Shown: positions 1 to 64,000, counted from the stretch's first letter. The stretch: DNA of 64,000 nucleotides from Gemmatimonadota bacterium (GCA_039586575.1 JBDHKD010000003.1:92451-156450), one strand, 5' to 3'. Made by a program: numbers and translations. The notes: generated by a model not told the origin, from the letters alone.

Positions 1-2
1 AC

Positions 3-728
3 CTGCTGGGCACCGTGGACCGCTTCGAGCGGATCGCGCTGACGTCGGGCCTGGAGGTGGCGGTGGACTCGCTGGGGGTCGAGAGCCGCCGAATCACTCT
101 GGCCGAGGGTAGCGATTTCGTCCCCGGCATGGGGGCGTTCGAGCCGGTGCACTACTGGGCGTTCCACGACTCGACGATGGCCGGTGAGCTGAGCCCGGTC
201 TACGAGACCGACCAGGGCTTTCACTTCTTCCAGCTCGAGAGCCGCGTGCCCGAGGGCTACGTCCCGTTCGCCGACGTGGAGCCGGCTGTGGGGCGGCGCG
301 TCGAGCTGGAGAAGAAGAAAGAGGAGGCGCAGCGGATGGCCGCGCGGATGGCGAGCGAGTTGCAGGCCGACGCGAGCCTCGACGCCGTCGCCACCGAATA
401 CGACCTGCTGTATCAGACCAGCACGCTTTTTACGCGGTTCGATTTCGTACCCGGACTCGGTCAGGGTAACGCGGTGATTGGTGCCGCCTTCGGGCTGGAG
501 CTGAATGAGATCGCCGGCCCGATCGAGTCGGACGACCGTCTCTTCTTTGTCCAGCTGGTGGAGCGAGTCGCGCCGAGCCGCGAGGAGTTCGAGGCGATAC
601 GAGAAGACATGCGCGCCCAGCTAACGCAGCAGCGTCAACAGACCGCGCTGGACGAGTGGTTGGCGGAGCTGCGGGAGATGGCGACGATCGAGGATTTCCG
701 GGAACAGATCTTCGTACCGCGCTCCTGA
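3..728 (+). CDS. Parvulin-type peptidylprolyl isomerase (PpiD/SurA family), 5'-truncated by window edge
   Basis: Frame is open from base 3. GE+SPV+ETDxGFH and GE+xGPIE rotamase-like segments, ending in a helical QQRQQ..DEWLAELRE..IED tail typical of PpiD/SurA-like chaperones. Confidence 0.75.
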   Translation: MLGTVDRFERIALTSGLEVAVDSLGVESRRITLAEGSDFVPGMGAFEPVHYWAFHDSTMAGELSPVYETDQGFHFFQLESRVPEGYVPFADVEPAVGRRVELEKKKEEAQRMAARMASELQADASLDAVATEYDLLYQTSTLFTRFDFVPGLGQGNAVIGAAFGLELNEIAGPIESDDRLFFVQLVERVAPSREEFEAIREDMRAQLTQQRQQTALDEWLAELREMATIEDFREQIFVPRS

Positions 729-744
729 CGGCGCGCGGCCCTGC

Positions 745-1041
745 TCAGAGCATCATGCGTGCCACGTAGGCCACCGCCACGACACCTGCCACGCTAAAGA
801 GATTCACGTTCAATACGATCGGCCCCAGCGTGAAGGCGATCACCAGCAGGTCGACGCTCAACGGACCGATGCTGGCCGAGATCGTCGTGGTGAAGAACTC
901 CCGGAACGGGCCCTCGGGAATGAAGAGTACGGAGAGCTTGGTGAGGATGGCACCGAGCAAGAACCCGAGCGCCAGGATCAGCGCAATACGGCCGGGCGAG
1001 CGGCCGGAGGGGCGTAGTAGAAGACTATCCGCGCGAGTCAC
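745..1041 (-). CDS. Small membrane protein, DUF4321-like
   Basis: 98 aa with two hydrophobic segments and GPLSVDLLVIAFTLGPI. GTG start overlaps the upstream TGA (GTGA). Confidence 0.6.
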   Translation of the reverse strand: MTRADSLLLRPSGRSPGRIALILALGFLLGAILTKLSVLFIPEGPFREFFTTTISASIGPLSVDLLVIAFTLGPIVLNVNLFSVAGVVAVAYVARMML

Positions 1042-2024
1042 TTTCGCCGCTCAATCGAGTAGTTGACCGCCTCGGCCAGGGCAACCGTCGCCGGAGACTC
1101 CGGCAACTCGGCGAGGGCCGCGATTGCCTCATCCGCGTACTGACGCGCCTTGGCTCTGGCGAAGGCGATGCCGCCTCGTGCCTGCGCCGCTTCGACCACG
1201 CGAATGATCAGATCCTCCTGCGGCTCCGGGTCGGCGAACAGCGCATTGACCGCTAGACGCTGCTCCCGATCGAACTCGGGCAGGGCCGCGATCAGCGGCA
1301 GGGTGACCTTATGCTCGCGCAGGTCCTGGCCGGTCGGCTTGCCCGTGACGTCCTCGTTGCCGGTGTAGTCGAGGATGTCGTCGGCGATCTGGAAGGCCAT
1401 CCCCAAGGCGAACCCGTAGGCCTTCAGCGGCTCGCGCTGGGACGAGTCGCCGACCAGGGCGCCCAGCTCGCAGGCCGCCGACATGAGCGACGCCGTCTTG
1501 GCGCTGATCAGACGGTAGTAGTCGTCCTCGGTGAAATCGAGCGCATCGTGCATGGCCAGCTGGCGCATTTCACCGATGGTCATGGCGTTCGCCGCTTCGG
1601 CGAGCACCTTGATCAAGTCCACACGTCCCAGCCGCGTCATCTCCATCACGGAGCGTGAGTACAGGTAATCGCCCATGATGATGGCGACCTGGTGACCCCA
1701 GACCGAATTGACGGTCGGCATGCCGCGGCGCAGCACCGAGTGATCGACGGCGTCGTCGTGCACCAAAGTGGCCAGATGTACGGCTTCGACGACGGCAGCC
1801 AGCAGGAGTGCGTCGGGGCTGGACTTGCCGCCGATCTCGTTGCAGAGCAGCAGCAGCGTGGGCCGGAACAGCTTGCCCCGCTTGAGCAGCAGGTAGTCGT
1901 TGACTTCCTCGATGAGCTCGAACTCATCGACGACCAGGCAACGCATCACCTCGTCCAGCTCGTCGAGCCGTTTGCGGACCGGCTCCTGGATCCGCGCCAA
2001 TTCTGGTAGGGCCGTACGGAGCAT
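1038..2024 (-). CDS. Long-chain trans-polyprenyl diphosphate synthase (IspB/HepT family)
   Basis: GKLFRP motif, FARM HDDAVD..LRRG and SARM FQIADDILD. ATG 2024 chosen because the track's GTG (2078) overlaps the predicted -10 box. Confidence 0.92.
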   Translation of the reverse strand: MLRTALPELARIQEPVRKRLDELDEVMRCLVVDEFELIEEVNDYLLLKRGKLFRPTLLLLCNEIGGKSSPDALLLAAVVEAVHLATLVHDDAVDHSVLRRGMPTVNSVWGHQVAIIMGDYLYSRSVMEMTRLGRVDLIKVLAEAANAMTIGEMRQLAMHDALDFTEDDYYRLISAKTASLMSAACELGALVGDSSQREPLKAYGFALGMAFQIADDILDYTGNEDVTGKPTGQDLREHKVTLPLIAALPEFDREQRLAVNALFADPEPQEDLIIRVVEAAQARGGIAFARAKARQYADEAIAALAELPESPATVALAEAVNYSIERRK

Positions 2025-2076
2025 ATCGTGATTGTCGGGGAGCGCCACAGCGCCCAGAGGGCGCGACTTGGCGGAC

Positions 2077-2106
2077 ACTTTAGCGGTAACTGAGCGGGTT
2101 TGTCAA
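2077..2106 (-). promoter_or_regulatory. sigma70-type promoter for the polyprenyl synthase gene
   Basis: Minus strand TTGACA (2106-2101), 18 nt, TAAAGT (2082-2077). Confidence 0.6.
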
Positions 2107-2117
2107 AGGGGGGTCAA

Positions 2118-4214
2118 CTAGCTGCGCAGGCTCGCCACGCGCTGGGAGACATCGCGGAAGTTGACATCGCAGCCCAAGACACGTTCGTACGACTCGATGG
2201 CGCGGCCGGCGTCGCCGATGGTTTCGAAGGATCGGCCCATGGCGTAGAAGATGCCGACCAACTCATCGTCCGTGTGGCCGGGGACCTGCAGGGCACGGCC
2301 GAGTACTTTCAGCGCGATACGGTGGTCGCCCTTCTCGACGAAGCAGGCTCCAAGCATCTCGATGGCGCGCAGCCGGAAATCGAGCCCGCGGGCGGCGATC
2401 TGGAACTCGGCAATCGCCTCGTCGATCAAGCCCATGTCCCGGTAAGCACAGCCGAGGTCGTAGTGGCTGGCGGCGTCCTCCTCCTCGATCGCTTCCGAGA
2501 CCTTCGATTTGAACTGGCTGAGCATCTCGGCGAAGTTGACGTCCGACTCGCTCTGCGGGTCGGCTGCCGCGATCCTGAAGCGTGTGCTCTTCTGCTCGGC
2601 CTCCTCCTCCATGATAATGGAGCCCAGGTCCACGTAGTCACCCGCCGCCGTGGCCGGTTCGCCCGTCGGCGCCGCGGACGCCTCCTCCTCGACGAACATC
2701 TCGAGCGCCGCGGCCGCTCGCCGGTTCTGGGGGTCCAGCTCCAGAACGCGCTGGTAAACGGCCCGCGCCTTATTACTGGCGTCGGTGCGATCCAGGCAGT
2801 CGGCCAGTTTCAGATAGGCCTCGACCAGGCCGGCCCGGTCGGCGGCGCGCAGGGCGAACTCGACGCGCTTCTGGTACGCAGCGACGTCATTGACGTTGAG
2901 CCGCAAGAGCTCGTCCAGCACACGGCCGGCATCCCGATACTGGCCGGCGCGCTCGTGAAGTCCCAGCGCCTCGCTCAAGCAGAGCTTCGCCTTGTCACGG
3001 TCCCCGATCTCCAAGAGCGCCTCGGCAAGATCGAAGAGCAGGTCCGCTTGCCTTCCCTCCACCCGCAGTCTGGACTCCAGTTCCGCCACGCGATCGGCAG
3101 GCGTAACGGCCCGCTCGACCGGCGGCGGCTGAGGCGGCTCATCGATGGCGGACGGTGGCTCTGCGGCCGGCGGCGCCAGGGACGTGGGCACGATTCCCAG
3201 GTCCGCAGCAGCCGGCGGCTCGACGCCGGCCGCCTGAGCGTCATCGGCGATCGAGGTCGGCATGATATCCAAACCGGGATCCTCGAGCGCGCCGCCGAAT
3301 ATCTCTCTTTCGAGCGACGAGGCATCGATATCGATGCCCTCGAGGTCCAGCTCGGCCGGTGGGCCCACCTCCTCGAGCGATCCCAGATCGTCGCCGCCCA
3401 GATCCTCGACTACGGCGGCCGGCGCTTCGAGCTCGGGTGGCTCGACCTCCAGGGGCTCCCCGGCAAGCTCGGGCTCGGGCTCCGGCTCCAGCGGCTGCGG
3501 CTCCTCCTCCGGCTCGTCCCATGGCAGGATCTCCGGCAGCTCGAGGACACCTTCGGCGTCGATGGCGCTCGACGTGGATTCCTCCGGCGGATCTACCTCC
3601 GGATCCCGCTGCGGTGCCAGCTCGAGGATGCGCTCCCGGACCTCGCTGGCATCCGCCTCGCGACCTTCCTGGTTCAGGTCACGCCAGGCCAGCCGCAACT
3701 GTTCAACACCGTGCATCGGGCGCTCGTGCTCGATGAGCTGGTCGGCGATCATCAGCCGCACCTCGGGGTCCGGCGACAGATCGGCGAACTCGATCAGCGC
3801 CGAGAAAGCGTCGTCGAGCTTCCCGGCCCGCTGCATGCGCTCGGCGTACTCGAGGAAGTGGCGGCGCGCATCCGAAAGGAAGCCCTTCGCCGCCCCGATC
3901 TTGCCCAGCTTCAGGTAAGCGGAATGCCGGTTCGGCTGATTACGGAGGATCTTGTTGCAGAGCGCGATAGCGTTGTTGTAGAAGCCGGCCGAGAGGTGCC
4001 CGTCGGCCGCCATCTCGTAGTAATTCACCGCTCGCGCCACGTCCCCGACCCTGCGGTACAGGTCGCCGACCCGGTTGAACAAGGCGAGATCAGGCTCCTT
4101 GCGCTCGCGGCGGTCAGCCTCGATGGCGTTCTCGTACTCCTCGATCGCGCGTTTCCAGTTCTCGCGCTGCTCGAAGCTTCTCGCTCTTTGCCTGTACCGG
4201 GCAGCCTCGCTCAT
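2118..4214 (-). CDS. Large cytoplasmic TPR protein, SgmX/Bd2492-like architecture
   Basis: N-terminal TPR array, acidic Pro-rich linker, central TPRs, and C-terminal HYDLGCAYRDMGLIDEAIAEF...FRDVSQRV TPR block. Confidence 0.75.
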   Translation of the reverse strand: MSEAARYRQRARSFEQRENWKRAIEEYENAIEADRRERKEPDLALFNRVGDLYRRVGDVARAVNYYEMAADGHLSAGFYNNAIALCNKILRNQPNRHSAYLKLGKIGAAKGFLSDARRHFLEYAERMQRAGKLDDAFSALIEFADLSPDPEVRLMIADQLIEHERPMHGVEQLRLAWRDLNQEGREADASEVRERILELAPQRDPEVDPPEESTSSAIDAEGVLELPEILPWDEPEEEPQPLEPEPEPELAGEPLEVEPPELEAPAAVVEDLGGDDLGSLEEVGPPAELDLEGIDIDASSLEREIFGGALEDPGLDIMPTSIADDAQAAGVEPPAAADLGIVPTSLAPPAAEPPSAIDEPPQPPPVERAVTPADRVAELESRLRVEGRQADLLFDLAEALLEIGDRDKAKLCLSEALGLHERAGQYRDAGRVLDELLRLNVNDVAAYQKRVEFALRAADRAGLVEAYLKLADCLDRTDASNKARAVYQRVLELDPQNRRAAAALEMFVEEEASAAPTGEPATAAGDYVDLGSIIMEEEAEQKSTRFRIAAADPQSESDVNFAEMLSQFKSKVSEAIEEEDAASHYDLGCAYRDMGLIDEAIAEFQIAARGLDFRLRAIEMLGACFVEKGDHRIALKVLGRALQVPGHTDDELVGIFYAMGRSFETIGDAGRAIESYERVLGCDVNFRDVSQRVASLRS

Positions 4215-4326
4215 TCGCCCCGAATCCGTGATCGCTAATCGTGACTATCCCGCTCGCCCATGCGCCGAGGCCGGGCACAGGCGCGCCCCGCCACGAACCT
4301 CGAGGTTGGGCAGCAGATCAGCCCTA

Positions 4327-4357
4327 AAGATACACAAATATGCTGACTTTTCAGCAA
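4327..4357 (-). promoter_or_regulatory. Candidate promoter with an overlapping palindrome upstream of the TPR gene
   Basis: TTGCTG-19 nt-TATCTT on the minus strand. Perfect inverted repeat TGCTGA-CTTT-TCAGCA at 4341-4356. Confidence 0.35.
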
Positions 4358-4458
4358 CCCGCTCGACGACGGCCTGGCGGGCCGCGGCGGCCGGGGGCGG
4401 ACAGAAAGGGGTGCAACTGCCGCCCAAATACACCGCACCGCACCTTATGTTGCACGCT

Positions 4459-5706
4459 CTAGTGAACCCGCACGCCTCTCTTCCAAACGGCAGCGCAATG
4501 ATTGCCGCCATAGAGATAGGGGACAAGCCTGTAGTCTGCAACACCAAACGCAACGACGTCCGCTGGCGCTCCGGGCTCGAGGGTGCCGCGCCCGTCCTCC
4601 AGGCGAAGAGCGGCGGCGCCGTTGGCGGTGGCGGCGACGAAGGCCTCGGCCGGCGACATGTGGAGCACGCTGCAGGCGATGCTCATCACGACCTGCAGGT
4701 TCACGGTGGGCGAGGAGCCCGGGTTGAAGTCGGTGGCGAGGGCGACGGCGGCGCCTCGGTCGATGAGTTGGCGGGCCGGGGGATAGTTGGACTTGCCGAG
4801 GAAGAAGAGGGTCCCGGGGAGCAGGGTGGCGACGGTGCGGGAGGCCGCCAGGGCGGCGATACCAGCCGGCGAGATGGCCCCGAGGTGATCGGCGGAGGCC
4901 GCGTCGAATTCGGTGGCCAGCTCGGCACCGCCGCTCGACTCGAATTCGTCGGCGTGCAATCTGGGCACGAGGCCGTGGGCGACGGCCGCCTCGAGGACGA
5001 GTCGGGTCTCATCCGGCGTGAAGACGCCGGGCTCCATAAAGACATCGCAGAAGACGGCGAGTCTGGACTCGGCGACCGCGGGGATCATGGCGTTGACGAG
5101 GAGATTGACGTATTCCTCGCGCCGCTCCCGGTACTCAGGCGGGAACGCGTGGGCGCCGAGGAAGGTCGGCACCACGTCGATCCAGCCCTGCTTCGCCAGC
5201 GACCCAATGACGCGGAGCATTTTGAGCTCGTCATCCAGCGTCAGGCCGTAGCCACTCTTGATCTCCACCGTCGTCGTCCCGTGCTCGAGAAGCCGGCGCA
5301 GCCGGCCGCGGCTCAGCTCGAATAGTTCCTCCTCGGAGCGTCCCCGTAGATCGCGGACGGAGGCGTTGATGCCGCCACCCTGCCGGGCGATCTCCATATA
5401 GGGGATCCCGGCGCAACGGAGCTCGTACTCGTCCAGACGATAGCGGCCGAAGACCGCATGGGTGTGGGAATCGACGAGCCCGGGCGTGAGGACGTGACCG
5501 CTGAGATCGACCCGCTCTGCATCCGGGAAGCGCGCCCGCAGCTCCTCGCGCGGCCCGACCGCTTCGACCAGGCCGTTCTTGATAGCGATCGCCCCTTCTT
5601 CCAGCAAGCCGATGTTGGCCATCGCCCTGGCGCGGCGTGGCTGGCTGCCGCCCGGACAGGTCAGGATCTGTGATGCCTCGAGGATCAGTGCGTTGTGGTC
5701 AGGCAT
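4459..5706 (-). CDS. hutI: Imidazolonepropionase
   Basis: DSHTH metal motif, TTVEIKSGYGL, HADEF, ADHL, ATDFNPGSSP; adjacent to hutU. Confidence 0.96.
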   Translation of the reverse strand: MPDHNALILEASQILTCPGGSQPRRARAMANIGLLEEGAIAIKNGLVEAVGPREELRARFPDAERVDLSGHVLTPGLVDSHTHAVFGRYRLDEYELRCAGIPYMEIARQGGGINASVRDLRGRSEEELFELSRGRLRRLLEHGTTTVEIKSGYGLTLDDELKMLRVIGSLAKQGWIDVVPTFLGAHAFPPEYRERREEYVNLLVNAMIPAVAESRLAVFCDVFMEPGVFTPDETRLVLEAAVAHGLVPRLHADEFESSGGAELATEFDAASADHLGAISPAGIAALAASRTVATLLPGTLFFLGKSNYPPARQLIDRGAAVALATDFNPGSSPTVNLQVVMSIACSVLHMSPAEAFVAATANGAAALRLEDGRGTLEPGAPADVVAFGVADYRLVPYLYGGNHCAAVWKRGVRVH

Positions 5707-5749
5707 AGTCTGGATTCGAGAATCGACAGCCGCCAGCGGATTGTCGAGT

Positions 5750-7429
5750 TCATTCCGTCATTGGGATCTTGATCCCGTGTCTGCGTGCCGTTTCGAGCGC
5801 TTCCGGGTAACCCGCGTCGACGTGCCGCATCACCCCGCTGCCCGGATCGTTGGTGAGGACGCGCTGGAGCCGACGTGCGGCGTCCGGCGTGCCATCGGCG
5901 ACGATGACCATGCCGGCGTGGAGAGAGTCGCCGATCCCGACGCCACCGCCGTGATGGAAGCTCACCCAGGTGGCGCCGCTGGCGACGTTCAGCATGGCGT
6001 TCAACACCGGCCAATCGGCGATCGCGTCACTGCCGTCCTTCATCCCTTCCGTCTCCCGGAAGGGGCTGGCGACCGACCCGGTGTCGAGATGGTCGCGACC
6101 GATGACGATGGGCGCCTTCAGCTCGCCGCTGGCTACTAGCTCGTTGATGGCCAGGCCGAACTTGGCGCGCTCGCCCTGGCCGAGCCAGCAGATCCGTGAA
6201 GGCAGGCCCTGGAAGGCGACCTTCTCGCTGGCCATGCGGATCCAACGGTTGAGCGGCTCGTCTTCGGGAAACAACTCCAGCACCAGCTCGTCGGTGCGGT
6301 GGATATCCGCGGGGTCGCCGGAAAGCGCCGCCCAGCGGAACGGGCCTTTGCCGAGGCAGAAGAGGGGGCGCACGTATGCCTGGACGAAGCCGGGGAAGTC
6401 GAAGGCGTTCTCGACGCCCGCATCGCGAGCCTGAGCCCGAATGTTATTGCCGTAATCGAATACGACAGAGCCCTGGCGCTGCAGCTCGAGCATGCCTCGC
6501 ACGTGCTCCGCCATGGAGTCCATCGCTCGCTTCACGTAAGCCTCGGGGTCGCTCTGCCTGAGTTCGTTGGCCTCGGCCAGCGATAGTCCCTGCGGCACGT
6601 ACCCGTTGAGCGCGTCGTGGGCGCTCGTCTGGTCGGTCACCAGATCCGGCGTGATCCCGCGGCGGGAGATCTCCGGGACCACATCCGCACAGTTCCCGAC
6701 CAACCCCACCGAGAGCGCCGCGCCGCGCTCGCGCGCCGCCAGCGCCAGCTCCAGCGCCTCATCGAGGTCGTCAGTAGCGCGGTCGAGGTAGCGTGTCTCC
6801 AAACGCCGCTCGATCCGCGCCGGGTCGACCTCCACTCCCAGGAAGGCGCCACCGTTCATCGTCGCGGCCAGCGGCTGGGCCCCGCCCATACCACCCAAGC
6901 CGCCGGTCAGCACGAGCCGGCCCGACAGCGAGCCTCCGAAGTGCCGGCGCGCCGCCGCCGCGAACGTCTCGTAGGTCCCCTGCAGGATCCCCTGGGTGCC
7001 GATGTAAATCCAGGAGCCGGCCGTCATCTGACCGTACATGATGAGGCCTTTCCGTTCCAGCTCCCTGAAGTAGTCCCACCTCGCCCAGCGCCCTACCAGG
7101 TTCGAGTTCGCGATGAGTACTCGAGGCGCATCAGCGTGGGTCTTGAAGACGCCCACCGGCTTGCCGCTCTGCACCAACAGCGTCTCGTCGTCACCGAGCT
7201 CGCGAAGCGAGCGGACGATCGCCTCATACGCCTCCCACGAGCGCGCAGCGCGACCCGAGCCGCCGTAGATGATCAGCTCGTCTGGCTTCTCGGCGACCTC
7301 GCGGTCGAGGTTGTTCATCAGCATCCTGAGCGCCGCCTCCTGAGGCCAACCTTTGCAGGAGAGCTCTGTGCCTCGTGGCGCTCGTACCTGACGCGTCCCG
7401 ACCTTACGGTTTGGCATCATCTCGATCAC
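5750..7429 (-). CDS. hutU: Urocanate hydratase
   Basis: [54 protein letters not shown]. Confidence 0.98.
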
Positions 7430-10125
7430 CGTGTCTCTTGACGATAGTCGAACTTCACGTCACGCAGATCCTTGAGATTCACCCTGAACTCGAATACGAA
7501 ATTGCCATTTGCGGCTTTGAGGAACTGAAACGTGGCCGCCCAGCGATGCAGGTCACGCTGCAAGCTGAATGCATGATCCACGAACTTTCCCTCTTCAATG
7601 TCGTACTGGCTCCGCCAGGTCAACCTCCAGTTCAGCGTCGGTTGGAACCCGAAGTTCCAGCGGACAGACTGCCGATCGCTCGGCGGGTCCTGTCCCGGCC
7701 GCGGCCGTGTCCGCAGCAGGCTGTAGTCGACGCTCAGCGACCACGGCTGCCTCGCACCACGCGCGCCCCGTTCGCGCTCATCCGGCACGTCTTCGGGACG
7801 CTCCTCGAGCTCTTGGTCCTCGAACTCCTCGGACCGGGGAACGATCCCCCGCCCCTCCCGCAGTCCGCTCGGGTCGCCGAACAGGCCGGCAACCGCGCGC
7901 TCGCCCAACGAGAAACCGAGGTTCAGCTGCGTGAGGAACGGGGCAAAGCGGCGCCGGTCCTCGACTTCCTCGAACAGATCGTGCGAGAAACGTAACGTCA
8001 AGCCTCGCAACAGGTCGGACGTGATGGTGTTGGAGATCGAGTTCGTTATCAGCTCACGCTCGACGAAGTCGTAGCTGAGCGCCGATGTCCGAATGGCGAG
8101 AACCGTCAGCTTGCGCCCCTCGGCGGGCTGGCGGTCGGCGAGGCTATCGCTGGGGACCGAGTCTTGTAACTCTTTTCTTGGCTTGAGCTTAGCCTCGAAG
8201 GTCTGCTGCAGGCCCAGCGTGATCCGGTGCTGCTCGCGGGTGCTGTCGGCCCGGAACCCGCTCAGCCCCGCGAACTCCGGCGACGGCTGCACGGCCGGGC
8301 TGTAGCTCCAATTGATGCCGGTCGAGAACTTGTGGCGGATCCGCTCCGCGACTCCGAAGCCGGGGAAGAAGCCATAGATGTCGCTGTTGAGGGCGGCGTT
8401 AACCGAAACGCGAGTCGGCCCGCCCAAGAAATCGAAGTCGGTCTCGTTGTTGCGGACGAGGATTCCGTCGAGACTCAGGCTCGGGGTCAGCGTCGTCGTG
8501 CCGATCAGCCGCTGCTGGTAGCCGAACGAGGTTCGCCAGTTCAGGGTGCCCTGTTTCGTCTCCGGGTCGAAGAACAGGGTATCGACCACCATAGTCGAAT
8601 CGGGGTCCACGAAAGTCGTGTCGGTCAGCAGGAACGGCTCGTCCGTGGTATCCTGGTTGTAGGAACCGCTCGAGTTCCAACGGAGTGGCCCCAAAGAGAA
8701 GTTGGAGGTGACGGCATTCCTGATCGACGAGCGATCGGACAGCCCCGGTGTCTCCGAGAGTTGGCGATTGAAGCTGCCGCTTCCGGTCCAGGTCAAGCCA
8801 TTGTACCAGCGTTTCTCGAGCGGCGAGCGGGCCGGTGTGATCGCAATCGGGGATAGCGTCAGCGACAGCGATGGCAGAGTGGTGGTCGTGGCCTGCGGCG
8901 AGGTCGCCGGATTGGAGAGCGGCTGGACTCGCTGACCGCTGATGTTGAGCGTACCCCAGTCGAAACGTCGCGTGTAGCCGAGGTCGGAACGTAACTGCTG
9001 CACCAGCCGTTCGGGGTTGAACTCGTTCTCACGTTGGAACTGGGTGCTGGAGACGAACTGGACCGAGGCGCGCAAGTCGGCGCGCTCGCCGAATCTCTGG
9101 TTGTGGTTCCAGGCGAGCGACAGCTCCTTGCTGCCGTTGGGCAGGAGAAAGTACGAGCTGCCGACGCGCCCGTCGATGAACTTCTGGCGCCAGCGGTAGC
9201 GGTAGAAGCCATCGAGCCGTGTCCAGGTGTCGGACCACCAGTCGATACTGAACTGTGTGTCCATGTAGTCGTTGATCGCCCAGTAGTAGCCGACGTTGGA
9301 GATGTGTCTGTTATAGCCGGTCGAGTTGCGGATGATGTCGTTGACACCGAAGCGCAGGGTCAAGATGCCGCTGTGACGGCCCGGCCTGATGTCCTGGGCC
9401 ATGAAGGGGAACCAGAAGACCGGTACGTCGCCGAAATAGACGCGGACCGGCCAAGCGACGACTATGTGGCCCAGCACCAGTTTGATCTTGTCGGACTCGA
9501 AGCGATAGTGTGGATCCGCGAGCTCGCACGATGTGAAGTGTCCGTGCTGCACCCATAGGGTGTCGGTACCTTCCAGGGTGAAGTTGCCCTCGACGTTCCA
9601 TACTTCCCAGCGGGTACGGCCGCCGATGACAGTGCCGACCTTGCGATCGGTATCATAGAAGAACGGACCCTCCTCGCTATCTACTTCCTCGCCTTTGGCG
9701 TTGATCAATTTCGACTTCCCGTAGGCGATCATGTAGCGGGTTTGGCCTTCGTAGGTGACCGAGTCGGCGTGCAGGTTTTCGCCTTGACGCTCGAGGTGCG
9801 CGCGCTGCCGGATGTGGATCGAGCGATCTCCGGTGGAGAACTGCAGCGTGTCACCACGATAGACCACCGGGCGGTAGCCGGGGCGTGCCAGCAACGCTTG
9901 CATCATCGAGTCGGGAGATGGGAACGGCTCGCCGATATCGACGGAGTCGGCCGCCAGTGAATCGGGGGCCTGTTTCGAGTCCTGTCGCACGCGCGTGGTG
10001 TCCTGGGTAAAGGGGGTGGGCGCCGGGGCGGCGGCTGCCAGGTCGTGGACAGATGTGAGGAGTCCCCCGAGCGCGACCGCCAGCGCGGCGGCCAGCGCCC
10101 CCGCGGGCAGGGGCTCAGTCCGCAA
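7426..10125 (-). CDS. lptD: LPS-assembly protein LptD (OstA-like periplasmic domain plus beta-barrel)
   Basis: Signal-like hydrophobic N-terminus, FTSCE..PHYRF..KIKL, PVFWFPF, and C-terminal RDLHRW..FEFRVNL strands. The TTG start at 10125 is inferred. Confidence 0.85.
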
Positions 10126-10891
10126 TCGCTTGCGTGCTGCGCCCGGCGAGTCGCCGACGATCGACGACGGCGACGAGGAGGATCGAGATCTCATACAGCA
10201 CAATCAGTGGCACCATCATCATGACCATCGTGCCGACGTCGGCGGGTGTGAGGATCGCCGAGACCATCGAGACGGCGACGATCGCGTGGCGTCGTAATCT
10301 CCTGAGCGAACCGGCATCGATGAGGCCGAGTCCGGCCAGCAGCAGCGTGACGAGCGGCAGCTCGAAGATGACACCGAACGCAAGGATCAGACGGGTGGCG
10401 AAACGCAAGTACTCGCCGATCGTGATGATGGGTGAGAGCGCCTGCGTCTGAAAGCTGAGCAGGAAACGCAGCCCGAGCGGCAAGACCATAAAGTAGGCCA
10501 TGGCCACGCCGAGCAGGAAGAGGAGGAACCCGCCGGCGACCGCCGGGATGACGACTTTTTTCTCGTGCTCGAAGAGAGCGGGCGCCAGGAAGGCCCAGAC
10601 GTGATAGATGATCACGGGGGCCGCCAAGATGACTCCGACGACGAAGGCAAGTTTCAGGGTGACTGCCATCGGCTCGGTGGGGCTGGTGAAGAGCAGCTGC
10701 CCATCGGGCACGAGCGGAACGATGGGTCGCTTGAGCAGTCCGATGACATCGAACTCGGCCACGATGAAGAAGCCGGCCACCGAGAGTACCAGGACAGTCA
10801 GGCCCATCCAGATGAGGCGGGACCGCAACTCGTCGAGATGCTCGAGAAACGGCATCTCGCCGCTACCCTTCGTCCGCTTCGTCCGCTTCAC
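10115..10891 (-). CDS. tatC: Twin-arginine translocase subunit TatC
   Basis: MPFLEHLDELRSRL, FTSPTE, FGVIFELP, AILTPAD; six TM segments. Confidence 0.97.
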   Translation of the reverse strand: MKRTKRTKGSGEMPFLEHLDELRSRLIWMGLTVLVLSVAGFFIVAEFDVIGLLKRPIVPLVPDGQLLFTSPTEPMAVTLKLAFVVGVILAAPVIIYHVWAFLAPALFEHEKKVVIPAVAGGFLLFLLGVAMAYFMVLPLGLRFLLSFQTQALSPIITIGEYLRFATRLILAFGVIFELPLVTLLLAGLGLIDAGSLRRLRRHAIVAVSMVSAILTPADVGTMVMMMVPLIVLYEISILLVAVVDRRRLAGRSTQAIAD

Positions 10892-11424
10892 CGCTTGCCT
10901 TCCCTGTCCTTGCGCGCCTGCTCGTCGGAGAGCGCCGACTCGAGGAAGTCGAGCTGAGCCGCATCGTAGCCCTGGCGCTCGGCCAGCTCGCGGATGGTCT
11001 CGAGATATTCGTCCGGGTCCTGGAAGTTCGTGTAGACGGAGGCGAAGCGAACATAAGCGACCTGGTCCAGCTCGCGCAGGTGATCCATCACCCGCTCGCC
11101 GATCTGCCAGCTCTCGACCTCACCCGACTCGCTGCGCTCGAGGCTCTCGAGGATGGAATCGGCGATCTCCTCGATCTGCCGGAGTGTGACCGGCCGCTTC
11201 GTACAGGCGACCTGGATGCCGCGAATCAGCTTGGCGCGATCGAAAGCCTCGAAGCTTCCCTCCCGCTTCTTGACCGACAGCGGGCGGTCCTCGACCGATT
11301 CGTAGGTCGTGAATCGCTCGTTACAGCGCTCGCACTCGCGTCGGCGACGCACAGCCCGACCTTCGCGACTCGTCCGCGAGTCCACGACCCGGTTCTTGGT
11401 GTGACCGCAATATGGACAGCGCAT
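10888..11424 (-). CDS. nrdR: Transcriptional repressor NrdR
   Basis: MRCPYC..VVDSR..RRRRECERC..RFTTYE zinc ribbon, ATP cone, VAYVRFASVY. Confidence 0.97.
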   Translation of the reverse strand: MRCPYCGHTKNRVVDSRTSREGRAVRRRRECERCNERFTTYESVEDRPLSVKKREGSFEAFDRAKLIRGIQVACTKRPVTLRQIEEIADSILESLERSESGEVESWQIGERVMDHLRELDQVAYVRFASVYTNFQDPDEYLETIRELAERQGYDAAQLDFLESALSDEQARKDREGKR

Positions 11425-11467
11425 ATAAGGGAGGAGTGGGTTGCCCGGCGGCTCGCCGAGCAGGCCG

Positions 11468-12256
11468 CTAGCGGCAGCTCAGTCGCTGTGCCTGGTCGCG
11501 GGCCAGCCGGGACTCGTCGCTCCTCGGGTAACCAGCCGTTACACGTTGGAAGTACTCACAAGCCGTGTCTTTGTTTCCCTGGTCGACCTGGAGGAGTCCC
11601 GCTTTGTAGAGCGCCGTAGGCGCGGCTCTCGAGTTGGGGTACAGCTCAACGACGCGGTTATACTCGCGAATCGCCCGGCCAGCGTCGCCCTCTTCCCGGT
11701 AGGTCTCCGCAAGGTAGTACTGCGCGTCGGGGGCCAACTCGTCCGCCGGGTAGGCCACCAAGAAGTCCTGGAACCCGGCCCGCGCCGTCTCGATCGCCCC
11801 ACGACGTAACTGTTCGATAGCCGCTGCATACAGGGAGCGGGCGTCTCCACCACCCGCTCCCTGTTCCAACTCACGACCGGCCGGCAGGCTGCTGTCAGGC
11901 GCGGCGAACACATCACCGACGGCCTCGCGCTCTTCCTGCCGTTGCTCCATGCGCTCGCGCAGGCTGCGCAGCACGATCTGGCTCTGACCGAGCAGCTCCT
12001 GGATCTCCACGAGCTGGCGCTCCATGTCGTCGAGCTGGCGAAGCAGGTCGCCCCGCACGGTCACGACCAGCGCCCGTTGGTTCTCGAGCGCCTCGGAGAA
12101 GTACTGCTCGAGCTCAGCCACACCCTCGGCGATGCTGTCCTGCCGGGCGTTGACCTCCGCCAGATCGTAGCGGATCCGGTCGACGTCCTTTTTGGAGGCG
12201 CAGGCGGCCAAGCCCGCGGCCGCCAGGACGAGCCACGGCCTGACAGCGGCTTTCAT
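11468..12256 (-). CDS. cpoB: Tol-Pal protein CpoB/YbgF (lipoprotein: coiled coil plus TPR)
   Basis: LAAC lipobox, coiled coil, FQDFLVAYP..LAPDAQYYLAE; directly after pal. Confidence 0.88.
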   Translation of the reverse strand: MKAAVRPWLVLAAAGLAACASKKDVDRIRYDLAEVNARQDSIAEGVAELEQYFSEALENQRALVVTVRGDLLRQLDDMERQLVEIQELLGQSQIVLRSLRERMEQRQEEREAVGDVFAAPDSSLPAGRELEQGAGGGDARSLYAAAIEQLRRGAIETARAGFQDFLVAYPADELAPDAQYYLAETYREEGDAGRAIREYNRVVELYPNSRAAPTALYKAGLLQVDQGNKDTACEYFQRVTAGYPRSDESRLARDQAQRLSCR

Positions 12257-12273
12257 GGCGGACTGCTATCCTT

Positions 12274-12861
12274 CTAGTTGCCGAGCTGCCCGTGATTGCG
12301 GACCACGAACTCGGCTCGGCGGTTCTGTGCCCAGGCGTCCTCGTTGGAGGCGCGTGCCAGTGGGCGTTCCTCGCCGTAGCTGATCGTGCCGAAGCGGCTT
12401 TGGTCGATGCCGTAGCTCATCAAGTAGCGACGGACCGCTTCCGCACGCCGCTGACCCAGAGCGAGGTTGTACTCGTTGGAGCCGCGCTCGTCGCAGTGCC
12501 CCTCGACGTTCAGGGTAACGCCGGGGTACTCGCGGAGCACGGACACCTTGCGCTGCAGGACCTCTTCGGCATCGGGTCGGATGTCGGACTTATCGAAGTC
12601 GAAGTGGACACGCTCGGCGATGACCGAAAGCACGCGGCTGCGCTCAGCCTCACGGCGACGACGCTCTTCCTCTTCACGTCGGAGTCGTGCCTCCTCCTCC
12701 ATCCGGGCGCGCTCCGCCGCTTCATCCACGGTCGGCTCTTCGACCTGCGGTTCGGGCTCGGGCTCGGGCTCGGGTGGCGGATTGCCGCCGCAGGCGGCCA
12801 CCAGAACCACCAACGCCAACGTCCCCAGCCATCCCGTCGTCTTCTTCCAGGTGCTTGACAT
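12274..12861 (-). CDS. pal: Peptidoglycan-associated lipoprotein
   Basis: VAAC lipobox, (PE)n linker, OmpA-like VHFDFDKS..EGHCDERGSNEYNLALGQRRA..SYGEERP. AGGAG RBS 8 nt before ATG 12861. Confidence 0.96.
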   Translation of the reverse strand: MSSTWKKTTGWLGTLALVVLVAACGGNPPPEPEPEPEPQVEEPTVDEAAERARMEEEARLRREEEERRRREAERSRVLSVIAERVHFDFDKSDIRPDAEEVLQRKVSVLREYPGVTLNVEGHCDERGSNEYNLALGQRRAEAVRRYLMSYGIDQSRFGTISYGEERPLARASNEDAWAQNRRAEFVVRNHGQLGN

Positions 12862-12882
12862 TGCAACCACTCCTAACGGTTA

Positions 12883-14322
12883 TCACTCTCGGGGTCCGCC
12901 TGGGTCCCTACTGCCCGCCTCGGCCCCTACTGTGCTTAGAGAGGGTGAATCTAAGCGGGCGGACCAATCCGGCAAGCGGGCACCGTCTGCGCTCACCAGG
13001 CGCCGGATCCTACCGCTCACGACGTCGAGCACCCAGAGGCCGGCCACGCCGTCGCGCGTCGAGGCGAAGACGATATGGCGGCCGTCGGAGGCCCAGCTGG
13101 GGTCCTCATTGCGGCCGTGCTGGGTAAGCTGGCGTAGGCCGCGGCCATCGGGTGCCACGGTGAAGATCTGGGGTTCGTTGGCCACCCAGCCGTGGAAGGC
13201 TATGCGGTCGCCGGTGGGTGACCAGTCGGGCCCGGCATTATGGACGCTGCGGTCATAGATGTAGGGTGTGAGCAACTCCGCCGAGCCGTTTTCCAGGTCC
13301 TGAACGAAGATATGGAGCTGGCCCAGCCGGTCGGAGTTGAACGCGAAGCGCCGGCCGTCGGGCGCGAATGATGGCGAGAGCGAGTTTGCATAGCGTGCGA
13401 AGGTCGCGCGTTCCGGGCAGCAGCGTCGCACCAGATCGTAAGTATGCACCTCGGTTCGCCCGTCGATGGTTGCGGCGAACCCGAGCCGTGTTCCATCGGG
13501 CGAGTAGGTCGGGGTGAGGTCCATGCCCGGCAGGTCGACGGCGAGCCGTGAGCGGCCCGACTCGAGGTCGATCTCGTAGATCGCCGGGTCCTGGTTTTGG
13601 TAAGACATGTAGGCGATACGATCACTCGTGGGCGCCCAAGCCGGCGAGAGAGCGATCGAGCTGTCTCGCGAGACGCGCCGTGCATCGAAGCCGTCGCTGT
13701 CGACAACGTAGATCTCGGAGCCGCCGGGACCGCCGGCGACGAAGGCGACGCGGGTCGCGGCGATTCCCCGGCTACTCGTTGCCCAACCAACCACCTCGTC
13801 AGCGGCGCTGTGGACCGCCTGCCGGAAGTCGGGATGGCGAAGCGGTGGAAGCTCGAAGGCGCGGACCTCTTGCAGAATCCGGAACACGACATCGTGCAGC
13901 GACAGTCTCAGGACCGGCGCGTCGGGCGTCCCTTCCACAGCACCGACCACCAGCCAAACGGCGCCCAGCTCGTCCCAGAGGCCATAGTTGATGGGGCCCT
14001 CGACCGGAAGATCCTCGCCGACGGGCATGACCTGGAGGCGGTCGCTGTAGTCGAGGTCCCGGAGGATGATCCGCCGCACGCTATCGGCCAACTCCCTCAG
14101 CTCCGCGGGCGCCGGGATCAGCGGCATGACGGTTCCCGGGCGGAAGGAGGGCTGGTAGAGAATCCCCACACGCACATCGGTGGGGATGCTGTCGCGGGCG
14201 GGCACCTGCGCCGACGTCGACATCGGTGTCAGAGTCATGAGGGCGAGTACCAGCAGGGCTCGCCGAAAGGTGCATTGGCTACGTTTCGCCGTGTTGATCG
14301 TCGCCTTCGTCGTCATAGTCAT
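12883..14322 (-). CDS. tolB: TolB beta-propeller protein
   Basis: Signal peptide and PD40 repeats (SPAWAP, TPTYSPDG, SPSFAPDG, PDWSP, PSWASDG); tol-pal synteny. Confidence 0.92.
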   Translation of the reverse strand: MTMTTKATINTAKRSQCTFRRALLVLALMTLTPMSTSAQVPARDSIPTDVRVGILYQPSFRPGTVMPLIPAPAELRELADSVRRIILRDLDYSDRLQVMPVGEDLPVEGPINYGLWDELGAVWLVVGAVEGTPDAPVLRLSLHDVVFRILQEVRAFELPPLRHPDFRQAVHSAADEVVGWATSSRGIAATRVAFVAGGPGGSEIYVVDSDGFDARRVSRDSSIALSPAWAPTSDRIAYMSYQNQDPAIYEIDLESGRSRLAVDLPGMDLTPTYSPDGTRLGFAATIDGRTEVHTYDLVRRCCPERATFARYANSLSPSFAPDGRRFAFNSDRLGQLHIFVQDLENGSAELLTPYIYDRSVHNAGPDWSPTGDRIAFHGWVANEPQIFTVAPDGRGLRQLTQHGRNEDPSWASDGRHIVFASTRDGVAGLWVLDVVSGRIRRLVSADGARLPDWSARLDSPSLSTVGAEAGSRDPGGPRE

Positions 14323-14353
14323 CCTTGGCGGTTACGAACCAGCTCGCCCGCCT

Positions 14354-15070
14354 CTAGTACCTCGTCGGGTCGAAGAAGAAGGAAACCCGCAACTGGTCAG
14401 CGGGAAAGCCCTCGGGCAGCGCCCCGAATGCACCGCGCCGGCCGGCAGCCTCGATAGCACCGCGGGCCTCGAGGTCGAACGTCGGGTTGCCCGACCGTCG
14501 CACCCAGGCGAGGTCGACGACCGATCCGTCCCGCATGATGGTGAAGGCCAGTTCGGCCCGCAGTTGCTGGCCACCAGTGGGCGGCCGCCAGTGCCGTTTG
14601 ATCTGCAAGATAACGTTCGCCAAGTATTCCGGATAAGGAAACGGCGCCCCCTCGAGGCGCACCGGCAAGTCGGTTCCCTCCGGCGCCTGCTCCGGCGGTG
14701 CCGCCGCCCGTTCCTGGACGACGGGGTCCGCTTCCGGCTCGCCGGTTTCCGGCTCTTCATCGCGCGGCGCCGGCTCGGGCCGCGGCGGCGCCTGCGGCTC
14801 GGGCTGCCTCTCGACCGGGCGCGTCTCCGGCTCGCTGGGAGTCGTGCGGCGCCGCTCGGGCACGGGGATCGTCTGGACCGGCGCGGCGCGCGGCGCGGAC
14901 ACCAGCTCCACCTGATAGACCTGCGGCGGCTCGGGCAAATCGATGCGCGTGGCGCCCCAGATCATCAAGACCAGCGCCGCGGCGTGGAGGCTCATCGACC
15001 CGACGACCGCTCCGGGCGGCAGGCCATCGCCGACCCCACGCAACTCGCGGCGGACGATGAGCCGGGCCAT
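14354..15070 (-). CDS. TolA/TonB-family energy transducer
   Basis: N-terminal TM with SxxxH (SMSLH), Pro-rich linker, TonB_2-like C-domain (IKRHW..FTIMRDG..SGNPTFD); between tolR and tolB. Confidence 0.85.
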   Translation of the reverse strand: MARLIVRRELRGVGDGLPPGAVVGSMSLHAAALVLMIWGATRIDLPEPPQVYQVELVSAPRAAPVQTIPVPERRRTTPSEPETRPVERQPEPQAPPRPEPAPRDEEPETGEPEADPVVQERAAAPPEQAPEGTDLPVRLEGAPFPYPEYLANVILQIKRHWRPPTGGQQLRAELAFTIMRDGSVVDLAWVRRSGNPTFDLEARGAIEAAGRRGAFGALPEGFPADQLRVSFFFDPTRY

Positions 15071-15073
15071 CGC

Positions 15074-15502
15074 TCAGCGCCTCCGGCGGACCTCCGGCTC
15101 CGCCACCAGACCGACGCCGCTAATCCCGGCCGCCTTGGTTGCCGCGATCACTCTGAGCACGATCCCATAGCTCGCCCGCTCATCGCCCTGCACGTAGATG
15201 GGCGGCGAGCCCTTCTGGGTCCATACATCCTCGATCGCCGCTCGGTACTCCTCGTAGGTGACCTTCGCATCATCGATGTAGATGGCACCCTCGTGGTCGA
15301 TCGAGACCACGATCGCCTCCGTCGCCGGTAGCGGTGCCACCTCGGCTTGCGGCACGCGTATCTCGACGCCGCCCTGCAGTATCGGTGCGGTGATCATGAA
15401 TATCACCAGCAACGTGAAGGCGACATCAACCAGGTTGATCAGGTTGATGTCTGCCGTAAGCGGCAACGAGCGATCCTCGTAAAGCCCACCGTAGCGCGCC
15501 AT
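15074..15502 (-). CDS. tolR: TolR/ExbD
   Basis: INLINLVDVAFTLLVIFMITAP and IYVQGDERASYG. Confidence 0.9.
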   Translation of the reverse strand: MARYGGLYEDRSLPLTADINLINLVDVAFTLLVIFMITAPILQGGVEIRVPQAEVAPLPATEAIVVSIDHEGAIYIDDAKVTYEEYRAAIEDVWTQKGSPPIYVQGDERASYGIVLRVIAATKAAGISGVGLVAEPEVRRRR

Positions 15503-16170
15503 CAGATCTTGCCCTCCCTCGCCAACGCACCGATGAACTCGTTGGCGAACCCTTGCAGCTCACCAGCGAAGAGTCCCAGCCGGCTGGCGAAGTGGTTGTA
15601 GCCGATGACCGCCGGGATGGCCACGGCGAGTCCCGTCACCGTCGTGATCAGCGCCTCGGCGATCCCGGGAGCCACGGCTGTAATATTCGCCGTCCCCTGA
15701 GCGGAGATTCCCACGAACGCATCCATCACACCGACCACCGTGCCCATCAGGCCGAGTAGCGGGTCTCGCTCACCGACCTGCTCCTTCTCCATCACCAGGC
15801 GCAGTGTTTCGACCTGGGCGGCGGAGAGACCGCCGCCTGGGTCATTGCTTCGTGGCCGCAGACCCGAGAAGAAACTCATGCCGTGGCGGAACACGCGAAG
15901 GTAAGGCGAGTCAGGGAGTGCGATCACCGCCCTGTACGCCTCGTCGAGGTGCTGCGCCTTGGATACCTGACCGAGGAATTCCTGCTCGAGCAAGCGAACG
16001 CGCCGGAACTGGATCCACTTCCAGATGATCAGGATCCAGGAGGCGAGCGAGAACGCGAGCAGCACCGCGAGAATCACCCGCGTCGTGATGGTCGCGCCAG
16101 CGACCATGTCCCAGGCGTTGGCTGGGAGAGGTGCTTGCTGTGCCGCCGAGACCAGCGCCAGGCCGTTCAT
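15502..16170 (-). CDS. tolQ: TolQ/ExbB proton-channel protein, apparently lacking ~16 residues before/within TM2
   Basis: TM1, PLLGLMGTVVG and VAPGIAEALITT..GLAVAIPA motifs. GGGAGG RBS before ATG 16170; ATGA overlap with the upstream stop. Confidence 0.88.
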   Translation of the reverse strand: MNGLALVSAAQQAPLPANAWDMVAGATITTRVILAVLLAFSLASWILIIWKWIQFRRVRLLEQEFLGQVSKAQHLDEAYRAVIALPDSPYLRVFRHGMSFFSGLRPRSNDPGGGLSAAQVETLRLVMEKEQVGERDPLLGLMGTVVGVMDAFVGISAQGTANITAVAPGIAEALITTVTGLAVAIPAVIGYNHFASRLGLFAGELQGFANEFIGALAREGKI

Positions 16171-17123
16171 TTTCCCTCCCCGGCGATCCAGCGGTACGTC
16201 CGCTGCAAGCCATCCGATAGTGCCACCGCCGCCTCCCAACCGAGAGCTCTCAGCCGATCGCAGGCCAGGCTATTCCGCTGCAGCTCGCCGGGCCGCGCCG
16301 GCGCCCGCTCGACCGGCACCTGGCGGCCGGCGGCCTTCATCAGAGCGGCAGCGAGCTGGTTGACGCTGGTCTCAACGCCGGTGCCGACGTTGTAGGCGCG
16401 ATCGTCGATCTCCATGCCTGTCTCGAGTTCCACAGCGGAGACGACCATGTTGGCCTGCACGACGTCGCCGACGTAGACGTAGTCGCGCGTCTGTTCGCCG
16501 TCCCCGAACACGGTCAGCGGTGCTCCCTCGATGATGCGGTTGGAGAAGATCGCCACGACGCCGGCCTCGCCGTGCGGGTCCTGGCGCGGGCCGTAGACGT
16601 TCGAGTAGCGGAGTGCCGCGTATTCGAGGCCATGCAGCAGTCGATAGCACCGGAGGTAATACTCGCTTACCAGCTTGCCGACACCGTACGGCGACTCGGG
16701 CCGTTTCGCGGCGCTCTCCGCTATCGGCCGCTTCACGGCGTCGCCGTAAAGGACACCGCCGGACGAGATGAACACGAGTCTACGGGTCTTCCACTCGCGG
16801 GCCGCCTCCAGCAGGTTCAGCAAGCCGAGGACGTTGACCTCGGCATCGAAGCGCGGCTGCTGGACCGAGAGTCGGACGTCGATCTGAGCCGCGTGATGGT
16901 TGACCAGCTCGAAGCCGCCGTTGCGGTCGAAGACTTCGTGGATTTTCTCGTCGCGGACGTCGAGCTCTGCGAACTCGACACCTTCAGGCAGGTTCTCGCG
17001 CTTCCCGGACGACAGATTGTCTACGACCGTCACCGCCCAGCCGCGAGCCAGATATGCCTCGGCCACGTGCGACCCGATGAAGCCGGCGCCGCCGGTTACG
17101 AGTACGCTCTTATTCTTCGGCAC
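16167..17123 (-). CDS. NAD-dependent epimerase/dehydratase (UDP-glucose 4-epimerase-like SDR)
   Basis: VLVTGGAGFIGSH, HHAAQIDVR, SPYGVGK (YxxxK), YSNVYGPRQ, QTRDYVYV. GTG start at 17123. Confidence 0.9.
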   Translation of the reverse strand: MPKNKSVLVTGGAGFIGSHVAEAYLARGWAVTVVDNLSSGKRENLPEGVEFAELDVRDEKIHEVFDRNGGFELVNHHAAQIDVRLSVQQPRFDAEVNVLGLLNLLEAAREWKTRRLVFISSGGVLYGDAVKRPIAESAAKRPESPYGVGKLVSEYYLRCYRLLHGLEYAALRYSNVYGPRQDPHGEAGVVAIFSNRIIEGAPLTVFGDGEQTRDYVYVGDVVQANMVVSAVELETGMEIDDRAYNVGTGVETSVNQLAAALMKAAGRQVPVERAPARPGELQRNSLACDRLRALGWEAAVALSDGLQRTYRWIAGEGK

Positions 17124-18414
17124 TTTCCCCAGCCCCGTCCTCTTCCATGCCAAACAGATATCTAGCCGCTTCCAGCACGTCGTGCTCGCGTCCATCTTCC
17201 GCCGCGGCGCGCATACGTGCTGTCGGCTGGTGCAGTACTTTCTGCAGCAAATCGCGCGTGAGCCGTTCGACTCGTTCCAGGTCCGAGTCCGAAAGGTGAT
17301 CGAGCTGCGACATGACTCGCTGCACCTCGGATTGGCGCAGCGATTCAGCGCTCTCTCGCAGCTGCTTGATGAAAGGTACGGCCCTGAGACCCGAGTACCA
17401 GCGCCAGAACTTGTCGACCTCGTCATCGACGATGGCTTCAGCCTTCGGAACCTCGGCCTTCCGCCGTTCGTGGTTCGCCGTGACGATGTTCTGTAGGTCG
17501 TCGATGCTGTAAAGGAAGACGTTGGCCAACTCGCCGATCTCGGGCTCGACGTCGCGCGGGATCGCGATATCGACGATGAAGAGCGGCGACTTGAGCTTGC
17601 GCGGCATCCGGCGCCGGAACTCGTCCAGGGTGATCATCGCGTGTGGTGCCGCGGTCGAGGTAATGACGACGTCCATCCCTGGCAATCGCTCCCAGAAATC
17701 GGCGAAGGCGACGGCGGTCCCGCCGAACCGCTCGGCGACCTTCTGGGCGCGCATCATGTTGCGGCTGGCGACCATCACGCTCGTCACGCCCTCGTCGACC
17801 AGACATTCGAGAGTAAGCTCACCCATGTCACCGGCGCCGATCACCATGCCGCGCCGGCCACGCAAAGTGCCGAAAATCTTGCGGGCCAGCTCGACCGCGG
17901 CGGACGGTATGGAGGCCGCGCCCTCGGACAAGCGGGTCTCGTTCCGCACCCGGCCACCGACCGAGAGGGCGCTCTGGAACAGGCGGTTGAACACGGCACG
18001 CACCGCCTGGCGCTGGCCGGTCAAGCTGCGCGCCATCTCGTACGCTTCACGCACCTGGCCCTGGATCTGGACTTCGCCGAGCACCATGGAGTCGAGACCG
18101 GAGACGACCCTGAACAGATGCTTTACGGCGTCCGGGCCACGCCTGACGTAGAGGAAGCGCTCGGCGGGTTTGGGGAGCGAGCCCGCCTGATCGGCCAGCG
18201 TTTGAATGACGCGTTGGATCGCCAGTTCCGCCTCGCTGAGATGGAGATAGAACTCGGTGCGATTACAAGTGGAGATGAGAGCGACTTCGGAAACGCCTTT
18301 GCCTTCGAGGACATGGCTGAGCACGTCCGTCATCTCCGTCGCGGCGAAGGCGAACTTCTCCCGGATCTCGACCGGGGCCGTTCGATGGCTCAGCCCGACT
18401 ACAGCGAACGACAT
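17110..18414 (-). CDS. hemA: Glutamyl-tRNA reductase
   Basis: VGLSHRTAPVEIRE, STCNRTE, SGLDSMVLGE, GAGDMG, DIAIPRD. Confidence 0.97.
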   Translation of the reverse strand: MSFAVVGLSHRTAPVEIREKFAFAATEMTDVLSHVLEGKGVSEVALISTCNRTEFYLHLSEAELAIQRVIQTLADQAGSLPKPAERFLYVRRGPDAVKHLFRVVSGLDSMVLGEVQIQGQVREAYEMARSLTGQRQAVRAVFNRLFQSALSVGGRVRNETRLSEGAASIPSAAVELARKIFGTLRGRRGMVIGAGDMGELTLECLVDEGVTSVMVASRNMMRAQKVAERFGGTAVAFADFWERLPGMDVVITSTAAPHAMITLDEFRRRMPRKLKSPLFIVDIAIPRDVEPEIGELANVFLYSIDDLQNIVTANHERRKAEVPKAEAIVDDEVDKFWRWYSGLRAVPFIKQLRESAESLRQSEVQRVMSQLDHLSDSDLERVERLTRDLLQKVLHQPTARMRAAAEDGREHDVLEAARYLFGMEEDGAGESAEE

Positions 18415-18495
18415 ACCTCGACCTCGGGACCGGTTGCGACGGCCAGGTTTGTGATGACAGCTCCAGGGGTCCGGGTCACTTCGGTGCCGCCCTCC

Positions 18496-19311
18496 CTACA
18501 GGAAGAACTGCGTCTCCGGGACGATGATCTTAGCGACGAGATATGCCACAAATACCACGGCAAATCCCGCAACGTTCCACAGCGCCGCTTGCCGGGCGCT
18601 GCCCGCGCGGCTGAACCGGGCCCAGAGCGCCAGCAGCATGGCGAGCCAGGCCAACACACCCCACATCACCTTCGGGTCCTCCCAGCGGAACCCCCCCTCG
18701 AAGCGGATCGTCCAGGCCCAGCCCACCGCGATACCCAGCGTCATGGCGCAGAAGCCGGTGATCAGCGCCCACTCGGCCAGCTTGTCGAGCGTCCCGAGCG
18801 GTGGGAAGAACTCGAAGATGGCACCGATGTGCTTGTGCTTGAGCTGCCGCCACTGGAGCATGTACATCAAGGCGGCGGCGGCGGAGACGAGCCAGCCGGC
18901 GAAGCCGACGAAGGCGGCGGAGATATGGAAGACGAGCCAGGTGCCACGAAAGGCGAGCTCCGATCCTGTGGGCTCGATGCCGATGGCGAGGGCGATCAGC
19001 AGGAGGAGCGCCGCCACCGGCATCAGAAAGAGGCCCAGCGGTCGGGCGGCCGAGAAGTGACCGAGCCCGGCGATAGCGAGGGCGACGATGAGCGCGAGAC
19101 TGGCGAGCGACGGCCCCAAGCCGACGAGCGGCGGCTCGCCGTACCTGGTCCAGTAGAAGGCGACGCCGAGGACATGGGCCAGCACGCCGAGATAGACGAT
19201 GACTGCGACCACGGCGGTCGCCCCGGCGCGGGCCCGGGCAAACCGCAGCGTATATCTAACGGACGCGGCCAGATAGAGGGCCGCGGCGATGACATAAGCG
19301 ATTACATGCAT
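18496..19311 (-). CDS. ccsA: Cytochrome c biogenesis/heme-handling membrane protein (CcsA-like)
   Basis: Multi-TM protein with a conserved His (VFHI) and WWD-like GWAW..GFRWEDPK motif; upstream of hemA. Confidence 0.8.
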   Translation of the reverse strand: MHVIAYVIAAALYLAASVRYTLRFARARAGATAVVAVIVYLGVLAHVLGVAFYWTRYGEPPLVGLGPSLASLALIVALAIAGLGHFSAARPLGLFLMPVAALLLLIALAIGIEPTGSELAFRGTWLVFHISAAFVGFAGWLVSAAAALMYMLQWRQLKHKHIGAIFEFFPPLGTLDKLAEWALITGFCAMTLGIAVGWAWTIRFEGGFRWEDPKVMWGVLAWLAMLLALWARFSRAGSARQAALWNVAGFAVVFVAYLVAKIIVPETQFFL

Positions 19312-19340
19312 GCGAGTGGGAATATAAGAGGCGGCGGGTG

Positions 19341-19377
19341 AGAAACTAGGCCGGCCGGCTCAGAGAGCCGGCCGGTC
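19341..19377 (-). terminator. Probable intrinsic terminator after ssb-LysM
   Basis: 12-bp stem (10 bp perfect CCGGCCGGCT/AGCCGGCCGG) with a 5-nt loop, followed by TAGTTTCT on the minus strand. Confidence 0.6.
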
Positions 19378-19417
19378 GTCTGTCGCCGCGGAGGCGACCC
19401 GAGGGGGCTATATTATT

Positions 19418-20602
19418 CTAGGATGGCATCTTGCGGATCAGGCGCACCGGCAGTCCCACGTTCACCGTCGGGTGCCGCATATGGATCAGGCGTAAGGTGC
19501 TGGTCCGCTCGGTGACGCGCACCACGCGGCCCAACCCGACATACTCCTCGGGCAGGCTGAGCCCCTGGGAGCGCCGTTCCCCGACGAAGAGCTCGAACTC
19601 ATCGCCGACCGTTACACCCTGATCGCGACCGACGTCAACGAAGACGAAGTCCTCATTGGTAGCGATCGGCTGTTCGTCCAGCAGCGCGACGAGCTCGCCG
19701 CCGGGTCCCGCGGCCACGGGCTCGGCGAAGACGCCGCGCTCGAACTGGAACCTTTCGGCCTCGATTGCCTGATCGCCGACCAGGACCCGCTCGTACACCT
19801 CGATCACCACCGCGATGGACACGTCTTCATAGACCGCCGAGATCGTCGCCATCCCGGTCGGCCGGACGACGCGGCCCCACGGCCTCACCCGTCGCTCGAC
19901 CCGGAAGAGGAGCATGCGGTCCCCGGGTTCCGGGGGCTCGCCACCCGGATGTCGGATGTAGACGCGACCATACTGCGGAATCGTCGAAAGCGGCTCGACC
20001 GCAAAGCCTCGCGGGACGGCGGCTTCCAAGATCTCGCCCCGCGCCCCCAACTCCTCCAGGTTCAGGAGCATGCCGGCCCGGTAGAAGTCGTCCGCCGTCA
20101 CGGCCATGGCGGGCACGGGGGCGACCGGCTGATAGGTCAGCGTTTGCGTCGTGATGTCGGGCGGCAAGAAGATCGTCCTCTGCTCGGCCCCGGGAATCTG
20201 CGGCGGCCCTTCAGGCGTGACCTCCGGAGTCGGCATCTCCGGCGTGGGCACGCGCTCGGCCACTTCTTCGCCGGGCACCCGCTCCTCTCCCGGAACCGGC
20301 GGCCTGACGACTTCGCCGGGGCCCGGCACCTGCAGCTCCTCGGCCGGATAGATCCAGTGAGGATCCTCCACGACGATCGTGTTGATCCGGTAGATCTCCG
20401 GCCAGAGGAAGGGGTCGCTCAGGTAGAACTCCGCCAGGTCCCACAGCGTATCACCCGTGCGGACTACGTGCACACGACGGCCCTCTTGGGGCGTCGCTTC
20501 CTGCTGCCGTTCTTGAGCTTGAAGGGGGAGGGCTTCAGGCAGTAGAGCCGCAAGCGCTGCGGCTACGGACAATACCAAGCGCTTAGAAGGGCAGGTCGTC
20601 AC
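19418..20602 (-). CDS. Secreted LysM-domain protein, TsaP-like
   Basis: Signal peptide, HVVRTGDTLWDLAEFYLSDPFLWPEIY..PHWIYP LysM, Pro-rich linker, beta-rich C-terminus. The GTG start at 20602 is inferred from GGAGG. Confidence 0.75.
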   Translation of the reverse strand: MTTCPSKRLVLSVAAALAALLPEALPLQAQERQQEATPQEGRRVHVVRTGDTLWDLAEFYLSDPFLWPEIYRINTIVVEDPHWIYPAEELQVPGPGEVVRPPVPGEERVPGEEVAERVPTPEMPTPEVTPEGPPQIPGAEQRTIFLPPDITTQTLTYQPVAPVPAMAVTADDFYRAGMLLNLEELGARGEILEAAVPRGFAVEPLSTIPQYGRVYIRHPGGEPPEPGDRMLLFRVERRVRPWGRVVRPTGMATISAVYEDVSIAVVIEVYERVLVGDQAIEAERFQFERGVFAEPVAAGPGGELVALLDEQPIATNEDFVFVDVGRDQGVTVGDEFELFVGERRSQGLSLPEEYVGLGRVVRVTERTSTLRLIHMRHPTVNVGLPVRLIRKMPS

Positions 20603-21020
20603 CCTCCTCCAGCGATTCCGCCGGGAAATCATCATACTCCTCACCCCCATAGGTCGGAGCCTTCTGGAACTCCAAGGCCCCCTCTCCGCGGCCACCCAAC
20701 ATCACCATATCATTGGCCACGATCTCGGTACTGTAACGCTTCTGGCCGTTCTGGTCTTCCCACTGACGGTACTGAATCCGCCCCTCGATGAAGATCCGGT
20801 CACCCTTCTTCAGATACTGCTCGACAATCTCAGCCAGCTTGTTCCAGGCCACGACCCGGTGCCACTGCGTATCCTCCTGCATCTCACCCGACCGGCTCTG
20901 CCAGCGGCGGTTCGTCGCCACCGACAGCGTCGCCACTCGCGCGCCGCCCGGCGTGGTGCGGATCTCGGGGTCGTTGCCCAGGTTGCCGATGATGATCGCC
21001 TTGTTGACGCTGCGTGACAT
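20583..21020 (-). CDS. ssb: Single-stranded DNA-binding protein
   Basis: SVNKAIIIGNLGNDPE, IFIEGRIQYRQW, C-terminal DDLPF; GGAGGAG RBS. Confidence 0.97.
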   Translation of the reverse strand: MSRSVNKAIIIGNLGNDPEIRTTPGGARVATLSVATNRRWQSRSGEMQEDTQWHRVVAWNKLAEIVEQYLKKGDRIFIEGRIQYRQWEDQNGQKRYSTEIVANDMVMLGGRGEGALEFQKAPTYGGEEYDDFPAESLEEGDDLPF

Positions 21021-21072
21021 GACTCCTCCACTGAGGGGGTTGGCGCCGATACCACTTCCGACGCCAGCCAGC

Positions 21073-21101
21073 ATTATACCCGACCGTCAACTTATTGTCA
21101 A
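21073..21101 (-). promoter_or_regulatory. Consensus sigma70 promoter of ssb
   Basis: Exact TTGACA-17 nt-TATAAT on the minus strand. Confidence 0.85.
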
Positions 21102-21135
21102 CGCGGCGCTTGCTGGCCCCGGCTTAGAGCAGAAT

Positions 21136-21606
21136 CTACTCGCTGGCCAGCTCGAGGCACATGACCCGCGCGTCCTCGACCGGTGCCCGATAATAGCGGC
21201 GGCGGATTCCCACCGAGACGAACCCGCGGCGTTCGTACAGCTGCTTCGCGGAATCGTTGCTCATCCGCACCTCGAGGAAAACACGGTCCGTACCGCGATT
21301 GCGGGCCTTCTCGAGGGTCCACTCGAGGAGCCGGCGGCCGAGGCCCCGCCTTCGCCAGCCTTGAGCGACGGCCAGGTTGCCCAGCTCGGCCTCCTGCAGG
21401 ACGTACCAGACCACGGCGTAGCCGACGACGGCCCCGTCAACCACGCCCACCCAGAGGTTGGCGTCGTCGCGGCCCAGGAGGTTGTGGAAGCTGACGCGAC
21501 TCCACGGCGTGCTGAATGATTCACGCTCGATCCTCATCACCGCATCGAGGTCCGCTTCCTCCATCCGCCGCACCTGCGGCACCGGCAACCGCTCAGCCGT
21601 GCTCAC
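21136..21606 (-). CDS. rimI: Ribosomal-protein alanine N-acetyltransferase (GNAT)
   Basis: IERESFSTPWS, RRRGLG, VFLEVRMSN..LYERRGF..RRRYY; follows tsaB. Confidence 0.92.
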   Translation of the reverse strand: MSTAERLPVPQVRRMEEADLDAVMRIERESFSTPWSRVSFHNLLGRDDANLWVGVVDGAVVGYAVVWYVLQEAELGNLAVAQGWRRRGLGRRLLEWTLEKARNRGTDRVFLEVRMSNDSAKQLYERRGFVSVGIRRRYYRAPVEDARVMCLELASE

Positions 21607-22337
21607 CGCTCACCTTCCTCCGGGACCCGCCAATCGCGCACGTAAGACGGCTCCCACTCGGCGGGGCGCTCGACCCGACCCAGCTCCGGTGCCGTTGAGC
21701 GCAGCCACAGTAGGCTGGCGGCGCGCGGAACGCCGAGATGCTGCGGGAGCACCACCGCTTCTTCGAACGTGGCGGCGATGGCCTGCCGATAGGCCAACGC
21801 GCCTTCGCCGGCGAAGACCGGCCTCAACTGGAGGTCGGCGACCGCCTGCAGGAGGTGCTCGATGTGCCAGGCCGCGGGTGCCAGCCTTTCCGAGGGTGGC
21901 TCGGCCGACAGATCGTAGCAAGCGCCGTAGATTTGGCCGCGCTTGGCGTCGAACAACGCACAGACCGGCCCAGCCACACCCGTGCCCGCGGCCACGGCGA
22001 GCAGGCTGGAATAGGCGTAGAGCGGGATGCGCCGGGCCATCGCCCATCCTTTCGCCATCGACGCCGCGATGCGCACGCCGGTAAACGAGCCCGGCCCACT
22101 ACCGACGACGAATGCCGAGACCTCGTCCGGCGGGGTGCCCGTAACCTCCAAAGCGTGATGGAGCGCCGGCAGCACGAGCTCGGAATGCGCTCCCTGGATA
22201 TTGAAGCTGGACTCGTAGACCGGCCCGTCCCGCCAAACGGCGACCGAGCCGACCGCCGTGGCCGTCTCCACGGCCAGCCAGACCTGTCCTTCCGAGACCG
22301 CTTCGGACTTCGACCCGCGTGGGTCCTTGACCGTCAC
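21603..22337 (-). CDS. tsaB: t6A tRNA modification protein TsaB
   Basis: LAVETAT, HSELVLP, GSGPGSFTGVRI, DAKRGQIY; GTGA overlap with the tsaE stop. Confidence 0.94.
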   Translation of the reverse strand: MTVKDPRGSKSEAVSEGQVWLAVETATAVGSVAVWRDGPVYESSFNIQGAHSELVLPALHHALEVTGTPPDEVSAFVVGSGPGSFTGVRIAASMAKGWAMARRIPLYAYSSLLAVAAGTGVAGPVCALFDAKRGQIYGACYDLSAEPPSERLAPAAWHIEHLLQAVADLQLRPVFAGEGALAYRQAIAATFEEAVVLPQHLGVPRAASLLWLRSTAPELGRVERPAEWEPSYVRDWRVPEEGER

Positions 22338-22801
22338 CAGTCCACGAGCTCCGGGGCCGAGCCCTGGCGGCTCACCCGTACGATGCGCTCGTCCAGCTGA
22401 GCGCCGTGTTCGATCTCCACATCCCAGCGATCGTCCGGCTGCTGGCCCGCAGCACGGTCGGCCCACTCGACGAGCACCAGGCCCGTCGTGCCGAGCAGGT
22501 CGTCCCAGCCCAGCGGCTCGAGCGGGTCGCCGGGTTCCAACCGGAAGAGGTCGACGTGGTGGATAGAGAAGCCGCGTGGACTCGCATAGGCCTGGACGAG
22601 CGTGAAGCTGGGCGAAGGGATGTGGCCGATGACGCCGGCGCCGCGACAGATCGCCCGGGCGAGGACGCTCTTGCCGGCACCGAGCGGGCCATTCAACGCG
22701 ATCCAGAGCGGCGGTTCAACGGCGGTCCCGATCCGTCCACCCCAGCGAACGAGCTCATCCTCGCTGAGCACACCGGGGCCCAGCACTTGCGATCCGCTCA
22801 C
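22334..22801 (-). CDS. tsaE: t6A tRNA modification ATPase TsaE
   Basis: [28 protein letters not shown]; GTGA overlap with the uvrB stop. Confidence 0.94.
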
Positions 22802-24891
22802 CGGCCGGGTCCCCCCGCGTCACCGCGCCCTCGCGTATCCATGTCGGCCCTGATCTGGAAGATGTGATCGCGCAACTCCGACGCCAACTCGAAATCGAGT
22901 TGCTCCGCCGCATGCTCCATCTCGGCGGTCAGCCGCTCGATCAGTTTATCGGGTTCCAGTTCAGGAAGCCCCGCCAGCGTCTCGACGGCCCGCACGCCTG
23001 GGTCGACCCGCGAGTCGGCGACCGCCGTCGCACGCCGTACGTCGTCGGCCGACTTGCGGATCGAGCGCGGGGTGATCCCGTGTTGCAGGTTGTAGGCGCG
23101 CTGGATCTCGCGTCGCCGGTTCGTCTCATTGATGCAGCGCTCCATCGAGCCCGTCACCACATCCGCATACATGATCGCTTTGCCGTGCTCGTTGCGCGCC
23201 GCGCGCCCGATAGTCTGAATCAGACTCTTGTCGGAGCGCAAGAAGCCCTCCTTGTCCGCATCGAGGATGGCGACCAGTGAGACCTCCGGCAGATCGAGCC
23301 CTTCACGCAAGAGATTGATGCCGACCAACACGTCGAACAGCCCCAGTCGCAGCCCGCGCAAGATGTCGACCCGCTCGATGGCGTCGATATCCGAGTGCAT
23401 GTAGCGGACCCGGATGCCGACACCCAGGAAATACTCGGTGAGATCCTCGGCCATCCTCTTGGTCAGCGTCGTCACCAGCACGCGCTCGCTGCGCGCCGCT
23501 CGCTCGCGGATCTCGGCGATCAGGTCGTCGACCTGCCCGCGGACGGATCTCACCTCTACCTCCGGATCCAGCAGGCCGGTGGGCCTGATGACCTGCTCGA
23601 CCACGATGCCGGCCGACCGTTCGAGCTCGTGGTCGCCAGGTGTCGCCGAGACGAAGAGGACCCGGGGGGCCAGAGATTCCCACTCGTCGAATCTCAGCGG
23701 CCGATTATCGAGTGCGCTGGGCAGTCGGAACCCATACTCGACCAACGTCCGCTTCCGCGAGCGATCACCCTCGTACATGCCGCCGATCTGTGGCACGGTG
23801 ACGTGCGACTCGTCCACGATCACCAGGAAGTCATCGGGAAAGTAGTCGATGAGGCAGGCCGGCCGCTCGCCTTCCGCCCTGCCCGACAGGTGACGAGCAT
23901 AGTTTTCGATCCCGGCACAATAGCCGACCTCGCGCAGCATCTCCAGGTCGTAGCGCGTGCGGTGCTCGAGGCGCTGAGCCTCGAGCAACCGGCCGTCACG
24001 CCGCAATTCGGTCAACCGCCAGCCGAGCTCCTCCTCGACCAGCTTGATGGCGCGCTTCAGTGATGAGCCACCGGTAGCGTAATGGGTGGCCGGGTAAATG
24101 GCGGCGCGGTCGAGCTCGGCTATGGCGTCGCCGGTCAGCGGATCGATCTTCGTCAGCCGGTCGATCTCGTCGCCCCAGAGCTCGATGCGGACGGCCCGTT
24201 CCTCGTAAGCCGGGAACACCTCGACCACGTCGCCGCGCACGCGAAATGTCCCACGTTTGAAGTCGATGTCGCTACGGTTGTACTGGATTTCGACGAGAGA
24301 GGCGAGGATTTCGTCGCGGGGGACGGTTTGGCCTCGCTCGAGCATCACGAGTAGCTCGCGGTACTCCGCCGGGTCACCCAGCCCGTAGATTGCAGATACC
24401 GAAGCCACGACGATGACATCTTCGCGCTCCATCAGGCTCGATGTGGCGCGCAGGCGCAGCCGATCTATGTCCTCGTTAATCGACGCGTCTTTCTCGATAT
24501 AGGTGTCCGTCTGCGGTACGTAGGCTTCCGGCTGATAGTAGTCGTAGTAGGAGATGAAGTACTCGACAGCGTTCGCTGGAAAGAAACTCTTCAATTCGCC
24601 GTAGAGCTGGGCCGCCAGAGTCTTGTTGTGGCTCATCACCAGGGCGGGCCGGCCCCAGCGGGCGATCACCTCCGCCATGGTCAGCGTCTTGCCCGAGCCG
24701 GTTACTCCCATCAGCGTCTGCCAACGCTCCCCCCGCTCGAGACCCTCGACCAGCTCAGCGATCGCCCGCGGCTGGTCGCCCGTCGGCTCGAAGGGCGAGC
24801 GTAGGTCGAACGGCGCCGCAGCCAGCGACCGGCGGCGACCGCGCCCCTCATCGCGGTCGGAACGGGGCAGAATCCTAGGCGGACGGATCAT
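22798..24891 (-). CDS. uvrB: Excinuclease ABC subunit B
   Basis: [19 protein letters not shown] beta-hairpin, [31 protein letters not shown]-terminal UVR coil. Exact start is uncertain. Confidence 0.97.
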
Positions 24892-24973
24892 CTGATGTCA
24901 TAGTGAACATCGAGGTCACTGGCGAAGTCGTGCAGCGCCGCTGACCCTCTCAATGTTCGATGTTCGTGAGAAA

Positions 24974-27652
24974 TCAGCCTTCGAGACTGTCGAACCACGC
25001 GTCGATCTTGTCGTCGCCCAGCTCATCCCCGCTGGCCGCCTCGGCTGCCGAATCGGCCTCCGGCAGCTCCTCCACCAATTGCCGCGCGCGGGCCAGCATC
25101 GGAGCGGCGCCGAGTTGCTCGAAGAGCTCGACCGCGCGTTCCGCCGCCAAGCGTGCCTCTGCCGGCTGAGCACGCGCCAGTACGTGTGCCTGGTGATACT
25201 GGAGGAATCCCTCGCCGTACGGGTCTATCTCGGTCGTTTCTCCGATTCCCTGCTGCGCGACCATGCCAGCGAGCCAGGCATCGCTGTCGAGGTCGATGAC
25301 CCGGATGCGTACGGCATCCCCTTCGGCGCGCCGCTCGAACCAGCCTTCCTTGCCCTGGTAGAGCTGCTCGAGCCGCGCCGCCTCCTGCCACGCCTGCAGC
25401 TCATCGCCCAGCTCGAGATGGGCCAGCGCCCGGATGGCCGTGCTCTGGAACTCCTCCCTCCAGGCACCGCTTTCCGGCAGCAGCTGGCGCACCTCGTCGG
25501 TAGCCTCCAGTACCGCGGCGTAGTCGCCCCGCTCGAAGGCGAGGCGTGCGATTCCCGTCCTACAGCGCAAGGCGAGTGATTGGTCGTCCAGCTCCTCGGC
25601 CAGCTGGAGACCCGAGCGGAACAAGTGCAGCGCCCGATCGAAGTCGCCGCGCAAGGTCAGCAGTTCGGCGATATTGGCCTGCATGGCGATCTTCTGATCG
25701 GCCACGCCGGCGACCTCCATGCTTTCCAGCGCCGACTGCCAGTGGTGCAGCGCGCCCCCCCAATCGCCGGCCCGGAAGTTCGCCGTGCCGAGCAGGTCGT
25801 GGCAGACCGCGACGCCGCCCAGCTCGTCGACCTGGCCGAATACCTCGAGGGCCCGCTGCGCCAGCTGGCGCCCTTCCTCCGGGTTGCCCCACGACACGTG
25901 CACGCGGGCGAGACGGTAGGCGGCTTGTGCGACCGTTTCCGCACTGCCGCTCTGCTCAGCGACGTACAGCGCTTCCTCGGCCATGAGCAGGGCCTCCTCC
26001 GCCCGGCCGACGCGTTCGGCCACGACGCAGGCCAGGTCGAGCGCCGCCACCAGCTCCTCGGAGAGCTCGGAGGTTCGTGCCCGGTCGACCAAGCCAGCAG
26101 CGAGAGCCGACACGTCCAGTGGCTCGACGCCGCGCTCGAGCAGCAGCCACCCGAACATCACACCGGCCGTCAGTTCGGTCACCAGATCGCCGAGCTGGTG
26201 CGCGCGCTCGGCTACCTCCTTCAACAGCAGCTCGGCCTCGGGCTCGCGGTCCGTGGCGGCGTAGATTCTGGCCAGCCGGTTCTGGATCTGCAGTCGCTGG
26301 CTCTCGTCCTCGCAGCTCTGCGCCGCGGTGCGGAGGAACTCATCCACCTCGTAGAGAGCATAGAGTCGCTCGGCCAGGTCAGCGGCTTTGAGCGACCACT
26401 CGAGGTTCTTGCCCGTGAAGCCGGCCACCAAGTACAGCGCGGCGATCTCGTCTGCGATCTCCTTCGCACCCGAGCCCGCCAACTTCTCCAGGGTGCCCGC
26501 CGCACGGTCGAGCAGGTGAGCGCGCCGCTTGCCGGAGACACGGGAACTAATCACACGGCGGACGAGAGGGTGTCGGAAGCGATAGCGTACGGACCGGCTA
26601 CCGGTCGCCCAACGCCGTTCGCCGATCTTGCGAATGAGGCCGTGCTTCGCCTCGGCCGCCTCAAGCTGGGCGAGTGCCTCCTCGGTCTTCTTGCCGGCCT
26701 GTGCGGCAACGACGGTCGAGTCGATCACCGAGCCGCACAGCGCCGCCGCTTCGAGCGTCCAGCGCAGGTTGGGCTCGAGCGAGTCGAAGCGGCCGGCGAT
26801 GACGGTCTCGGTCTTGGTCTCGGGGCTGGGCAAGTCGCTCTCACGAACGGAGTACTTGAAGAGACGCTTGCGCAGGGTACCTCGCTCGACGAGCCAGCGC
26901 AGCAGCTGCTCGGCCCGCAACGCGTTACCGCGAGCGGCACCGTTAAGCCAGGCCCCGAACTCGTCGGCGAACGAGCCGTCGAGCACATTCTCGGCGAGTT
27001 CGTGGATCGCGTCGGCCTCGAGCTCGCGAACCGCAAGCTCGACCGCGGACGGTCCGAGTCGGTGTTGCAGGGGCTTGATGGAGACGGTGGTCGGCGATTC
27101 GGAGGCCTCGTAGGTCGCGAGCACCAGGACGGGCAGTTGGCCGAGAGCGGCACCGAGCCGGGCCAGTAGATCGAGCGATGAGCGGTCGCTCCACTGTATG
27201 TCGTCGATAAAGAAGACGAGGACGCGCTGGCGGGTAATGGCGCGGCAGAGAGCGATGAACTGATCGAACAGCGCGTTGCGGCCCGGCGAAGGCGCGGCGC
27301 TGGGCATCCACCCGGGCACTTCTTTGCGGACGAGTGAGGCGAGGGCGGCATCGCCGCTGAGACCGAAGAGCTCGGCGAGCAGATCGCGGAACGGCCCATA
27401 CGGTCGATACGCGGTCTGATCCTCTATGCAGCGCGCTTCGAGCACGACGGCCGAAGGGTCCGCACCCCTGATCCGGGCGAGGAAGCCGCGGGCCAGCGCC
27501 GTCTTGCCGACGCCGCTCGCGCCGGTCAGGATCACGAAGCGTCCCCGAGCGTCCTTCTCGGTCTGGAGATCCCGCACGATCCGATCGAGCTGTGCCAGCT
27601 CGGTGGCCCGGGCTACCAGGCGACCTGCGCTCTCGTGCTCGCTCGCTCCCAT
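24974..27652 (-). CDS. STAND-class (AAA_16-like) NTPase with C-terminal TPR array and no obvious effector domain
   Basis: Walker A GASGVGKT, Walker B VFFIDDIQW, YRFRHPLVR winged-helix motif, TPR-like repeats, acidic tail. Confidence 0.75.
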   Translation of the reverse strand: MGASEHESAGRLVARATELAQLDRIVRDLQTEKDARGRFVILTGASGVGKTALARGFLARIRGADPSAVVLEARCIEDQTAYRPYGPFRDLLAELFGLSGDAALASLVRKEVPGWMPSAAPSPGRNALFDQFIALCRAITRQRVLVFFIDDIQWSDRSSLDLLARLGAALGQLPVLVLATYEASESPTTVSIKPLQHRLGPSAVELAVRELEADAIHELAENVLDGSFADEFGAWLNGAARGNALRAEQLLRWLVERGTLRKRLFKYSVRESDLPSPETKTETVIAGRFDSLEPNLRWTLEAAALCGSVIDSTVVAAQAGKKTEEALAQLEAAEAKHGLIRKIGERRWATGSRSVRYRFRHPLVRRVISSRVSGKRRAHLLDRAAGTLEKLAGSGAKEIADEIAALYLVAGFTGKNLEWSLKAADLAERLYALYEVDEFLRTAAQSCEDESQRLQIQNRLARIYAATDREPEAELLLKEVAERAHQLGDLVTELTAGVMFGWLLLERGVEPLDVSALAAGLVDRARTSELSEELVAALDLACVVAERVGRAEEALLMAEEALYVAEQSGSAETVAQAAYRLARVHVSWGNPEEGRQLAQRALEVFGQVDELGGVAVCHDLLGTANFRAGDWGGALHHWQSALESMEVAGVADQKIAMQANIAELLTLRGDFDRALHLFRSGLQLAEELDDQSLALRCRTGIARLAFERGDYAAVLEATDEVRQLLPESGAWREEFQSTAIRALAHLELGDELQAWQEAARLEQLYQGKEGWFERRAEGDAVRIRVIDLDSDAWLAGMVAQQGIGETTEIDPYGEGFLQYHQAHVLARAQPAEARLAAERAVELFEQLGAAPMLARARQLVEELPEADSAAEAASGDELGDDKIDAWFDSLEG

Positions 27653-27699
27653 CGTTCGTCCGGCTCAGTGCGCGGCCAGGCGCCACGGGCAACCGTGGC

Positions 27700-28110
27700 C
27701 TAGGACCGCGCCATCTCGAGTATCTTGCTCCAAGTGTCTGCGGAGACCGGCATCACGGAGAGGCGGGGGATCCGGACGAGTTCCCAATCGCCGAACCCAC
27801 CACTCCCTTTGATCTCGGATAATGTCACGGGTCGCGGCAGTCGCTTCAGGGGGCGGACCTCGAAGACGAGGAGGCGCTCGTCATCCGCATGCGGATCGCT
27901 GTAGGCCTCCGTCACGACGCGCGCTATTCCGACGATGGCCTTCTCCGAGCCTGTGTGGTAGAAGAAGGCCTCATCGCCCGGCTCTACGCCGCGCATGTGC
28001 TTGAGGGCAGCGGGGTTCTTAACGCCGTCCCAGATCGCCCGCCCTTCTCGCTCCAGATCGTCGAACGAGTAGTCACCCGGCTCGCTCTTCAGCAGCCAGC
28101 GGCCGGGCAC
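27700..28110 (-). CDS. EVE-domain protein
   Basis: WLLKSEP..YSFDDL, WDGVKN..A..HMR, AFFYHTG, WELVRIPRLSVMPV; start overlaps the rel stop by 1 nt (TAGTG). Confidence 0.92.
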   Translation of the reverse strand: MPGRWLLKSEPGDYSFDDLEREGRAIWDGVKNPAALKHMRGVEPGDEAFFYHTGSEKAIVGIARVVTEAYSDPHADDERLLVFEVRPLKRLPRPVTLSEIKGSGGFGDWELVRIPRLSVMPVSADTWSKILEMARS

Positions 28111-30356
28111 TATTCAACCTCCGCCTGCACGTCCGCGTCCAGCAGGCGCTCGCGGCGTTCCACGCTAACCACACCTTTTACCTTACGCACCGCCTTCATC
28201 ACTTTGGTCAGGTGTGTCAGGTTCTCGATCTCAATCACGAACTCGCCACGCATCCCACCTTCTATCGCCTCGGTCACAGCGCTCTGAATGTTCGTGCCGG
28301 TATTGCTGATCGCCTTGGCGATATCGGACAGCAGCCCGCGACGATCCGAGCCCTCGATGCGGATGCGCACGAAGTACAGCTGCGCCTTGTCAGTGCGCCA
28401 GTCGATCTCGATTCGCCGCTCCGGATGCTTGCTGAACTTCAATATGTTGGGGCAGTCGGTCCGATGGATCGATATGCCACGCCCTCTCGTGATGTAGCCG
28501 ATCACCTCATCGCCGGGGACCGGCTGGCAACACTGCGAGTAGCGGACCATCACGTTGTCGATCCCCTGGATCTGAACGCCCCGCGGGCCACCGCGAATCT
28601 GCTCCACCAGGCGGCCGATTCGACCCGGCTTCTGCGGCTCGGCCACCGCCTCCTGCTCCGGCCACACCTGCCTGAGGATGCTGGACAGGGCCAGCTCGCC
28701 GCGACCCAGGGCGGCGTAGAGGCCGTCGAGCGAGGGGTAGCCTGCCCGGCTGCCCGCCTCCTCCAGCTCGCCCTCCGAGACCTTCTTGCGACGCTTGCGC
28801 AGCTCGCGCTCCAGATACTCCTTGCCGATTTGGGCGGCGGTCTCCTGCTCCTCCTGCCGAACCCACTGGCGGATCTTGTTCCGGGCCCGGGCGGTGCGGA
28901 CGAACTTCAACCAGTCAGGAGAGGGCGTCTGTTTGGGATTGGTAATGATCTCGACGGTGTCGCCGCTCGTGAGCTCTCGGGTCAACGGGGCGATCCGCCC
29001 GTTGACCCGGGCGCCGGCGCAGCGATAACCGACCTCGGTGTGAACGGCGAAGGCGAAGTCGATGGGCGTAGCGCCTCTCGGTAGCTGCTTGACGTCGCCG
29101 GCCGGAGTGAAGACGAAGATCTCATCCTGGTAGAGGTCGATCCGCAGGAACTCCAGGAACTCCTCCGGCTCGCGTGTCTCCTGCTGCCACTCGAGGACCT
29201 GGCGGAACCAGGCCAGTTTCTCGTCGACCTCGTCGAGCGCTCCCTTGTAGCCCTCCTTGTAGCGCCAGTGAGCGGCGATACCGAGCTCGGCGGTTCGGTG
29301 CATGTCGTGGGTACGAATCTGGATCTCGTACAAGCGCCCGCCCGGCCCGAAGATCGTGGTGTGGAGGGAGCGATACATGTTCGACTTGGGCGTGGCGACA
29401 TAGTCGTGGAATCGCTCGGTAAGCGGTGTCCACTTGTTGTGAATCACGCCGAGCACGTGATAACAATCCTTGATGCTATCGGTGATCACGCGAATCGCCA
29501 TCAAGTCGTAAATCTCTTCGTACGGCTTCTCGCGCTTCCGCATCTTGTTGTGAATCGACCAAAGATGCTTGGCCCGGCCGACGACCTCGCAATTGACGCC
29601 CGCCTTGGCCAACTCCTCGGCTAGCGGCTCGGCAAGCTGGCGAACCCACTCCTCTCGTTCCTTGCGGCGCTCGCGGACTTTCTTAGCCAGCTGTTTGTAG
29701 GCCTGCGCCTCGAGATACTTGAAGGCGAGATCCTCGAGCTCCCACCTGACGCGGGCCATCCCGAGCCGATGCGCCAGGGGAGCGTAGATCTCCCGCGTCT
29801 CCCGAGCGATCCGTTGCTTCTTGCCGGCCGGCAACGCCTGCAGGGTTCTCATGTTGTGGAGCCGGTCGGCCAGCTTAACGATGATGACGCGGGCGTCACG
29901 CGCCATCGAGAGCAGCAGCTTGCGGAAGTTCTCGGCCTGTTGCTCGGTGCTCGAACTGAACTCCACGCGACCGATCTTCGTCAGGCCCTCGACGATGGTG
30001 GCGATCTCCTCGCCGAAGTGCTCCTCGATTTCCTCGAGCGACGTCTCGGTGTCCTCGACCACGTCGTGCAAGAAGGCGGCGCAGATCGATGCCGTGTCCA
30101 GGTGCAGCTCGGCGAGGATCTTACCGACCGCGACGCAGTGGTTGATGTAGTCCTCGCCCGACTTGCGCTTCTGGCCGCGATGCGCCCGCTGGCTGTAGTC
30201 GAACGCCCGCGCCAGGAGATCGAGATCGAGCCGCTCGCGGGTCCCGCCGATGGCGTCGAGAAAGTCGGCAGGCAGGACGGGGGCGGCGTCAACGGGCGGT
30301 GTCGCTTCGCCGGCTCCGGGCCTGTCGATGGTCTCGCTGGTACGTTCTGACGCCAT
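28110..30356 (-). CDS. relA: Bifunctional (p)ppGpp synthetase/hydrolase (long RSH)
   Basis: Intact HD motif LHDVVED, VKLADRLHNMRTL, synthetase GRAK..YRSLHT..EIQIRT, TGS, CC and ACT domains. ATG 30356 chosen. Confidence 0.96.
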   Translation of the reverse strand: MASERTSETIDRPGAGEATPPVDAAPVLPADFLDAIGGTRERLDLDLLARAFDYSQRAHRGQKRKSGEDYINHCVAVGKILAELHLDTASICAAFLHDVVEDTETSLEEIEEHFGEEIATIVEGLTKIGRVEFSSSTEQQAENFRKLLLSMARDARVIIVKLADRLHNMRTLQALPAGKKQRIARETREIYAPLAHRLGMARVRWELEDLAFKYLEAQAYKQLAKKVRERRKEREEWVRQLAEPLAEELAKAGVNCEVVGRAKHLWSIHNKMRKREKPYEEIYDLMAIRVITDSIKDCYHVLGVIHNKWTPLTERFHDYVATPKSNMYRSLHTTIFGPGGRLYEIQIRTHDMHRTAELGIAAHWRYKEGYKGALDEVDEKLAWFRQVLEWQQETREPEEFLEFLRIDLYQDEIFVFTPAGDVKQLPRGATPIDFAFAVHTEVGYRCAGARVNGRIAPLTRELTSGDTVEIITNPKQTPSPDWLKFVRTARARNKIRQWVRQEEQETAAQIGKEYLERELRKRRKKVSEGELEEAGSRAGYPSLDGLYAALGRGELALSSILRQVWPEQEAVAEPQKPGRIGRLVEQIRGGPRGVQIQGIDNVMVRYSQCCQPVPGDEVIGYITRGRGISIHRTDCPNILKFSKHPERRIEIDWRTDKAQLYFVRIRIEGSDRRGLLSDIAKAISNTGTNIQSAVTEAIEGGMRGEFVIEIENLTHLTKVMKAVRKVKGVVSVERRERLLDADVQAEVE

Positions 30357-30563
30357 AACGCTCGTGGTTCCAAGAGGTTGTGGGGTGGGCCTCAACGATG
30401 GGCTACACCCTACCATGGACTCCTACACGCGAGGCAGGGAGCCGGTTTCTGCCTGAACGGGGCTCGCACGTCTTAGAATCGCTAGAATTAAGCCCAGCCG
30501 CAAGTTACGAGGGTGGTCCGGTGGCGCCGGCCAGGCGCTCGCAACCATCCGCTACCGTGTCGT

Positions 30564-31268
30564 CTAGCGGTCGGCCGTTATGTAACCCAGGTCGAGAAAG
30601 CTCGCGTAGCGGCCGTTGCCCACGATGATGTGATCCCGGACCGGGACACCCAAGAGGCGGCCCGCCTCGACGAGCTGGCGGGTCACCTCGCGGTCGGCGG
30701 GTGATGGCGTCGGGTCGCCGCTCGGGTGGTTGTGGACGAGGATGAGAGCGGCAGCCGCCTCCGCCAGGGCAGGAGCGAAGACCTCGCGAGGATGCACGAC
30801 GGAGGCATCGAGGATGCCGCGGGTGACCATGACGTCGCGCACCACGGCGTTCTGGGTGCTGAGGAGGAGGACGTGGAATTCCTCTTGCTTGAGATCGCGG
30901 AGTCGCAGCTCGAATCGCCGGTAGACGTCCCGCGGGGTGGTGACGCGGTCGTCATCATGGCGGATCTCCTCGGCGGCTCGGCGCCCCAACTCGAGGGCCG
31001 CCAGGATGGCCACCGCGCGGGCCTCGCCGATTCCGGGCACTTGCATCAGCTGAGCACCCGGCGCGGTACCGAGGCGCCGCAGCGAGCGCCCGAAACGGTC
31101 GTAGAGGGTCTCGGCCACCTCGAGGGCGCTGCGGCCGCCGGCCCCGCTCGATGCCAGGATGGCCAGGAGCTCCGCCGTTCGCAGGGCGGCGGGCCCGAGA
31201 GCGCGGAAGCGCTCGCGCGGTTGATCCGCCGACGGCCACTCCTTGATGGAGGGCGGCCGGTCCTTCAT
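30564..31268 (-). CDS. radC: RadC/UPF0758 JAB-domain protein
   Basis: PRERF..GPAAL..ELLAIL, HhH, VHPREVF, HNHPSGDPTPS..D; GGAAGGGA RBS before ATG 31268. Confidence 0.95.
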   Translation of the reverse strand: MKDRPPSIKEWPSADQPRERFRALGPAALRTAELLAILASSGAGGRSALEVAETLYDRFGRSLRRLGTAPGAQLMQVPGIGEARAVAILAALELGRRAAEEIRHDDDRVTTPRDVYRRFELRLRDLKQEEFHVLLLSTQNAVVRDVMVTRGILDASVVHPREVFAPALAEAAAALILVHNHPSGDPTPSPADREVTRQLVEAGRLLGVPVRDHIIVGNGRYASFLDLGYITADR

Positions 31269-31341
31269 GGTCCCTTCCATCGGAGGTACAAGGATGGTGC
31301 CGAGTATCAACGAATCGTCACAGGCGAGGCGCCGATTCCCG

Positions 31342-34674
<3,333 letters not shown>

Positions 34675-34695
34675 TCTTCCAGTTTCTGCCTGGCG

Positions 34696-35280
34696 TTAGG
34701 GTCGGCCACGGTATAAGGCGTGTTCTTCAATGATCCGGTAGACCGGCGCGGGCACCAGATAGCGATACGGACGTCCGGCACGGATGCGGTCCCGCACCTC
34801 GCTGGACGATACGGCGATGTGGGTCACCTCGACTCTGAGAAGATCGATGCCGATCTTCGGGTTGGCTGCGGCAGGTGCTTCGGCCCGCGACATCACGGTG
34901 ATACGAGCACGTTCCGCGATCTCGGCAACGCGCTGCCAGCGGTGCAGCTCGCCGACGATGTCCGACCCGACCAGCAGGAAGAGCTCGGCCTCCCGGTACT
35001 CCTCCCCCAGCTCGGCGACGGTGTCCACGGTGTAAGAGGGACCCGGCCGCTGGAGTTCTCGGGCGTCGACCACGAGGAGCTCCGAGCCTGCCGTGGCCGC
35101 CTCGATCATCTGGAGGCGCAACTCCCCCGAGGCCTCGACCCGCGCTCGCTTGAGCGGATGCGTGCCCGTCGGGACGAAGAAAACCCTATCGAGCCCGAGG
35201 GCCGCCGCGGCATCGTCGGCGACGATCAGGTGACCCACGTGTGGCGGATCGAAGGACCCACCGAAAATGCCAAGCCTCAT
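34696..35280 (-). CDS. nadD: Nicotinate-nucleotide adenylyltransferase
   Basis: GIFGGSFDPPHVGH, SYTVDT, VGSD, SSSEVR. Confidence 0.95.
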   Translation of the reverse strand: MRLGIFGGSFDPPHVGHLIVADDAAAALGLDRVFFVPTGTHPLKRARVEASGELRLQMIEAATAGSELLVVDARELQRPGPSYTVDTVAELGEEYREAELFLLVGSDIVGELHRWQRVAEIAERARITVMSRAEAPAAANPKIGIDLLRVEVTHIAVSSSEVRDRIRAGRPYRYLVPAPVYRIIEEHALYRGRP

Positions 35281-35313
35281 CCCGCAGACGACCTAGCTGA
35301 CCTCTCCCGGCGC

Positions 35314-36054
35314 CTACCCTTGTGCGCCTTCGCTGAGGCGCAATTTCTCGGCCTCCGGAGTCTCTGGATGGTTCCGTAAGAGGCGATCCCGAGTCCGCTC
35401 GGCCTCATCGCTGTACCCGAGCTTGGTGTAGCTTTCGTACAACTTCAGCAACGCCTCCGGCTCGACCGTGGCGCCGTTGTAAGTCTCCAGCAAGTGCTCG
35501 AGGTACACGATCGCCGAGTCGTAGGCTCTGCGCCTGAAGTAGTAAACGGCATTCAGGTAGTACTTACGCGCGATCTTGTCCGTGAGTTCCCGCACGCGCT
35601 GGGCGGCCAGCTCGGCGTACGGGCTCCCGGGGTAGAGGAGCGCGACCGCGCGGCATTGGTTGATCGCTTCGTCGGTATACTCCTGGTCGAGCTCGGGGCG
35701 CGGTGACATCTCGTAGTAGGACTCGCAGGCGCGATAGCGGGCCTCGTCGGCGAGTCGACCGGCGGGCCGGCTCTGGGCCAAGCGCAAGAACTCGGCTGCC
35801 GCCGTCAGATACTGCTTCTTATTGTAGTAGCAGCGGCCGACCACCAGCTGGGCGCTATCGACTTTCTGGTGGCCGGGATCACCGAAGATGAAGCGCTGCA
35901 TCGCCTGGATGCTGCGGTCCCAATCGCGCCCCTCGTACTTCTCCATGCCGATGCTGAACAGGTCCTCGGCGGACAGTCCGGGGGGCAGCTCTTTCGCACA
36001 GCCTGTCAGTCCCATTACCGCTACCACGAGCAGCGTCAGGCGTCGGGCGCTCAC
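35314..36054 (-). CDS. bamD: Outer-membrane protein assembly lipoprotein BamD
   Basis: LTGC lipobox, TPRs, ELDQEYT..AI, YPGSPY, ARKYYLNA.YY. Confidence 0.9.
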   Translation of the reverse strand: MSARRLTLLVVAVMGLTGCAKELPPGLSAEDLFSIGMEKYEGRDWDRSIQAMQRFIFGDPGHQKVDSAQLVVGRCYYNKKQYLTAAAEFLRLAQSRPAGRLADEARYRACESYYEMSPRPELDQEYTDEAINQCRAVALLYPGSPYAELAAQRVRELTDKIARKYYLNAVYYFRRRAYDSAIVYLEHLLETYNGATVEPEALLKLYESYTKLGYSDEAERTRDRLLRNHPETPEAEKLRLSEGAQG

Positions 36055-36983
36055 TGTTGCTGGCCCTCCTCCGGACTCCTGTAGCGAATGCTCCGGATCC
36101 GGTCCTCCGCCAGCCGGACCTTGCGGCCGGTACGGCTCGGGTTCAGGTCGAGAACGCGCTGATAGGATCTCACCGCCTCATCGAACTCGCCCATCGAGAA
36201 TAGGATCTCGCCGCGTTCGAACCAAGCGTCGTCACGCAGCGTCTGCGGCGAATTGCGTAGCGCGATCACCAGATCGAAGCCTTCCAGCGCCTGCGCGGGT
36301 CGGCCGGCCAAACGGTCTTCTTCGGCGAGCTGAAAGGCGCACTGACCGGCGTGCCACTCGGCATCGCGCCTCAGCTCGCCGCCCGGCCGACTGGCGAGGA
36401 AGGTGCTGAAATGGGCCAGCGCCTGCCCGCACTCGTCCAGTTCGTAGTAGACGCGGCCCAGCTCGTAGTTGACTCGCGGCTCTATACTGTCCGGAGAGGC
36501 GGCCAGCGTCGTCAGGTAGAGGGGCAAGGCGTTGGCGTACTCGCCGAGTTCGTAGTAGTAGCGCGCGAACGGCAGCGAGAACGCTTCCGGTACCGAGCCC
36601 GGCCGTACTATTTCCAGCTGCTCGAGCGCTCGCGCGAAGCGTGCCCGGTCGTTCCGCTCCAGCGCTCGCTCGGCCATCTCCAGGTAGTCCGCCACCGCCT
36701 GGTCGGCGTGTGACGAGTCGATAGCCAGGAGCCGTGAGTAGTAGTCGCTCGTCTCATCCAGGCGGTCGAGATGCGCGTAGCCATGGGCCAGGCGCAGCAG
36801 GATATCCGGCTCACCTCCACGCAGGCGGAGCGCGACCTGGTACTCGGCCATCGCTTCCTCGGCGCGGCCCGCACCCAGCAATCGATCACCCCACTCGGCA
36901 TGGTCGCGCACGTCACCGCGACAAGCGGCAACCGCGTACCAGACCAGGGCACCAACTGCGATGGGAAAGACTCTAGATCTCAG
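36051..36983 (-). CDS. TPR-repeat lipoprotein
   Basis: VAAC lipobox and multiple TPRs. Start inferred at CTG (GAGGAGG 7 nt upstream, CTGA overlap with the previous stop). Confidence 0.7.
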   Translation of the reverse strand: MRSRVFPIAVGALVWYAVAACRGDVRDHAEWGDRLLGAGRAEEAMAEYQVALRLRGGEPDILLRLAHGYAHLDRLDETSDYYSRLLAIDSSHADQAVADYLEMAERALERNDRARFARALEQLEIVRPGSVPEAFSLPFARYYYELGEYANALPLYLTTLAASPDSIEPRVNYELGRVYYELDECGQALAHFSTFLASRPGGELRRDAEWHAGQCAFQLAEEDRLAGRPAQALEGFDLVIALRNSPQTLRDDAWFERGEILFSMGEFDEAVRSYQRVLDLNPSRTGRKVRLAEDRIRSIRYRSPEEGQQQ

Positions 36984-37699
36984 CCCGCCCCCTCCTCGCC
37001 GGCGGCCTGAGTATGAGGCATGTTGAGGAAAGCTCGGGCTTTGGGATGATCGGGAACCTGTTTGAGGCAGGCTCGCCACTCTGCAGCCGCTGCATCGTGC
37101 TGACCGGACCGGTAATGCACCAAGCCGAGTGTGACGCGCGCTTCTACGTACTCAGGGTTCTCGGTCAGGACGCTGTTCAACTCGACGAACGCGCTCCTCA
37201 GATCGCCCTTTTCCATCGCGGCGCGAGCGAGCTTGGTGCGGATGTCAAGGAAATCCGGTCTCAGGTTCTTAGCACTCCGGTACTGCTCCACAGCCTCATC
37301 ATGGGAGCCGAGATCGGCGTAAAGGTCACCCAGCTCCATGTGCATATTCGCAAGGCGCGCCGACACCGAGCGGGAGAAAGGCCGGCCGGCGGAGTGATCA
37401 CTGTCCCACGCGAGTCTGAACGCTTCGCGCGCCTCCTCGTAACGGCCCAGGTCATTGAGCGTGATCGCCCGATTCAGGTGGGCTTCCACGTAGGCAGGAT
37501 TGAGGGCCAGCGCGCGGTCGAACTCTTCGAGCGCCGCCTCCGGCTGCCCAGCCAGTCCAAGCGCGAGGCCGAGCTGTTGACGCACGTCGGCGTACCCGGG
37601 CTCGCGCTCAGCTGCCTCTCGCAGGGCCGAGATGGCGCCGACGTAGTCGTTCTGCGCCAGGCATTCCTTCCCTTTCGCAATGAGCTGATCCGTATTCAT
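36980..37699 (-). CDS. Cytoplasmic TPR-repeat protein
   Basis: Repeats such as P.YAD..LG..L, NPAYVEAHLN, RPDFLDIRTKL, NPEYVEARV.LG; no signal peptide; ATG 37699. Confidence 0.78.
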   Translation of the reverse strand: MNTDQLIAKGKECLAQNDYVGAISALREAAEREPGYADVRQQLGLALGLAGQPEAALEEFDRALALNPAYVEAHLNRAITLNDLGRYEEAREAFRLAWDSDHSAGRPFSRSVSARLANMHMELGDLYADLGSHDEAVEQYRSAKNLRPDFLDIRTKLARAAMEKGDLRSAFVELNSVLTENPEYVEARVTLGLVHYRSGQHDAAAAEWRACLKQVPDHPKARAFLNMPHTQAAGEEGAG

Positions 37700-37709
37700 C
37701 GGCCGAAAC

Positions 37710-38447
37710 CTAGGCTTTCGCAGCCCCCTCGGCAAGCGAACGGCGGCGGCGGAATAGCCGCCGCCAGAGCCCGTACTTGAGGATGCAGCGGAAGGCGGAG
37801 ACACCGTCTTTCCAGTTGATCTTCTTGCCCTCGGCGTATGTGCGGCCGCTGTAGGAGATACCGACCTCGTAGATCCGCCAACCACCGAGGGCCAGCTTGG
37901 CGGTGATCTCGGGCTCGAGGCCGAAGCGGTTCTCCTCGATCTCGAGGCTCTCCAGCACCTCACGACGGAACATCTTGTAGCAGGTCTCCATGTCGGTGAG
38001 GTTCAGGTTGGTCACCATGTTGGAGAGGAGAGTGAGCAGCTTATTCCCCACGTAGTGCCAGAAGTAGAGGACACGGTGGGGGCCTTCGCCGGCGAACCGC
38101 GAGCCGTAGACGGCGTCCGCCTTGCCCTGCTCGATGGGCCCGATCAACCGCACGTACTCGTTGGGATCGTATTCGAGATCGGCGTCCTGAATGATCACCG
38201 CATCGCCCGTGGCCTTCGCCACGCCGGAGCGGATGGCCGCCCCTTTGCCCTGGTTCTTCTCGTGAAGCACCAGCGCGTCGATCTGGCCACCCTCGAGCAA
38301 ACCCTGTAGCACGTCGCGGGTGCCGTCGGTCGAGAAGTCATCGACGCAGATGATCTCGACATCCGCCCGCACCGCGCGCACCCGGCCGACGACTTCCTCC
38401 ACCGTCTCGCGCTCGTTGTAGACGGGAATCAGAACTGAGAGCTTCAC
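37710..38447 (-). CDS. GT2 glycosyltransferase (DPM1/polyprenol-phosphate glycosyltransferase-like)
   Basis: [51 protein letters not shown]. Confidence 0.92.
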
Positions 38448-39406
38448 GTGCCCGGCCCCCGGTCTTTGCCCTCCCGTTCGAGGACAGCTGAGAAATACTC
38501 GATGGTCCGCCGCAGCCCTTCGCGCAGATCGACTTTGGGCTCCCACCCCAACAACTGGCGCGCCCGGCTGATGTCAGGCTGCCGCACCTTGGGATCGTCC
38601 TCGGGCAGCGGCTCGTGTTTGATGCCGGCCGTGCTACCGGTTAGCTCGACGACCAGATCGGCGAGCTGTCGAACGGTGAACTCGGCCGGGTTGCCGATGT
38701 TCACCGGATCCGAGTCGTCGGATCCAAACAGGTGGTAGATGCCCTCGATCAGGTCGTCCACATAGCAGAAGGACCGGGTCTGCGAGCCTTCGCCGTAGAT
38801 CGTGAGTGGCTCGCCGCTCAGCGCTTGGACGATGAAGTTGGAGACGACCCGGCCATCGTGCTTGCGCATGCGCGGGCCGTACGTATTGAAGATGCGGACG
38901 ATCCGCGTATTGACGCCGTGGTAGCGGTGGTAGGCCATCGTCAGCGCCTCGGCGAAACGCTTCGCTTCGTCATACACGCCGCGCGGACCGACCGGGTTGA
39001 CGTTACCCCAGTATGACTCCGGCTGGGGGTGAACGGCGGGATCGCCGTAGACCTCCGAAGTCGAGGCCAGTAGGAAGCGAGCGCCCTTCGTTTTCGCCAG
39101 GCCAAGCGCCTTGTGGGTACCGAGCGAGCCTACCTTGAGAGTCTGGATCGGCAGCTTCAGGTAGTCGATGGGGCTCGCCGGTGACGCGAAATGCAGTATG
39201 CCATCGAGGTCGCCCGCCACGTACGTGAACTCGGTCACGTCGTGGCGGTAGAAGCTGAACGCCTCGCTGACCAGCAGGTGGGCGATGTTGTCCGGCGAGC
39301 CGGTGATGAAGTTGTCGAGCCCGACGACTTCATGCCCGTCGGCCAAGAACCGGTCGGCCAGGTGCGAACCGAGGAAACCGGCGACACCGGTGATCAAGAC
39401 CCTCAC
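38444..39406 (-). CDS. uxs: UDP-glucuronate decarboxylase (UDP-xylose synthase)-like SDR
   Basis: [56 protein letters not shown]. Confidence 0.88.
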
Positions 39407-40713
39407 CTTACCGCCTCCCGCCCGAGTGCGTAGTACGTGAACTTCAACTCCCTCAGCTTCGCCACCTCGTAGAGGTTGCGGGCGTCGAACAGTACGGGTC
39501 TCTTCAGCAGCGATCTGATGCGCTCGAAATCCGGATTGCGATAGTCGAGCCAGTCGGTCATCACAACCAGGGCATCGGCGCCAGTCAACGCGTCGTACTC
39601 GCGCTCGCAGTAAGCGATCCGCTCGCCGAAGACGCGGCGCGCGTTCCCCAGCGCCGCCGGATCGTGACCGCGGACGGACGCGCCGCGCTCCAGCAACCCC
39701 TCGATCAGAACGATCGCGGGCGACTCCCTCATGTCGTCGGTTCCGGGCTTGAAGGCGAGTCCCCAGACGGCGATGGTGCGGCCGGCAAGTCCATCGGCGA
39801 AGTGGTCTTCCAGCTTGTGCAGGAACAGAAGCTTCTGCGCCTCGTTCACCGCCTCGACGGCCTCGAGGATCTTGAAGTGGTAGCCGAACTCAGCGGCTGT
39901 TCGCCTCAGCGCTTTGACGTCCTTGGGAAAGCAAGAGCCGCCGTAGCCGGGCCCGGGGAACAGGAACTTGGGGCCGATCCGGTTGTCCGAGCCGACACCG
40001 CGGCGAACCAACACCACGTCGGCGCCGGTGAGCTCGCACATCCTGGCCATCTCGTTCATGAAGCTGATCCGGGTGGCCAGCATTGCGTTGGCGGCGTACT
40101 TCGTGAGCTCGGCGCTCGCGATATCCATGAAGATGATCGGGTTGCCCGTGCGCACGAACGGCTCGTAGAGCTGCGCCAGCGCCTCTTGGGCGACCGGCGA
40201 GTCAATGCCGAGCACGACTCGGTCGGGACGCATGAAATCATCCAACGCCGCTCCTTCTTTGAGGAACTCGGGGTTGGAGCAGACGTGGACGGGGTGACTC
40301 GTCCGGCTCTCGATCTCCTGGCGGACGAGAGCCGCGGTGCCGACCGGCACGGTGCTTTTCGTCACCACGATCCGTTCGCCGTCCATGCTCTCGCCGATCG
40401 CGCCGGCAACGTCGAGCACGTGCCGCAGGTCGGCTGAGCCGTCCTCGTCGGGCGGCGTGCCGACGGCGATGAAGATGACGCGCGACTCGCGGGCAACCAG
40501 CGGGATGTCGGTGGTGAAGCGCAGGCGCCCGTTGGCGAGGTTGCGCTGAACGAGCGGCTCCAGGCCGGGCTCGTAGATCGGGATCTCGCCCCGCTTGAGC
40601 GAGTCAACCTTCAGCGCATCGACATCGCCGCAAACCACTTCGTTGCCGGTCTCGGCGAAGCAGGCGCCGGCCACGAGGCCGACGTAACCAGTACCTATGA
40701 CTCCTACGTTCAT
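39403..40713 (-). CDS. ugd: UDP-glucose 6-dehydrogenase
   Basis: [46 protein letters not shown]. Confidence 0.93.
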
Positions 40714-40770
40714 ATCGAAGCTCGAGAGAATGATGACCAGAGACTCGGGGGTGGTCCGGAAGGGCCACCT

Positions 40771-40800
40771 ATTATATCCGAACTACACTTAGAGCCGCAA
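40771..40800 (-). promoter_or_regulatory. sigma70-type promoter of the ugd-uxs-GT2 unit
   Basis: TTGCGG-18 nt-TATAAT on the minus strand; followed by an 8-bp hairpin near 40750-40769. Confidence 0.65.
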
Positions 40801-41952
40801 CGGCGAGGAGTGGGGAATGCGATAGCGCAGCGTCGTCCCCTTCAGCCAGCGCAGCCCCCGCAACGCCCGTCGCAGCCGACCTCCGCGCCGACCGCTCGCC
40901 GCCGTCCTGCCGCCTTTCCCTTCGTGGCCAAGCACCCAGCGGGCGAACGCGAGTTTCCGCCGCACGCCGCGCCGCAAGGCCAGTTCCATGACCAGTGAGC
41001 TGGGCACGAGGCGGAACCCCGACCCCAGGTAGCCCAATCGCAGCGCGATAGGGACGCCGAGGCGACCGGGAGTGCTGATGTAGGCACGCTCCGCCTCCAA
41101 GTCGAACAGCTGAGCCGCCGCCGTGACAGCGTGCCGAAGGTGGCGCTCGCGGCCAACGGACCGCGCCAGCTCGGCCGCCCGCGCCAGCTCGTCGTCGCCG
41201 CCAGCTGCGAGCTGCAGCGCCAGGTCGAGGTAGACGGACAACGTGCGGAAGCCGTGTAGAACGGCGTGGGCCGCGGTGAGGTAGAGCTCCAGAGCCGGCG
41301 CCAGAACCGGCCAACGTCCGCCGGCAATCTCGGCGCTGGCCAGCGACTCGCGACTCGCGGCAACGAGCGCCTCTATGCCTCCCTCACTCAACGCCACCTC
41401 GTGCCACGCCGGATGAAGGTCGAACGTCACCGGTTGCTGGTCATCCTCACGCACATAGGCGACAGCATACCGTGTGGACAAGCGACCACCGCCCGCCCAA
41501 TAGCGGAAGCCGGCTGCGCGTAACACCTCCTCGGCTTGCCGCAGCTCGTCCGGCGCGATCAGCAGATCGATGTCGCCGGTCTCGCGCACGGCGGGGGCCG
41601 GGTAGTAGCGGGCCAGGGCGGGGCCCTTGAACAAGACGGGCCGCAGGCCGGCCGCCTCGAACGCGGGGCCGATCTCCGCCAGGGCTCTGTGCTGAGCGGA
41701 CGTCCGCCGCTCGTTCTCCAGCCGCGCCGACGTGAGGAGCGCCCAGCCGCGTTTCGGCACCTGCACGCCGAGCTCGCCACAGGCCTCACCCAAGGCCGGC
41801 CCCAGTCGCTCGGTCAGGGCGGCAGCCGTCGCACGCATCCAGCGTTCCGCGGACCAGGCGCCATCGGTAGGGCCGCGGCCGAAGTACCGCCGACTGAGGA
41901 TCGCCAGCGCCGGCTCCAGCCATCCCAGCCCACGTCCTGCGCGACTGGCCAT
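40789..41952 (-). CDS. Uncharacterised nucleotidyltransferase (NTP_transf_5-like)
   Basis: VLFKGPAL..YYP....RETGDIDLLI pol-beta-like motif, FDLH, HAVLH. Confidence 0.75.
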   Translation of the reverse strand: MASRAGRGLGWLEPALAILSRRYFGRGPTDGAWSAERWMRATAAALTERLGPALGEACGELGVQVPKRGWALLTSARLENERRTSAQHRALAEIGPAFEAAGLRPVLFKGPALARYYPAPAVRETGDIDLLIAPDELRQAEEVLRAAGFRYWAGGGRLSTRYAVAYVREDDQQPVTFDLHPAWHEVALSEGGIEALVAASRESLASAEIAGGRWPVLAPALELYLTAAHAVLHGFRTLSVYLDLALQLAAGGDDELARAAELARSVGRERHLRHAVTAAAQLFDLEAERAYISTPGRLGVPIALRLGYLGSGFRLVPSSLVMELALRRGVRRKLAFARWVLGHEGKGGRTAASGRRGGRLRRALRGLRWLKGTTLRYRIPHSSPLRL

Positions 41953-41954
41953 GG

Positions 41955-45238
<3,284 letters not shown>

Positions 45239-45242
<4 letters not shown>

Positions 45243-46216
45243 CCTCCCAAGAGTTTCGCCAGTTCGGCGGCGAAGTAGGTGATGACCAGATCGGCGCCCG
45301 CCCGACGGATGGATTGGGCCGCCTCCAACATGCAGCGGTCCTCGTCGATCCAGCCGCGCTCCGCGGCCGCCTTGATCATGCTGTACTCGCCGGAGACGTG
45401 GTAAGCGGCCAGCGGGTACCCGGTCTCCCGCTTCACCCGGTAGATCACATCCAGGTAAGGCAGCGCGGGCTTGACCATGAGGATGTCGGCGCCCTCCTCG
45501 ATATCGAGGCGCGCCTCGCGCAGGCCCTCGTCGGAGTTGGCGGGGTCCATCTGGTAGCCGCGACGGTCGCCGAACTGGGGCGCCGACTCCGCCGCCTCGC
45601 GGAACGGTCCATAAAAAGCGGACGCGAATTTCACGGCATAGGACATAATCGGCAGATTGGCGAAGCCCGCGGCATCGAGGGCCTGGCGAATCGCCGCCAC
45701 CCGCCCGTCCATCATGTCGCTGGGCGCCACCATGTCGGCGCCGGCCTCGGCGTGAGACACCGCCATGCGAGCCAAAAGCTCGAGGGTCGAGTCGTTGTCC
45801 ACCTCACCCTGCGGCGTGAGCAGGCCGCAATGCCCGTGATCGGTGTATTCGCACAGGCAAACGTCGGTGATCACGACGATGTCCTTTGCGCGTTCCTTGA
45901 TGGCACCGACCGCTCGCTGGACTTCCCCCCGCGCCGCGTAGGCCCCGCTACCCTGAGCGTCCTTGGCCGCCGGGATGCCGAACAGCAGGACCGCGCCGAC
46001 CCCGAGCGATTCGAGGCGCGCGGCCTCCTCCGCGGTGGCCTCGACCGAGGTCTGCTCGACGCCGGGCATCGCGCCGACCGGGTGACGCCCGTCCAAGTGG
46101 GTGACGAACAGCGGCGCGATGAGGTCAGCAGGTTCGAGCGCGGTTTCGCGGACCAACGCCCGCAACCTCTCGGTCCGCCGCAGTCGCCGTGCCCGGTAGA
46201 TGGGAAACTGAGCCAT
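45239..46216 (-). CDS. hemB: Porphobilinogen synthase (Zn-binding type)
   Basis: [46 protein letters not shown]. Confidence 0.97.
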
Positions 46217-47019
46217 CACTGGGATTCCTTCCGGTTCTTGTGAAGCTCAACGATCGCTTCCAGCAGCCCCTCCGTCGTGTACTCGCGGGCAACCGCGTCA
46301 ACCCGCACCCCGGCGGCGCGGGCCGCGTCCGCCGTGATCGGCCCGATCGCCACGACCCTGGCCCGGCCCAGATCCGGCCCGGCCACCTCGACGAAGGCCC
46401 GAACCGTCGATGCCGCGGTAAACGTGACCACGTCGATCAGACCGCGCTCGAGGCCCGCCCGCAACGCCGCGATCCCCTCGAGGTCGGCGTGTGACTCGTA
46501 CGCCACGACCTCGTCCACCTCCGCCCCGGCGGCGCGCAGCCGCTCCGGCAGCACCTGGCGGGCACCCGCCGCCCGCGGCAGCAGGACTCGGCATCCCGCC
46601 AGCCCCACCGACCCGGTCAAGGCATCGGCCACCGCCTCCGCCACATACTCCTGCGGCACAACCTCCGCCCGCACACCGCGACGTGTTAACGCCGCGGCCG
46701 TCGCCGGGCCGATCGCGGCGATGTGCACGCCAGCCGGCAGCTCGCGTGCCCCACTGATCTCCGCCCAGGCGTGCCAGAAGCGTGCCACCCCGTTGGCGCT
46801 GGTGAAGACGATCCACTCGTAGCTCTCGAGCCGCGCCACGGCTCGCCGGAAGGGGATCGGGTCGGCCGGATCCTCGATGCGGATGGTCGGGTGGTGCAGC
46901 GGCTCGGCGCCCAACTCGCTGAGGCCAGCCAGCAGCCCCCCAGCCTGAGCGGCCGGGCGCGTCACCGCCACGCGGAGACCGCTGAGCGGCCGACCCCCGA
47001 TTTCGCTCTGATCTCGCAC
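46216..47019 (-). CDS. hemD: Uroporphyrinogen-III synthase
   Basis: [43 protein letters not shown] start at 47019 after GAGGAG. Confidence 0.92.
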
Positions 47020-47063
47020 TGCTCCTCGCTCGCAGGTCGAGGTGACGCACCGGCGCCGCACGG

Positions 47064-47220
47064 GCCGCCCTGCGGCCGCGCCGCCCCCGACGTTGCACTC
47101 CGCGTCGCCGGCGCTCAATATGTGCCCGGGCGCCGGGCGCAGCAACGGGCGGCGCGCGCAAGGTGAGGCCTGACGCGGAGATAGCCCACCGGGGCCGGGC
47201 TGGCGCGACCGCAGGGCGGC
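47064..47220 (-). ncRNA. Candidate structured RNA or palindromic element (157-nt rod-like hairpin)
   Basis: 20-bp closing stem (47064-47083 with 47201-47220, one non-Watson-Crick internal pair), 5-bp helix and 9-bp perfect inner helix. No recognised Rfam family. Confidence 0.4.
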
Positions 47221-47368
47221 GCCGCGCTCGGCTCGGGCGGCGGCTCGGGCGGGGGACATTGCCGGGCCACGGGCGTCGCCGCATATTATTTGTTTCTGAG
47301 AGAACCCGGCCGCGCTGTGTGATCGTAGTAGACGGGTGCCCGGGACTGCCATGAAAGGAGCCCTAGGG

Positions 47369-47770
47369 ATGGCTAGCTTCGTATCCGCAAACCTCGATCA
47401 CGAGATCGCAGGCGGTTTCGTCGTCTTCAAGCTTGACGCAAAGCTCCGCTTCGAGTCGAACGAAGTCGGCCACCGCTGGCTGTTCCAGATCGAGTTCATG
47501 GAAGCCGACCCCGTGAAGGACGACAAGCTGTCGACAATGCCCGCCGCCGAGGCCTTCGGCAAAGCCGACGCCCATCTAAAAAGGCACTACTTCGTTCCCT
47601 CCCAGGAGGAAGTCGAGCTGTCCTTCCGCGAGGAGTTCGCCGCCCACCTGGTCGATACCGAGTGGGGCAAAGAAGAGGTCTACGCCAACCTCCAGGTGCT
47701 GCCCCTCGAGGCACCGCCCGGTTTCGTCCCAGCGAAGACGCGCACCAACATCACGCAGGTCGACGTCTAG
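47369..47770 (+). CDS. Hypothetical protein, 133 aa, predicted beta-rich and cytoplasmic
   Basis: AAAGGAG RBS 8 nt before ATG 47369, protein-like composition, and flanked by a candidate promoter and a hairpin terminator. Confidence 0.7.
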   Translation: MASFVSANLDHEIAGGFVVFKLDAKLRFESNEVGHRWLFQIEFMEADPVKDDKLSTMPAAEAFGKADAHLKRHYFVPSQEEVELSFREEFAAHLVDTEWGKEEVYANLQVLPLEAPPGFVPAKTRTNITQVDV

Positions 47771-47809
47771 GGCCGTACAAACGCGCGCCAGCGCAGAAGC
47801 GATACGAAG

Positions 47810-47852
47810 ATCGGCCGCTGTTTCCCGCGCTCTGGCGGGTCCAGCGGCCGAT
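47810..47852. terminator. Hairpin between convergent genes (probable bidirectional terminator)
   Basis: 11-bp stem ATCGGCCGCTG/CAGCGGCCGAT plus an inner 5-bp CCCGC/GCGGG; AT-rich tail on the + strand. Confidence 0.55.
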
Positions 47853-47910
47853 TCGATTAATTGTGCGACAAGACCTTCGTGGTAGCCGAGACCGGAACGC
47901 CACCGACGCC

Positions 47911-48102
47911 TCAAGGCGCCTTCTGAATCCTCCCGGCCTTGATACAGCGACTGCACACGCGTACACGCTTCACTGCCCCGTCCTCCAGCACACGCACGCG
48001 CTGCAGGTTAGGCAACCAGCGCCGCTTCGTGCGGTTGTTCGCGTGGCTGACGTTGTTCCCCACCGACGGGATCTTTCCACACGAGTAGCAGACTCGTGCC
48101 AT
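47911..48102 (-). CDS. rpmB: 50S ribosomal protein bL28
   Basis: [33 protein letters not shown]. Confidence 0.97.
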
Positions 48103-48147
48103 TACCTTCTCCTCAACAGCCGGATGCGATGGGTGGTCCAGCCCCGC

Positions 48148-48681
48148 TCAGGTGCCGTCCCCATCGGTTGAAGCTTCCTGCTGGGCGATGTAGTAATCGA
48201 GCGAGTCGACCAGGAAGAAGGTCGTCTTCCCGACCAGCCTCTCGCGGTTCGCAGCGTCAAAGAAGCCGCGCTGCATATATACGTCCAGCAACGAATCGGT
48301 CAGCGCATAGACCGAGCCGGCGACCAGCACGTCGTCCCCGACACCGACCGGGATCGCCGACTCGAGAACCGGGCGGTCCAGAATCAACGGATAGCCCGCC
48401 ATACCCGGCAGATCGGTGGCCAATACCGCCCGACCGAGGCTATCGCTGACCGTGACCGGCCCGAGCAGCACACGCCGACCCGAGTACAACTCGGGATTGA
48501 TCACGAAGGTCGTATCAGCGATCCTGGGCAGCTGGGCGCCCAGCGAATCGGCTGCCGACAACCCGGGGCCGATGCTCGAAGTCGCCGAATAGAGCCAATA
48601 CATGAATGCGACAACCACGATCACGGCTGCCGCCAACCACGGCCCGGTGCTGGTCTTCCACTTCCCGAGCACGTTCGCCAT
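48148..48681 (-). CDS. Hypothetical membrane-anchored exported protein
   Basis: N-terminal TM (WLAAAVIVVVAFMYWLY) and a beta-rich soluble domain; GAGGAG RBS. Confidence 0.7.
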   Translation of the reverse strand: MANVLGKWKTSTGPWLAAAVIVVVAFMYWLYSATSSIGPGLSAADSLGAQLPRIADTTFVINPELYSGRRVLLGPVTVSDSLGRAVLATDLPGMAGYPLILDRPVLESAIPVGVGDDVLVAGSVYALTDSLLDVYMQRGFFDAANRERLVGKTTFFLVDSLDYYIAQQEASTDGDGT

Positions 48682-48708
48682 TTGAGTCTCCTCGCAGGAA
48701 GCTAGTAA

Positions 48709-49062
48709 CTAGTCCACGAGCTGCACGAGGGCGACCTGAGAACCATCGCCCTTGCGTCGACCCAACTTCAAGATGCGCATGTAGCCCCCGTCCCGGTCGG
48801 CGTACCGTGGGCCGAGGGTATCGAACAGCTTCTTCAGAGCTTGCTTGTCATGAATCGAGCGTGCCGCCTGGCGACGCGCGTGCAGATCGCCACGCCGCGC
48901 CAGGCTGATCAGCCGTTCCGCGTACGGACGCAGCTCTTTCGCCTTGGCCGTCGTCGTCTTGATGCGCTCGTGCTGGAACAGGCTGGTCGCCATGTTCGAG
49001 AGCATCGCCCTCTTGTGACTCGCCGTCCGGCTTAGCTGTCGCCCTTTCCTTCTGTGCCTCAC
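48709..49062 (-). CDS. rplQ: 50S ribosomal protein bL17
   Basis: MRHRRKGRQLSRTASH..TTTAKAKELR..GGYMRILK. Confidence 0.98.
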   Translation of the reverse strand: MRHRRKGRQLSRTASHKRAMLSNMATSLFQHERIKTTTAKAKELRPYAERLISLARRGDLHARRQAARSIHDKQALKKLFDTLGPRYADRDGGYMRILKLGRRKGDGSQVALVQLVD

Positions 49063-49089
49063 GACCTGGTTCCCCGTCGTTGACTATCG

Positions 49090-50130
49090 CTACTCTGGCT
49101 CGGCGCTCTCGCTCGTGACATAGAGCTCGCCGTCTTCGCCTTCTTGGAACTTCATCCCGAAGTGTAGACCGTGGGCGCGGAGGAGATCCTCGACCTCCTG
49201 CAACGACTTGCGGCCGAAGTTCTCGATCTGCAGGATCTCGTCCTCGGTCCGCTTGGCGATGTCACCCAGCGTATGAATGTTCCCCTTCTCGAGCGTGTGG
49301 CGCGAGCGGACCGAGATGTCGAACTCTTCCAACGGCCGGTTCACCAGGTCTTTGACCTTTTCACTCACCGCCACCATCGCCAGCTCGGGCGCCGCAGCCT
49401 CCCCGTTCCCCGCCCCGAAGCGGCGCAGGTAATCGAGGTGTCTGCTCATCAGCTCTGCCGCGTAGGCCACCGCCTCGTCGGGCCGCATGGAACCGTCGGT
49501 CTCGACGGTCAGCGTCAGCCGGTCGAAGTCGGTCCGCTGTCCGACCCGCGTCTCTTCGACGTTGAAGTTGGCTCGCAAGACGGGGCTGTAGATCGAGTCG
49601 ATCATGATGAGGTCGACGGGATCGTCCTTGCGCTTCTGGTGCTGGTCGGCCAGCACGAAGCCGCGACCACGGTTGATCCACAGCTCCAGCCGCAGCGGCT
49701 TGTCCTCCGGCTGCTCCTCCTCGAGCGTGAACAACTGATGGTCGCGGTTGATGATGTCGACCTTGGGGTTCGGCGTGATGTGACGCGCCGTGATCACGCC
49801 CGGCTCTCTGACCACCAGCTCCAGCTTTGCCTCGTCTTCACCGCCCACCACACGGAGGACCAGACCTTTGAACCGCTGAATGATCTCGTGGACATCCTCG
49901 ATCACCCCGCTGATCGTCTGGTGCTCGTGCAGCACGCCGCTGGCCCGGAAGGCCCAGATGGCCCAGCCGGGAAGTGACGACAACATGATCCGGCGAGTCG
50001 CGTTGCCGAGCGTCTGGCCGTAGCCGCGTTCCAGCGGCTGAATCAGGAACTCGGCCCAACGTCCGTCCTCGGACGACTCTATGATCTCGACCCGTTCGGG
50101 TAGAACCCAACCGCGTAGGTCTATTAGCAC
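49090..50130 (-). CDS. rpoA: RNA polymerase alpha subunit
   Basis: PLERGYGQTLGN, IDSIYSPV, RVGQRTDFDRL, alpha-CTD NFGRKSLQEV. Confidence 0.97.
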   Translation of the reverse strand: MLIDLRGWVLPERVEIIESSEDGRWAEFLIQPLERGYGQTLGNATRRIMLSSLPGWAIWAFRASGVLHEHQTISGVIEDVHEIIQRFKGLVLRVVGGEDEAKLELVVREPGVITARHITPNPKVDIINRDHQLFTLEEEQPEDKPLRLELWINRGRGFVLADQHQKRKDDPVDLIMIDSIYSPVLRANFNVEETRVGQRTDFDRLTLTVETDGSMRPDEAVAYAAELMSRHLDYLRRFGAGNGEAAAPELAMVAVSEKVKDLVNRPLEEFDISVRSRHTLEKGNIHTLGDIAKRTEDEILQIENFGRKSLQEVEDLLRAHGLHFGMKFQEGEDGELYVTSESAEPE

Positions 50131-50173
50131 TGTATCGGCCTCCCTGCGATCGCAGGCATCGCTGCTCAGATCT

Positions 50174-50809
50174 CTATTTCGAGTAAAGCTCGACGATCAA
50201 CTGTTCCTGGACCGCCAGCGGGATGTCCGCCCGGCTCGGCCTCTCCACCATCTTCCCGGTGAGCGCCTTGTAGTCGGCCGACAGCCAGCCCAGCAGCCCG
50301 TTGCCGCCCCGCGATTCCACGGACTCCATGATGACCGGCATGTCACGGCTCTGCGCTGCCACGGAGATCTCGCGCCCCGGAGTCACCTCGTAGCTGGGGA
50401 CCGTCACCGGCTTGCCGTCCACTTCGATGTGGCGATGTCGCACGAGCTGTCGCGCCGCCTTGCGCGAGGGCGCGAAGCCGAGTCGGTATACGACATTGTC
50501 GAGTCGCGTCTCGAGAGCGACGATCAAGTTCTCACCCGTGATCCCCTGCATTCCGGACGCCTGCTTGAACAGCTTGCGGAACTGCGCTTCCTGCAGTCCG
50601 TAGATGCGGCGGACCTTCTGCTTCTCACGCAGCTGGACCGCGTAGTCCGACATGCGGCGGCGCCGCATCCGTGCCAGACCGTGCTGGCCCGGTGGGTAGT
50701 TGCGTCGCTCGATCGCGCACTTCTCCGTCTGACATCTCTTCCCCTTGAGGAAGAGTTTCTGCCCTTCGCGCCGGCAGAGCCTGCAAACTGGTCCTGTATG
50801 CCTTGCCAT
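50174..50809 (-). CDS. rpsD: 30S ribosomal protein uS4 (Cys-containing type)
   Basis: GPVCRLCRREG..C..KC, LETRLDNVVYRLG, LIVELYSK. Confidence 0.98.
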   Translation of the reverse strand: MARHTGPVCRLCRREGQKLFLKGKRCQTEKCAIERRNYPPGQHGLARMRRRRMSDYAVQLREKQKVRRIYGLQEAQFRKLFKQASGMQGITGENLIVALETRLDNVVYRLGFAPSRKAARQLVRHRHIEVDGKPVTVPSYEVTPGREISVAAQSRDMPVIMESVESRGGNGLLGWLSADYKALTGKMVERPSRADIPLAVQEQLIVELYSK

Positions 50810-50846
50810 GTACCCTAGAGTTGCTGCTGTTCTGTGTTGGTCGCCG

Positions 50847-51239
50847 CTAGACGCGCCGCTTCTTGGGCGGCCGGCAGCCGTTGTGCGGGATCGGCGTCAC
50901 GTCCCGGATGGAACGGATCTGCAAACCCGACGACTGCAAGGCCTGGATCGCCGACTCCCTTCCCGAGCCCGGCCCCTGAACCCGCACATGCACGCGCTTC
51001 AGTCCCAGACTGAGCGCCTCCTTGGCTGCATGCTCTGCCGCCACTGTGGCGGCGAACGGGGTGGACTTCTTCGACCCCTTGAAGCCCGACTTCCCGGGGC
51101 TTCCCCACACCACCGTGTTGCCTTCCATGTCGGTGATCGTCACGATCGTGTTGTTGAAGGTCGCCTTGATATAGACGATACCCTCGACACCCACCTCTTT
51201 CTTCTTCTTCGGTCCCGCCGCCTTCTTCTTCGGAGGCAT
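50847..51239 (-). CDS. rpsK: 30S ribosomal protein uS11
   Basis: [39 protein letters not shown]. Confidence 0.98.
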
Positions 51240-51281
51240 CGGCTTCCCCGCTCGCTGGTTTACTCGTTGACCAGGCGGCCG

Positions 51282-51662
51282 CTACTTGCGCGGCGCCTTC
51301 TTCTTGCCCGCCACGGCGCGACGCGGACCTTTCCGCGTCCGGGCGTTGGTATGCGTGCGCTGGCCACGCACCGGCAGGCCTCTGCGGTGACGAACGCCCC
51401 GGTACGAACCGATGTCCATCAACCGCTTGATGTTCATCGAGACTTCGGTCCGCAGAGCACCCTCGACCTTGAACTTGTTCTCGATCACCCGGCGGACCTT
51501 GTTGAGGTCTTCGTCCGAAAGCTCGTGCACGCGGACGTCCGGGCTCACACCGGTCTCGGCCAAGATCTTTCTCGAACTCGAGGGCCCTATCCCAAAGATG
51601 TAGGTCAGGGCCACCTCGACCCGCTTGTTGTTCGGTAAATCGACACCTGCGATTCGTACCAT
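51282..51662 (-). CDS. rpsM: 30S ribosomal protein uS13
   Basis: [38 protein letters not shown] 51662. Confidence 0.98.
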
Positions 51663-51667
51663 CGGCC

Positions 51668-51784
51668 CTAGCCCTGTCGCTGCTTGTGCTTGGGAGAGCG
51701 TTTGCAGATGACCCGGACGACGCCGCGCCGCCGGATGATCTGGCAATGCTCGCAGATACGCTTAACGCTCGATCTTACTTTCAC
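51668..51784 (-). CDS. rpmJ: 50S ribosomal protein bL36 (absent from the ORF track, 38 aa)
   Basis: Hand translation from GTG 51784: [38 protein letters not shown]. Confidence 0.97.
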
Positions 51785-51820
51785 TTCCGCACCTTCAACT
51801 CTTTTTCGGGGCAACCCACA

Positions 51821-51848
51821 AAGATATGTCTTCCGCCCCGAAGATCAA
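51821..51848 (-). promoter_or_regulatory. Candidate internal promoter for rpmJ and the alpha operon
   Basis: TTGATC-16 nt-TATCTT in the infA-rpmJ gap. Confidence 0.45.
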
Positions 51849-51920
51849 TGGCGACGCCCGATTTCGGCCGCTGCCCCCCCGGGCGGGCCGGCGCCCGCCA
51901 AACACCTGTTCCTCCCACCC

Positions 51921-52139
51921 TCACTTGTACCGATAGGTGATCCGACCACGCGTCAGATCGTACGGCGACAGCTCCACCTGGACCTTGTCTCCCGGCAGGA
52001 TCCTGATGTAATGCATTCGGATCTTGCCCGAGATGTGCGCCGTGATCTCGTGGCCGTTCTCCAGCTCTACCCGAAACATCGCGTTGGGCAGCGCCTCGAC
52101 CACCGTCCCGGTCATCTGGATCGAATCTTCCTTCGCCAA
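51921..52139 (-). CDS. infA: Translation initiation factor IF-1
   Basis: [28 protein letters not shown]; TTG start. Confidence 0.98.
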
Positions 52140-52151
52140 CCTGCCCCTTTC

Positions 52152-52919
52152 TCAGCCCGTCTTGGACGGGACGACCGTGAGGACCCGGGGCCCGTCCTCG
52201 GTGATTGCGACCGTGTGCTCGAAGTGAGCCGAAACCCTGCCGTCGGCGGTGACTACCGTCCACTCATCGGCCAGGGTGCGGATCTCGCGGCCCCCCAGGT
52301 TGAACATCGGCTCGATCGCCAGGACGAGTCCCGGCTGCATCCTCAGGCCCTCGCCGGGCCGTCCGTAATTCGGAACCTGGGGGTCCTCGTGCGGCCGGCT
52401 GCCGATACCATGGCCCGTCAGTTCTCGCGGCACGCCGTAGCCCGCCTGGAGGCCGACTCGCTCGATTGCCGCGCTAACGTCTCCGATCCGCGCTCCCGGC
52501 CGTGCCGCCTCGACGCCACGCTTGAGCGCTCGGCTCGTCACGTCGAGCAGCGCCTGCGTCTCCTCGGCGATCTCTCCCACAGCGAGGGTCACCGCGCCGT
52601 CGCCGTAATAGCCTTCGTAGCAGACGCCGACATCGATACTGACGACATCTCCGGCCTGCAACTTCCGCGACGGCGAGGGAATGCCGTGCACGACCTCATG
52701 GTTGATGCTCGTGCAGAGCGTCGCCGGGAATCCATACAGACCCTTGAAGGCCGGTGTCGCGCCTTCATAACTCCGGATCCGATCCTCGGCCCAGTCGTCC
52801 AGCTCCGCCGTCGCTACGCCCGGCCGCACGCGCTCGGCGATTCGATCGAGCACATCGGCGACGATCTCGCACGCCCGGCTGATAAGCTCGATCTCCTCTT
52901 CCGTCTTCAGAGTGATCAC
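52152..52919 (-). CDS. map: Methionine aminopeptidase type I
   Basis: CTSINHEVVHGIP, DVG..GD, GHGIG..HEDP, IEPM, AHFEHT. Confidence 0.97.
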   Translation of the reverse strand: MITLKTEEEIELISRACEIVADVLDRIAERVRPGVATAELDDWAEDRIRSYEGATPAFKGLYGFPATLCTSINHEVVHGIPSPSRKLQAGDVVSIDVGVCYEGYYGDGAVTLAVGEIAEETQALLDVTSRALKRGVEAARPGARIGDVSAAIERVGLQAGYGVPRELTGHGIGSRPHEDPQVPNYGRPGEGLRMQPGLVLAIEPMFNLGGREIRTLADEWTVVTADGRVSAHFEHTVAITEDGPRVLTVVPSKTG

Positions 52920-53578
52920 GAGCAGCCTACCAGGCCGAGCAGTTCCTCGTAGACATCATCGACCGAGCCGACGGCGGACAGCTCGCGCAGCACGGACCTC
53001 CGCTCGTACCAGGCGAGCAGCGGTTTGGTGTGCTCGCGATACACACTCAGCCGAACCCTCACCGTCTCTTCACGGTCGTCGTCACGCGTTTCCAGCCTGC
53101 CCCCACAGTTCTCGCAGACCGCAGCGTCAGCCGCCGGATGCGTGTGGACGTTGAAGACCGCGCCGCAACCCGAACAGACTCGCCGTCCGGCGAGGCGACG
53201 CACCAGCTCCTCCTCGGGCACGTCGAAGTAGACGACCGCATCCAACTGGACGTCCCGCTCTCGGAGCAGAGCTTCGAGCCCCTCGGCCTGCGCCACGGTG
53301 CGCGGGAATCCGTCGAGTATGAAACCGCTCGCGGTCTCGGGCGCCTCGAGCGCCTCGCGCACCAGCCCCAGCACTACGGTGTCCGGCACCAGTTCGCCGG
53401 CGTCCATGAAGCGCTTGGCGTCTCGGCCGAGCGCCGTCCCGCGACGCACGGCGTCGCGGAGGATATCGCCTGTCGCGTACTTGGGCAGCCCACACTGGGT
53501 GGCCAGTCGCTCGCCTTGTGTGCCCTTCCCCGCTCCCGGCGGCCCCAGCAGCACGAGGTTCATCTCTCGATCACTCAC
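52916..53578 (-). CDS. adk: Adenylate kinase (Zn-lid type)
   Basis: GPPGAGKGTQ, LDGFPRT, lid CSGC..CENC, RDDD. Confidence 0.97.
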   Translation of the reverse strand: MSDREMNLVLLGPPGAGKGTQGERLATQCGLPKYATGDILRDAVRRGTALGRDAKRFMDAGELVPDTVVLGLVREALEAPETASGFILDGFPRTVAQAEGLEALLRERDVQLDAVVYFDVPEEELVRRLAGRRVCSGCGAVFNVHTHPAADAAVCENCGGRLETRDDDREETVRVRLSVYREHTKPLLAWYERRSVLRELSAVGSVDDVYEELLGLVGCS

Positions 53579-53603
53579 GGCGCTGGCTTCGCTGGCCTTC
53601 TTC

Positions 53604-54929
53604 CTACATGTAGCGCTGCCGGCCCCGGTACTTCACCCGGCCCTTCTTCATGAAGCCCTCGTAGTGGCGCAGTAGCAGGTGCTGCTGCATCTGCTGGACG
53701 GTGTCCAGAGCCACGCCGACCACGATGAGCAGAGCCGTGCCGCCGAAGAAGAAGAGCTGTATGTCGAACCAGGCAAAGATCAGGAACGGCACCAGCGCGA
53801 TCGCCGCCAGGAACAGGGAACCCGGCAGGGTAATACGGGAGAGCACGTAGTCGATGTACTCTGCCGTTCTCGCTCCCGGCTTCACACCCGGTATGAACGC
53901 GCCTTGCTTGTTCAGGTTCTCGGCGAGATCGACCGGGTTGAAGATGATCGCGGTGTAGAAGTAGGTGAAGAAGACGATCAGCAACGCGTACGAGATATAG
54001 TACAGCGTATTGCCCGGCTGGAAGAGATCGGAAATCGCAGCCAGGAAGGGCACGTTCGAGAACGAGGAGATCGTGCCCGGCACGACGATGATCGACTGGG
54101 CAAAGATGATCGGCATCACGCCGGCCGAATTGACGCGCAGCGGGATGAACGATTTCTGGCCCTCGCGGACGCGTCCGCGCCCGACCACCTTCTTGGGTAT
54201 CTGGACCGGTATCTTGCGGGCCGCCATCGTCACCGCGACGGTACCCGCGATGACGCCCAGCATCACCGCCAGCAGGGCGACGAGCTTGAAGGCGCTGATC
54301 GTACCGACCGACAGTGCCTCGAACGTCCGGGCGACGGCGTTGGGGAACCCTTCGATAATCCCAAAGAAGATCAGCAGTGACATGCCGTTGCCGATCCCGC
54401 GCTCGGTGATCTGCTCGCCCAGCCACATGATGAACACGCCGCCGGCGACCAAGGTCAGCACCGTGGTGAAGCGAAAGCCCCAACCGGCGACCGGCACGAT
54501 CGGTGTCTGGGCCCCCGGCTGACTTTCCAAGAAGATCGCGTAGGCATACCCCTGGAGCAGGCAGAGCAAGACGGTCGTGTAACGCGTCCACTGGTTGAGC
54601 CGCTTGCGGCCTTCTTCACCTTCCTTCTGGAGCTTCTCGATTGTCGGGAAGACGGCGCCGAGGAGCTGGAACATGATGCTGGCGGAGATGTAAGGCATGA
54701 TCCCCAGCGCGAAGATCGTCGCGCGCTGGAGACCTCCGCCGACGAACATGTCGTACAGGCCGAACAGCGTACCCTGGAGCGACGCAGCGAGATCCCTGAG
54801 CGCTATAACATCGACGCCCGGCACCGTGATGTGGGCGCCGAACCGATAGAGCGCCAGGCAGCCCAGAGTGAAGAGGAGCTTCTGCTTGAGCTCCGGGGCG
54901 CGGAGAAGGTTCTGGATGGGGTTAGCCAT
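53604..54929 (-). CDS. secY: Preprotein translocase SecY
   Basis: IFALGIMPYISASI, GIGNGMSL, GVMPIIFA, GGTALLIVV; 10 TM segments. Confidence 0.98.
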   Translation of the reverse strand: MANPIQNLLRAPELKQKLLFTLGCLALYRFGAHITVPGVDVIALRDLAASLQGTLFGLYDMFVGGGLQRATIFALGIMPYISASIMFQLLGAVFPTIEKLQKEGEEGRKRLNQWTRYTTVLLCLLQGYAYAIFLESQPGAQTPIVPVAGWGFRFTTVLTLVAGGVFIMWLGEQITERGIGNGMSLLIFFGIIEGFPNAVARTFEALSVGTISAFKLVALLAVMLGVIAGTVAVTMAARKIPVQIPKKVVGRGRVREGQKSFIPLRVNSAGVMPIIFAQSIIVVPGTISSFSNVPFLAAISDLFQPGNTLYYISYALLIVFFTYFYTAIIFNPVDLAENLNKQGAFIPGVKPGARTAEYIDYVLSRITLPGSLFLAAIALVPFLIFAWFDIQLFFFGGTALLIVVGVALDTVQQMQQHLLLRHYEGFMKKGRVKYRGRQRYM

Positions 54930-55372
54930 TATTCGGCCTCTTTGACCTCACCACCGGCCTTCTCGATCTTCTCCCGCGCGGTCTGGCTGAAAGCGTGAGC
55001 CGTCACCTTGATCGCGCGCTCGATCTCACCCTGGCCGAGGATCTTCACCGGCCGCCGCAGCGAACCGATGAGCCCCGCGGCCTTCAGGGTTTCGGGCGTG
55101 GCTTCATCACCGGGCAGGCCCTCCAGGCGGCCGACGTTGACGATCTGATATTCGACCCGCTTGTGGGGCTGGAACCCGCGCTTCGGCAGCCTCCGGTGCA
55201 AGGGCATCTGACCGCCCTCGAACCATGGCTTGGTCCAGCCGCCCGAACGCGCCTTGTGGCCTTTATGGCCACGCCCCGCCGTCTTACCGACGCCCGAACC
55301 GGGTCCACGGCCGACGCGCTTCGACTTCCGCTTGACGCCCTCGGGCACCTTGATCGATTCCAGACGAGCCAT
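54929..55372 (-). CDS. rplO: 50S ribosomal protein uL15
   Basis: [35 protein letters not shown]. Confidence 0.98.
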
Positions 55373-55377
55373 CTATC

Positions 55378-55578
55378 TCAGGACCTCTTCTCCGCTTCGT
55401 CCGATTGCGGCTTTACCTCGACGAGGTGCTTGACCTTGAACAGCATACCGCGCACCGCAGGGTTGTCCGGCCGGACCACCGTGCGCTGATGCTTGAGGCC
55501 GAGGGCCTCCAGCGTGCGGCGGATCTTGGGCGGTGCGCCGAGTCCGCTCTTGATCTGACGAACCCTCAACTTAGCCAC
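55378..55578 (-). CDS. rpmD: 50S ribosomal protein uL30
   Basis: [21 protein letters not shown]. Confidence 0.95.
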
Positions 55579-56137
55579 GACGACCCCCAGTCAACTCTTC
55601 GACTGGGACCCCGCGCTCCCAAGCCGCCTGCTCGGGCGTGACGAGGTTGCTGAGGCCGTCCATAGTGGCACGCACCAGGTTGACCGGATTGTTCGAGCCG
55701 AGGCTCTTGGTCAGGATGTCCTGAACGCCGGCGCACTCGAGCACGGCGCGCACCGGGCCGCCGGCCGTGACACCGGTCCCCGGCCCAGCGGGCCGCAGCA
55801 ACACCCTGCCCGAGCCGTGATGCCCGACGATCTCGTGCGGGATCGTGCCGTGCCGCACGATCGGCACCTCGACCATCGATCGCCGCGCCTGCTCGAAGCC
55901 CTTGCGGATCGCCTCCGCTACCTGGTTCGCCTTGCCGAGCGCCGTGCCGACACGACCCTGCTGATCGCCCGTGGCGACCAGGGCCGTGAACGAGAAGCGC
56001 CGTCCGCCCTTGACCACCTTCGCCACACGATTGATGAAGATGACGTTCTCGAGCAGCTCGCTCTCGCGCTCGCGCTCGCGAGACCGCTTCTCGCCTTTCG
56101 CTCGCTTATCCCGGCTTTCCCGCTGTTGACTGGCCAC
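55571..56137 (-). CDS. rpsE: 30S ribosomal protein uS5
   Basis: [29 protein letters not shown]. Confidence 0.98.
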
Positions 56138-56541
56138 TAGATCTTAAGCCCTCCTTCGCGCGCCCCCTCGGCAAACGCCTGAACGCGCCCGTGATACCGA
56201 TAGCCTCCACGATCGAATACGACCCGCTCGATCCCCTTTGCCTTCGCTCGTTCGGCCATCAGCAGGCCAGCGATCCGGCTCTGGGACGTCTTGCTGCGGT
56301 CGTCTTCCAGCCGACTCTGGACCTCTTTTGCCCGGGTAGAGATGCCGGCGAGGCAGATGCCCCGGTCGTCATCGATGAGCTGGGCCTCGATGTTACGCAG
56401 CGAGCGGCGCACCACCAACCGGGGGCGCTCGCTCGATCCGCGTATCTTCTTCAGAATGCGCGCGTGGCGGCGCTGGCGAGCTATGGACCGCCGGCTCGCT
56501 TTGCCTCGCGCCTTTTTCCGCTTCAGGTTCGATATCGACAT
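56137..56541 (-). CDS. rplR: 50S ribosomal protein uL18
   Basis: [31 protein letters not shown]. Confidence 0.97.
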
Positions 56542-57077
56542 CAGATGGCCGTCTTGCCCGCTTTACGGCGGACGTGTTCGCCGTGGTACCTGATCCCCTT
56601 GCCCTTGTAAGGCTCCGGGGGCCGGAAGGAGCGGATCTCGGCCGCCGCCTGTCCGACCTTCTCCCTATCGACGCCGGATACCACCACCATGGTGGGCGAT
56701 TCGACGCCCAGGGTGACGCCCTCCGGCGGGTCGTATACGATCGGATGCGAGAATCCCAGGTGGAAGCGCAACGACTTGCCCGCCGCTTCCGCCCGGTAGC
56801 CCACACCGACGATCTCCAGCTTCTTCTGGAAGCCCTCCACCACGCCGCTCACCATATTGGCCAACAAGGCGCCGGTCAGGCCGTGGAGGGCACGATGGTC
56901 CCGTCGATCGCTCGGGCGGTTGGCCCGCAGCTCACCATTCTCGTGCACGATCTCCATCGCCGGGTGGAAATCCCGCGCGATCTCGCCCCTGGGTCCCTTC
57001 ACCGTCACCCGGGTGCCGTCGATCGTGATCGACACGCCGTCGGGCACTTTGATCACACGTTTGCCAATTCGCGACAT
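56541..57077 (-). CDS. rplF: 50S ribosomal protein uL6
   Basis: MSRIGK, GVGYRA, RPPEPYKGKGIRY. Confidence 0.98.
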   Translation of the reverse strand: MSRIGKRVIKVPDGVSITIDGTRVTVKGPRGEIARDFHPAMEIVHENGELRANRPSDRRDHRALHGLTGALLANMVSGVVEGFQKKLEIVGVGYRAEAAGKSLRFHLGFSHPIVYDPPEGVTLGVESPTMVVVSGVDREKVGQAAAEIRSFRPPEPYKGKGIRYHGEHVRRKAGKTAI

Positions 57078-57093
57078 CGCTCGATTCCCGCCG

Positions 57094-57492
57094 CTAGTTC
57101 ACTACCGCGATCAGCTCGCCGCCCACACCGGCCGCACGGGCCTCACGATCCGTGAGGATCCCGCGGCTGGTCGAGAGGATCGCCACACCCAGGCCCCCTC
57201 GCACGCGAGGGATCTCGGCCGTTCCCACATAGCTGCGCCGACCCGGCCGCGACACCCGTCTGATGTCGCGGATCACCGGCTTGCCGTCCGGGGTGTACTT
57301 CAAGTACAGCCTCAGTACACCGAAACGCCCGTCGTCGACGACTTTGATGCTGTCGATGAAGTGGGAATCGACCAGTTTGCGGGCGACCTCGACCTTCATC
57401 CTGGACAGGGGCACGTCGACGCGCCGCTGTCCCGCGTGCAGTGCGTTGCGAACACGGGTCAGCATGTCCGCAATCGGGTCCGTCATTGTCAT
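57094..57492 (-). CDS. rpsH: 30S ribosomal protein uS8
   Basis: TDPIADMLTR, SRPGRR.Y, GLGVAILSTSRG. Confidence 0.98.
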   Translation of the reverse strand: MTMTDPIADMLTRVRNALHAGQRRVDVPLSRMKVEVARKLVDSHFIDSIKVVDDGRFGVLRLYLKYTPDGKPVIRDIRRVSRPGRRSYVGTAEIPRVRGGLGVAILSTSRGILTDREARAAGVGGELIAVVN

Positions 57493-57521
57493 CTAGCCTC
57501 ACCTACCATGATCGAAACGTC

Positions 57522-57707
57522 TCACCAACTGGCCTTCCGCACGCCCGGCAGTTCGCCGTCCAGCGCCATGTTGCGGAAACAGATGCGACACAGTCCAAAT
57601 TTCCGGATGAAGGCTCGGGGGCGGCCGCACCTGCGGCAGCGGTTGTATGCACGGACCCCGAACTTCCGCGGCTTCTTCGTCTTCTCGATCAGAGCCTTTT
57701 TCGCCAT
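57522..57707 (-). CDS. rpsN: 30S ribosomal protein uS14, short Zn-binding (type Z)
   Basis: 61 aa; [19 protein letters not shown]. Confidence 0.97.
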
Positions 57708-57743
57708 CGCAATACCAGTCGGATTTGCAGAATCCTCGCTCGG

Positions 57744-58307
57744 CTACACGATCACGGGTTCCACACCGCGGAACGGCATGCCCATCTCGCGCAGCAGAGC
57801 CAGAGCTTCCTCGTCTTTGTTCGTCGTGGTGACGAACGTGATGTCCATCCCGTGGATCTTCTGGATCTTGTCGTAGTCGACCTCGGGGAAGATCACCTGT
57901 TCCTTGATGCCGATCGTGTAGTTGCCGCGGCCGTCAAACGACTCGGGCGACAGGCCGCGGAAGTCGCGCACCCTGGGCACCGCTACATTGATGAAGCGGT
58001 CCAAGAACTCGTACATGTGCGCGCCGCGCAGGGTTACGCTCACCCCCACCGGCATCCCTTCCCGCAACCCGAAGTTCGATATCGCCTTGCGGGCCTTGTT
58101 GATGATCGGCCGCTGCCCGCTGATCGCTTTCACCGCCTCGACGACCGAGTCGAGCAGCTTGGGGTCCCGAGATGCTTCGCCGACCCCGATGTTGATCACG
58201 ACCTTCTCCAGCGCAGGTATGCGGTGCACGTTATCGAACGCGAACTCGCTGGCGAGTTTGGGTCGTACCGTACCCTCGTAATGCTCCTGCAACCTCGGCT
58301 TCATCAT
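57744..58307 (-). CDS. rplE: 50S ribosomal protein uL5
   Basis: KVVINIGVG, NFGLREG, PRVRDFRG, FDGRGNY. Confidence 0.98.
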   Translation of the reverse strand: MMKPRLQEHYEGTVRPKLASEFAFDNVHRIPALEKVVINIGVGEASRDPKLLDSVVEAVKAISGQRPIINKARKAISNFGLREGMPVGVSVTLRGAHMYEFLDRFINVAVPRVRDFRGLSPESFDGRGNYTIGIKEQVIFPEVDYDKIQKIHGMDITFVTTTNKDEEALALLREMGMPFRGVEPVIV

Positions 58308-58630
58308 CAACCTTCCGGAATCGGGATCGGATTATTGCAGCGCGCGCACAGCCGTTCCAGCGTCCCGTCCGCATCGTGCTGCCGCCGCACACGCGACGGC
58401 GCCTTGCAGTGGGGGCAGAGCAGCATGACGTTCGATGCCGCTATCGGCGCCTCGAAGCTCACGATCCCGCCCTCCGGGTTCGCCTGCGACGGCCGCTGGT
58501 GGCGCTTCCGCATGTTGATGCCTTCGACAACCACACGGCCCTTCTTCGGGAGGATGCGAAGCACGCGCCCCTCCGACCCTTTGTAGTTGCCGGCGATGAC
58601 GGCAACCTGATCTCCTCTTCGAACGTGCAT
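58307..58630 (-). CDS. rplX: 50S ribosomal protein uL24
   Basis: [28 protein letters not shown] 58630. Confidence 0.97.
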
Positions 58631-58640
58631 TGCTCCGTCC

Positions 58641-59009
58641 TCAGACAACCTCTGGGGCCAGCGAGACGATCTTCATGAACCGCTTGTCTCGCAGCTCCCT
58701 GCCGACCGGACCGAAGATCCGCGTAGCACGAGGTTCGCCCTGTTCGTTGATCAGAACCGCGGCATTGTCGTCGAATCTTATGTAGGAGCCGTCCTTGCGA
58801 CGCTGCTCCCTGGCCGTCCTCACGACTACCGCCTTGGTGACTTCACCCTTCTTTATCGTGCTCGTCGGCAACGCGTCCTTGATGGTGACGACGATCACGT
58901 CGCCCATCCGGGCGTAGCGGCGCTTGCTGCCTCCGAGCACGCGGATGCAGAGCGCCTCCTTCGCACCCGAATTGTCCGTTACCCGTACAATCGACTCCTG
59001 CTGTATCAT
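58641..59009 (-). CDS. rplN: 50S ribosomal protein uL14
   Basis: [29 protein letters not shown]. Confidence 0.98.
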
Positions 59010-59048
59010 CTTCGGACTCGCTCTATCACATGTTCCGGGCGGTACGGA

Positions 59049-59303
59049 CTACTCCGGCCTGCGGACGATCTCTACCAGGCGCCAACTCTTCTTGGCCGAC
59101 AGCGGCCGCGTCTCGACGATCCGCACTACGTCGCCGGTGCGTGCCTGGTTCTCCTCGTCGTGCGCGTAGTACTTCTTGTGTCGCGTGACCTGCTTGCCGT
59201 ACAGCTGGTGGGCGAACCGTTTCTCGACGCTGACCACTATGGTCTTGTCCATCCGGTCGCTCACAACCGATCCAACCCGAGTCTTACGCCGGCTTCGGTC
59301 CAT
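59049..59303 (-). CDS. rpsQ: 30S ribosomal protein uS17
   Basis: [24 protein letters not shown]. Confidence 0.97.
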
Positions 59304-59309
59304 ACGTCG

Positions 59310-59525
59310 TCACTTCTCCTCAGCGGTGCGAGCGGCTTTCAGCTCGCGCTCGCGCTTGATCGTCTTCAACCTTGCGATATCGCGCCGGACTTGCCGGATC
59401 TTCATCGGGTTCTCGAGCTCCTCGTAGGCACCCTTCATGCGCAGTTTGAAGAGCTCGTCCGACAACTCCTCGAGCTTTTGCTCGATGTCGAGGTCACCCA
59501 GCTCGCGAATCTCTTCCGGCCGCAT
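59310..59525 (-). CDS. rpmC: 50S ribosomal protein uL29
   Basis: ELFKLR..LENP.KIRQVRRDIARLKT (alternative GTG start at 59528). Confidence 0.96.
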   Translation of the reverse strand: MRPEEIRELGDLDIEQKLEELSDELFKLRMKGAYEELENPMKIRQVRRDIARLKTIKRERELKAARTAEEK

Positions 59526-59944
59526 CACATGCCTCCCGAACCGCGGCTGATGAATCGGGTTCTGACCGGCAGCTTAGCGGCTGCCAGCTCCATGGCGCGC
59601 CGGGCGATGTCATCCGGTACGCCTTCGAGTTCGAACATCACACGACCCGGCTTGACGACGGCGACCCAGGCGTCCGGGGTCCCCTTGCCCTTGCCCATGC
59701 GAGTCTCGGCCGGTTTCTTCGAGATCGGCTTATCCGGGAAGATGCGGATGAACACCTTGCCGCCGCGCTTGATGTGACGGGTCATGGCGACACGTGCGGC
59801 CTCGATCTGACGGGAAGTGATCCAGGCACGATCGAGTGACTGGAGCCCGTACTGGCCGAAGGCCACGCGGTTGCCACGGGTCGCCTTTCCACGGATTCGA
59901 CCCTTCTGCTGTTTCCGCCATTTTATGCGCTTAGGAGCAAGCAT
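59525..59944 (-). CDS. rplP: 50S ribosomal protein uL16
   Basis: [31 protein letters not shown]. Confidence 0.98.
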
Positions 59945-59961
59945 CGCTCTTCCCTAGTCTA

Positions 59962-60630
59962 TCAATTGCCCCGACCGCCGGCCGTGTAAGTCTGGCCCTT
60001 GCGGTCCTCCATGACTTCACCCTTGAAGACCCAGACTTTGATGCCGATCGGCCCGAACGTGGTCTTGGCGGTGGAGCGAGCATAGTCGACGTCGGCGCGC
60101 AAAGTGTGCAGCGGCACACGACCCTCGTGGTAGCCCTCGGTGCGCGCGATCTCGGCACCGCCCAAACGCCCGGCACACTGGATCTTGATCCCGCCGGCGC
60201 CCATCCGCATCGCCTGCTGAACCGCTCGCTTCATCGCGCGCCGGAACGCTATGCGCTGCACCAGCTGGAACGCCACGTTGTCGGCGATCAGCTGCGCTTC
60301 GATCTCCGGCCGTTTGATCTCCTCGACGTTGATCGCGACCTCGGCGCTCGTCAGAACCGCGAGCTCGTCCCGCAGTTTGTCGACCTCGGCGCCCCGCTTG
60401 CCGATGACCACACCGGGGCGTCCGGTGTTGATGGTCACGACGATCTTGCCCGGCTTGCGCTCGACCTCGACCGACGAGATCGCGGCATGGCCCAGTCGCG
60501 CCTTCAGGTAGTTGCGGATCTTCTCATCTTGCTCGATGAGGTCCGCCAGGTTGCCTTCCGCGTACCAGCGAGACTTCCAGGGCTTGACGACTCCCAGACG
60601 GAAGCCGAGCGGATGTGTCTTCTGACCCAT
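59962..60630 (-). CDS. rpsC: 30S ribosomal protein uS3
   Basis: [37 protein letters not shown]. Confidence 0.98.
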
Positions 60631-60631
60631 G

Positions 60632-60982
60632 CTATTCCTTCCGGTCGACGATCACGGTGACGTGACTGGTGCGCTTGCGAATCGGGCTCGCGCGGCCCAT
60701 CGCCCGTGCCCGCCAACGTCTGTACGTCGGTCCCTCGTCCACGTAGGCGCGCTTGACGTAGAGCTCATCCGCGTCCAGGCGCTCTCCCTGCTCGTCCGCT
60801 TTGAACATCGCATTGGCCACGGCCGACCGCAGAAGGGTCTCGATCGATCGGGCGGCCTTCTTATCGTTGAATTTCAGGATCGCGTATGCGTCGTTCACAG
60901 GCTGGCCGCGGATCTGGTCTGTGACCAGCCGCATCTTCCGCGGGGACTGTCGAACGAAACGCGCAATCGCCTTCGCTTCCAT
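60632..60982 (-). CDS. rplV: 50S ribosomal protein uL22
   Basis: [30 protein letters not shown]. Confidence 0.98.
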
Positions 60983-60984
60983 CA

Positions 60985-61272
60985 CTAGCCGACCTTGGCT
61001 CGCTTGTCCGCCAGTTTGCCCCCGTGACCACGGAACAGGCGGGTTGGCGCGAATTCACCTAGCTTGTGACCCACCATGTTCTCGGTGACGTACACGGGGA
61101 TGAACTTGTTTCCGTTGTGAACAGCGAGCGTGTGACCGACAAAATCCGGCGTGATCGTGGAACGACGCGACCACGTCTTGATGACTCGCTTCTCACCGCT
61201 CTCGTTCATCTGAGCGATCTTCTTGCCCAGGTGCTCATCGACGAACGGGCCTTTTCTAACGCTCCTCGCCAT
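60985..61272 (-). CDS. rpsS: 30S ribosomal protein uS19
   Basis: [30 protein letters not shown]. Confidence 0.98.
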
Positions 61273-61313
61273 AAACGCTCCGGCTAACTGCCGAGTCCAT
61301 TGGGGACGCGCGC

Positions 61314-62153
61314 CTACTGCGTCGCCTTGCCGCGACGCCGGCGGCGCACGATCAGCTTGTCCGACTTCTTGTGACGGTCGCGCGTCTTACGGCCTTCCGG
61401 CTTGCCCCAGGGGCTTACCGGCGGTCGACCGCCCGACGCCCGGCCCTCACCGCCACCCAGCGGGTGGTCGACCGGGTTCATCGCCACGCCGCGGACTTTG
61501 GGACGCCGACCGGCCCAGCGGGTGCGACCCGCCTTGCCCCACGAGACGTTCTCGTGGTCGACGTTGCCCACCTGCCCGATAGTGGCCATGCACTCAGCCG
61601 GCACCATCCGCACCTCGGTGGACGGCAACCGCAGCGTTACATGGTTGCCCTCTTTCGCCACGACCTGCGCCCCGCCGCCGGCCGAGCGGATCATCTTGCC
61701 GCCGCGGCCCGGTTGCAGCTCGACGTTGTGGACCGTCGTGCCCAGCGGGATCTCCTTTAGTGGCAAAGCGTTGCCCAGGCGAATCTCGCTACCCGAGCCC
61801 GCGACTACCGTGTCACCCACGTTGAGGCCGCGGGGATGGAGGATGTACCGCTTCTCCCCGTCGACGTAGTGGATCAGCGCGATGTTCGCGGACCGGTTCG
61901 GGTCGTACTCCACCGCGGCGACTTTGCCGGGCACGGCGAACTTGTCGCGACGGAAGTCGATGCGGCGGTATCGACGCTTGTGGCCGCCGCCGCGCCGACG
62001 TGTCGTGATGTGACCGTGGTGGTTGCGACCACCCGACTTTTTCACGGGCTCGAGCAGCGACTTCTCAGGCTTGCTCCGCGTGATCTCGTCGCTCTGGACC
62101 AGCGACCGGAAACGGGAGCCCGGGGTCGTCGGTTTAAGCTTCTTTATCGCCAT
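61314..62153 (-). CDS. rplB: 50S ribosomal protein uL2
   Basis: [29 protein letters not shown]. Confidence 0.98.
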
Positions 62154-62155
62154 GC

Positions 62156-62446
62156 CTAGAGCCCTTCAAAGATCTCGATCATCTCACCCTCAGCGAGCGT
62201 CACGACCGCTTTCTTCCAGTTCGGTCGTTTGCCCACGTGCGTTCCGCGGCGGCGCCACTTGCCACGCTGGTTCGATGTTCGGACCTGCGTGACGTGCACC
62301 GCGAACAGCCGCTCGACCGCATGCTTGATCTCGTGCTTGTTGGCGTCGCCCCGCACCTGGAAGGTGTACTGGTTCATGTTCATCTGGCTCGCCGAGGACT
62401 TCTCGGTGATGAGCGGGCGCACGATGATCTCCCGCGGATCACGCAT
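62156..62446 (-). CDS. rplW: 50S ribosomal protein uL23
   Basis: [31 protein letters not shown] 62446. Confidence 0.97.
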
Positions 62447-63095
62447 CGGTCGCCTCCTCAACCGCAGCCGCCGTCCGTTCTGCCGATAGGGCCCCTTCCT
62501 CAATGACCACCGAATCCGCCCACAGCACGTCGTAGGCCGATTCAGCGCCGTAGCTACGGACTTCCACGTTGGGAAGATTGCGAGCCGACAGGTAGACGTT
62601 GGGTCGCCGCTCCGCGGTCAGGATCAGCACCTTTTGGTCGCTCAGGCCGAGTTTCTCCAACAGCTTCACGAGCTCGCGGGTCCTGGGCTGCTCCATGGCC
62701 AGATCCTCGAGCACGATCACCCGATCCTCTGCCGCTCGGGCATTGAACGCCGAGCGCCGGGCGAGTCGTCGCACCTTCTTCGGCAGATCTTGCCGGTAGG
62801 AGCGAGGGGTTGGCGGGAAGACGATGCCGCCTCCGCGCCAGATGGGCGAGCGAATGGTGCCTACGCGGGCTCGCCCCGTCCCTTTCTGCCTCCACGGCTT
62901 GCGACCGCCGCCGCGGACTTCACTGCGAGTCTTGGCCGCGGCGGTGCCCTGCCGGCGATTCGCCAGATGGGCATTCACGGCGGCGTGGAGCGACTGCTCG
63001 TGTACGACGCCGTCGAACGGGTCGGCCGGCAACGTGCGTGCGCTACCTGCCTTGCCATCGGCCTTGAAGTATCGAGCCTTGAATGGTGCCGTCAT
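62439..63095 (-). CDS. rplD: 50S ribosomal protein uL4
   Basis: RQGTAAAKTRSEVRGGGRKPWRQKGTGRAR, GGGIVFPP, SARNLP. Confidence 0.98.
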   Translation of the reverse strand: MTAPFKARYFKADGKAGSARTLPADPFDGVVHEQSLHAAVNAHLANRRQGTAAAKTRSEVRGGGRKPWRQKGTGRARVGTIRSPIWRGGGIVFPPTPRSYRQDLPKKVRRLARRSAFNARAAEDRVIVLEDLAMEQPRTRELVKLLEKLGLSDQKVLILTAERRPNVYLSARNLPNVEVRSYGAESAYDVLWADSVVIEEGALSAERTAAAVEEATDA

Positions 63096-63135
63096 CGTCT
63101 CGCTCAGCGCCTGTCTTCTCGAACCAATTCTTCCG

Positions 63136-63891
63136 TTACTGCTTGCCGATCAGCAGCCAGCCGTTGCGCGCGCCCGGAACCGGACCCCTCACGAACAGCA
63201 GGTTAAGCTCGGCATCGATCTTCACGACCTCGAGGTTGCGGACCGTCTTCCGCTCGTTCCCCATCTGCCCGCCCATCTTGCGCCCTTTTATGACCCGTGA
63301 CGGGTCGGTGCCCGGGCCGATGGACCCCGGAACACGGAGCCCCGGGTGCCCGTGTGTCTTGGGCCGGCCGCGGAAGCCGTGGCGTTTCACCACGCCCTGG
63401 AAACCGCGCCCTTTGCTACGCCCGGTGACTTTGACGCGCTCGCCTTCGGCGAAGATGGAAACCGTCAGCACGTGGCCGACCCGCAGGTCCGCCGGTTGCG
63501 AGTCCGCCGCCGCCTCGCCGGCGGGCTGGGCCTCGGCATCCGCCTCGGCATCCGCCTCGGCATTCACCTCGCCTGCGGCGGCGCTTCCGGCCATCAGCGG
63601 CGTGTGCGGATCCTCCGCCAGGACATCCCCTTCGCCCAGCTTGAACTCGCGCACGATGGCCGGGACGTAATCGAGGTTCGCCCGCTCGGCGTGGCCCAGG
63701 TCCGGCTTCCGGGTGCGGCGCGGCTTCCTCTTCCCGAAACCGAGCTGCACGGCGCGGTAGCCATCCCGCTCCTCCGTCTTGACCTGTACGATCGGACAGG
63801 GACCCGCCTCGATCGCCGTCACCGGGACGACGGAGCCGTCATCGGCGAACAGCTGGGTCATCCCGACCTTCTTGCCTATGAGCCCGAGCAT
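63136..63891 (-). CDS. rplC: 50S ribosomal protein uL3 with an internal acidic insertion
   Basis: [44 protein letters not shown]. Confidence 0.98.
63530..63563. repeat. 12-nt tandem repeat (GCCTCGGCATCC x~2.8) within the rplC insertion
   Basis: Read directly; encodes [12 protein letters not shown]. Confidence 0.85.
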
Positions 63892-64000
63892 CAATCCACC
63901 TTGATCTCTACGTCGACACCGGCGGGCAGATCGAGCTTGGTCAGCGCGTCCACCGTCTGCGGCCGGGAATCGAGAATGTCGATCAACCGCTTGTGCGTCT
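63891..64000 (-). CDS. rpsJ: 30S ribosomal protein uS10, 3' end only (truncated by window edge)
   Basis: Hand translation [35 protein letters not shown]; TGATG overlap with rplC. Confidence 0.97.

Follow-up and report, generated by a model that had tools for sequence, protein, structure and literature searches.

Extracytoplasmic proteins of the Gemmatimonadota appear to be under selection for the tripeptide D-[S/T]-[aliphatic or Thr], the acceptor sequon of Bacteroidota-type general O-glycosylation, and we consider a system homologous to that of the Bacteroidota to be the best reading of the available sequences, with a probability of about 0.72. The excess of this motif is confined to exported proteins, and it extends beyond the 64-kb stretch of DNA in which it was recognized (hereafter, the window) to the phylum as a whole, as represented by 115 homologues of the outer-membrane protein LptD, 103 homologues of a 177-aa membrane protein, 69 genomes, and one 500-kb replicon.

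The window derives from a metagenome-assembled genome of the Gemmatimonadota, a phylum that NCBI places in the FCB group, in agreement with the first-pass annotation, which had spoken of a related FCB lineage. That annotation had also proposed a general O-glycosylation system not described for this lineage; our full-text literature searches found no paper on O-glycosylation in Gemmatimonadota, and the phylum-wide signature supports the proposal itself, with glycan attachment and the enzymes responsible being what we infer from it.

Sequons in LptD and other exported proteins of the window

The protein richest in sequons is LptD, whose assignment to the FCB-type LptD_2 family rests on a Pfam match (PF19838; E=2.4e-36) and on an AlphaFold model (pLDDT 79.9) in which a β-jellyroll at residues 87-245 is followed by the barrel, the two-part fold expected of the family. 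The best 37 PDB matches recovered by Foldseek with this model are all LptD (E=1e-24 to 1e-8), and a tblastn search of a plasmid collection returned LptD matches from Bacteroidota only. Where about 14 sequons in clustered low-complexity loops had been counted by eye, a scripted recount found exactly 14 D-[ST]-[AILMTV] tripeptides in the same clusters, against 3.29 expected; none of 2000 composition-preserving shuffles reached this number. The gene and the sites, with residue numbers followed by window coordinates, are as follows.

7426..10125, minus strand: lptD, outer-membrane LPS-assembly protein of the FCB-type LptD_2 family, 899 aa, start ATG at 10125
9868..10065, minus strand: periplasmic N-terminal linker (residues 21-86) between signal peptide and β-jellyroll, with sequons at 42 (9994-10002), 55 (9955-9963), 60 (9940-9948), and 72 (9904-9912)
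9391..9867, minus strand: β-jellyroll (residues 87-245, delimited by the secondary structure of the model; periplasmic location taken from solved homologous LptD structures), with sequons at 92 (9844-9852), 121 (9757-9765), and 188 (9556-9564)
8575..8652, minus strand: cluster of four sequons (492, 502, 509, and 515) in a β-hairpin insertion of the barrel region
8140..8247, minus strand: barrel-region loop sequons at 627 (8239-8247), 655 (8155-8163), and 660 (8140-8148)

The linker and jellyroll, which are periplasmic by homology, hold 7 of the 14 sites, 3 of them at pLDDT <50, and the other 7 lie in barrel loops. Residues 20-65 fall below a pLDDT of 50 throughout and are predicted to be disordered; the hairpin insertion is modeled as strands with a low-confidence tip (residues 510-519), and the sequons at 655 and 660 lie inside a loop (residues 648-671) that is disordered in the model.

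Exported or membrane-anchored proteins of the window with further sequons include the following.

15..728, plus strand: PpiD/SurA-like periplasmic peptidyl-prolyl isomerase (Pfam Rotamase_2), 3′ part, cut by the window edge; two sequons (66-74 and 168-176)
11468..12256, minus strand: CpoB/YbgF-like TPR lipoprotein of the Tol-Pal cluster (Pfam TPR_6/YfiO and a lipobox); two sequons (12131-12139 and 11561-11569)
12883..14322, minus strand: TolB (Pfam PD40/TolB_N); two sequons near the mature N terminus (14185-14193 and 14077-14085)
35314..36054, minus strand: BamD lipoprotein (Pfam YfiO); two sequons (35851-35859 and 35512-35520)
36051-37079: TPR protein; one sequon
48148..48681, minus strand: Gemmatimonadota-specific bitopic membrane protein of 177 aa with an N-terminal anchor and a C terminus predicted to be periplasmic; sequons at 45 (48541-48549), 56 (48508-48516), 80 (48436-48444), 129 (48289-48297), and 159 (48199-48207)

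With genes and signal peptides called by our own heuristics, the nine exported proteins of the window contain 29 sequons against 9.4 expected (3.1-fold), a value again attained in none of 2000 shuffles; when LptD and the 177-aa protein are set aside, 10 are found against 5.06 (p about 0.03). The 50 cytoplasmic proteins have 29 against 31.25 expected, and the polytopic inner-membrane proteins have 1 against 1.78. Control motifs of the same composition stay near the expectation of 9.4 in the exported set (12 for the reversed motif, 9 for [ST]-D-x, and 8 for D-x-[ST]), and the variants E-[ST]-x and N-[ST]-x (2 and 6 occurrences) show no excess. Most of the earlier counts by eye were reproduced, namely, five in the 177-aa protein, two each in the isomerase fragment, TolB, and BamD, and one in the TPR lipoprotein, as well as three in SecA, none in UvrB, three in Rel, four in STAND, and none in TPR698 among the cytoplasmic controls; CpoB and HutU have two each, where one had been reported. 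The roughly 6-fold difference in density claimed between LptD and the cytoplasmic controls was likewise recovered (1.56 against about 0.25 sites per 100 aa).

Individually, BamD has 2 sequons against 0.41 expected and the 177-aa protein has 5 against 0.97 (none of 2000 shuffles as high). The latter retrieved no family in a Pfam search. Its 103 homologues carry a mean of 4.09 sequons against 0.66 expected, with four sites kept in 81 to 103 of the 103, and the substitutions seen column by column agree with the position specificity of the sequon described below. Two of its conserved sites fall within structured segments that are strictly conserved and may have a structural role.

Conservation, turnover, and position specificity across the phylum

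Across 115 Gemmatimonadota homologues (33 to 100% identity), LptD carries a mean of 10.8 sequons against 3.36 expected, with five control motifs close to expectation. The concentration is most marked in the linker, where 79 homologues average 4.81 sequons against 0.34 after shuffling, individual linkers ranging from 0 to 10, and where 77% of the Asp residues stand at the head of a sequon, compared with 3.6% for cytoplasmic proteins. In an alignment of 64 sequences, the sequon columns are the sole conserved islands of the linker: the Asp is almost invariant, Ser and Thr interchange (e.g., 41 S to 19 T), and the third position moves within L/A/V/T/I/M. Judged from this alignment, the pattern is one of degenerate conservation of a motif and not of a sequence. 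The jellyroll columns 92, 121, and 188 retain a sequon in 36, 52, and 42 of the 64 homologues, respectively; the hairpin sites at 492-515 are partly conserved (22 to 32 of 64), and the column of residue 660 has a sequon in 45 of 54.

Several of these positions recur in the Bacteroidota. LptD proteins of Parabacteroides, Prevotella, and Phocaeicola have 8 or 9 sequons against about 3 expected, and these three proteins share with the Gemmatimonadota LptD a layout of signal peptide, linker with three or four tandem sequons, and a sequon at the first jellyroll strand. The residue-92 site of the window LptD aligns with a sequon in all three, and the residue-660 column coincides with a sequon column of theirs. 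In the O-glycoproteome of Porphyromonas gingivalis, LptD ranks among the outer-membrane-associated proteins in which sites, found or predicted, are most numerous, these being located in its periplasmic domain, and one peptidyl-prolyl isomerase and one TPR protein are reported to be O-glycosylated (PMC8729774).

In 80 Gemmatimonadota loci, comprising ±10 kb around lptD, signal-peptide proteins contain 1037 sequons against 460 expected (2.26-fold) and cytoplasmic proteins contain 457 against 415 (1.10-fold), totals that come from syntenic regions and rest on about seven exported families and related sequences, so that p values computed from them overstate independence. Pal (4.4-fold), CpoB (157 against 44.7; 3.5-fold, with a conserved N-terminal ARQ-DS-x site), the PpiD-like family (202 against 70.8; 2.85-fold; the complete gene of the isomerase codes for 603 aa with SurA_N domains), and LptD (2.8-fold) are enriched, against 0.3- to 1.7-fold for the cytoplasmic families. 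Exported families without strong enrichment are TolB, with a weak excess (119 against 90; 1.32-fold), TolA (0.49-fold), and one lipoprotein family (0.18-fold). The median enrichment over 69 genomes is 2.54 for exported and 0.79 for cytoplasmic families. Within exported proteins, the first 40 residues of the mature chain account for 12% of the sequence and for one-third of the sequons.

A replicon that is unrelated and nonsyntenic to the lptD loci, the megaplasmid of the cultured species Gemmatirosa kalamazoonensis, gave the same direction of effect: over 500 kb, 74 signal-peptide proteins have 184 sequons against 114 expected (1.61-fold; shuffle sd 10.8; Poisson p=1e-9), against 226 and 233 (0.97-fold) for the cytoplasmic proteins. 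Outside the phylum, no excess was found in the Escherichia coli orthologues (6 against 9.9; 0.61-fold; LptD, 1 against 2.8) or in 23 annotated exported proteins of Pseudomonas aeruginosa, whose GC content is 66% (20 against 18.8; 1.07-fold). A bulk positive control, 190 kb of Parabacteroides distasonis, showed no overall enrichment in its signal-peptide proteins (37 against 49), and its distribution is bimodal, with none in the fimbrillins and 8 to 10 in each of a few proteins; enrichment summed over many proteins is therefore an imperfect indicator of an O-glycosylation system.

An unbiased scan of the exported set from the lptD neighborhoods recovered the specificity of each position. At position 1, Asp alone is enriched (2.26, against 0.94 for Glu and 0.75 for Asn); at position 2, Ser ranks highest (2.85) and Thr is raised too (1.51); at position 3, Ile (2.94), Leu (2.88), Val (2.44), Ala (1.84), and Thr (1.83) are enriched, and Met and Ser are not. 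The same scan on cytoplasmic proteins revealed nothing comparable. In G. kalamazoonensis, Asp and Ser are again the top residues at the first two positions, the pattern being weaker and in the same direction. At each of the three positions, this profile matches the published preference of the Bacteroidota sequon (PMC12871550). The two comparisons suggested at the outset thus bore the proposal out: enrichment survives correction for composition and is confined to extracytoplasmic proteins, and in these D-[ST] is enriched before allowed residues and depleted before others. In cytoplasmic proteins, hydrophobic residues are mildly favored after D-[ST] (allowed, 1.10-fold; other, 0.60-fold).

Predicted mechanism, candidate enzymes, and rival readings

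[quoted passage not shown] There, a putative membrane oligosaccharyltransferase would attach it to exposed sequons, at the Ser or Thr, once the protein bearing them has been exported across the inner membrane. LptD would then be the most heavily modified protein of the window, with three to seven sites in the disordered linker after the signal peptide, others on the jellyroll in the periplasm, and still others in the long loops of the barrel.

In Bacteroidales, the LFG-type locus, which adjoins metG, combines a Wzx flippase with conserved and variable glycosyltransferases; no wzx or glycosyltransferase array was found in the 64-kb window, and no flippase, LFG-type locus, or oligosaccharyltransferase turned up in the sequence covered (the window, the lptD neighborhoods, and part of one megaplasmid). 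The O-oligosaccharyltransferase has not been identified even in Bacteroidota (PMC12871550). In a 2026 preprint, YfhO, with its remote resemblance to PMT, is predicted to be the transferase of the Bacteroidota; P. gingivalis, a glycosylating species, lacks it. We saw no GT39 or YfhO gene in the window or the related loci examined, and 10 large membrane proteins encoded on the G. kalamazoonensis megaplasmid included no GT-C enzyme. The window does encode a GT2 glycosyltransferase that most closely resembles polyprenyl-phosphate sugar synthases, namely, the dolichol-phosphate mannose synthase of Pyrococcus furiosus (5mlz; E=3e-18), ArnC, GtrB, AglJ, PpgS, and PgfS, all NCBIfam scores being below the curated cutoffs; its gene adjoins genes for UDP-GlcA and GDP-6-deoxyhexose precursors.

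Other explanations of the signature have to be weighed against these observations. That the excess reflects a high content of D, S, T, and aliphatic residues in exported proteins and linkers might be suggested by the clustering of LptD sites in low-complexity segments and by an expected count per residue that is higher in exported than in ribosomal proteins. However, shuffles within each protein and within the linker preserve composition and still leave a 3- to 14-fold excess, the permuted and E-/N-[ST]-x motifs remain close to expectation, and the high-GC control, P. aeruginosa, is flat; we assign next to no probability to such an artifact, which the shuffle and permuted-motif controls refute. 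It is unlikely, to a lesser degree, that D-[ST]-hydrophobic is selected for a reason other than glycosylation, such as chaperone or protease docking, a helix N-cap or Asx/ST-turn, or another modification. Some structured conserved sites would suit this explanation, given that LptD residue 72 caps a helix and that, in the 177-aa protein, the sites at 129 and 159 are each an invariant DS[LI], as would the mild cytoplasmic preference noted above and the lack of an identified glycosylation enzyme in the sequence covered. Yet the bulk of the excess falls in disordered, otherwise unconserved linkers free of fold constraint, E. coli and P. aeruginosa show none in the corresponding orthologues, the profile matches the experimentally defined Bacteroidota sequon at all three positions, and the linker sites recur in Bacteroidota LptD, which is reported to be among the proteins richest in found or predicted sites.

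The sequons could also be a relic of an FCB ancestor that glycosylated its proteins, kept by Gemmatimonadota without an active system. Homologous positions of several sites in LptD of the two phyla and the absence of machinery in the sequence covered are compatible with this, but we regard it as very unlikely: in the absence of selection, a motif of three residues would not survive in a disordered linker over divergences such as those sampled (down to 33% identity), whereas here the Asp is almost invariant and the other two positions vary within the allowed set only. The sites also turn over, as seen in the 0 to 10 of LptD linkers and in Pal linkers, which have gained one to three in some clades and none in that of the window, and enrichment extends to unrelated accessory proteins encoded by the G. 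kalamazoonensis megaplasmid. A different chemistry at the same sequon, in which a PMT/YfhO-like GT-C enzyme adds single sugars stepwise in the periplasm from a polyprenyl-phosphate-monosaccharide, draws on the resemblance of the window GT2 to polyprenyl-phosphate sugar synthases, on its nucleotide-sugar neighbors, and on the YfhO proposal. The modification of lipid A and LPS also draws on such genes, however, and nothing ties the GT2 gene, with its subthreshold scores, to proteins; the YfhO proposal is itself a prediction, and P. gingivalis glycosylates without YfhO. We regard this chemistry, too, as very unlikely. Glycosylation of these sites by a system homologous to that of the Bacteroidota probably accounts for the signature. 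There is an even chance that D-[S/T]-aliphatic O-glycosylation predates the Bacteroidota and was present in their common ancestor with Gemmatimonadota, possibly across the wider FCB group, with the N-terminal glycosite cluster of LptD retained since. If so, profiling of families common to both sequon-enriched phyla and absent from unenriched ones would directly narrow the search for the oligosaccharyltransferase, core-glycan flippase, and ligase, enzymes sought for more than 15 years, and would also test the YfhO proposal.

Comparison with known glycosylation systems

The PglL/PilO/PglS systems of Neisseria, Burkholderia, Acinetobacter, and Pseudomonas resemble the predicted system in the general or semigeneral periplasmic O-glycosylation of exported proteins with a lipid-linked glycan, often in disordered, Ala/Pro-rich regions. 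They differ in lacking a strict sequon and favoring low-complexity regions or a C-terminal Ser (PMC12645811), whereas the Gemmatimonadota signature is a sharp D-[ST]-aliphatic motif, of which P. aeruginosa exported proteins show no excess. N-glycosylation by Campylobacter PglB (D/E-X1-N-X2-S/T) is likewise general and periplasmic, acts on exported targets, and uses a short sequon with an acidic residue upstream of the acceptor, but it is linked to Asn within a five-residue motif, and N-[ST]-x stands at 0.75-fold in Gemmatimonadota. O-mannosylation by the PMT (GT39) enzymes of Actinobacteria and the activity of YfhO-type GT-C enzymes are extracytoplasmic, act on Ser/Thr or wall polymers, and use polyprenyl-phosphate sugars from DPM1-like GT2 enzymes such as the one encoded in the window; PMT, however, has no D-[ST]-x sequon.

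General O-glycosylation of the Bacteroidota has been described as unique to that phylum, and the Gemmatimonadota counterpart is predicted from sequence; an LFG-type metG-wzx-glycosyltransferase locus was not seen in the Gemmatimonadota sequence covered, and the lptD-neighborhood set shows no enrichment of Met or Ser at position 3. In other respects, the two agree: the motif is the same, with Asp and not Glu, Ser slightly favored over Thr, and position 3 taken by Thr or an aliphatic residue. In both, the signature is confined to noncytoplasmic proteins; the Gemmatimonadota sites, too, may gather in segments of the periplasm that are soluble or disordered, as those of the LptD linker and jellyroll would. 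The classes of target protein also correspond, comprising the periplasmic domain of LptD, a peptidyl-prolyl isomerase, and TPR or BamD-type lipoproteins, and the architecture of the LptD linker is common to both phyla.

Sequon excess in exported proteins

The window (64 kb, GC ~65%) carries ~69 of its 71 called genes on the minus strand, and its cumulative GC skew declines steadily throughout. Pfam and NCBIfam scans gave the following gene order.

Gene order in the window
PpiD/SurA-like PPIase (cut by the window edge), polyprenyl synthase, cytoplasmic TPR protein, HutI, HutU
7426-10125 (-), LptD, the 899-aa outer-membrane LPS-assembly protein; then TatC and NrdR
Complete Tol-Pal cluster: CpoB, Pal, TolB, TolA, TolR, TolQ
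HemA, CcsA-like protein, SSB, RimI/TsaB/TsaE, UvrB, STAND ATPase, EVE protein, Rel, RadC, SecA, NadD, BamD
Two TPR proteins and, adjoining these and BamD, a nucleotide-sugar cluster at 37710-45242 (-)
HemB, HemD, a 177-aa bitopic protein without known family (48148-48681, -), ribosomal-protein/SecY operon

The nearest LptD homologues (70% identity) are from named Gemmatimonadota, a phylum that the NCBI taxonomy includes in the FCB group, and assembly GCA_039587075.1 carries the window protein. Neither tRNAs nor Rfam families, including ribosomal-protein leaders, were detected in the 64 kb, though the S10, spc and alpha operons are present. A STAND-type AAA_16/TPR (MalT-like) ATPase (24974-27652) and an EVE-domain protein (27700-28110) lie between uvrB and rel. 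An exported ~400-aa protein (19418-20635) has no Pfam family and a weak LysM-like NCBIfam match; its gene is kept adjacent to that of SSB in 38 Gemmatimonadota loci.

The first-pass annotation held that the exported proteins are loaded with the tripeptide D-[ST]-[AILMTV], the sequon of Bacteroidota O-glycosylation. A script recount reproduced exactly the 14 sequons in LptD, as well as the 5 in the 177-aa protein and all remaining counts other than those of CpoB and HutU, each of which has two rather than one. Given their composition, LptD and the 177-aa protein are expected to have 3.29 and 0.97 sequons, respectively, and in neither case was the observed count reached in 2,000 composition-preserving shuffles (0/2000). 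In the window, no excess is seen for control tripeptides of identical composition ([ST]-D-x, D-x-[ST] and the reversed sequon) or for variants headed by E or N.

A scan of genome contigs for LptD yielded 80 syntenic and phylogenetically related Gemmatimonadota lptD loci, with flanks of up to 10 kb on each side, spanning Gemmatimonadales, Longimicrobiales and unclassified members. Gene calls came from a log-odds codon model fitted to the Pfam-validated genes of the window, after calling by GC3 only had proved unreliable, and proteins were localized with a conservative signal-peptide and lipobox heuristic; both were checked against the annotated window. An initial form of the signal-peptide heuristic mislabeled Rossmann-fold N termini and ribosomal proteins and was tightened, so that the labeling errors that remain weaken the contrast and do not produce it. 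A single non-syntenic replicon was added: 500 kb (395 called genes, 72% GC) from the megaplasmid (1.1 Mb) of Gemmatirosa kalamazoonensis KBS708, a cultured organism, with accessory genes that are unrelated to those of the window.

Sequons observed / expected from shuffling at constant composition
Window, exported proteins (n = 9): 29 / 9.4; 3.1x
Window, exported proteins minus the two top proteins: 10 / 5.06; p about 0.03
Window, cytoplasmic proteins (n = 50): 29 / 31.25
Window, polytopic inner-membrane proteins: 1 / 1.78
80 loci, signal-peptide proteins: 1037 / 460; 2.26
80 loci, signal-peptide proteins minus filter-matched LptD (about 20 of about 70): 2.07
80 loci, cytoplasmic proteins: 457 / 415; 1.10
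80 loci, polytopic membrane proteins: 1.03
G. kalamazoonensis, 74 signal-peptide proteins: 184 / 114; 1.61
G. kalamazoonensis, cytoplasmic proteins: 226 / 233; 0.97
G. kalamazoonensis, polytopic membrane proteins: 56 / 58; 0.97

Permuted control motifs are all near 1 in the 80 loci, the totals of which rest on few families because synteny is conserved. Among these families, the ratio is highest for Pal (4.4x), CpoB (3.5x), PpiD-like proteins (2.85x) and LptD (2.8x), lower for an exported protein with weak LysM similarity (1.35x) and for TolB (1.32x), and below expectation for TolA (0.49x) and one lipoprotein family (0.18x); cytoplasmic families range from 0.3x to 1.7x. Across 69 genomes, the median ratio is 2.54 for exported families, with no genome below 1.29, and 0.79 for cytoplasmic families (paired Wilcoxon p=1.7e-10, with independence overstated by the kinship among the genomes). 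A residue-by-residue scan that did not assume the motif recovered it: only Asp is enriched at position 1 (2.26, followed by Gly at 1.19, Glu at 0.94 and Asn at 0.75), Ser (2.85) and Thr (1.51) are raised at position 2, and the five highest values at position 3 belong to Ile (2.94), Leu (2.88), Val (2.44), Ala (1.84) and Thr (1.83). The cytoplasmic proteins show no such pattern.

The G. kalamazoonensis segment is the nearest approach to the proteome-wide comparison of exported and cytoplasmic proteins that had been proposed at first pass, and the predicted contrast was recovered there, with a shuffle mean of 114.3 (sd 10.8) and a Poisson p of 1e-9 for the signal-peptide set. Control motifs lie between 0.8 and 1.2, and the residue scan again places Asp at the top of position 1 and Ser at that of position 2, with Met, Thr, Leu and Ala leading position 3.

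Site conservation in LptD, the 177-aa protein and Pal

The 115 full-length LptD homologues (33-100% identity), every named one of which is from Gemmatimonadota, have a mean of 10.8 sequons versus 3.36 expected, with five control motifs near expectation. In an alignment of 64 of these sequences, nine columns have a sequon in half or more of the proteins. The linker (residues 21-86), which joins the signal peptide to the jellyroll, is rich in Pro, Ala and Arg and is unconserved except for the sequons, which form its sole conserved islands. Within sequon columns, Asp hardly ever varies, Ser and Thr replace each other (e.g., 41 S to 19 T in one column) and the third residue varies, almost only among L, A, V, T, I and M. 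What is conserved here is a degenerate motif and not a particular sequence. In the linkers alone (79 homologues, mean of 67 aa), there are 4.81 sequons (range of 0 to 10) versus 0.34 after within-linker shuffling, and 77% of the linker Asp residues head a sequon, versus 3.6% of those in the cytoplasmic proteins of the window.

An AlphaFold model of LptD built from the same alignment (pLDDT 79.9) retrieved only LptD structures among its best 37 PDB matches in Foldseek searches. In this model, sequons 42, 55 and 60 fall within a segment with pLDDT <50 (residues 20-65), and residue 72 caps the helix 73-80. The jellyroll (87-245), a periplasmic domain in solved LptD structures, contains sequons 92, 121 and 188. 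Seven sites lie in the barrel region, for which strand counting gave an inconsistent parity as to membrane side; the model places residues 492-515 in a hairpin insertion whose tip is modeled with low confidence, residue 627 in the loop 610-631, and residues 655 and 660 in a disordered loop (648-671).

More generally, the first 40 mature residues make up 12% of the exported sequence but hold a third of the sites, as in the Pal linker past the lipobox. The Pal proteins of other Gemmatimonadota clades (three loci compared: L042, L052 and L062) have a poly-Pro linker followed by one to three sequons, and the window Pal (12274-12870) has a (Pro-Glu)n linker behind its lipobox and zero sequons; the solutions adopted in this linker are lineage specific. 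The 103 homologues of the 177-aa protein have a mean of 4.09 sequons versus 0.66 expected. Two of its sites are in a variable stretch past the membrane anchor and vary between Ser and Thr and at position 3; two others are invariant DS[LI] motifs in structured segments. Its gene comes right after rplQ (L17), where the ribosomal-protein/rpoA operon ends; the protein lacks a Pfam family, and its named homologues (9 among the 105 matches listed) are all from Gemmatimonadota.

In 32 loci from Longimicrobiales and other Gemmatimonadota, the gene immediately downstream of lptD encodes a ~380-aa lipoprotein (e.g., L045:12943-14067, L021:8169-9257 and L050:11105-12250); in the window, this place is taken by hutU and hutI. 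The position of the lipoprotein suggests an LptD partner, perhaps LptE-like. The 32 members are strongly depleted in sequons (10 observed versus 55 expected), and glycosylation might be selected against in this protein.

Alternative explanations and candidate enzymes

The sequon excess is real and is not explained by composition: the shuffles and permuted motifs exclude such an artifact. A purely structural role for the tripeptide is unlikely, as most of the excess is found in disordered linkers and it is absent from the orthologues in E. coli and P. aeruginosa. The E. coli K-12 proteins (LptD, SurA, PpiD, TolA, TolB, TolR, Pal, CpoB and ThiB) have 6 sequons versus 9.9 expected, and 23 annotated exported proteins of Pseudomonas aeruginosa (66% GC) have 20 versus 18.8 expected. 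E. coli LptD itself has 1 versus 2.8 expected, which indicates that the LptD fold does not by itself produce the motif and rules out the turns of outer-membrane beta-barrels as its cause. E. coli CpoB (L082:8599-9390, the retrieved E. coli cpoB gene) has four sequon-like tripeptides versus 0.95 expected in an organism without such a system; so high a count in one protein can be due to chance.

It is likewise improbable that the sequons are the relic of an ancestral system, given that degenerate purifying selection still maintains the motif where overall identity is 33%, that the sites turn over and that unrelated accessory proteins are also enriched. The same tripeptide may nevertheless serve a function that does not involve a glycan. 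Our preferred reading is that the same O-glycosylation system, probably homologous, is present in a second phylum. The view that no such system had been described for Gemmatimonadota was borne out by full-text searches combining Gemmatimonadetes or Gemmatimonadota with O-glycosylation or glycoprotein, which returned nothing relevant, and a 2025 review regards sequon-directed O-glycosylation as unique to Bacteroidota. If the prediction holds, the only sequon-driven bacterial O-glycosylation system would extend to abundant bacteria of soil, sediment and marine habitats. The core envelope machines of Gemmatimonadota (LptD, the BamD, CpoB and Pal lipoproteins and PpiD) would then probably be glycoproteins, which matters to structural and proteomic work, and a deep comparative contrast would be available for phylogenetic profiling of the missing oligosaccharyltransferase, core flippase and ligase. 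Because cultured strains exist, the prediction is cheap to test.

The analysis shows a sequence signature and its selective maintenance, from which we infer the mechanism by analogy with Bacteroidota (PMC12871550). A glycan would be built on undecaprenyl phosphate, flipped into the periplasm and moved onto the Ser/Thr of exposed sequons in proteins already out of the cytoplasm. For the Bacteroidota transferase, YfhO is an in silico proposal from 2026 and is absent from Porphyromonas gingivalis. With E. coli LuxS as bait for the Bacteroidales yfhO neighborhood, no Bacteroidales record was found among the 25 matches listed out of 40. Ten large polytopic proteins encoded on the G. kalamazoonensis plasmid proved to be transporters or DUF2339 proteins, with no GT-C enzyme among them. 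The nucleotide-sugar cluster of the window has the following content.

Nucleotide-sugar cluster, 37710-45242 (-)
37710-38447, GT2 glycosyltransferase (245 aa)
UDP-xylose-synthase/ArnA-like SDR
UDP-glucose 6-dehydrogenase
NTP_transf_5 protein
SDR reductase
GDP-mannose 4,6-dehydratase
UDP-ManNAc-dehydrogenase-like enzyme

The best matches of the GT2 are polyprenyl-phosphate sugar synthases (DPMS 5mlz, ArnC, GtrB, AglJ, PpgS and PgfS). Together with the sugar genes, it could serve protein glycosylation, for instance by feeding a periplasmic GT-C enzyme, but could equally serve LPS/lipid A modification; as a glycosylation gene it is a lead only. A Parabacteroides distasonis gene (L085:19895-21661) that adjoins an anaerobic sulfatase-maturation gene carries the annotation "glycosyltransferase family 39" (PMT-like GT-C) and is a possible additional candidate, beside YfhO, for the Bacteroidota transferase.

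Comparison with the Bacteroidota system

As a bulk positive control, we used 190 kb of P. distasonis from a plasmid record that is really chromosomal, in which the signal-peptide proteins have 37 sequons versus 49 expected. The distribution is bimodal: fimbrillins and DUF4906 proteins have about zero, and a few proteins have 8 to 10. One cluster (L087:10189-21578) encodes about ten fimbrillin and DUF4906 lipoproteins with almost none, next to periplasmic proteins with 8 to 10. This suggests avoidance of sequons in surface polymers. It also implies that mean enrichment understates the system and that the aggregate ratio is an imperfect indicator. The aggregate ratio was therefore dropped as a calibrator in favor of orthologue-matched controls.

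Several PLSDB plasmid records are likewise really chromosomal (among the retrieved records L084-L087 and L091, NZ_OY725834.1 and NZ_OY725790.1; also L092 and L093). The lptD gene is found on P. distasonis "plasmid 45" and "plasmid 89," both of which also bear bamA or proS, on Phocaeicola massiliensis "plasmid 38" and on a 1.77-Mb replicon of Prevotella sp. F0039; an 847-kb P. aeruginosa "plasmid" bears tol-pal, relA and alaS.

Exported proteins encoded around lptD in P. distasonis, Prevotella and Phocaeicola have 47 sequons versus 29.7 expected (1.58x), with a cytoplasmic ratio of 1.18x, and the LptD proteins have 8 versus 3.2, 9 versus 3.6 and 8 versus 2.9 expected (2.5-2.8x). On this orthologue-matched measure, Gemmatimonadota show a signal no weaker than that of Bacteroidota. 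The three Bacteroidales LptD proteins also share the layout of their Gemmatimonadota counterparts, with a signal peptide followed by a low-complexity linker containing three or four tandem sequons (e.g., DSLAQTDSLLVAPTDSTTLAGDSI and DTLNVDTTLVDTLSVDTV). Both groups have a sequon at the first strand of the jellyroll (Y-Q-A-T-DSI in Bacteroidales and Y-R-G-DTL in the window LptD) and a common sequon column in a C-terminal loop; the aligner accounts for part of the coincidences in the linker but not for these two, which are in structured regions. Finally, an O-glycoproteome study of P. gingivalis (PMC8729774) places LptD among the outer-membrane-associated proteins richest in found or predicted sites, which lie in its periplasmic domain, and reports O-glycosylation of a peptidyl-prolyl isomerase and of a TPR protein; the sequon excess in Gemmatimonadota falls on the same protein classes as these O-glycoproteins.
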